The notes beneath the pieces are model-generated. The model was not told where the DNA came from, searched no databases, and saw only the letters and a list, made by a program, of their open reading frames with translations. Position numbers and translations under genes: made by a program. This document shows positions 1 through 32,000 of a stretch of 32,000 nucleotides of DNA, one piece after another. Position 1 is the first letter of the stretch. Every line of letters begins with the position of its first letter. The DNA comes from Planctomycetales bacterium (GTDB taxonomy: Bacteria > 4484-113 > JAFGCY01), in contig CP060262.1 of the NCBI GenBank assembly GCA_022646745.1, positions 3,690,001-3,722,000 on the forward strand. The letters are read 5' to 3'.

Positions 1-602
1 GAAGTCCCCAGCTGGTACTGGATATCGCAGCTGGTAATGCCGAGGTGTTCATCGACGACCTGCAGTGCGTACCCGCCGTGCGCCCTCCCCTGCCCGATGG
101 TGCTTACTTCTTCGAGGACTTTGAGCACACCGTGCGCGGCTGGTATCCCTTCGTGCGTGGTGACTGCGGCGGGGCCAGCGACATGCGCACGCATCTCTCA
201 CAGCGCCACGACCCTTTCACCCAGCGTGGCTGGCGCGACAACATGATTGACGACGTGATAGATGGCGACTGGTCGCTCAAGAGCCATGCTGACCGACCTG
301 GTGTGCTTTACCGCACGATCCCGCAGAACCTGCGCTTCGACCCGGGATACCGCTACATCGTCACGCTGGATTACGCATCTTCCGGGGATGAAACCCATGA
401 GATCGTGATCAGCGACAGCAGCGGCGAGGAAGTGGTGATACCACTCAAGCAAGCGCTCGACCCGCAACCGATCCTGTTCCGCTTCCGCGCGGCGGATGAC
501 GGCAGCTCCTGGATAGGCGTGCGTAAACCGGCGGATGATGACAGCGACCTCGTGATTGACAAGCTCAAGGTGGTGCAGGAGGAAACACCCGATGGCAACT
601 GA
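1..602 (+). CDS. C-terminal end of a larger protein (beta-sandwich / carbohydrate-binding-module-like tail); 5'-partial at window edge
   Basis: Frame 3 is open from base 3 (SPQLVLDIAAGNAEVFIDDLQCV...) to TGA 600-602, so the Met at 45 in the ORF track is internal. The sequence is beta-rich and acidic with no catalytic motif I recognise. Its stop overlaps the start of the next gene (ATGGCAACTGA, 592-602). Product class is inferred from composition and context only. Confidence 0.6.
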   Translation, partial: SPQLVLDIAAGNAEVFIDDLQCVPAVRPPLPDGAYFFEDFEHTVRGWYPFVRGDCGGASDMRTHLSQRHDPFTQRGWRDNMIDDVIDGDWSLKSHADRPGVLYRTIPQNLRFDPGYRYIVTLDYASSGDETHEIVISDSSGEEVVIPLKQALDPQPILFRFRAADDGSSWIGVRKPADDDSDLVIDKLKVVQEETPDGN

Positions 603-2997
603 TAACAGACACTTCTTTGCCAGCCTGCTGGCCTGTGCAATACTGCTGGGCATGCAGGTACCGGCACAGGCAGCCTATGACACGGCGGAAGCACTGGCAG
701 CACTGCCCCATGTGGTAATCCCCACCGGCGACATCAGCATCAGCGCAGACCAGCAGTCAGTGCGAATCGGCAACGCCTGCCTCGAGATGCAGTGGCGCCT
801 GTCCAATGACAAGATGCTGAGCCCCGTGTTCACGAACAAGCTCGATGGCAGCAGCCTGGAGCTGGGCCACGAACTGTTCATCCTACGCATGCCGGAGGGC
901 AGTGAGATCCCCAGTTCCGAGTTCATCCTGGATGGTCCGCCCCAGTTTGAGGCAATCAATCCGTCTGACTCCTCCCCGCGGCTGGCTGCCCGGCTATCGG
1001 GCATGAAGGTCGTTGCCAGCATGACTGCACCGGACTTCAACCTGCAGGCAAAGTACACTGCTGTGCTGCTGGCTGACTCGCACTACATTCGCCAGCAGCT
1101 GGAGATCCTGCCCGGTTCAGCATGGGAAGTGGAGGAACTGGTCTGGTTCAGCGGCGCTGACCCGGCACTGCGTGCCGGCGGGATGGTGGACGGCTCCCCG
1201 GCCCTGTGCGGCGACATCTTCCTCGGGATCGAGCATCCGATGGCGCTTAACCAGGCGGGGGCCAGCCCGGTGCAGGTCTCACAGTGGTCTCCCGAACAGA
1301 TGAGCTGGCCGGAGTACGTTGACCGGGAATGGGAGCTCGGAGACTCCGTCAACCATGACGGTCCCTGGATGCTGCGCTTCCAGTACACGGAAGGCGCGCA
1401 TCGCATCGAGATTACTACGGCAAGCCTAGTGCAGGACGGACGCGTGCTGGCGACTGATGAGCATTTCGGCGCCAGTGGCATCGCCCATGTTGACAACGAA
1501 TACAACTTCGACGTCAGCGGTTATGTCCCTGCCGGCGGTCCCGTGTTGCTTGCCGCAAATGTGCGCAGCGACCTCGGCACCGACAGCAACGGCATCATCC
1601 TGCTGGCAGACCTCACTGCGGACCCGCTGCTGTGCTGCAGCCAGCCGGTCGGTGTGACGCTTGAACCGGGCCGGCCCTACAGGCTGTCAGCCGTATGTGG
1701 GGTGGCAACACCGGGCCAGATGCGGCGCGCCTTCAACCGCTACCTTGAGCTGGAACGGGCGCATCCGTACCGTCCCTTCCTGCATTACAACTCCTGGTAC
1801 GACATCGGCTTCTTCAACAAGTATGACGAGGCGGACTGCCTCGGTGTTGTCAACGCCTTTGCCACTGAATTGCATGACAAGCGCGGCGTGCAGCTGGACA
1901 GCTTCCTGTTTGACGACGGCTGGGATGACTACGACAGCCTGTGGGACTTCCACGAAGGATTCCCCGAAGGCTTCAGCAATGTCGGTGCTGCCACGGAGGC
2001 TTTCGGCGCAGGCACCGGGGTCTGGCTCAGCCCCTGGGGTGGCTATGGGGACCCTCGCCAGCAGCGCATCGCGGCCAGCGAGGGGATGGGCTATGAGATC
2101 AATGAAGGCGGTTTTGCCCTGTCCGGCCCCAACTACTACCGGCGCTTCCGCGACATCTGCCTGCAGATGATCAATGATTACAATGCCAACCAGTTCAAGC
2201 TGGACGGGCTCGGGCGCAATACATCCGCGCCTGCCGGCAGCCAGTTCAACAGTGACTTCGACGCGGCGATCAGCTTGGTCGGTGAGATGCGCCAGGCCCG
2301 CAGTGATGTGTTCGTCAATTTGACAACCGGCACCTGGCCGAGTCCCTTCTGGCTGCCGATTGCAGATTCGATCTACCGCGGCGGCTGGGACCACGAGTTT
2401 GCCGGTGAAGGCAGCCCGCGCCAGCAATGGATCACATTCCGCGACAGCCAGACCTACCAGAACATCGCCAAGGGTAACCCGCTTTACCCGATCAGCTCAC
2501 TGATGCTGCACGGCATCATCTACGCCAAGGTGGCACGTGACCTCGACACGGACCCGCAGGACGACCTGCGGGATGAAATCCGCTCATACTTCGGAACGGG
2601 CACATGCCTGCAGGAGATGTACATCTCTCACGAGCTGTTGACGGAGCGGAACTGGGATGACCTGGCTGAGGCGGCAATCTGGTCACGCCGTCACGCACGC
2701 GAGATGTGCGATGTGCACTGGTACGGTGGTGATCCACTGGATGGAAATGTCTACGGCTGGGCCGGCTGGTCGCCGGACGGGGCTGTGCTGACGCTGCGCA
2801 ATCCTTCGACGGAATCGCGCGTGGTGAACCTTGACATGGCTGAGCTGTTTGACCTGAACGGGCTGGACGCACAGATAATGACGATGACCTGCCCGTTTAC
2901 CGAGCAGCGCGTACGGCAGCTGGACTTCGGTGAGAACGGCACGCTATCCCTGTCACTGGAACCCTTTGAGGTGCTTGTGTTCAGCACTGGCGACTGA
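592..2997 (+). CDS. Secreted glycoside-hydrolase-like protein (N-terminal beta-sandwich plus TIM-barrel, clan GH-D / alpha-galactosidase-like; family uncertain)
   Basis: AGGAGGA at 577-583 lies 8 nt before ATG 592. The TTG at 556 in the ORF track is less likely. The N-terminus MATDNRHFFASLLACAILLGMQVPAQA/AY is a Sec signal peptide. The C-terminal half has glycosidase-like strand-end motifs FLFDDGWDDYD, GVWLSPWGGYG, NQFKLDG and TTGTWPSPFW. Stop is TGA 2995-2997. Confidence 0.85.
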   Translation: MATDNRHFFASLLACAILLGMQVPAQAAYDTAEALAALPHVVIPTGDISISADQQSVRIGNACLEMQWRLSNDKMLSPVFTNKLDGSSLELGHELFILRMPEGSEIPSSEFILDGPPQFEAINPSDSSPRLAARLSGMKVVASMTAPDFNLQAKYTAVLLADSHYIRQQLEILPGSAWEVEELVWFSGADPALRAGGMVDGSPALCGDIFLGIEHPMALNQAGASPVQVSQWSPEQMSWPEYVDREWELGDSVNHDGPWMLRFQYTEGAHRIEITTASLVQDGRVLATDEHFGASGIAHVDNEYNFDVSGYVPAGGPVLLAANVRSDLGTDSNGIILLADLTADPLLCCSQPVGVTLEPGRPYRLSAVCGVATPGQMRRAFNRYLELERAHPYRPFLHYNSWYDIGFFNKYDEADCLGVVNAFATELHDKRGVQLDSFLFDDGWDDYDSLWDFHEGFPEGFSNVGAATEAFGAGTGVWLSPWGGYGDPRQQRIAASEGMGYEINEGGFALSGPNYYRRFRDICLQMINDYNANQFKLDGLGRNTSAPAGSQFNSDFDAAISLVGEMRQARSDVFVNLTTGTWPSPFWLPIADSIYRGGWDHEFAGEGSPRQQWITFRDSQTYQNIAKGNPLYPISSLMLHGIIYAKVARDLDTDPQDDLRDEIRSYFGTGTCLQEMYISHELLTERNWDDLAEAAIWSRRHAREMCDVHWYGGDPLDGNVYGWAGWSPDGAVLTLRNPSTESRVVNLDMAELFDLNGLDAQIMTMTCPFTEQRVRQLDFGENGTLSLSLEPFEVLVFSTGD

Positions 2998-3016
2998 TCC
3001 GCAAACTGAGCCTTCA

Positions 3017-5332
3017 TCATTGCAGCACCATAGTCGCGTCAAGCACCCGCCGCACGGCCAGTGCCAGGTCGCGTCTTGAAATCGGCTTGCAGAGGAATCC
3101 GGACTCCAGACATTCACCATCAACACAGCGCGCACTGCTGAATCCGCTGCACGTAATCACTGGCAGCTCAGGGCGGATTGCCTGGAAGCGCTCCACCAGC
3201 TGATCGCCGCTTAACTGGGGCATGTGCATGTCCGTGATAAGCAGGTCATAGGCAAATGGATTGACCGTGAAGCGGTCCAGCGCATCAATTGCGGAACTGC
3301 AGGCATGCACCGTGTAACCGAGCCCATCAAGCATGCGTGACATCAGGCGGCAGATCGCACTGTCGTCGTCAACCAGCAAAATGGCTTCATCGCCACGGGG
3401 TAACTCACCATTCTGGATGCTGCCGGACTTGCCAACACTGTTGCACTGCGGGATCAGCACCCTGAAAGTGCTGCCACTGCCGGGTTGGGACTGCACTGTG
3501 ATCGATCCGCCGAGGCCTGCAATGATGTCCTTGATCACGCTCAGGCCGAGACCGGTTCCCTTGTCGGGGTCCTTCGTTGTGAAGAACGGCTCGAAGATCC
3601 GTTCGTGCAGCTCAGGAGGAATGCCACAGCCCTCATCCCGCACAAGCAGCTCGACATAGCTGCCCGGATGCTTCAGCGACAGGCTCCTCCGCTCACTTTC
3701 GGCCAGCTGGATTGAACGGTGGATGATCTCCAGCTGCCCACCGCCATCGAGCATCGCATGCCTGGCGTTGGTGAACAGGTTCATGATGATCTGGTGCAGG
3801 TTCGTCGGATCAGCCTTGACATAGGCATCGTTGTCATGCAGGTGCATCCGCATCTCCACACCAGCCGGCAGGGTGTTGCGGATCAGGCGGCCGGCCTCTT
3901 TGACGATCGAACCGACCTGCACCGGAACCGCCTGCAGTTCGCTGCGGCTGGCAAATGTCAGGATCTGGCGCACGAGTTCACTCGAGCGCTGGGCTGCACT
4001 GTTGATGTCCTCGCAGTTGCCTCGCTGCTCCTGCGTCAGTTCACACTCCATCAGTTGTGCAACGGAACCCGTGATCACGAACAGCAGGTTGTTGAAGTCA
4101 TGCGAGATCGCGCCGGCCAGTGAGCCGATCGCCTCCAGGCGCTGGACCTGCCTGAGCTGCTTCTGCAGCGTCATTTCGCTGGTGATGTTGCGCATCACCG
4201 CCACGAAGTTAATTGTGCGCCCCTCTGCGTCCCGCACTGGACTGACTGTGCTGTCCAGTACCAGCAGCTTGCCATTGCAGTCATGCGTGGCGAAGGTGCC
4301 CCGCCAGGTCCGGCCGGCCCTGACAACCTGACGGCATTCCTGGATCACGCTGCGCTCCTGCAGGCCGCCGTCGAACATGTTCAGCGGCCTGCCGAGCGCA
4401 TCCTCCTGCCCCATTCCCGTCACCTCCGTGAAGGCCGGGTTGACGTATTCGATTTCCCCGCTGCGCGAGAGTACGACCACCGCTTCAGCTGTCTGCTCAA
4501 TCGCCGTCGACAGCCTCAGGTAGCCATCGCGGGCGGCCTTGTGCTCACTGACATTGCGGACCACCGCGAAGACGCGCACCCGCCCGCTCTGGCGCAGTGT
4601 TGTCAGCTGCACCTCGGAATGAAAGGTATGGCCGAGCAGGTCACGGTGCACCCATTCAAATCGCGCATTGCCGGTTTCGAGGGCCAGCTGGATCAGCTGG
4701 GTGGCCTTTTCGCGTGAGCGTTGGCCATCGGGCTGGAACTCAGGCGAAAGGTCAGATGGATGCTGGTTGAGGAACTGCTGCTTCTCGGCCATGCCGAACA
4801 TCTTCAGGCAAGCCACATTGCAGTCCACGAACATCTCGTCCTCAAGCAGCATGTAGGCATCGTCAACCTTCTCGAACTGCTCACGGTAGCGCTGCTCGCT
4901 CTGGAACAGCAGGCTTTCAATCAGCTTGCGCTGCGAGATGTCCCGGGTAACTCCCAGCAGGCCAACCGGACGCTGGTTCTGATCACGCTCAAAGGTCGCG
5001 CAGATCTCAACATTGAGCAGCCTGCCCGTACTGTGGTATTCCTGCAGTTCCATCGTGCGGTGGCGCATCGGATCCGGGGCGCCACTCAGCTCGTGCTCGA
5101 TCTCCGCTTCAAGCACGCGCCGGGCCTTTTCCTGTGACTCTGGTGTCAGGTGCCCGAATATGCCCTTTTGCAGGCAGTCTGCAACACTGTGGCCCGTGAC
5201 CTGTTCCACCGAGGGGCTGACGTAGAGCAGCCTGCCCTGCAGGTCTGCACGCCAGATCACATCCGTGCACATTTCAGCAATCTGCTGGTAATGTTGAGGG
5301 CTCAGCTGCTGGTTGTTGTCGTCAGCTTGCAT
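3017..5332 (-). CDS. Cytoplasmic hybrid sensor histidine kinase (3x PAS/PAC, HisKA, HATPase_c, C-terminal receiver)
   Basis: Start chosen at ATG 5332 (MQADDNNQQ...), preceded by GGAAAGGAAA. The ORF-track start at 5431 adds a non-protein-like leader. H-box ISHDFNNLL has its His codon at 4100-4102. G-boxes are DEGCGIP and GTGLGLS. The receiver is ILLVDDD...LLITDMHMPQLSG with its Asp codon at 3230-3232. No transmembrane segment and no HPt domain. Confidence 0.92.
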   Translation of the reverse strand: MQADDNNQQLSPQHYQQIAEMCTDVIWRADLQGRLLYVSPSVEQVTGHSVADCLQKGIFGHLTPESQEKARRVLEAEIEHELSGAPDPMRHRTMELQEYHSTGRLLNVEICATFERDQNQRPVGLLGVTRDISQRKLIESLLFQSEQRYREQFEKVDDAYMLLEDEMFVDCNVACLKMFGMAEKQQFLNQHPSDLSPEFQPDGQRSREKATQLIQLALETGNARFEWVHRDLLGHTFHSEVQLTTLRQSGRVRVFAVVRNVSEHKAARDGYLRLSTAIEQTAEAVVVLSRSGEIEYVNPAFTEVTGMGQEDALGRPLNMFDGGLQERSVIQECRQVVRAGRTWRGTFATHDCNGKLLVLDSTVSPVRDAEGRTINFVAVMRNITSEMTLQKQLRQVQRLEAIGSLAGAISHDFNNLLFVITGSVAQLMECELTQEQRGNCEDINSAAQRSSELVRQILTFASRSELQAVPVQVGSIVKEAGRLIRNTLPAGVEMRMHLHDNDAYVKADPTNLHQIIMNLFTNARHAMLDGGGQLEIIHRSIQLAESERRSLSLKHPGSYVELLVRDEGCGIPPELHERIFEPFFTTKDPDKGTGLGLSVIKDIIAGLGGSITVQSQPGSGSTFRVLIPQCNSVGKSGSIQNGELPRGDEAILLVDDDSAICRLMSRMLDGLGYTVHACSSAIDALDRFTVNPFAYDLLITDMHMPQLSGDQLVERFQAIRPELPVITCSGFSSARCVDGECLESGFLCKPISRRDLALAVRRVLDATMVLQ

Positions 5333-5583
5333 GTCGCAGTTTCCTTTCCGAACTTCAAATATCAAAAAGCTTGATGACGGCGGTCTCCGTTCCGCCGCCA
5401 CCATGAACATGGCAGCAATATTGAACTGCAAGCGCAGAAAGTTTGTTATCAGGAATTTCCCGTACAGGGAGACCGACGAAGAAGTGTTGCGGTAGCTGGA
5501 GCGATATGTGACTACTGGACTGTCCAGCCCTGTGCCAGACTGGACCGGCGAGCATGTTAAACTGACCCGGTTGCACCTTCACA

Positions 5584-5601
5584 AAACTACGTACGTAGTT
5601 T
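5584..5601. promoter_or_regulatory. Perfect 18-bp palindrome AAACTACGTACGTAGTTT, flanked by an 8-bp inverted repeat (CCGGTTGC 5567-5574 / GCAACCGG 5605-5612); candidate operator or 3' stem-loop
   Basis: Read directly from the sequence. It lies in the 315-nt gap between the fused sensor-regulator (stop at 5648) and the hybrid kinase (start at 5332). The core TACGTACGTA recurs at 28445-28454. Confidence 0.45.
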
Positions 5602-5647
5602 CAGGCAACCGGAGCCAGACCCAACAGGCCTATGCAGGTTGGTTTTG

Positions 5648-8600
5648 CTAGATCTCGATGCCTTCCTGGATCGCCAGCCGTATCAGTTCAGGCAGGCTGT
5701 TCACGCCAAGTTTCTTCATGATGTTGCGCCGGTGGGTCTCCACCGTGCGGATGCTGATGTCAAGCTGGATGGCAATGCTCTTAGATGCCTCCCCGCGCAT
5801 CACCATCCGCAGGATCTCCAGTTCACGTTCCGTGAGCACGTTGAGGGACAGCTGCTGGCGTCCCGCAGCCTCCGCGATGTAGTCGTTCACTACCCGTTCA
5901 GCAACCTGGGCACTCAGAAATGAGATGTTGTCGCTGACCGAGTGGATGGCATTCACCAGGTCATGCTCGACATGGTTCTTCAGCAGGTAACCCCGCGCCC
6001 CGGCCTGCAGCATTTCACCGACAACCTGGATGTCCTCATGCATTGACAGGGCAACCACCCTTGTTTCCGGCATTGTCCGGCGGATCTCCGCCGTTGCCGC
6101 AATGCCATCCATCTCAGGCATGTCGATGTCCATCAGCACTATGTCGGGCCGCAGCCTGCGCGCCTGCTCCAGCGCATGGCGTCCGTTCTCCGCTTCACCA
6201 ACCACTTCAATTCCGGGATCCCTGGACAGGATGCTTCGCACGCCCTGGCGGATCAGCTGCTGGTCATCGACAAGCAGCACTCGGGTCGTGCCTGTTCCGG
6301 CAGTCTGACCCTGCGGGGCCGGCTTGGCAACCTCCACCTGCTGCCGGTTGGCGGCCCTGAGCGGGGCATTGAGGAAGAAGGAAGCACCCTGGCCCGGACG
6401 GGCGTTGATCTCTAGCTGGCCTCCCACATGGTTCATCCTCTCATTGATGCTGTACAGGCCGTAGCTGCCTGTCTGGCTGCGCATTGTCAGCAGTTCGTTG
6501 AAGTCGAAACCGACGCCGTCGTCCGAGACACCGAGCCTGACACCGTTTTCATGCCCGTCAACGGTGATGACGACGTGTGAGGCCTTCGAGTGCTTCACTG
6601 CATTGAACAGCAGTTCCCGCACTGCCTGGAACAGCAGGATCCTGATCTCCTCCTGCAGCGGAGCGGCGACTTCGTTGTCAATCACACTGACAGGTATGCC
6701 GTAGGTCTTGTGAGTATGTTCCGCAAGCCAGCGCAGCGTGGGCAGCAGGCCCATCTCATGCAGCATCGGCGGGCTGAGTTCAAACACGATCCCCCGTGAG
6801 GAGTCGATCGCCTCCCGGGTGATACGCAAGCCCTGTTCCAGCTTCGCCCCTCCTCCGTCCGGCAAGCTGCTGCTGAGTTCCTGCAGCAGGATGGCAAGGC
6901 TGGACAGCGAGTGCCCTATGCCGTCATGCAGGCTGCTGGCGAGCCTGCGGCGCTCTCTTTCCTCTGACAGTGCAAGCTCCGCCGTGATGCGCCGCATCTC
7001 CTCACGATGCTCACGGACAGCCTGCTCCTCCCTGCGCTTCGAGCGGAGGTCCGTCACGATCGCAATGCTGCCCAGGAAATCGCCATCGCCGGAAAAGAGT
7101 GGTGTCGCATTGACACGGACGGGTATCGAATCACCATTTGCGCAGAGCAGCATTCCCTCATAGTTGCCTGCACCACCACTTCTCCGGCGTTCCCTCTGCT
7201 CCGCATATATATCCTGGCTCTCATGCGCGACGATGTCCTCCGCCGGCCGGCCTTCCAGCCGGTTGCGCGGAAGGCCGATTAGGCTGGCCAGCACCTGGTT
7301 CACATAGCTGATCCGACCTTCCGCATCCAGCATCACCATGCCCTCATTCATGATTGTCATGGCTATGCGGAACCTTTCCTCGCTTGCACTGAGCTCCTGC
7401 TCGGCCTGCAGCCTTTCCAGCTCGGCAGCGGCGCGGTTCGAGAACACCTCGAGGAAGTTGCGGGCAACATCGGGACTGGCAATCGCCTCACGTCCGAGGA
7501 TTGCCATCAGGCCGAGTGGCTGGCCCTGGGAGGAATTCAGCGGTATTCCCATGTAGGAATCGACACCCATCTGGCGCAGCAGTTCATCATGCGGGAACTG
7601 CCGCTGGACGCCGTTCTCGATATGGCAGGGTCTGCCGCCGATCACGCTCGCACAGGGCGTACCTTCCAGTGCATAGGAAATGTTCTCAAGCTGTGTCCCG
7701 TCCTGGCAGACGGAAATCGTTTCAACCATCCCCCTGTCATCCTTGCTGATCTGGCAAATCAGGGAATGGCTGACCCCAAGGGACTGGCACAGGCGCTGCG
7801 TCAGGATGCGGAAAAATTCCCGTCCGGTGGCGGCATTCAGGCTGCTGGCCAATTGCTCAAGCATCTGCTGCGCTTGCTTGCGCTCGGTGATGTCCTCTGT
7901 GATGCCAATCTGGCGCCAGGTCCCGCCATCCCCGTCCTTTGAAATGTAGACCTGCTGGGAGACCCACTTCGCAGCCCCCTCCGGCCTGTTCAGGGTACGC
8001 AGCTCGGGAATCACGTATGAACCACCGTTTCTCTGGATCTCGCGGATCCGAGCAACGTCTTCCTGCCTGTAATCCGCAAAACTGGGCCACTTGCTCTCCA
8101 CCTGTCCTGCACCACGGCCCATAAGCTGGGCAATGTAGTCGTCATCAAGTTTCCAAATCTGGCGCCAGGCACGGTTGAACACCAGAAGCCTGTCATCCTG
8201 GTCTCGGATTGTGATTCCAAGTGGGGAATCCTCAAACAGGTCGTGGAAAAACAGGTCATTGCGGCGAATCTTCTCAATCGCCTCAAGGCGGACGCGGTTG
8301 CTCATTGTCAGTGCAGCCTGGTCCGCCAGGGCGCGCATGAAGAAGATCTCCTCCCCGAGCCAGTTACGACACCTGCCAATCGATTCGCAGCAGATCACAC
8401 CCAGCAGTTCTCCATCAAGGCTGATAGCGGAATCAAGCATGGCGCCGATATTGAGGCCGTCAATGTAGCTGTCCTTCAGTTCCTCCAGTCGTGGGTCATT
8501 GGCTGCATCAGCCGTTTCCAGCACCATTTCCGCCCTGAGGTACCCAAGGTACTGAGGAATCGCAGCGGAATCATATATTCCGCCTTCCGCGAACTGATCC

Positions 8601-8995
8601 TGTCCCATCAGGTACAGCTGCTGGCAAACCAGCTTGCCATTTTCACTGAGCAACCAGATACTGCATCGATCAAGTGATAGAGTGCGAGCAACCGTCCGGC
8701 AGATCTGGCGGAAGGCTTGTTCCACCTTGCCTTCAGTAACAGCATTGCCAGTGACAATCTCGGAATAGGCCTCACGCAATATACGTGCGTGCGCGTCCCT
8801 TTTGTGATCGCTCGCGCTGTTGTATGTTTCCTGTGAGTCTGACACCGCTTCCTGAATTCCCGGCCCGCTGGAATGAATTGATTGATTAAGTCCTGAAGTA
8901 TCGGACTGGTCCAGTAGAATCCGCAATTGGTTCAATGTTTGCGGGGAGAGTAGACCCGACAGATTCGACTTCCGGTATGAATACCTTATCTTCAA
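5648..8995 (-). CDS. Fused sensor kinase-response regulator: GAF-PAS-GAF-PAS-HisKA_3-HATPase_c-REC-LuxR/NarL-type HTH in one polypeptide
   Basis: NarX-type H-box ERERRRLASSLHDGIGHSL has its His codon at 6926-6928. ATPase motifs are NAVKHS, DDGVGF and GLYSINERM. The receiver is RVLLVDDQ...IVLMDIDMPEMDG (Asp codon 6128-6130, REC about 5935-6290). The LuxR HTH is LTERELEILRMVMRGEASKSIAIQLDISIRTVETHRRNIMKKLG (about 5651-5836). No hydrophobic transmembrane stretch. The 5' end is uncertain: the longest ORF starts at TTG 8995 without a clear SD, and the first in-frame ATG lies inside the first GAF domain. Confidence 0.9.
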   Translation of the reverse strand: MKIRYSYRKSNLSGLLSPQTLNQLRILLDQSDTSGLNQSIHSSGPGIQEAVSDSQETYNSASDHKRDAHARILREAYSEIVTGNAVTEGKVEQAFRQICRTVARTLSLDRCSIWLLSENGKLVCQQLYLMGQDQFAEGGIYDSAAIPQYLGYLRAEMVLETADAANDPRLEELKDSYIDGLNIGAMLDSAISLDGELLGVICCESIGRCRNWLGEEIFFMRALADQAALTMSNRVRLEAIEKIRRNDLFFHDLFEDSPLGITIRDQDDRLLVFNRAWRQIWKLDDDYIAQLMGRGAGQVESKWPSFADYRQEDVARIREIQRNGGSYVIPELRTLNRPEGAAKWVSQQVYISKDGDGGTWRQIGITEDITERKQAQQMLEQLASSLNAATGREFFRILTQRLCQSLGVSHSLICQISKDDRGMVETISVCQDGTQLENISYALEGTPCASVIGGRPCHIENGVQRQFPHDELLRQMGVDSYMGIPLNSSQGQPLGLMAILGREAIASPDVARNFLEVFSNRAAAELERLQAEQELSASEERFRIAMTIMNEGMVMLDAEGRISYVNQVLASLIGLPRNRLEGRPAEDIVAHESQDIYAEQRERRRSGGAGNYEGMLLCANGDSIPVRVNATPLFSGDGDFLGSIAIVTDLRSKRREEQAVREHREEMRRITAELALSEERERRRLASSLHDGIGHSLSSLAILLQELSSSLPDGGGAKLEQGLRITREAIDSSRGIVFELSPPMLHEMGLLPTLRWLAEHTHKTYGIPVSVIDNEVAAPLQEEIRILLFQAVRELLFNAVKHSKASHVVITVDGHENGVRLGVSDDGVGFDFNELLTMRSQTGSYGLYSINERMNHVGGQLEINARPGQGASFFLNAPLRAANRQQVEVAKPAPQGQTAGTGTTRVLLVDDQQLIRQGVRSILSRDPGIEVVGEAENGRHALEQARRLRPDIVLMDIDMPEMDGIAATAEIRRTMPETRVVALSMHEDIQVVGEMLQAGARGYLLKNHVEHDLVNAIHSVSDNISFLSAQVAERVVNDYIAEAAGRQQLSLNVLTERELEILRMVMRGEASKSIAIQLDISIRTVETHRRNIMKKLGVNSLPELIRLAIQEGIEI

Positions 8996-9024
8996 ACAAA
9001 TCAGATATTTCGCTTTTAAGCTCC

Positions 9025-9054
9025 ATTTTACGAAATCAAGGCATGCAATGATAA
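9025..9054 (-). promoter_or_regulatory. Candidate sigma70-type promoter for the sensor-regulator gene (-35 TTATCA, 18-nt spacer, -10 TAAAAT on the minus strand)
   Basis: On the plus strand, TGATAA is at 9049-9054 and ATTTTA at 9025-9030. It sits in a 35%-GC island about 30 nt upstream of TTG 8995. It assumes E. coli-like promoter consensus, which is unverified for this organism. Confidence 0.25.
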
Positions 9055-9287
9055 TCAGCTCTGAATGGTTGATTTCGTTTGATTGGATTGGTTGGAATGC
9101 TTGAATTTTTCATCATCTTCCAGCGCCATGGATTGACAAGTTTCGATGGGCCGCTTGCCTAGCCTAGTTCCTCCACACCAAATTCGAAGACCGGCGCAAT
9201 TACCCAGCTATGCCCGTTTTGCCGACCTGCTCGTCTCGCTGTTCCTGCCGCCTGAGACTTCACAGAAATACCCGTGAGTGTCACAAT

Positions 9288-9318
9288 AGGCAGCGGGCGC
9301 TGCCTGGCTGGTGCAGCC
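9288..9318 (+). promoter_or_regulatory. Two adjacent GC-rich hairpins in the leader of the PTS operon
   Basis: AGGCAGCG-GG-CGCTGCCT (9288-9305) is immediately followed by GGCTG-GTG-CAGCC (9306-9318), ending about 30 nt before ATG 9350. Function unknown. Confidence 0.25.
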
Positions 9319-9349
9319 GTCCATCCATACCAGGTCGGTGGGAGCACCA

Positions 9350-10465
9350 ATGTCTGACAGTCCTGTAACCGAAAGCCTCAAGAAGCTGCGCCAGTACCTG
9401 CTGACCGGCGTTTCCTATGCAATCCCATTCGTGGCAGCCGGCGGTATCCTGATCGCGCTGGCCCTGGCATTTGCCCCGAAGGGTGCAAACAACGCCCCGG
9501 ACCCTTCAGGCAGCCAGGTTCTGAGCACGATGCTCACCATCGGAGTGGCGGCCTTCTCACTGCTGCTGCCGATCCTCGGCGGATACATCTCATATGCGAT
9601 CGCCGGCCGGCCCGGACTTGTGCCAGGCTTCGTCGGCGGCTTCCTCTGCAACCACATCCCGGTGCAGAACCCCGTTGAGGGTGGCCCGACTGAGGTCAGC
9701 ACTGGCTTCCTCGGCGCACTGGTGATCGGCCTGCTGGCCGGCTGGATCGTCAACCAGATCAAGAAGATTCCCGCGGGGAAGATCCTCAAGCCGATCATGC
9801 CGATCCTGATCATCCCGATCCTCTCATCGGTGTTCGTCGGCCTGCTGGTGCTGATGGTGATCGGCAACCCGATCGCCGACATGATGCTCTCGCTGGGTAA
9901 CTGGCTGGAAACGATGGGCACCGGCAACCAGGTAGTGCTGGCGATGATCCTCGGCGCGATGATCGCGTTTGACATGGGCGGGCCGGTCAACAAGGCTGCG
10001 TTCTTCTTCGGTCTCGGCATGATCCAGCAGGAGAACTACGCGATCATGGGCGCCGTGGCAGCCGCGATCTGCACCCCGCCGCTCGGCATGGGCCTGGCCA
10101 CGATGCTGCAGAAGAAGCTCTGGAAGGAAGAGGAGCGCGAGGCCGGCATCGCCGGGCTGGCAATGGGCATGATCGGCATCACGGAAGGAGCGATCCCATT
10201 CGCCGCGGCAGATCCACTCAAGGTGATCCCCTCGATCATCGTCGGCTCGATGGTGGCATCCACCATCGCGATGCTCAGTGGCGTGGGAGACCATGCCCCG
10301 CATGGCGGCCCGATCGTGATTCCCGTAGTTGACAACAAGATCATGTACGTGGTGGCGATCATCGTCGGCACCTTCGTGACGGCAATGATGATCAACGCGC
10401 TGAAGACCATCTCGCAGCGCAATGCGAAGCAGGACGAGGAACAGGCCGCTTCTGCGGCCGGCTAG
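9350..10465 (+). CDS. PTS fructose-family EIIC permease component
   Basis: ATG 9350 is preceded by GGTGGGAG. MSDSPVTESLKKLRQYLLTGVSYAIPFVAAGGILIAL is a typical N-terminus of fructose-type IIC. The protein is polytopic and hydrophobic throughout, with GITEGAIPF near the C-terminus. Stop is TAG 10463-10465. Confidence 0.93.
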   Translation: MSDSPVTESLKKLRQYLLTGVSYAIPFVAAGGILIALALAFAPKGANNAPDPSGSQVLSTMLTIGVAAFSLLLPILGGYISYAIAGRPGLVPGFVGGFLCNHIPVQNPVEGGPTEVSTGFLGALVIGLLAGWIVNQIKKIPAGKILKPIMPILIIPILSSVFVGLLVLMVIGNPIADMMLSLGNWLETMGTGNQVVLAMILGAMIAFDMGGPVNKAAFFFGLGMIQQENYAIMGAVAAAICTPPLGMGLATMLQKKLWKEEEREAGIAGLAMGMIGITEGAIPFAAADPLKVIPSIIVGSMVASTIAMLSGVGDHAPHGGPIVIPVVDNKIMYVVAIIVGTFVTAMMINALKTISQRNAKQDEEQAASAAG

Positions 10466-10483
10466 GCAACAAGGAGGAAGGCA

Positions 10484-10783
10484 TTGAAGATAGTGGCGGT
10501 GACGGCTTGCCCGACGGGCATTGCCCATACATACATGGCTGCCGAGCAGCTCGAGAAGACCGGACGTGAGCTGGGACATGAGGTGAAGGTGGAGACCCAG
10601 GGGGCAATGGGGATTGAGAACGAACTGACTGCGGCTGAGATCGCGGCCGCCGAGCTGGTGATCCTCGCCGTTGACATCGAGATCGAGCAGCGTGAGCGCT
10701 TCGATGGCAAGCGCATTATCGAGGTCCCGGCCCAGCTGGCCATCAAGGACCCGAAGTCGATCTACGCCAGGCTGGACGGCTGA
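10484..10783 (+). CDS. PTS fructose-family EIIB component
   Basis: TTG start at 10484 lies 6 nt after AAGGAGG (10471-10477). MKIVAVTACPTGIAHTYMAAE carries the phospho-Cys motif, with the Cys codon at 10508-10510. Stop is TGA 10781-10783. Confidence 0.93.
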   Translation: MKIVAVTACPTGIAHTYMAAEQLEKTGRELGHEVKVETQGAMGIENELTAAEIAAAELVILAVDIEIEQRERFDGKRIIEVPAQLAIKDPKSIYARLDG

Positions 10784-10790
10784 ACCGTCC

Positions 10791-13313
10791 ATGCCGCTTG
10801 AGTTCCGCTTCAGCTGCCCGTTGCCAAACGGACTGCATGCGCGCCCGGCCAGCATCCTCGCTGAGCTGGCAACACGTTTCAATGCGGACATCCGGCTGTT
10901 GAACGAACGCAACAACAACTCCGCGGATGTGGCCAGCGTGCTGGACCTGGTCGCCGCCGGGGTAATGCACACCGACATCTGCCTGCTCAGGGTGGATGGC
11001 CGCGACTCGCAGCCGGCTTACAACGCCCTCGTGGAGTTCATCACATCAAGCCTGGCCGACTGTGATACGCCCTTGCCTGAAGCCAATGGCAATATGGGAG
11101 GTGGCCAGCTGCCGCATGTCCTGCGTGGCCAGGTCGACAACTGGCTGGGCGGACTGGCGGCTTCCAGCGGAATTGCAATCGCCAATGCAGCGCGCAGCAG
11201 CGGCATGAAACTGCCGGCGGGTTTCAGCCTGCCCGCAAGCCTCGGCGAGGAAGCTGAGCTGGCCGCCTATGAAAAGGCCAGCGCAGCCGTGCAACAGCAC
11301 CATGAGGAGCAGCTTGAGCGCTGTATCGGGATGGCGGAAGTCGAGATCCAGCGCGCCCTGCTCAGCCTGGCCCGTGACCGCAGCCTGCATGACAGCGTGC
11401 GCCAACGCATCAGTGAGAAAGGCGACAGTGCTGCACAGGCCGTTGCCTGGGCCATCCGCAGCTACTCGGAGAAACTGACTGCATCCGGCAGCGTATACCT
11501 GCAGGAGCGGCGCGGTGACCTGGAGGATCTCGGCATTCAGCTGCTCGAGGAGCTGACGGGCCAGAACCTCCATGGACATGAACTCGTGCTGACGGAGCCA
11601 AGCATCGTCTGCGCCGCGAGCCTGCCGACAAGCACCATGCTGGCGTTGGACAAGAAATTATTGAAGGGGATTGTGCTGGGCGAGAGTGGATTGACATCGC
11701 ATACCGTGATCCTGGCCCGCTCTCACGGTATTCCCGTCGTGGCTGGGATCAGCGACCAGAGCCAACTTGCCAACGGAATGCCGCTGTACATAGATGGCAA
11801 CCGTGGGGTTGTGGTGCTGGATCCTCCTGATGCAGTCCAGCGTTATGTAGAACAGGAAACCAAGCTGGAATCCCAGCTCAGAAAAGGCAGGAATGCTGCA
11901 GCCTCGCTATCTGGGAAGACAGCCGACGGACGCGCCGTGGAAATCGCTGCCAATGTGGCAGCTCCGGACGAACTTGCTGCCGCCCTTGCCTCCGGGGCTG
12001 AAGGTGTCGGCCTGTTCCGGACTGAGATGTTGTTCGCCGCCTCCGCCAGCATGCCCGGCGAGGACGAGCAGGCCAGGATCTACGCCGAAATGGCTGTTGC
12101 AATGAAGGGTCGCCGCCTGATCATCCGTACGGTGGACATCGGCGGTGACAAGCCCCTGCCATGGCTGCCGATGCCGCATGAGGAGAACCCCTTCCTCGGA
12201 GTGCGTGGGATCCGGCTCAGCCAGCGCTATCCCGAAATGATGAAGACCCAGCTGCGCGCCATCCTGCGCGCCAGTACGAGCGGTGAAATCTGGGTGATGG
12301 CACCGATGCTCGCAAATGTTGCCGAAGCGCGCTGGCTGCGGGAAATTCATGATGCAGCGCGTGCTGAACTGATTGCAGAGGGATGTCCCGTCAGCGATTC
12401 GGTCCGGCTCGGCTGCATGCTGGAAGTCCCGGCAGCCGCCCTGCAGGTCCCTGCGCTGTCCGCATACTGCGACTTCTTCAGCATCGGCAGCAATGACCTG
12501 GCCCAGTACAGCCTGGCAGTGGATCGGGGCAACCGCGACGTAGCCGCCATCCATGATGAGCTGCATCCATCCCTGCTGCGCCTGATGAAGATTGCCTGTG
12601 ATGACGCACGGGCCAGCTCACGCTGGATCGGTATATGCGGGGAATTCGCTGCCAGGCCACTGCACGCGCCGTTCCTGGCCGGGCTGGGATTCGATGAACT
12701 CAGCATGTCGGCTCCGGCCATCCCGGCTGCCAAGCAGGCCCTGGCTGCATGCAGCTTGGAGCAGGGCCGTGAATTGCTTGACAGGTGCATCGCGGCGGAG
12801 GATGGCAATGCCGTACGGCAGATCCTGCATGCAGCATCCGGCAGCACTGAAGCGCCCATGATAGCCCCGGCGATAGTCAATCCGCAGGGCAAGGCATGCA
12901 GCAAGTCTGAGGCGATCCGTGAGCTGTGCGGGATGCTGCTGTTGGATGGACGCACGGCGGACATTGACGGCATTGAAGACGACGTCTGGGCCCGTGAGGA
13001 AACATATTCCACTGGGCTCGGCCATGGGATTGCGATCCCACACTGCAAGACGGAGCATGCCGGATCAGCCAGCCTGGCACTGCTCAGGCTGCCCGAAGCA
13101 GTCGAATGGGGCAGCCTTGACAATGCCCCGGTGGATACCGTGCTGCTGCTGGCGATGCCTGCTGCAGAGGAAGGCAACCGCCACCTGAAGGTGTTTGCCC
13201 GCCTGGCACGACGCCTGATGAATGAGGACTTCCGCAGCGGCCTGCGGGCCGCGGAGACCGCTGATAACATTGTGCAGTTCCTGCAGTCCGAACTGCGGGA
13301 AAACGAGGAGTGA
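10791..13313 (+). CDS. Multiphosphoryl transfer protein: HPr - Enzyme I (PEP-protein phosphotransferase) - EIIA(Fru/Ntr-type) fusion
   Basis: ATG 10791 lies 7 nt after the EIIB stop. The ORF-track start at 10671 overlaps EIIB and encodes S/R-rich junk. The HPr motif is NGLHARPAS (His codon 10836-10838). EI motifs are GLTSHTVILARSHGIPVV (His codon 10700-range corrected to 11700-11702), GVGLFRTE, SIGSNDLAQY and ICGEFAA. The EIIA motif is GHGIAIPHCK (His codon 13041-13043). Confidence 0.93.
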   Translation: MPLEFRFSCPLPNGLHARPASILAELATRFNADIRLLNERNNNSADVASVLDLVAAGVMHTDICLLRVDGRDSQPAYNALVEFITSSLADCDTPLPEANGNMGGGQLPHVLRGQVDNWLGGLAASSGIAIANAARSSGMKLPAGFSLPASLGEEAELAAYEKASAAVQQHHEEQLERCIGMAEVEIQRALLSLARDRSLHDSVRQRISEKGDSAAQAVAWAIRSYSEKLTASGSVYLQERRGDLEDLGIQLLEELTGQNLHGHELVLTEPSIVCAASLPTSTMLALDKKLLKGIVLGESGLTSHTVILARSHGIPVVAGISDQSQLANGMPLYIDGNRGVVVLDPPDAVQRYVEQETKLESQLRKGRNAAASLSGKTADGRAVEIAANVAAPDELAAALASGAEGVGLFRTEMLFAASASMPGEDEQARIYAEMAVAMKGRRLIIRTVDIGGDKPLPWLPMPHEENPFLGVRGIRLSQRYPEMMKTQLRAILRASTSGEIWVMAPMLANVAEARWLREIHDAARAELIAEGCPVSDSVRLGCMLEVPAAALQVPALSAYCDFFSIGSNDLAQYSLAVDRGNRDVAAIHDELHPSLLRLMKIACDDARASSRWIGICGEFAARPLHAPFLAGLGFDELSMSAPAIPAAKQALAACSLEQGRELLDRCIAAEDGNAVRQILHAASGSTEAPMIAPAIVNPQGKACSKSEAIRELCGMLLLDGRTADIDGIEDDVWAREETYSTGLGHGIAIPHCKTEHAGSASLALLRLPEAVEWGSLDNAPVDTVLLLAMPAAEEGNRHLKVFARLARRLMNEDFRSGLRAAETADNIVQFLQSELRENEE

Positions 13314-13315
13314 GG

Positions 13316-16300
13316 ATGGACCAGATGCGTTTGATGACCGCAGCACTGCTGTGCTGCACCTGCCTGGCACTGCCGCATGCAGGCCGCTGCCAGAATGAAG
13401 CCCCCGCCCCACAGGATTACGAGATGATTGACCTATCCGATGGCAACACGCTTTACGTTGTGGGCTATGCCCACCTCGACACCCAGTGGCGCTGGTCCTA
13501 CCAGGAGACCATCCGAGACTACCTGAAGGACACCCTGAAGGACAACTTCGCGCTGTTCGAGAAGTACCCGGAATACATCTTCAACTTCAGCGGTTCGCGC
13601 CGCTACGAGATGATGAAGGAGTACTTCCCCGAGGACTATGAGCGCATGAAGGGCTACGTTGCCAGCGGCAACTGGTTCCCCTGCGGCTCCAGCGTCGATG
13701 AGTGCGATGTCAACGTGCCGTCCTGCGAATCACTTGTGCGCCAGGTGCTGTATGGCAACCGCTTCTTCCGCGACGAATTCGGCAAGACCAGCCAGGAGTT
13801 CATCCTGCCGGACTGCTTCGGCTTCCCGGCCAACATGCCAGGCGTGCTTTCACACTGCGGCATCCGCGGCTTCTCCACCCAGAAGCTGACCTGGGGCAGC
13901 GCCGTAGGCATCCCCTTCAACGTCGGTGTCTGGGAAGGGCTTGACGGCAGCAGCGTAGTGCTGGCGGCCTTCAACCCCGGTGCATACGTCGGCCGCGTGG
14001 ACCAGGACCTGTCCAACAGCCAGGAGTGGCTGGACCGCATCCAGGCCAACGGTGATGCGAGTGGCGTCTACGCCGACTACCATTACTTCGGCACCGGTGA
14101 CATGGGCGGCGCGCCGACCACCGGTTCAATGGAATGGATCCGCAAGAGCCTGAATGGCGATGGCCCGGTACGCGTCGTCAGCAGTACGGCGGAGCAGATG
14201 TTCCTCGACATCCAGAACTCCTCCATCCCCAGCCTGCCGCACTACAAGGGCGACCTGCTGCTGACCCAGCACAGCGCCGGCAGCATCACCAGCCAGGCCT
14301 ACATGAAACGCTGGAACCACATGAACGAGCTGTTGGCCAGCGGCGCGGAGTCCGCTGCCGTCAGTGCCGGTCTCAGGCACGGTGCCAGCTATCCCTACCG
14401 CAAGATCAAGGACGCCTGGTACCTCACGCTTGGCAGCCAGATGCATGACATCCTGCCCGGCACCTCGATCCCCTTCGCCTATGACCTCGCCTACAACGAC
14501 GAAGTGCTCGCAATGAACATGTTCTCCGACGTGCTGGCAACGGCCGTCGGGCAGGTCAGCAGCACACTCGATACCGATGTCGATGGCATCCCGCTGGTTG
14601 TCTACAACCCGCTCGGACGGGGCCGCAACAGCGTGGTGCAGTGCAGTGTGGACTTCATCACTGATGCCCCGGAGGACATCGTGGTGCACGGCGCTGACGG
14701 CAGCATGATGGCAGCACAGGTGCTCTCCCGCGATGGCAGCACAGCCAGCATCGCCTTCCGCGCCCCGCTCGAGCCCTTTGGCTTCAGCGTGTTCGACGTG
14801 CGTGCCGGTTCATCTGAGGCTGGCAGCGCAGTATCAGCCTCCGGCAACACCATCGAGAATGAACGCTACCGCGTCAGTGTCAACCAGGCGGGAGACGTTG
14901 CCAGCATCTTCGACAAGTCCATCAACCGCGAACTGCTCAGCGAGCCCTTGCGCCTGGCCTTCACGCATGACGCCCCCGGCTACTGGCCGGCCTGGAACAT
15001 CGACTGGGCTGACCAGTCACAGGCCCCCTTCGCCTACGTCGACGGCCCTGCGAAGATCAGCATCGCCGAGGACGGTCCGGTGCGCGTGGCCCTGCGCATT
15101 GAGCGCGAGGCCCAGGGTTCGACCTTCAGCCAGCTGGTCAGCCTGAGCGCCGGCGGCCAGCGGGTTGAGTTCCATGACAGCATTGACTGGCGCACCGCCA
15201 ACTGCAACCTCAAGGCCAGCTTCCCGCTCGCCGCCTCCAACCCGAATGCGACCTACAGCTGGGAATGCGGCACGATTGAGCGTGGCAACAATGACGAGAA
15301 GAAGTATGAGGTGCCCTGCCACCAGTGGTTCGACCTGACCGACAGCTCGGGCGAATTCGGTGCCACCATCCTCTGTCCATTCAAGTACGGCTCCGACAAG
15401 CCGGATGACAACACGATGCGCCTGACCTTGCTGCGTACCCCCGGCGTTCACGGCCCTGACTATTCCGACCAGGCCAGCCAGGACTGGGGCCGGCATGAGA
15501 TCAGCTACGGCATCGCCGGCCACAGCGGTGACTGGCGCAGCGAGCACAGCTACTGGCAGGCCTACGGCCTCGAGCAGCCTGCTATCGCCTTCCAGGCTGG
15601 CAAGCACGGCGGCAACGGGCGCAGCTACTCCCTGTGCAGCGTTGACAGCCCCTCCGTCAGGGTGCTGGCCTGCAAGCGTGCCGAGGATTCCGATGAGCTG
15701 ATCCTGCGCGTGGTTGAGCTGGATGGCCAGGACCAGTCCGCCGTCCGGATCAACTTCGGCCAGTCCGTGCTCGGCGTGCGCGAGGTGGATGGCCAGGAGT
15801 ATGGCGATGCCGAGGTTTCACATGATGACAACGGATTCGGCACATCCTTCTCTCCGTACCAGATCCGCAGCTTCGCGGTGAGCCTGCAGGCTAACCCCCA
15901 CATCCAGATGATGGAGTACGCCCCGGTCAGCCTGCCCTTCAACCGCTCAGTTGCCACCAATAACGGTGAGGCCGCAGTCGGCGGCTTTGATTCCGGTGGC
16001 CGCAGCCTGCCGGCTGAGATGCTGCCGGACAGCATTGACGATGCCGGTGTGCGCTTCGAATTCGCGCCTGCCGGCAATGGCCAGCCGAACTCCGTCACCT
16101 GTCAGGGCCAGAGCATCGAGCTGCCGAAAGGCAACTTCAACCGCATCTACCTCGTGGCGGCTGCCTCGCCGGCTGACCAAACCGCTGACTTCATCGTGGA
16201 TGGCACGGCCCACAGCCTGAAGATCCAGGACTGGGGCGGCTACGTCGGCCAGTGGGATACCCGAGTATGGAAGGGCGCGGTGCCTGACATCGCCTTCCGC

Positions 16301-16633
16301 TGGTACAACGAACTGGAGAAGATCAACAAAGGCTACACCCGCCGCGATCCCGTCGCCTGGTACAGCTCGCACCGCCACAAGCCGCACGGCCAGGATTACT
16401 ACTATGAGTACGCCTACCTCTACCGCTATGCCATTGATGTGCCGGAGGGCAGCTCGACGCTGACCCTGCCGGACAATGAGGCGATCCAGGTGATGGCTGT
16501 CACCGTCGCCAACTCCGGCGATGGCGAGTTCCGCGCCGCCCAGCCGCTGTATGACACACTGGCTGGCAACACGGACGTGACAGAGTTCCCGGCAGTGGAG
16601 TACATTCCGCTGCCCCCGAAGGAAGACCAGTAA
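13316..16633 (+). CDS. GH38 alpha-mannosidase, long form with extra C-terminal beta-sandwich-like domain; possibly exported
   Basis: GAGGAG (13305-13310) precedes ATG 13316, which starts 2 nt after the upstream TGA. GH38 metal-site motif YVVGYAHLDTQWRW has His at 13472-13474 and Asp at 13478-13480. The nucleophile motif is ILPDCFGF (Asp 13811-13813). The N-terminal 25-30 aa (MDQMRLMTAALLCCTCLALPHAG) look like a signal peptide. An alternative internal start at ATG 13424 would give a cytoplasmic enzyme. Stop is TAA 16631-16633. Confidence 0.9.
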   Translation: MDQMRLMTAALLCCTCLALPHAGRCQNEAPAPQDYEMIDLSDGNTLYVVGYAHLDTQWRWSYQETIRDYLKDTLKDNFALFEKYPEYIFNFSGSRRYEMMKEYFPEDYERMKGYVASGNWFPCGSSVDECDVNVPSCESLVRQVLYGNRFFRDEFGKTSQEFILPDCFGFPANMPGVLSHCGIRGFSTQKLTWGSAVGIPFNVGVWEGLDGSSVVLAAFNPGAYVGRVDQDLSNSQEWLDRIQANGDASGVYADYHYFGTGDMGGAPTTGSMEWIRKSLNGDGPVRVVSSTAEQMFLDIQNSSIPSLPHYKGDLLLTQHSAGSITSQAYMKRWNHMNELLASGAESAAVSAGLRHGASYPYRKIKDAWYLTLGSQMHDILPGTSIPFAYDLAYNDEVLAMNMFSDVLATAVGQVSSTLDTDVDGIPLVVYNPLGRGRNSVVQCSVDFITDAPEDIVVHGADGSMMAAQVLSRDGSTASIAFRAPLEPFGFSVFDVRAGSSEAGSAVSASGNTIENERYRVSVNQAGDVASIFDKSINRELLSEPLRLAFTHDAPGYWPAWNIDWADQSQAPFAYVDGPAKISIAEDGPVRVALRIEREAQGSTFSQLVSLSAGGQRVEFHDSIDWRTANCNLKASFPLAASNPNATYSWECGTIERGNNDEKKYEVPCHQWFDLTDSSGEFGATILCPFKYGSDKPDDNTMRLTLLRTPGVHGPDYSDQASQDWGRHEISYGIAGHSGDWRSEHSYWQAYGLEQPAIAFQAGKHGGNGRSYSLCSVDSPSVRVLACKRAEDSDELILRVVELDGQDQSAVRINFGQSVLGVREVDGQEYGDAEVSHDDNGFGTSFSPYQIRSFAVSLQANPHIQMMEYAPVSLPFNRSVATNNGEAAVGGFDSGGRSLPAEMLPDSIDDAGVRFEFAPAGNGQPNSVTCQGQSIELPKGNFNRIYLVAAASPADQTADFIVDGTAHSLKIQDWGGYVGQWDTRVWKGAVPDIAFRWYNELEKINKGYTRRDPVAWYSSHRHKPHGQDYYYEYAYLYRYAIDVPEGSSTLTLPDNEAIQVMAVTVANSGDGEFRAAQPLYDTLAGNTDVTEFPAVEYIPLPPKEDQ

Positions 16634-16635
16634 GC

Positions 16636-17262
16636 TCAGGCCCCGGGCCTGAACAGGTAGTCCGGCGACGGCGCGTACTCAATGTATGCCGCCGTCGCCA
16701 GTGCTGCCTCCCGGCTGACACAGCGCTCCACCAGCCGCAGTGCAAGGTCAATCCCGGCGGTCACCCCGGCCCCGGTGACAATGCTGCCGTCGTCAACCAC
16801 CCTTCTGTCCGTGCGCACATTCGCTGCCGGGCATTCCCGCTGCAGCTGCTCGCAGAACATCCAGTGCGTAGTGCAGTCCCGCCCGTCCAGCAGGCCTGCA
16901 CTGCCAAGCAGCAACGCTCCCGTGCAGACTGAGACCATGGTGCATCCAGCAGCTGCCAATCCGGAGATATGGTCCAGCACCCGCTGATCCGTCTTGAGGC
17001 GGCGCGTCCCGATCCCTCCCGGGATGATGAACAGCTCCGGCACAGGTGCATCCGCCAGCAGGATGTCAGCGCTGAAGCGCACGTTGCCATTCGTGACAAG
17101 CTCGATCGCATCCGCTGACACCAGGCTCAGCCTGAAGGGAGACTGTTTGGCGGCGCGCTGGGACTCATCGGCACGACAGGCCGTCAGCACTTCATGCGGG
17201 CCGCAGAAGTCCAGCAGTTCCACCCCGTCGAATACGAGGATCTGGCAGTTGATTTCGCTCAT
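16636..17262 (-). CDS. DJ-1/PfpI (class I glutamine-amidotransferase-like) family protein
   Basis: ILVFDGVELLDFCGPHEVL is followed by the nucleophile elbow MVSVCTGALLLGSAGLL (Cys codon 16924-16926) and then TTHW. Start ATG 17262 lies 27 nt downstream of the preceding lipoprotein gene's stop. Stop TGA (tca 16636-16638) is 2 nt from the convergent GH38 stop. Confidence 0.88.
   Translation of the reverse strand: MSEINCQILVFDGVELLDFCGPHEVLTACRADESQRAAKQSPFRLSLVSADAIELVTNGNVRFSADILLADAPVPELFIIPGGIGTRRLKTDQRVLDHISGLAAAGCTMVSVCTGALLLGSAGLLDGRDCTTHWMFCEQLQRECPAANVRTDRRVVDDGSIVTGAGVTAGIDLALRLVERCVSREAALATAAYIEYAPSPDYLFRPGA
16637..16651. terminator. GC-rich hairpin CAGGCCC-c-GGGCCTG at the stop-to-stop junction of convergent GH38 and DJ-1 genes
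   Basis: The inverted repeat is read directly. It lies inside the last codons of the DJ-1 gene, 4 nt past the GH38 stop. No U-tract on either strand. Confidence 0.2.
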
Positions 17263-17289
17263 CCGGGGATTATCCCAGAGGATGCCAGC

Positions 17290-19119
17290 TTATGCCGGCG
17301 GCTCGAAGTCCTTCAGGAAGCCCTGCAGCAGGATGTCCGGGATGCCATCGTAGATCCGTATCTGCGGGTCGTCATCCATGCCGATGTGGTGCAGCTCAAG
17401 CCGGTAGGTGTTGTCCATCGCAGTCTGCAGGATGTAGTTGTAGCCATTGGACGGGCTCGTCGTGCGGTCACCGATGAAGGTGAATGTCGGACTGAGTGTC
17501 AGCGCCAGGTCCTCGCTGTTGCCGCGGATCGGGTTGCCATACAGCTTGATGTGGATCTCAGGCCGCACATATGCCGTGAAGCTGAAGTTCCCACTCTCGC
17601 TCGTGGTGCCCGGCTCATTGGCAAAGCTCTCCACCAGTGTGTACTCGTTCACATCCTCGATGCCCTGCGAGTTGAAGATACCGCCTGTGCGGATGTTGTC
17701 ATAGGATGCGAAGCAGTTCGCCGAGTAGAGCCCGTTGAGCTGTCCCTCACCGCGGATGCCGACATACAGGTCGTACACCAGTGTCATTGTGACCGGTACA
17801 TCATTCTGGTAGGCAGTGAAGTCGAAGCTGAAGCCGGACATCTTGTGTTCAAAGAAGTCCAGCTGCTCCGGCGTCGGCGGGAAAGGTCCATCCCAGCCCT
17901 CAGCCGACAACTCGACCAGCATCCCGAGGTCAAGCGGGCCACCCATGGCCAGGCCGCGCAGGTAGGTCACCCCACCGTACTGGTTGTAGTTGACAGCCAC
18001 GTCAGCGTTCGGCAGGAAGGTCACGCTGCCCTCCTGGATCTCGGCATACAGCCCGTTGAATTCCGTCAACACCTGCCCACTGAGGTTGATGGTGTACAGT
18101 TCGACCGGCACCTGGCTGATGTCATCCAGCGCCTCGCCGAGCCCGCCCTGCAGGAAAACGTCCGTCAGGATGCCCGGCTCGGTTGCCAGCATCAGCTGGC
18201 TGCCCTGCTCCTCCACCGCCACCACGCGCTGCAGGTAACCGCCCTGCTCCGCACCGACAACGACGTCGCCGGGTGCGATTGGGTTCTCCATCCCGACCGG
18301 CAGTTCCAGCACGAAGTCGTCGCCATCACGCGACACGAAGCTCGGGCCATCCGGCTGGCCGATGATGCGGGTCTCGTCGCTGATCAGGAAGTCCACCGCC
18401 AGGTTGCTGGGCGTGCCACGGTTGCCCTCGCCGTCCAGCGGCACCACGCGGTAGGCCTCATGCTGCACAGCCGGCAGGTAGTGGAACATGCGGATGCCGG
18501 ACAGCATCGGCTGGCCGGCGGTGAATTCAACCTCGTCGAGCTCGGTGAACGGGCCATCTGGACCAGGACCTCCTTCGATCAGGTAGCTGGCAACACGGTG
18601 GTTGAAGTTGACACCGATCGGGGTGATGTCGGAGATGTTGACCTCACCGTTGCGGTCGCCGTCGATGAAGCGCGAGACCGCTTTCCAGTCCGGCGTACTG
18701 CTGTCCTTGCCGAAGTGCACACCGATCGGCGTGATGTCGGAGATGGCAACCAGTCCGTTGAGGTCGTAGTCGCCGACATTGCGGTAGTTCCACTGGATGC
18801 TCTGCTCACCGTTGTCACTGATGCCGCTCGTGAGGTCGTCAATCACATTCGCCTCGCCGATCGGCGGGGTTGAGGTAAAACGCTCCGCCGGAGCTTCCAG
18901 CAGCATGCTGCGCAGGCTTTCCTTCAGCTGGGCGAAAGTCTCGGCATCCGCGCCGGCAGGCACTGGCAGTGCATCCAGCTCAGCCAGCGCTGCATTGAGG
19001 CTCTGGGATCCATCACCGGCGGGCACCACAGCAGCCAGCTCGGAATTGCCGGACTGGCCCCCGCAGGAGCCTAGCAGCAGGATTGACAAAATGATCAGCC
19101 AGGGAACCAGGCAACGCAT
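17290..19119 (-). CDS. Lipoprotein with dockerin-type double Ca-loop module, FN3/Ig-like segment and an unassigned ~400-aa beta-rich C-terminal domain
   Basis: ATG 19119 lies 5 nt after GGTGGAGG. The GTG at 19134 in the ORF track falls inside that SD. Signal peptide plus lipobox: MRCLVPWLIILSILLLGS/C. The two EF-hand-like loops are DYDLNGLVAISD-ITPIGV and DGDRNGEVNISD-ITPIGV. It is a paralog of the upstream gene over this block. No catalytic motif recognised. Confidence 0.85.
   Translation of the reverse strand: MRCLVPWLIILSILLLGSCGGQSGNSELAAVVPAGDGSQSLNAALAELDALPVPAGADAETFAQLKESLRSMLLEAPAERFTSTPPIGEANVIDDLTSGISDNGEQSIQWNYRNVGDYDLNGLVAISDITPIGVHFGKDSSTPDWKAVSRFIDGDRNGEVNISDITPIGVNFNHRVASYLIEGGPGPDGPFTELDEVEFTAGQPMLSGIRMFHYLPAVQHEAYRVVPLDGEGNRGTPSNLAVDFLISDETRIIGQPDGPSFVSRDGDDFVLELPVGMENPIAPGDVVVGAEQGGYLQRVVAVEEQGSQLMLATEPGILTDVFLQGGLGEALDDISQVPVELYTINLSGQVLTEFNGLYAEIQEGSVTFLPNADVAVNYNQYGGVTYLRGLAMGGPLDLGMLVELSAEGWDGPFPPTPEQLDFFEHKMSGFSFDFTAYQNDVPVTMTLVYDLYVGIRGEGQLNGLYSANCFASYDNIRTGGIFNSQGIEDVNEYTLVESFANEPGTTSESGNFSFTAYVRPEIHIKLYGNPIRGNSEDLALTLSPTFTFIGDRTTSPSNGYNYILQTAMDNTYRLELHHIGMDDDPQIRIYDGIPDILLQGFLKDFEPPA
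18598..18780 (-). other. Dockerin-type module (two EF-hand-like Ca loops plus helices) within CDS 17290-19119
   Basis: GDYDLNGLVAISDITPIGVHFGK ... DGDRNGEVNISDITPIGVNFNH. Both loops fit D-x-D-x-N-G-x-V-x-I-x-D, which has the same spacing as type-I dockerin repeats. Confidence 0.7.
18611..18745 (-). repeat. Near-identical 27-nt direct repeat (26/27) 108 nt apart, encoding ISDITPIGV in both dockerin segments
   Basis: 18611-18637 is acaccgatcggGgtgatgtcggagatg. 18719-18745 is acaccgatcggCgtgatgtcggagatg. Confidence 0.9.
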
Positions 19120-19160
19120 ATCAGCCTCCACCAACCAATCTCAGATTACATCCAGTCACG

Positions 19161-21392
19161 TCAGGGACGCCAGTAGGCAAGCTCGCCCGCTGCGTTGAAC
19201 TCCCCGCTCAGCAGGTCAGACACGCTGATGCTGCTGGTGCGCAGGAAGGCACAGCTCGGATTGCCACCACCGGCACTGCTCCAGCTGTGGCCACGCCCGG
19301 AACTGCCGGAGTAGTAGCCGCTGTTCGTATAGAAGTTCGTGGCCCCGCGCTTCATGTACTGCGAGTCCGTGTCGAGCGAGCCGTCCTCCGGCTGCTGCGT
19401 GCTGATGTTGACATCGACGCTGCCACCGACCTGGTTGTACAGCAGCTCGTCCGGTTTCGCCCACATAACCTCTGATGCCAGGTTGAGCGTCAACACGAGC
19501 TTGCTAGGCGGGAAGCCACCACCGAGGGATACTCCGAAGGTGCTTTCATAGGCCCGCTGGCTGACCCAGCTCGTGCCGTTGTACTCCAGCGAATCGACAT
19601 CCACCAGCAGTGACAGGGTAACCGGGTCAAGCGTCGGGATGCTGATTGTGTAGTCACGCGCCGATGTGATTGCCAGCTGCGGGGTGTTGTCAGCGCGGAA
19701 GCCGAGGTCAACCACCAGCGGGTTGTCAGGATCAGGCAGCTCACTGACGTTCCAGCTGCCGCTGCTGAGCCGGCCCTGCTCCATCACGAAGTCCAGCAGC
19801 AGCGTGCTGGAAGTGTCAATCGTGCCATGCGTGAAGATCAGCCAGGGGTCGGCACCACCGGGATCAAAGCGGAAACTCAGCCCACCTACCGTGTCGGATC
19901 CACCGTAAACCGGGATCGTGTTCCAGCTGCCTTCCGCATCGCGGGAGGAGTACTGCACGCTGGCACCGGCGCCGGCGTAGGCATGAGCCACGCCAAGGTT
20001 GCCAGCATCGTCCATGTCCACGGATACCATCGTCGGGGCGCCGTTGCCCGTGCCGACATCCTGTGAGGAGAGGAGGCTCCAGTCCGCCAGTGCGTAGCGG
20101 CGTTCCACCACCTTCAGGCCCTCGATGCTGTAGGCAATCACCAGCATTTCCGGCGGGTTGCCACCTTCAGCGGGCAGCAGCAGCAGGTGCGGGTTGGCAT
20201 AATTGCCACCATCGCCGATGTCCTGTGTGGTCCAGCCGGCCTCCCCGAAGTAGCTCATGAGGAGCGGTGAACCGGCTCCACCGAGGGTGGTGTAGACCAC
20301 CACAGGTGCCCCTGACTGGCTCAGGGCAGGCACCGCGGGCAATGCCACGAGCGCGGGAGCCGCCACCAGTTCAGTGCTGATCACCTGCTCGCCTGAGGCC
20401 GGCACGCGGTACTTGACCAGCGCCAGCGCGGCATACTCCACCGCATTACTCGGGTTGCCCTCTTCTCCACTGGCGCTGTCAAATGGCCGGACATAGAGGA
20501 AGCGGCCGGGCACCAGTGCCGCCAGTGAAATGTCCAAGCTGAATACACGGCGGGTGTTGGGTTCCATCGTGCTGTCGGCGAACTGGACTTCCTGCAAAAG
20601 CTCGCTTGCGGCCGTCTCAGGGTCCGGACCGTCCGCCAAATAGACGCGGTAGCCACTTACCGTATTGAGGAAGTTGATCCCCAGCGGCGTGATGTCCGCC
20701 AGGTTGACTTCAGTATTGCCATCTCCATCCAGCACCGAATCGAATTCATCCATCTCGCCATCAGTGGTGCTCTGGCCCAGGCGCAGGGCCAGCGGGGTCA
20801 AGTCGGCGATGTTCGCTTCGCTGTTCTGGTCATAGTCAGCGCGGTTGGCGTAGCTCCAGTTGAGCTTCAGGCTGTCAACACCACTTTCATCTGAAACCAG
20901 GTCAGCCACGAGGCCGCTGTCGCCTTTTGGCACCGCACTCGCAGAGCGCGCCTCAAGACCGGACGGCACAAGCGTCGCACTGAGCAGCTCGCCCTGGGGC
21001 ACGCTATCACCTTCAGGCATGACCATGCCAAGCGCCAGCACTCCAGGCTTGTCACTCACCAGCAGGTTGATGAATCCGCTGTCGGCCAGCTGGCTGGCCC
21101 GTCCGACCTGCCAGGCTGGATCGAAATGCAGCTCCACAAGCAGGCTTTCTCCGTCCAGGCGCTGTGGATTGGTCAGGCTCAGGGACCATTGCTCTCCCTC
21201 CTGCCACAGTTCCAACCGAAGGTCACTGGCGGCCAGGCCACTGGAACCGGCCACCCGCAGCTCAATCTCAGGCTGCTGGGACTGCAGGTCCAGGTTGGTG
21301 CCGCCTGAGCAGGAAGCCAGCAGGGCCAGTGCTGCCAGGGGGAGGAATCTTGCAAGGCGTGTGGTGACGCCGGTGAATTTCGTGTTAAGCAT
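19161..21392 (-). CDS. Lipoprotein with cohesin-like module, dockerin-type double Ca-loop module, FN3/Ig-like segment and propeller-like C-terminal repeats
   Basis: Start set at ATG 21392 (MLNTKFTGVTTRLARFLPLAALALLAS/CSGG, a classical lipobox). The ORF-track start at 21620 adds 76 non-signal residues. The dockerin loops are DYDQNSEANIAD-LTPLAL and DGDGNTEVNLAD-ITPLGI. No clear SD upstream, so the start is moderately uncertain. Stop is TGA (tca 19161-19163). Confidence 0.82.
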   Translation of the reverse strand: MLNTKFTGVTTRLARFLPLAALALLASCSGGTNLDLQSQQPEIELRVAGSSGLAASDLRLELWQEGEQWSLSLTNPQRLDGESLLVELHFDPAWQVGRASQLADSGFINLLVSDKPGVLALGMVMPEGDSVPQGELLSATLVPSGLEARSASAVPKGDSGLVADLVSDESGVDSLKLNWSYANRADYDQNSEANIADLTPLALRLGQSTTDGEMDEFDSVLDGDGNTEVNLADITPLGINFLNTVSGYRVYLADGPDPETAASELLQEVQFADSTMEPNTRRVFSLDISLAALVPGRFLYVRPFDSASGEEGNPSNAVEYAALALVKYRVPASGEQVISTELVAAPALVALPAVPALSQSGAPVVVYTTLGGAGSPLLMSYFGEAGWTTQDIGDGGNYANPHLLLLPAEGGNPPEMLVIAYSIEGLKVVERRYALADWSLLSSQDVGTGNGAPTMVSVDMDDAGNLGVAHAYAGAGASVQYSSRDAEGSWNTIPVYGGSDTVGGLSFRFDPGGADPWLIFTHGTIDTSSTLLLDFVMEQGRLSSGSWNVSELPDPDNPLVVDLGFRADNTPQLAITSARDYTISIPTLDPVTLSLLVDVDSLEYNGTSWVSQRAYESTFGVSLGGGFPPSKLVLTLNLASEVMWAKPDELLYNQVGGSVDVNISTQQPEDGSLDTDSQYMKRGATNFYTNSGYYSGSSGRGHSWSSAGGGNPSCAFLRTSSISVSDLLSGEFNAAGELAYWRP
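20664..20840 (-). other. Dockerin-type module within CDS 19161-21392
   Basis: ADYDQNSEANIADLTPLALRLGQ ... DGDGNTEVNLADITPLGINFLN. Same 12-residue acidic loop spacing as in the paralog. Confidence 0.65.
20964..21272 (-). other. Cohesin-like beta-sandwich module (tentative) within CDS 19161-21392
   Basis: Residues about 41-143: IELRVAGSSG...LLVELHFDPAWQVGRASQLADSGFINLLVSDKPGVLALGMVMPEGDSVPQGELLSATLVP. The pattern of alternating hydrophobics and the (L)x(F)DP...G.(L)x(L)...G.L..(L) landmarks resemble cohesin modules. Judged by eye only. Confidence 0.35.
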
Positions 21393-21417
21393 TGGTGCAG
21401 TAAATGTTATCGCAGAC

Positions 21418-21446
21418 TGGTCAGATTGCACGAAACACGGGATAAT
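21418..21446 (+). promoter_or_regulatory. Candidate sigma70-type promoter for the small orphan gene (-35 TGGTCA, 17-nt spacer, -10 GATAAT)
   Basis: TGGTCA is at 21418-21423 and GATAAT at 21441-21446, about 37 nt upstream of ATG 21483. Confidence 0.25.
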
Positions 21447-21482
21447 GGCCGGACTTACAGGTAAGTGCAGACGGAGACTGAC

Positions 21483-21827
21483 ATGCAGGAAAAGACATTC
21501 CGGCTGGTTGTGGATCTTAACGATCTGAGCCGGCTGAATGCCAAGATCGACCTTGAAGAGATCGGTGACGGCGAACTTGACTTCGAACTCAGCGCAAGGC
21601 TGGTGAACCCGCACGGCCATATCCTGACCGGCGTGCTCGACGTGGAAAGCCCGTTGCCCGGCTCAGAGAACAAGGCCACCCGCTTCGAGATCCAGCCGGG
21701 TGAATGGCAGTTCATGGGTTACTGGAAGCTCTCCAGTGCGCGTGATGAGCTGATCATCAACGCCGACCTCGAGCCGCGCATGCCAAATGGCGTCGTGACC
21801 TTCGAGTTCCACGCCAAGCCCCACTAA
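21483..21827 (+). CDS. Hypothetical small cytoplasmic protein (114 aa), no recognisable family
   Basis: ATG 21483 lies 6 nt after GGAG (ACGGAGACTGAC-ATG). Balanced, non-repetitive amino-acid composition (MQEKTFRLVVDLNDLSRLNAKIDLEEIGDGELDFELSARL...), unlike the antisense GC artefacts. No signal peptide. Divergent from the lipoprotein operon. Confidence 0.6.
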   Translation: MQEKTFRLVVDLNDLSRLNAKIDLEEIGDGELDFELSARLVNPHGHILTGVLDVESPLPGSENKATRFEIQPGEWQFMGYWKLSSARDELIINADLEPRMPNGVVTFEFHAKPH

Positions 21828-21829
21828 GC

Positions 21830-23530
21830 TCAGCCGCGGCCCTGCGGATACAGTTCCAGGAAGCGTCCCTCGTCCTCAATGGTCGCCAGCAGGATCACTT
21901 CGCTGTCGGCCGGGATCGGGCGCTTCGGTTCCGGGTTCACATACATCCTGCCATCCTCGACTGTGGCCAGCATGATGCAGCCCGTGCGCGCCCTGAGGTC
22001 CAGCTCCGCCAGTGTGTGGCCTGCCAGCCGCAGTGGCGCTGGCATGCGGATGATGTCCAGCCCCTCGGCCAGCATTTCGATATTGCTGCGCTTCAGCAGG
22101 TTGAACACGGAATTGGCACCAAGTGAACTGTGGCTCAGCACAAAGTCCGCCCCGGCTCGCTGCAGTGTCGAGAGGTTGTGCTCATGCATGCTGCGGCTGA
22201 TTATCACGAGGTCCGAGCGGTAGTTGCGCAGGTACAGCGTCAGGTAAACGTTGATGTCATCATCATGCGTGGTCAGGATCACGCTTGAGGCATTGTCTAG
22301 GCCGGCTTCTTCCAGCACTGCATGTTCCAGTGCGTCTCCGACCACCAGCTTCCCGTTGGCGGATGAGCTGCGGATCGAACGCTCCACGATGCGGTAGTCC
22401 AGCCCCATCGCCTCCAGCGCATTCGCGGTGGACTGCCCGACACGGCCACCACCGATGATCACCACCGGACGGTCCTCGGGCTGCTGTATCGGATAGAGCT
22501 GGTTGAACCGCTCGAGCTGTTCAGCATTGCCGGCCAGCACCACCAGCCTGCCGCCAAGGAACTGCATGTCCGGGGTGGCCGTATTGAACTGGCCACGGTG
22601 CCATGTCCCAAGCACGCTCACACCGGTCTGGGCGCGCAGGCCGGATTCCCGCAGGCTCTGCCCCTCCAGCTCGGTACCGTCAAACTTGGCCTCAGCGATC
22701 AGCAGCCTGTCCACACTGGCGATCACACGCGCACGCTTGTCACCGACGTATGCCCTGCGCGCCAGTGCCTGCCCGAGCTGGTCAATCGGCTGCAGAACAT
22801 GCGTAGCGCCGGCCAGCCTGAGGATGTCAGCCGAAGCACTGCCCTGCGCCACGGATATCAACGGCAGGGAGGGTGCAATGCTGCGGATGCTCATCAGCAC
22901 GCTGGCATTCATCGAATCCGACATCCCCGTTACGGCGACAAGCGAGGCGATCCCGATGCGGGCCTGCTCATAGGTCGCAGCATCATCCAGTTCGCCGACC
23001 ATCACGTTCAGGTTGCGGTCGGCCAGCGGCAGCGCAGCCTCGTAGTTCGGGGCCAGCAGCACATAGCTGTAGTTGTAGCGTTCCAGCTTGCGCGCCAGCG
23101 CCAGTGACAACGGGTCAGAGCCCGTGATGATCACATGCCCGTGAACGTTGCGGGCCAGCTTCTTCGGGGCCAGGCTCTCATTCTGGGCCTCCACCCAGGA
23201 GGCGTAGATCGTCTCGATGAAGGTGAACGGCAGCGCCACGAAGATGAACAGGATGCCCACCAGCAGGACCACTACAGTGAATATCCGGCCGATCGGCGAC
23301 TCGAACACAATGTCCCCGAAGCCAAGGGTGGTCATTGTCGTCAGCACCCAATAGAAGGCATCGATGACACCATACTCATGGCCTTCCTGGTCCATCAGCA
23401 GGATGAACAGCACGGCGAAGATCAACACGATGCCGCTCATCACCGCCAGCAGCTGCAGCAGCAGGCGCGCATCAAGCCTTGCGCGCTTGCGGCGCTGGAA
23501 CGCAGCCAAGATCGACGGAATGATGTTCAA
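21830..23530 (-). CDS. Two-TM potassium channel with tandem cytoplasmic RCK (TrkA-N/TrkA-C) domains
   Basis: Selectivity filter TTLGFGD (23312-23332) lies between two hydrophobic helices. The second RCK has an intact Rossmann motif VIIGGGRVGQS. The first is degenerate (VIITGSDPLSLA). The only possible start is TTG 23530, because an in-frame stop lies 4 codons upstream. Confidence 0.88.
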   Translation of the reverse strand: MNIIPSILAAFQRRKRARLDARLLLQLLAVMSGIVLIFAVLFILLMDQEGHEYGVIDAFYWVLTTMTTLGFGDIVFESPIGRIFTVVVLLVGILFIFVALPFTFIETIYASWVEAQNESLAPKKLARNVHGHVIITGSDPLSLALARKLERYNYSYVLLAPNYEAALPLADRNLNVMVGELDDAATYEQARIGIASLVAVTGMSDSMNASVLMSIRSIAPSLPLISVAQGSASADILRLAGATHVLQPIDQLGQALARRAYVGDKRARVIASVDRLLIAEAKFDGTELEGQSLRESGLRAQTGVSVLGTWHRGQFNTATPDMQFLGGRLVVLAGNAEQLERFNQLYPIQQPEDRPVVIIGGGRVGQSTANALEAMGLDYRIVERSIRSSSANGKLVVGDALEHAVLEEAGLDNASSVILTTHDDDINVYLTLYLRNYRSDLVIISRSMHEHNLSTLQRAGADFVLSHSSLGANSVFNLLKRSNIEMLAEGLDIIRMPAPLRLAGHTLAELDLRARTGCIMLATVEDGRMYVNPEPKRPIPADSEVILLATIEDEGRFLELYPQGRG

Positions 23531-23571
23531 GCCCTTAGTTTATCGGACTGCGCAGCCAAGCTTTGAACGCT

Positions 23572-24558
23572 TCAGCGTGAGGCTGATTCCAGCTCCAGGG
23601 CTTCCTTTGCCAGCAGCTGCACTTCGGCGAGGTCGGTAGCCTGCATCAGCCGGTCGCGCAGTTCAGCTGCCCCGCGGAATCCCGTCACATAGGCCTTGTA
23701 GTGCTTCTTCATCGGCTCAAAGGGTTTGATCTCCCCGAACAACTCGCAGTAAAGCGCGGTGTGCTCCAGCATCACCTCGATGATCTGCTCGAAGGGCAGA
23801 TCATCGCGCTCAACTTCCCGGTTGAACAGCCAGGGGTTGCCGAAGATCCCCCGCCCGATCATCACCCCGTCGCAGCCCGTCTCTTCCGAAACCTCCCGCG
23901 CATCATGCAGGTTGCGGATGTCGCCGTTGCCAAGGATCAGTGGCCGCCTGTCGTCATCCGGGACCAGCTCGCGGGCCAGCTGCGCCGAGCGCTCGATCAC
24001 ATCCCAGCGGGCCGGCACCTTGCTCATCTCATCTCGCGTGCGGGCGTGGATCGTCACTACAGCCGGCCCGGCTTCGATCAGCGTTGCCAGCCATTCCTCG
24101 ATCTGGTTGTCGTGGTAGCCGATGCGGGTCTTCACGCTGACCGGATGCTCCCCCGCCCCCTCGCGCGCTGCCTCGATCAGCTCCGCTGCCAGCTGCGGCC
24201 GCTTGATCAGGATCGAACCAGCGCCATGCTTCTCCACGGTCTTGTCGGGGCAGCCCATGTTGATGTCGATACCGTCATAGCCCAGTTCAATGCAGAACCG
24301 GGCTGCCTCGCGCATTTTTTCCGGGTTGCCACCATACAGCTGCGCGAGGATCGGGCGCTCGAGGTCGTCAAACCACAGGTCATGCAGCAGGGCATCACGG
24401 CCACGCGAGCACAGCCCGTCGGCGGAAATGAACTCGGTCCACATCACATCCGGCTTGCCATACCTGGCAATGATGCGCCGGAACGCGGCATCGGTCACGC
24501 CGACCATCGGCGCGAGTACGAAGCACGGGCGTGCCAGCTCTTTCCAGAATCCCTGCAT
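23572..24558 (-). CDS. dus: tRNA-dihydrouridine synthase (Dus family flavoenzyme)
   Basis: LAPMVGVTDAAFRRI, DGIDINMGCPDKTVEKHGAGSILIKRP (catalytic Cys) and HARTRDEM are characteristic Dus motifs. Start ATG 24558, stop TGA (tca 23572-23574). Confidence 0.9.
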   Translation of the reverse strand: MQGFWKELARPCFVLAPMVGVTDAAFRRIIARYGKPDVMWTEFISADGLCSRGRDALLHDLWFDDLERPILAQLYGGNPEKMREAARFCIELGYDGIDINMGCPDKTVEKHGAGSILIKRPQLAAELIEAAREGAGEHPVSVKTRIGYHDNQIEEWLATLIEAGPAVVTIHARTRDEMSKVPARWDVIERSAQLARELVPDDDRRPLILGNGDIRNLHDAREVSEETGCDGVMIGRGIFGNPWLFNREVERDDLPFEQIIEVMLEHTALYCELFGEIKPFEPMKKHYKAYVTGFRGAAELRDRLMQATDLAEVQLLAKEALELESASR

Positions 24559-24611
24559 GGTAGGAGCCGCGCCGGGCGGCGCAGGGGGAGATTATAACGA
24601 AAGTGCTGCTG

Positions 24612-25889
24612 CTATGGCTGGAAGAGGTACTGGTACAGCGCGCCATCGTATTCGAGCATAACCAACCTGTCGCGGTCCATCCAGGCATTCCAGTACATGT
24701 CTCCCTGTGCTGCTTCAGGAAAACTGATCTCAAGCTCACGCCCCGGAATGACAATCTCCGTGTCCAGCAGGATCACTTCCTGCTGGTGCTCACCCAATGT
24801 ATATAAGCGATCAAATGCAACATAGTCTCCGTCGGGACTTGAAACCGGGTACAGCCGGTAGCCAGGCAAACCGGTTCCCTCTGCTCCGTAGACTAGATTT
24901 AGCTCTCCATTACGCAGGCAGATGCCCTGCTGCCAGTAGCAGCCTTCAGGGTAGCCCGTTGCCATCCTGGATTGTACATTCAGCTCCTCGTCAAACCGGA
25001 TCAGCTCTTCTTCATGCCACAACCAGAGCATTCCATCCTGCCGGACCATCATGTCGGTCGGATAACCCCAAGAGCCACAGGCCATGCTCCATGATTCCCT
25101 GTACCAGTACTTCGGTGAGTACAATTCGCCGATCTGATGCCCCACCAACGGATGCGCCAGCTCAATCGATTCATCATGCAGCCATGCCTGTGCCAACACA
25201 TTGAGTTCTTCATCAAGCTTCAGGAGCATATCCCGACTGGTTGCCAATTCCTTCAATAGCAGGAAAAGATGATCACCGTCGAACTGCAGGTCAACTACCC
25301 CACCAGGCAAGATCAGCTGTGAGAACTGCATGCTGGGTACATTCTGCTGTGGTTCACTGTCGACGAAAAAAGAAAAGCCGCCTTCCACTTCACGGACCAG
25401 TTGCACCACAGGGGAGAGGGAGTTGAAGATCATCAGCTTGCCATTCCAGCTGATGCAGTCCAGCAGGCTGTTGTCATTCACGGCACAGCGAAACTTCAAT
25501 TCCTTTGTTTCCGAATCCATCAGCACAAGGAACGAAGCAGTATCTTGCTCAGCCACGATGAACCATGGCATCCCATCAAGCAGGCCGCTTTGCCTGCTTG
25601 AGCAAAATCTGTCCTCCATTGCCACTTCGGGATCCGAGTAAAGATCCAGTGTCCCCGGCAGCTCCTCCAGCCTGTCTCCGATGATCCGATAGCTGTGCAG
25701 GATGCCCTGCCTGTCCACCACGAACAGATCATCCCCGAGAATGACGGGCACGCTCGCGTACAGCACAGCCCTGGCGGACTCATCCATCTCAATCCGCTGC
25801 ATGCTGGCAATGGAATCTTCCGCATATGAAAGGCCTGCCGGAACCAGCAGCAGCAGCAATCCAAGCAACTTCACAGTCCCTATACCCAT
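24612..25889 (-). CDS. Hypothetical secreted protein with internal beta-repeat character; compositionally atypical (lower GC)
   Basis: Start set at ATG 25889 (MGIGTVKLLGLLLLLVPAGLSYA/EDS, a Sec signal). Protein-like composition. Contains an internal repeat L.(K/R)(L/F)DEELNV. Hand-counted GC of several 60-nt lines is 45-50%, against about 73% in a line of the neighbouring MCP gene. No family recognised. Confidence 0.7.
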   Translation of the reverse strand: MGIGTVKLLGLLLLLVPAGLSYAEDSIASMQRIEMDESARAVLYASVPVILGDDLFVVDRQGILHSYRIIGDRLEELPGTLDLYSDPEVAMEDRFCSSRQSGLLDGMPWFIVAEQDTASFLVLMDSETKELKFRCAVNDNSLLDCISWNGKLMIFNSLSPVVQLVREVEGGFSFFVDSEPQQNVPSMQFSQLILPGGVVDLQFDGDHLFLLLKELATSRDMLLKLDEELNVLAQAWLHDESIELAHPLVGHQIGELYSPKYWYRESWSMACGSWGYPTDMMVRQDGMLWLWHEEELIRFDEELNVQSRMATGYPEGCYWQQGICLRNGELNLVYGAEGTGLPGYRLYPVSSPDGDYVAFDRLYTLGEHQQEVILLDTEIVIPGRELEISFPEAAQGDMYWNAWMDRDRLVMLEYDGALYQYLFQP

Positions 25890-25939
25890 GCCAGTTAATC
25901 GCAGGCAGCCACGATTCCACAAACTACAGTCCCTCCCGG

Positions 25940-25980
25940 AAAAAGTGCAGTCCCCCGCACCGGCAGGGCCGATGCAGGGG
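25940..25980 (-). terminator. Possible intrinsic terminator downstream of the MCP gene
   Basis: The minus strand reads CCCCTGCA-tcggccctgccgg-TGCGGGG-gactgcaC-TTTTT. This is a 7-bp stem with one bulge, and the T5 run starts 8 nt after the stem. The structure is imperfect. Confidence 0.3.
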
Positions 25981-26032
25981 ACATACATGGGGGTCAGTAA
26001 AGCTTGCTAGCTGCGTTGTATCCCCAGAGTCC

Positions 26033-27775
26033 TCAGACCCTGAAGCGGCTCACGGCCTCCCTCATTGCGCCGGCCAGTTCAGCGAGGCTACTGGAACTGC
26101 TGCCGATCTCCTCCAGTGCGGCCAGCTGCTGCTGCGTGCTGCTGCTGACCTGCTGGCTGCCCGCCGCGCTGAGCTGGCTGCTCTCGGCGAGGCTGTCCAT
26201 CGCGCGGGTGATCTCGTCACTGCTTGCGAACAGTTCCTCCGCGGCGGCGCTGATGTTCTGCACCTGCTCGCTGAGCTGCTCCACGCCGGTGACGATCTCG
26301 CTGAGCTTGTGCTCCGTCTCTTCGACGCGCTGAGCGCCGACGAGTACCTCGCGGTCACTGCGCTCCATCGCCTCCTGGGCAATCTCCATCTCGCGCTGGA
26401 TGTCCTTGATCAGCGAAGTGATGCTGCCAGCGGCCTTGTTGCTCTCCTCCGCCAGCTTGCGCACCTCCTCGGCTACCACTGCGAAACCGCGCCCGGCCTC
26501 ACCGGCACGCGCAGCCTCGATCGCGGCGTTCAGCGCCAGCAGGTTCGTCTGGTCGGCGATGTTGGTGATGATCAGGATGAATTCATCAATCTTTGCGGTC
26601 TTGCCACCGAGCGCTTCCACCACACGCGCAGTCTCCTGCACGCTGGCGGCGGCCCGCTGGATGATCTGCGAGGCCTCGGCTGCATTGCTGCGGCCCTCCT
26701 CGCCCTGTCGGCTGGCCTGGGCCGCGAAGCTGGCAACATCCTCGATGTCGCGGCTCACGCCCTGGATCGCCGTGGTGTTCTGCGAGAGGTTCTGCTGGGT
26801 CTGGTTGCTCAGCTCTCCGGCCTGGCTGGCACCCTCTGCCACCTGCTGGATCGCCTGCACCACCTGGTTGGCGGCATCACGCGTCTCGGCAGTGATCGTG
26901 CTCAGCCGCTCGCTGTTGCCAGCCACCGTGCTGGCTGAATCGGCAATCTCGCTGATCATCCGCCGGCTGTTGTCCCGCATCAGTTCCAGGGCCTCGGCGA
27001 TGCGTCCCAGTTCGTCCCTGGCTGCGCTCTGCCTGATGTCAACGGTGAAGTCACCCTCGCCCATCCTGCTGACGCTTTCCTGCAGGGAGCGCAGGTGGCG
27101 GCGGATCCCGCCCACGATCAGCAGTGTGACCAGCATCGTCACGAACATCGTGCAGCCTGCCACAATGCCCAGCTGCAGCCTGGCATTGGCCGACAACTCC
27201 GACAGTTCAACGTAGATCGCCTCAATGTCCTCACTGAGCATCACGCCCAGGCTGTTTAGCACCTCGGTCGGCGCGCGATCGAGGCCCTTCACCATGTGGT
27301 CCGTGCCCTCGATGTCAGTCCCGCCGCTCTGCTCGAAGTGGTCCATCGCCTTGCGGTATTCCGTTGCCATCAGGCCCATCGCCGCATCAAACTCATCCAG
27401 CTTCGTGGTCTTCTCCTCATCGCCAAGCGGCTCAAGCAGGGTCCGCAGTTCAGCGCTGAGCTCCATCACCTTCGCTTCCTGCTCGACGAACTGGCCCTTG
27501 TACTTGCTGAACTGCTCCGGGTTGGATCCGCGCAGCAGGATGTTCTTCCACTCCTGCACCTGCTTCTTGAAGTTGATCTCCGCCCGCAGCGCCAGCTCCG
27601 TCGCCTTCACCTCAGTGGAAATCAGGTGGTCATACCTGCTGGTGGAGCGGTTCAGGAGGAAGGCTCCGCCTGCGGCCAGTGCCGCCAGCCCGATCCAGGC
27701 AATTGCGCCGAGCACAAGCATCTTCCCGGTGAACCCGATGCCCCTGCCCTTTCGTATCCGCTTTTCCGTATTCAT
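26033..27775 (-). CDS. mcp: Methyl-accepting chemotaxis protein (2 TM, four-helix-bundle-type periplasmic sensor, HAMP, MA domain)
   Basis: ATG 27775 lies 6 nt after AAGGAG. The ORF-track start at 27928 overlaps cheW. TM1 is [23 protein letters not shown] and the periplasmic domain contains [14 protein letters not shown] follows TM2. The conserved signalling hairpin is [38 protein letters not shown]. Confidence 0.93.
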
Positions 27776-27818
27776 CACAGACTCCTTTCCATGCATGTTC
27801 TCGCCCGTACCGGGCTGC

Positions 27819-28358
27819 CTATCCCTGTTCATTCCCGCACCCCACCGGCAACAGCTCACAGCAGTCAGGGTCAGCAGGGATGTCTTCCACGCTGGCCAGC
27901 TCCTCCAGCACCCTGCCGGACACGGCATGGTGCCAGTTGAGCACTTTCAGCAGCCTGTCTCCCCGCTTGGCAATCCCACTGACTGCACTGCCGCCGGCAT
28001 CGACTCCGATCACAGCCGGGCGGCTGATCTCGTCAGGCAGCACGGCCTGAACCTCATTCACTTCCTCAACGAGCAATCCAACCGTCATGCTCTCGTCCTC
28101 AACGATCACCACCTTGCCGGCCTTCTCCGCACCAGGCTCCATGCCCAGCAGGAAGGCCAGGTCCAGCATCGGGATCACAGTGCCGCGCAGGTCCTTGATG
28201 CCGATCACGCCCGGCTGCGCCTGCGGGATGCGGGTGATCTCGGGCTTGCGGATGATTTCCCGCACGCAGTTGATCGGAATGCCGTAGGCTTCCCCTCCCA
28301 GCTCGAATCCGACGATGATCAGTGGTTCAGTTCCATTTGCCGCAATCTCATTTGCCAT
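27819..28358 (-). CDS. cheW: CheW-like chemotaxis coupling protein with Cys-containing C-terminal tail
   Basis: [55 protein letters not shown] is the CheW fold signature. AAGGAG (revcomp of 28369-28374) lies 10 nt before ATG 28358. The GTG at 28367 is too close to the SD. Stop is TAG (cta 27819-27821), 43 nt upstream of the MCP start. Confidence 0.88.
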
Positions 28359-28443
28359 GCCAGACACACTCCTTTCGCGCCTTCCCGGCCGTCAGCTTTG
28401 CCGGGATTGTCCGCGAACAGGCTGTACTGCAACATCAGCATTC

Positions 28444-28454
28444 CTACGTACGTA
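28444..28454. promoter_or_regulatory. Second copy of CTACGTACGTA (10-bp palindrome core) in the cheW / ypfJ divergent intergenic region
   Basis: The 11-mer is identical to 5587-5597. It lies about 90 nt upstream of the cheW start (28358) and about 185 nt upstream of the ypfJ start (28638). Confidence 0.4.
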
Positions 28455-28587
28455 TGGCCCGGTGCCGCATCAGGAAAGGATGCAGGTGCATTGCCAAATT
28501 TCTGTTAATGCCCCACAAGCCACTGATCAACCATCCAGGCCAGGGAATGTGCGCTTGCTTGAGCCTGCCCACACCCTTGCGGCATCC

Positions 28588-28593
28588 TATAAT
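28588..28593 (+). promoter_or_regulatory. Consensus -10 hexamer TATAAT about 45 nt upstream of ypfJ (no good -35)
   Basis: TATAAT is read at 28588-28593. The hexamer 17 nt upstream (CTGCCC) is a poor -35. Confidence 0.2.
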
Positions 28594-28637
28594 TCCTGTG
28601 CCGGGCGAGCGGTAAGCAAAGGAACGGGTGGCAATTC

Positions 28638-29513
28638 ATGAAGTGGGAAAACAGGCGACAGAGCTCCAATGTTGAGGACCGGCGCGGCTCGGGTGCACGG
28701 CGCGGTGGGATTGCAATCGGCGGAGGCGGCATCCTGATCCTGATCGTGCTCTACTTCCTCGGAGTTGACATCCAGCCCCTGCTCGAACAGGTGGATACCA
28801 GCAGCGGCAGTGGCGGCTATTCGCAACCGGCGGACCAGCAGGAGATACCGGTAGATCCTCACCAGGAGGAACTGAAGCAGTTCGTCTCCGTTGTGTTGGC
28901 GGATACTGAGGACGTCTGGGGCAACATCTTCTCCCAGGGCGGCGCATCCTATGAGCAGCCGACACTGGTGCTCTTCAACGGCGAGGTCAATTCAGCCTGT
29001 GGATTCGCAAACGCGGCTGTCGGCCCGTTCTATTGCCCCGGTGACCACAACCTCTACCTCGACCTGACTTTCCTCGATGAACTGCAGACGAAGTTCGGTG
29101 CCAGCGGGGACTTCCCCGGGGCATACGTGATTGCGCATGAAGTCGGCCACCATGTGCAGAACCTGCTTGGAACCTCAGGCCAGGTCAGTTCGATGCGTGG
29201 CCGGCTGAGCGAGGCTGAGTACAACAAGATGTCAGTGCGTCTGGAGCTGCAGGCTGATTTCTACGCCGGAATCTGGGCGCACTATGCGCAGTCAAGCCTC
29301 GGAGTGCTCGAGGAAGGTGACATCGAGGAAGCCCTGGCAGCTGCACACGCAATCGGCGACGACACCCTGCAGAAGCAGGCCCGTGGCTATGTCGTGCCCG
29401 ACAGCTTCACGCATGGCACCAGTGAGCAGCGCATGCGCTGGTTCATGCAGGGCTACCGCACCGGGGACATGGATGCCGGTGACACCTTCTCGCTGGACTA
29501 CGACGATCTCTAG
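28638..29513 (+). CDS. ypfJ: YpfJ-family membrane-anchored neutral zinc metallopeptidase
   Basis: The N-terminus MKWENRRQSSNVEDRRGSG, followed by one transmembrane helix (GGGGILILIVLYFLG), is the hallmark of the YpfJ / PF04228 family. The zinc site is IAHEVGHHVQN (His codons 29136-29138 and 29148-29150). Confidence 0.9.
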   Translation: MKWENRRQSSNVEDRRGSGARRGGIAIGGGGILILIVLYFLGVDIQPLLEQVDTSSGSGGYSQPADQQEIPVDPHQEELKQFVSVVLADTEDVWGNIFSQGGASYEQPTLVLFNGEVNSACGFANAAVGPFYCPGDHNLYLDLTFLDELQTKFGASGDFPGAYVIAHEVGHHVQNLLGTSGQVSSMRGRLSEAEYNKMSVRLELQADFYAGIWAHYAQSSLGVLEEGDIEEALAAAHAIGDDTLQKQARGYVVPDSFTHGTSEQRMRWFMQGYRTGDMDAGDTFSLDYDDL

Positions 29514-29519
29514 CGGTGC

Positions 29520-32000
29520 TTAGTCAATCAGGATCCCGTAGGTGATGTCATCCTGGCCATCCGTGTAAACGACCACAAGGTAGCCATTGACCACCATCGC
29601 ATCGATGGATTGTGGCAAGTTGTCAGAGTTGAAATCAACACTTGATGATTCCCAGTCCTCTGGCGCGCGGCCATAGCGGCTGTTGCTGAATGCCATCATC
29701 ATTTCCGTACCATTCTCGCTGTAGTAGAATGCAGCCGGGGCATCTCCGTATTCCAGCAACTCTGAGAACTTTCCCTCGTCAATGAAGTCTGCCACTACCA
29801 CCGGTGTCTGCCAATGCAAGGCGTTTTGTGCATTCTCATTTGTGGCATAGGCATAGCGCAGCTCCTTCAGCGAGGCGTTGTAATATGAAATTGAAGGGAA
29901 GCCGTTGATCACTGCCAGACTGGGGTTCGAGCCACCACCGGAATCCGTGTCAACCACCACTTTCAGCCAGTTTACCGGGGCCTGCCCGTCGGCCGTGCTT
30001 GACTTTGCATACATCAATGCCCCGCTGACGGTGTCCTGGTAGACAATCGCGGGCTCACCGGAGACCAGCCCAAGGTCCGGTGCCGAGGCGTCCGTTGTTA
30101 TGTCAATGTTGTCCCAGTCCGATGCGCTCATACCGTCCACGGTGCTTGCAAAGGCGAACTTCAGCCTGAGGGGGTTGCTGTCAGTATATGCAATGGCTGG
30201 CTTTCCGTTGACAACTGCCATTTCCAGGTCATTGCCGTTATTGTCAAGGGTGTCAACCAGCACCATTTCCCAGTCGGCGGCATCCAGCCCGAGTGCTGTG
30301 GTGGAGCGGTAGTACAGCAGTTCCTCATTGGCGCTGTCATAGCAGGCGATTGCCGGATGGCCGGCCACCTGGGCAATATCCGGGGTTGATCGTGGATCTT
30401 CGCTGAGTGAAATGTCGATGCTTGTCCAGTCTGCCAGATCGTCACCGATCGTGCTGCTGGAATAGGCGTAGAACAGTCCACTGGGCACTGTAGCCCGGCG
30501 ATAAGTGATCGCCGGGTGTCCCCCGATTACTGTGATTGCAGGGCTGGAATAAAGAGCGGAGGCTGCACCCGAGATTTCAAATCGCTTCCAGCCCCTGAGC
30601 TTCACCAGCTGGCCTGCCACGGATTGGGCTCCTTCATCATCCGTGATTCTGACGCTCACATCCTGCAGCCCGGGGGACAGGTACAGCTGCTGGACACGGA
30701 GTTCCCCCTTGTTGTCATCCTCGGCACCGGCCTCACCGAATACACCGTTGCCATCGAGGTCCCACTCAACCGTCGAGATGCTCCCGTCAGGGTCGAAGCT
30801 GCCCGATGCATCAAAGTCCACCGTGATGCCGGGCTCGCCCAGCGGCGGAGTGGCAAGCAGCATCGCAACGGGAGGGAGATTCTCCGGCCCGGGGTCAGGC
30901 TCAACCACGGTGATTGCGAGCGTGTCCACGTCCCAGCTTCCGTCGTCATCCAGTACCCGCAGGCGGGCATTGTAAGTGCCGGGGGTAGTGTATGTATGCT
31001 GTGCGGCCGTCACATGCAGGATGTCCGTGTCATCCCAGACATCGTAGGTTCCATCCCCGTCAAAGTCCCAGCCGCCGCCGACGACCACCCCGTCAAAGTC
31101 CGTGCTTTCCGTGCCACTGAAGTCAACGATCAAGGGGGCTGTACCTCCCGCCGGGCTTGCCATTCCGACCGCCACCGGCCGGCTGTTGCCACTGATCAGC
31201 AGGCTGACTGAGCCGAGCGCCACAGCTGTTCCCTCAATATCACTGGCTCGCACAGCCGGACGGATGATGCCCAGGCTGCCGGTGTATGCCTGTTGGATGC
31301 CACCTTCATCAGCCAGCACTTCAAATACACCATCCCCGTCCAGGTCCCAGTCGAATGTCTGTGCCCCGCTGGCGGTCAAGGGGATTGCTTCACCGATCGT
31401 GCCACTCGGGCTGCCGGCCTGCAAGCTCAGTTGGGACATGCTTCCTGGCAGCGGAGCGCCTTCAAGCAACTCAGTCGGCTGGCTGCCGTTGCCACTGATG
31501 TCAACGGCCTGCAGCATCAGGTAAGTCATTGCATTCACTTCAAGCACGAAAGCTGGGCTGCCAAGCAGGTACGGCAGCCTCTGCACGCCGACACTCTGGG
31601 GATTGATGAACTGCTTCGCTGAGTAGTACAGCTGGTAGCCAGCCAGGTCAGGTTCACTGTTTACCATCCAGTCCAGTGCCAACCCACCTGCCACTGGTGT
31701 TGCAGTAAATCCTGCTGGTGCCTGCGGAGCCGTGGAGTCTGACCCGTCGATCGGATTGGCTCCGATCGCCACCACATCCAATGCATCACCGCCGCGAACG
31801 AGCACTGCGATGAACATGTTACCAAGTGCTGAGCGGAAGTCAGCACCAGCACTTACCAGCTCCGCAAGCGGCAGGCGCACATGGCTATCCCTGAAAGGCC
31901 CGAACCAGCGCCAGCGGCCTGAGGCCTGGTCCGCCACCGCCGCAAAGTAGCTGCTTCCGGCAGCGGGGTTTGCATCCAGCCCCAGTACACCGGGCTGGTC
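29520..32000 (-). CDS. Large extracellular-type protein: FN3-like, three PKD-like domains and a seven-repeat propeller-like C-terminus; 5'-partial (continues beyond window end)
   Basis: The reading frame stays open from the GTG at 31937 up to base 32000 (…DQPGVLGLDANPAAGSSYFAAVADQASGRW…), so the true start is outside the window. PKD-type motifs are FDWDLDGDG, WDFDGDGTYD...HTYTTPGTYNARLRVLDDDG and VEWDLDGNG...VSVRITDDEG. Stop is TAA (tta 29520-29522). Confidence 0.88.
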   Translation of the reverse strand, partial: DQPGVLGLDANPAAGSSYFAAVADQASGRWRWFGPFRDSHVRLPLAELVSAGADFRSALGNMFIAVLVRGGDALDVVAIGANPIDGSDSTAPQAPAGFTATPVAGGLALDWMVNSEPDLAGYQLYYSAKQFINPQSVGVQRLPYLLGSPAFVLEVNAMTYLMLQAVDISGNGSQPTELLEGAPLPGSMSQLSLQAGSPSGTIGEAIPLTASGAQTFDWDLDGDGVFEVLADEGGIQQAYTGSLGIIRPAVRASDIEGTAVALGSVSLLISGNSRPVAVGMASPAGGTAPLIVDFSGTESTDFDGVVVGGGWDFDGDGTYDVWDDTDILHVTAAQHTYTTPGTYNARLRVLDDDGSWDVDTLAITVVEPDPGPENLPPVAMLLATPPLGEPGITVDFDASGSFDPDGSISTVEWDLDGNGVFGEAGAEDDNKGELRVQQLYLSPGLQDVSVRITDDEGAQSVAGQLVKLRGWKRFEISGAASALYSSPAITVIGGHPAITYRRATVPSGLFYAYSSSTIGDDLADWTSIDISLSEDPRSTPDIAQVAGHPAIACYDSANEELLYYRSTTALGLDAADWEMVLVDTLDNNGNDLEMAVVNGKPAIAYTDSNPLRLKFAFASTVDGMSASDWDNIDITTDASAPDLGLVSGEPAIVYQDTVSGALMYAKSSTADGQAPVNWLKVVVDTDSGGGSNPSLAVINGFPSISYYNASLKELRYAYATNENAQNALHWQTPVVVADFIDEGKFSELLEYGDAPAAFYYSENGTEMMMAFSNSRYGRAPEDWESSSVDFNSDNLPQSIDAMVVNGYLVVVYTDGQDDITYGILID
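29523..30590 (-). other. Seven tandem ~50-aa repeats (predicted beta-propeller blades with an extended Asp-box-like motif)
   Basis: Repeats: GGHPAITYRR..LFYAYSSSTIGDDLADW, AGHPAIACYD..LLYYRSTTALGLDAADW, NGKPAIAYTD..LKFAFASTVDGMSASDW, SGEPAIVYQD..LMYAKSSTADGQAPVNW, NGFPSISYYN..LRYAYATNENAQNALHW, GDAPAAFYYS..MMMAFSNSRYGRAPEDW, NGYLVVVYTDGQDDITYGILID. Confidence 0.75.
30591..31430 (-). other. Three tandem PKD-like domains within CDS 29520-32000
   Basis: Three repeats carry the motifs (F/W)DWDLDGDG, WDFDGDGTYD and EWDLDGNG. Each is followed about 25-35 aa later by a (V/L)x(V/L)xDD(D/E)G strand (LRVLDDDGS, VRITDDEGA). Confidence 0.75.

Follow-up and report, generated by a model that had tools for sequence, protein, structure and literature searches.

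The cohesin-dockerin pairing is among the strongest protein-protein interactions known and a common engineering tool, and many Dockerin_1 proteins are found in genomes without cohesins. Dockerin loops carry Asp at position 12, where canonical EF-hands have Glu. Type-I dockerins (PF00404, e.g., the Clostridium thermocellum GH9 dockerin, PDB 4fl4) span ~57 residues in two tandem ~22-residue segments, each consisting of a 12-residue loop (D1, D/N3, N/D5, N9 and D12) and the helix after it; they also have a short linker helix and lie C-terminal on secreted enzymes. Non-cellulosomal cohesin/dockerin systems were reportedly proposed from genomes by Peer et al. in 2009. Such assemblies have likewise been proposed for freshwater Planctomycetes, as the 'planctosome' (PMC6461901), and for Ca. 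Stygibacter, Cloacimonadota (PMC8542988).

The window analysed here, i.e., the whole stretch of 32,000 nt, comes from an uncultured wastewater bacterium whose closest GTDB genome record carries the label candidate phylum UBP7; one NCBI record bears the name 'Planctomycetales bacterium'. Two of its genes, A and B, encode a variant of the known non-cellulosomal dockerin proteins, because both products share a lineage-wide dockerin-type module predicted to bind Ca. With type-I dockerins this module has in common the tandem segments, the loop residues, the length, the linker helix, the extracytoplasmic context and a family-level HMM and profile similarity. It differs in being N-terminal, after a lipid anchor, in a conserved D-[IL]-T-P-[IL]-G with Pro in the helix, in that the copies of A and B fall below all Pfam reporting levels, and in having only a putative candidate receptor and no plant-cell-wall enzymes. 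With the planctosome, Stygibacter and Peer-type systems it shares the occurrence of dockerin-type modules in peptidases as well as binding proteins, an uncultured non-cellulolytic lineage, a proposed Ca2+-dependent surface assembly and, possibly, cohesin-like and dockerin-like modules in one protein. However, those systems have large scaffoldins with cohesins recognisable by Pfam or InterPro and use LTD, T9SS-CTD or SLH domains for anchoring, whereas A has only a small sub-threshold beta-sandwich, anchoring is by lipidation, and every cassette of the A/B type is followed by an FN3-like domain.

Gene layout and domain anatomy

Three ORFs lie close together on the minus strand and encode A (743 aa), B (609 aa) and C (208 aa) (Table 1). 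The three CDS of the preliminary description are present at 19161-21392, 17290-19134 and 16636-17262, and its gap of 27 nt between B and C stands; the 26 nt given for A-B apply only with the start of B at TTG 19134, and become 41 nt if B starts at ATG 19119, which has GGAGG 5 nt upstream. The 609 aa product from this ATG is 100% identical to the NCBI-deposited H7A35_15020 (P0023), and the product of gene A, with 13 full-length homologues, is 97% identical to the NCBI hypothetical protein KDL29_13055.

A and B are predicted lipoproteins, exported and lipid-anchored at their N-terminal Cys. Their lipoboxes, LLAS/C28 and LLGS/C19, were correctly recognised before: both close a signal peptide with L-[AS]-[GAS]-C, whose Cys is conserved, the pattern that we took to define lipoproteins. 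Alignment of 13 A-family sequences shows no exception to this Cys, and among 18 B-family sequences its conservation is at least 90%. The two proteins align, far beyond chance, over a shared block of 173 aa (34% identity, E 2e-20, BLASTP of A against B) comprising two 12-residue D-x-D/N-x-N/D...D loops and then an FN3-like domain. The predicted structures of A and B agree on this FN3/Ig-like stretch, also seen in the preliminary description, and Foldseek matched that of B to the Ihog FN3 structure 2ic2 (probability 0.94, target TM 0.64); Pfam fn3 gave no match in A or B, and the fold taken as reference was the seven-strand beta-sandwich of FN3 type. The helical leader of B, LDALPxPxGxDxxxFxxLKxxL, recurs in the cassette proteins P0015, P0019, P0043, P0046 and P0050.

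The C-terminal head of A, earlier called propeller-like, is a beta-propeller in the predicted structure, with repeated four-stranded blades in a ring. Foldseek found 243 PDB matches for it at E<=1e-3, the top 50 being mostly propellers, and matched it to PLL/PHL propeller lectins, sialidases and DDB1 (E ~3e-7, target TM <=0.5). The C-terminus of B is beta-rich with no assignable family, again as described: it has no relative in Pfam, NCBIfam or PDB and no Foldseek match below E 0.01, and it defines an undescribed, uncharacterised and presumably extracellular family of beta-rich domains, which comprises 82 representative clusters (E<1e-3).

Table 1. Features of genes A, B and C in the window (all coordinates in positions of the window).
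Feature	Residues	Position	Strand	Basis or remark
Gene A, lipoprotein	743 aa	19161..21392 (stop codon included)	-	ORF from the ATG of the preliminary description
A signal peptide and lipobox LLAS/C28		21309..21392	-	Sequence read; Cys28 invariant in A-family alignment
A N-terminal 8-strand beta-sandwich	43-143	20964..21266	-	Candidate divergent cohesin-like domain; model strands, pLDDT ~80
A dockerin-like module	186-241	20670..20837	-	Loop DYDQNSEANIAD and helix, short linker helix, loop DGDGNTEVNLAD and helix
A FN3/Ig-like beta-sandwich	245-320	20433..20660	-	Model strands 247-304; aligned to equivalent domain of B
A beta-propeller head	334-743	19164..20393	-	~7 four-stranded blades, model pLDDT 80-90
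RBS GGAGG, 5 nt upstream of ATG of B		19125..19129	-	Sequence read
Gene B, lipoprotein	609 aa	17290..19119 (stop codon included; ATG 19119)	-	ORF
B signal peptide and lipobox LLGS/C19		19063..19119	-	Sequence read; Cys >=90% conserved in B-family alignment
B helical leader, LDALPxPxGxDxxxFxxLKxxL	41-81	18877..18999	-	Model helices
B dockerin-like module	117-172	18604..18771	-	DYDLNGLVAISD... then DGDRNGEVNISD...
B FN3-like domain	176-244	18388..18594	-	Model strands 178-228; Foldseek 2ic2
B head	245-609	17293..18387	-	Beta-rich family, motifs GDxxVGxxxGGYLxRV and YxRPE..LYG
Gene C, DJ-1/PfpI enzyme		16636..17262	-	Adjacent gene, outside conserved unit

The duplicated loop-helix module

The two 12-residue acidic loops lie at D186 and D222 in A and at D117 and D153 in B, in agreement with the preliminary description. 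Ligand residues are strongly constrained among 41 homologous blocks: Asp occupies positions 1 and 12 in all of them, D or N occupies position 3, likewise without exception, and N or D position 5 in 40-41 of the 41; position 9 is mostly N. Considering ligand positions 1, 3, 5, 9 and 12, with Asp at 12, the module has the dockerin architecture of a duplicated ~22-residue loop and helix with no entering helix; in the model of A, a strand (174-180) precedes loop 1 and helices span residues 195-204, 218-221 and 235-241, in what are, for both A and B, the regions of lowest model confidence (pLDDT 40-60). Within the module family each loop carries the signature D-[IL]-T-P, with a Pro three residues past the loop, which is atypical for canonical dockerin helices.

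The Pfam Dockerin_1 model (PF00404, gathering cut-off 22.9 bits) did not match A or B at any listed E-value, either whole or as isolated blocks. Among the homologous blocks, 33 of the 41 matched it at E<=1, and 19 matched EF-hand_1; orthologues of B reached 13.5-14.8 bits, and homologues P0014 (34.9 bits) and P0058 (30.3 bits) scored above the cut-off, the match of P0014 coinciding exactly with the region aligned to A 186-240. Compared with the PDB, the family profile retrieved the type-I dockerin 4fl4_A first (1.7e-8) and also 4cj0_A (2.1e-7), both over profile positions 6-62, which include both repeats, with calmodulins nearly as good; the module of B alone matched dockerin 4fl4 weakly (0.068). 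The dockerin reading of the preliminary description is thereby supported in part: in two predicted lipoproteins, a dockerin-type duplication of Ca loop and helix precedes an FN3-like domain, with homology to the Dockerin_1-passing P0014 and P0058 and a best profile match to 4fl4. Conversely, A and B have no Dockerin_1 match of their own, and the lack of a dockerin HMM match, which that description had named as refuting it, formally applies to both. These profile comparisons point to a divergent dockerin subfamily missed by current Pfam models.

Conservation of the A-B pair and the DJ-1/PfpI neighbour

The block shared by A and B sits N-terminal in relatives with clostripain, subtilase, PKD, PQQ-propeller and FN3 heads. 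A and B, previously called paralogous, are not a pair that arose by local duplication: identity between their two blocks is 39%, against 50-65% between each of them and blocks from proteins of different architecture. The block is a lineage-wide cassette of the candidate phylum UBP7 relatives. A precedes B at five loci (L001, L002/3, L004, L006 and L007), whose flanks are of at least three different kinds, and the two form a conserved two-gene unit.

Gene C does encode a DJ-1_PfpI protein, as first annotated (82.9 bits, E 3e-23, Pfam PF01965, cut-off 26.6). Its closest solved structure is the isocyanide hydratase InhA (PDB 3non/6ni5; 3e-29), aligned end to end, including the nucleophile-elbow Cys (VCTG) at Cys101 of the hydratase, the TTHW motif and a counterpart of Asp17; it differs in that its best NCBIfam matches, far below cut-offs, are GATase1-like N-domains of FtrA/GbdR regulators. 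A three-gene operon with the DJ-1/PfpI enzyme as a functional component of a dockerin-mediated surface complex, as the preliminary description proposed, would be in keeping with the shared strand of B and C and the 27-nt gap, in which there is no terminator-like site. Synteny already contradicts it: while the A-B order is kept at the five loci, a DJ-1 gene adjoins the pair only in L004, from the same species and 97% identical to the window, and is absent in L001, L002/3, L006 and L007; additionally, the product has no signal peptide. We find such a three-gene system hardly credible, because the DJ-1 gene is confined to the same species and its product resembles a cytoplasmic isocyanide hydratase, and we rejected C as part of the A-B unit for its non-conservation outside the species. 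Gene C looks like a predicted cytoplasmic isocyanide-hydratase-like enzyme that is a chance downstream neighbour in one species.

A candidate receptor and the role of the module

No bona fide cohesin was found in the portion of the genome searched, and the sole receptor candidate is the N-terminal beta-sandwich of A itself, through the sub-threshold cohesin similarity of its relatives. Residues 28-321 of A are collinear with P0016/L015-type proteins (hhalign against this group, P 8e-5). The N-terminal domain of A has no match to Pfam Cohesin (PF00963, gathering cut-off 24.1 bits); five N-domains of the P0016/L015 class have Cohesin as top Pfam match, all sub-threshold (20.6, 18.0, 14.3, 13.8 and 12.8 bits) and always covering profile positions ~11-105. 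In hhalign comparisons of A's relatives with three CipA cohesins, P ranged from 7e-4 to 2e-3, with a probability of 14-27%; with an alignment including A the probability was 0.4%, so that similarity is nil in the direct comparison. The model of this domain has 8 strands, and the cohesin fold is a nine-strand jelly-roll.

Near the lipid anchor of A and B, a cassette made of a short beta-strand (WxY), a ~57-residue module and an FN3-like spacer presents a variable head, which is a ~seven-bladed propeller of lectin/sialidase-like fold in A and the undescribed beta-rich domain in B; A carries the N-terminal beta-sandwich besides. We propose that the module, a putative duplicated Ca2+-binding loop-helix of dockerin (F-hand) type, would serve, when loaded with Ca2+, as a protein-protein docking element holding cassette-bearing envelope proteins together, presumably at the cell surface. 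Because the best receptor candidate is the beta-sandwich of A and its architectural relatives, A may be a lipid-anchored mini-scaffold for B. This explanation as a whole, an A-B unit with dockerin-type docking modules in which A scaffolds B and C is a bystander, has in our estimate a probability of about 0.45. Its extension to the lineage we consider unlikely: in UBP7-type bacteria, a lipoprotein-based miniature cohesin-dockerin system would use a small, highly divergent cohesin (the N-domains of A and P0016/L015) to bind the N-proximal modules of B, subtilases, clostripains and PKD proteins into membrane-tethered heteromeric complexes, with A-B as core scaffold-cargo unit and the head of B as a new extracellular family that has an activity of its own.

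Against docking, A and B, being lipid-anchored, need no dockerin for cell attachment. The double Ca2+ loop may instead be partnerless, a stalk stiffened by calcium that works with FN3 to hold the heads off the membrane, A and B being neighbours because their heads share a substrate. In favour of a stalk, the module always has the FN3 spacer on one side and the lipid anchor or the leader on the other, whatever the head; neither the N-domain of A nor its relatives yield a cohesin above threshold; and Dockerin_1 domains without cohesins are common (Peer et al. 2009, as cited in PMC6461901 and PMC8542988). However, loop positions 10-11 and the next helix (I/L-A/S-D-I/L-T-P-I/L-G) are conserved more strongly than Ca2+ binding needs and form the cohesin-contacting surface in dockerins, and the module is accompanied by an N-domain in which cohesin-like signals recur; we hold the stalk possible, if doubtful. 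We consider it very improbable that the block is an EF-hand pair of calmodulin type, acting in Ca2+ sensing or switching, although it too has two 12-residue DxDxN loops ~36 residues apart and finds calmodulins significantly: their C-lobes with the block of A (4e-6, phmmer), and calmodulins at ~3e-8 with the family profile, besides the EF-hand_1 matches in 19/41 blocks. The helix-loop-helix with bidentate Glu at position 12 was not found in the A/B module, which has Asp there in both loops of 41/41 blocks and the strand in place of an entering helix; the dockerin match takes in both loop-helix repeats, whereas calmodulin alignments run no further than between the two loops; in Pfam, Dockerin_1 matches more of the blocks, and more strongly, than EF-hand_1 does; and the context is that of an extracytoplasmic lipoprotein.

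A role unrelated to docking could also come from the neighbourhood, since GH38 alpha-mannosidase, HPr-EI-EIIA and EIIB/EIIC genes adjoin A-B in the window, L001 and L002. A and B would then be glycan-capturing accessory lipoproteins, in a SusE/F-like role, serving an exported GH38 enzyme and a PTS sugar transporter, with the propeller of A as lectin or glycosidase; the GH38 orthologues have signal-peptide-like N-termini, and the propeller resembles fucose-binding propeller lectins and sialidases. We judge this improbable. The GH38 gene is convergent to A-B and therefore on a separate transcript, the genes around the A-B pair of L006 are quite different, with neither GH38 nor PTS genes among them, and the propeller matches are generic (TM <=0.5, ~10% identity). 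Likewise, Pfam detected no carbohydrate-binding or glycosidase family in A or B, the latter in line with the preliminary description.

The non-cellulosomal role of the cohesin-dockerin pairing is still largely conjecture. If the module is partnerless, A and B are no more than modular surface lipoproteins of an ordinary kind, from an uncultured phylum. The pair also brings to notice an undescribed extracellular domain family, that of the head of B, and a dockerin subfamily that Pfam misses. With a dockerin-type module beside the lipid anchor of many envelope proteins, and a candidate minimal cohesin in the partner gene A, the A-B pair offers a compact and testable case that bears on whether non-cellulosomal dockerins act in assembly or as calcium-stiffened stalks.

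Gene layout and conservation of the A-B pair

Genes A and B, encoding two lipoproteins, and gene C, encoding a DJ-1/PfpI enzyme, lie on the minus strand of the window, which has a G+C content of 61% (see table). The listed TTG start of gene B leaves 26 nt after gene A, as given in the preliminary description; since the alternative ATG has a GGAGG five bases 5' and yields a 609-aa product 100% identical to NCBI H7A35_15020, this gap is better read as 41 nt, while the 27 nt between B and C stand. The stop codon of the adjacent GH38 gene is only 2 nt from that of gene C. A terminator and promoter scan retrieved no more sites than shuffled controls, and none inside the intergenic gaps. In alignments, the lipobox Cys occurs in 13 of 13 A-family sequences and in at least 90% of 18 B-family sequences. 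In the species collection, the nearest genome record, labelled UBP7 HKST-UBA01, is 97% identical across gene A.

Features of the window, with positions on the forward strand
Feature	Position	Strand	Remarks	Basis
Gene A	19161-21392	-	743 aa; N-terminus MLNTKF...LALLAS/C	ORF reading
Gene B	TTG start 19134 (as listed); ATG alternative 19119	-		ORF reading
Gene C	16636-17262	-	208 aa	ORF reading
GH38 alpha-mannosidase	13310-16633	+	convergent with gene C	
PTS genes with GH38	9311-10465 and 10671-13313		EIIC and HPr-EI-EIIA fusion (880 aa)	
Hybrid sensor proteins (two, large)	3017-5431; 5648-8995	-	upstream of PTS/GH38 cluster	
120-aa ORF	21465-21827	+	divergent from A; no family assigned	
559-aa ORF	17194-18873	+	antisense to B; spurious, like many other long antisense ORFs here	
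805-aa ORF	29520-31937	-	FN3-like and PKD-like segments	
813-aa ORF	556-2997	+	signal-peptide-like N-terminus; no Pfam match at E ≤ 0.001	
458-aa ORF	24612-25988	-	signal-peptide-like N-terminus; no Pfam match at E ≤ 0.001	

Gene A is directly followed by gene B in loci L001, L002/L003, L004 (same species as the window), L006 and L007. GH38 and PTS genes come after the pair in the window, L001 and L002, whereas its neighbourhood is quite different in L006 and its upstream region differs in L007; adjacency despite differing flanks argues that the pair is kept together for its own sake. Directly after P0013 (L005), the most divergent relative of A, comes a gene for a different FN3-repeat lipoprotein, and there is no B-type gene nearby in the loci examined from the wider class of P0016 and L015. 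In L006, a distant relative, a gene (8255-9067) for a predicted membrane protein of 270 aa with no family match overlaps the gene B stop at its start and occupies the position that gene C has in the window. The 120-aa ORF of the window has equally placed counterparts in L001 (70% identity) and L004 (100%), and is absent upstream of A in L002. One of the two hybrid sensors has a PAS-HisKA-HATPase-receiver organization and the other GAF-PAS-HisKA_3-HATPase-receiver-LuxR; both may regulate the PTS/GH38 cluster.

The product of gene C is a DJ-1/PfpI protein (Pfam, 82.9 bits) lacking a signal peptide. Its alignment with isocyanide hydratase of Pseudomonas runs from end to end (E 3e-29) and takes in the nucleophile Cys. 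It had been described as the last gene of a three-gene unit, its presence there unexplained; among the syntenic loci, however, it accompanies A-B only in L004. Synteny excludes the enzyme as a system component, a model joining the three genes is unlikely, and, to judge from these comparisons, C is a species-specific neighbour, which would also explain its presence.

The shared block and its dockerin-like module

An alignment of 173 residues between A and B (34% identity, E 2e-20) confirms the alignable block reported for them. It comprises a WxY strand, the loop D-Y-D-x-N-x-x-V-x-I-x-D with (I/L)TP(I/L) after it, around 20 residues, another loop, D-G-D-x-N-x-E-V-N-x-x-D, with ITP(I/L)G(I/V)NF after it, and a beta-sandwich. 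In the 41 non-identical homologous blocks, both loops have Asp at positions 1 and 12 without exception; D/N is found at position 3 in 41 and N/D at position 5 in 40-41, and N predominates at position 9. The block of A shares only 39% identity with that of B, whereas each is 50-65% identical to blocks preceding quite different C-termini. We therefore reject a tandem duplication, and with it the notion of a locally arisen paralogous pair; as far as sequence identity indicates, the block is a lineage-wide cassette. It is also N-proximal in relatives with clostripain, subtilase, PKD arrays, PQQ-type propellers or FN3 repeats, always in the order lipobox, leader, dockerin-like module and FN3. The leader is either helical, with the motif LDALPxPxGxDxxxFxxLKxxL, as in B, or a beta-sandwich of around 105-130 residues, as in A.

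Searches of whole A and B against Pfam and NCBIfam gave no match, and their isolated blocks had no Dockerin_1 match in Pfam at E ≤ 10. In single-sequence PDB searches, calmodulin was the top match of A's block (4e-6) and, for B's block, came (0.055) ahead of 4fl4 (0.068), a Clostridium thermocellum GH9 dockerin. Among the 41 homologous blocks, 33 matched Dockerin_1 at E ≤ 1 (best 1e-6) and 19 matched EF-hand_1 (best 0.002). Two relatives, P0014 (34.9 bits) and P0058 (30.3 bits), exceeded the curated Dockerin_1 cut-off of 22.9 bits, and the match in P0014 coincides exactly with the stretch aligning to residues 186-240 of A. A profile of the 41 blocks retrieved 4fl4 as the top PDB match (1.7e-8), spanning both loop-helix repeats, followed by calmodulins (2.5e-8), spanning just loop 1 to loop 2. 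Asp at loop position 12 is a dockerin trait, whereas canonical EF-hands have Glu. Likewise, the model of A predicts a strand, and no helix, ahead of loop 1, and then a helix, a short linker helix and a helix, the same order as in type-I dockerins. Two caveats on this reading are a conserved Pro within each module helix (D-[IL]-T-P) and a pLDDT of 40-60 for the dockerin-like regions in both models. We conclude that the module is of the dockerin (F-hand) kind, in a divergent form whose two copies in the window do not pass Pfam formally, and an EF-hand sensor is unlikely. Hence, the type-I dockerin signature of the preliminary description, for which a dockerin HMM search was the proposed check, holds as homology of the family, with P0014 and P0058 above the cut-off, but both window copies fall below Pfam reporting.

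Leader and head domains of A and B

The model of A (mean pLDDT 76.6) has four parts: an N-domain of eight strands (residues 43-143), the dockerin-like module, an FN3-like sandwich and a propeller of roughly seven blades (residues 334-743). Propeller matches dominate a Foldseek search with the whole model, and those of the propeller itself are to bacterial propeller lectins, sialidases and DDB1 (E around 3e-7, target TM up to 0.5), so in the model it appears generic, with no family assignment. Its sequence is not significantly similar to that of the 805-aa ORF of the window, whose C-terminal repeats (PAI.Y...L.Y..S....W) resemble another propeller.

In proteins of the P0016 and L015 type, residues 28-321 of A have a collinear counterpart (identity 30-32%, E 1e-22 to 2e-24), and the N-domains alone are related in hhalign (P 8e-5). 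Pfam Cohesin was the top match of five independent N-domains of this wider group, always around profile positions 11-105, with scores (20.6, 18.0, 14.3, 13.8 and 12.8 bits) all below the cut-off of 24.1 bits; against three CipA cohesins, whose sequences were checked beforehand against 1ANU and 1OHZ, hhalign gave P 7e-4 to 2e-3 for the group. Conversely, A's own N-domain had no Pfam Cohesin match, the profile of its family (A4, which includes A) reached a probability of 0.4% in direct hhalign comparison with the CipA cohesins, and neither A4 (E ≤ 10) nor the N-domain of P0017 matched PDB sequences. The A4 profile also retrieved nothing from an index of 5.8 billion proteins, its own members included, probably a word-index or E-value artefact. 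A cohesin identity of the A-type N-domain is thus a lead, not a result. Metagenome loci L010, L011/L012, L013/L015 and L016/L017 encode lipoproteins of 576-1436 aa ordered like A (lipobox, beta-sandwich with LKALYFELxYD, dockerin-like module, FN3), and after these come PKD arrays and/or propellers containing PAIAY...W repeats; the architecture of A is thus a single branch within a larger class.

The model of B is weaker (mean pLDDT 66.5). Its FN3-like domain matches 2ic2 (Foldseek probability 0.94), while neither the whole model nor its 365-residue head had a structural match below E 0.01; weaker matches to aerolysin, MACPF, porins and TULIP proteins were discounted, as they reflect just long beta-hairpins. 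A scan covering all 1.84 billion representatives retrieved 82 clusters of head relatives (E < 1e-3) with a common core of around 285 residues and the motifs GDxxVGxxxGGYLRRV and YxRPE..LYG..GP. This core has no meaningful relative in NCBIfam (members), PDB (head profile) or Pfam, and its relatives also carry PKD, Big_1, FGE-sulfatase, CarboxypepD_reg and SLH domains, indicating an extracytoplasmic role.

Possible roles and comparison with known assemblies

Solid ground for any functional model is provided by two lipoboxed proteins, each with an anchor-adjacent dockerin-type module of two Ca loops, an FN3 spacer and a variable head, by the A-B pair and by the reuse of the cassette. In the reading we prefer, with a probability of about 0.45, the dockerin-like modules would bind Ca2+ and act as docking elements assembling cassette-bearing envelope proteins, the beta-sandwich of A-type proteins being the candidate receptor. 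Its main rival, possible but less probable, is a calcium-stiffened stalk with no partner, and is favoured by the fact that no cohesin passes threshold and that the lipid anchor already attaches the proteins. The boldest reading, of low probability, takes A and B for a minimal cohesin-dockerin system carried on lipoproteins, in which A would be the scaffold and B the cargo. A second rival, also of low probability, is glycan harvesting with the neighbouring GH38 and PTS genes: GH38 N-termini are signal-peptide-like in the window, L001 and L002, and the enzyme is thus probably exported, though beside PTS genes, but the underlying synteny is not universal; this role would be compatible with docking as well as with a stalk.

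Dockerins and cohesins outside cellulosomes are well documented (Peer et al., 2009, cited in both PMC6461901 and PMC8542988), and cellulosome-like assemblies for peptide/polymer degradation were proposed from genomes for Planctomycetes, as the "planctosome" (PMC6461901), and for Cloacimonadota (PMC8542988). Unlike these proposed assemblies, A and B are predicted to be lipid-anchored and have the module towards the N-terminus, and their lineage has a fixed dockerin-like plus FN3 cassette with a divergent signature, many copies of which escape Pfam; moreover, A-B is a conserved two-gene unit whose second member contains an undescribed domain.
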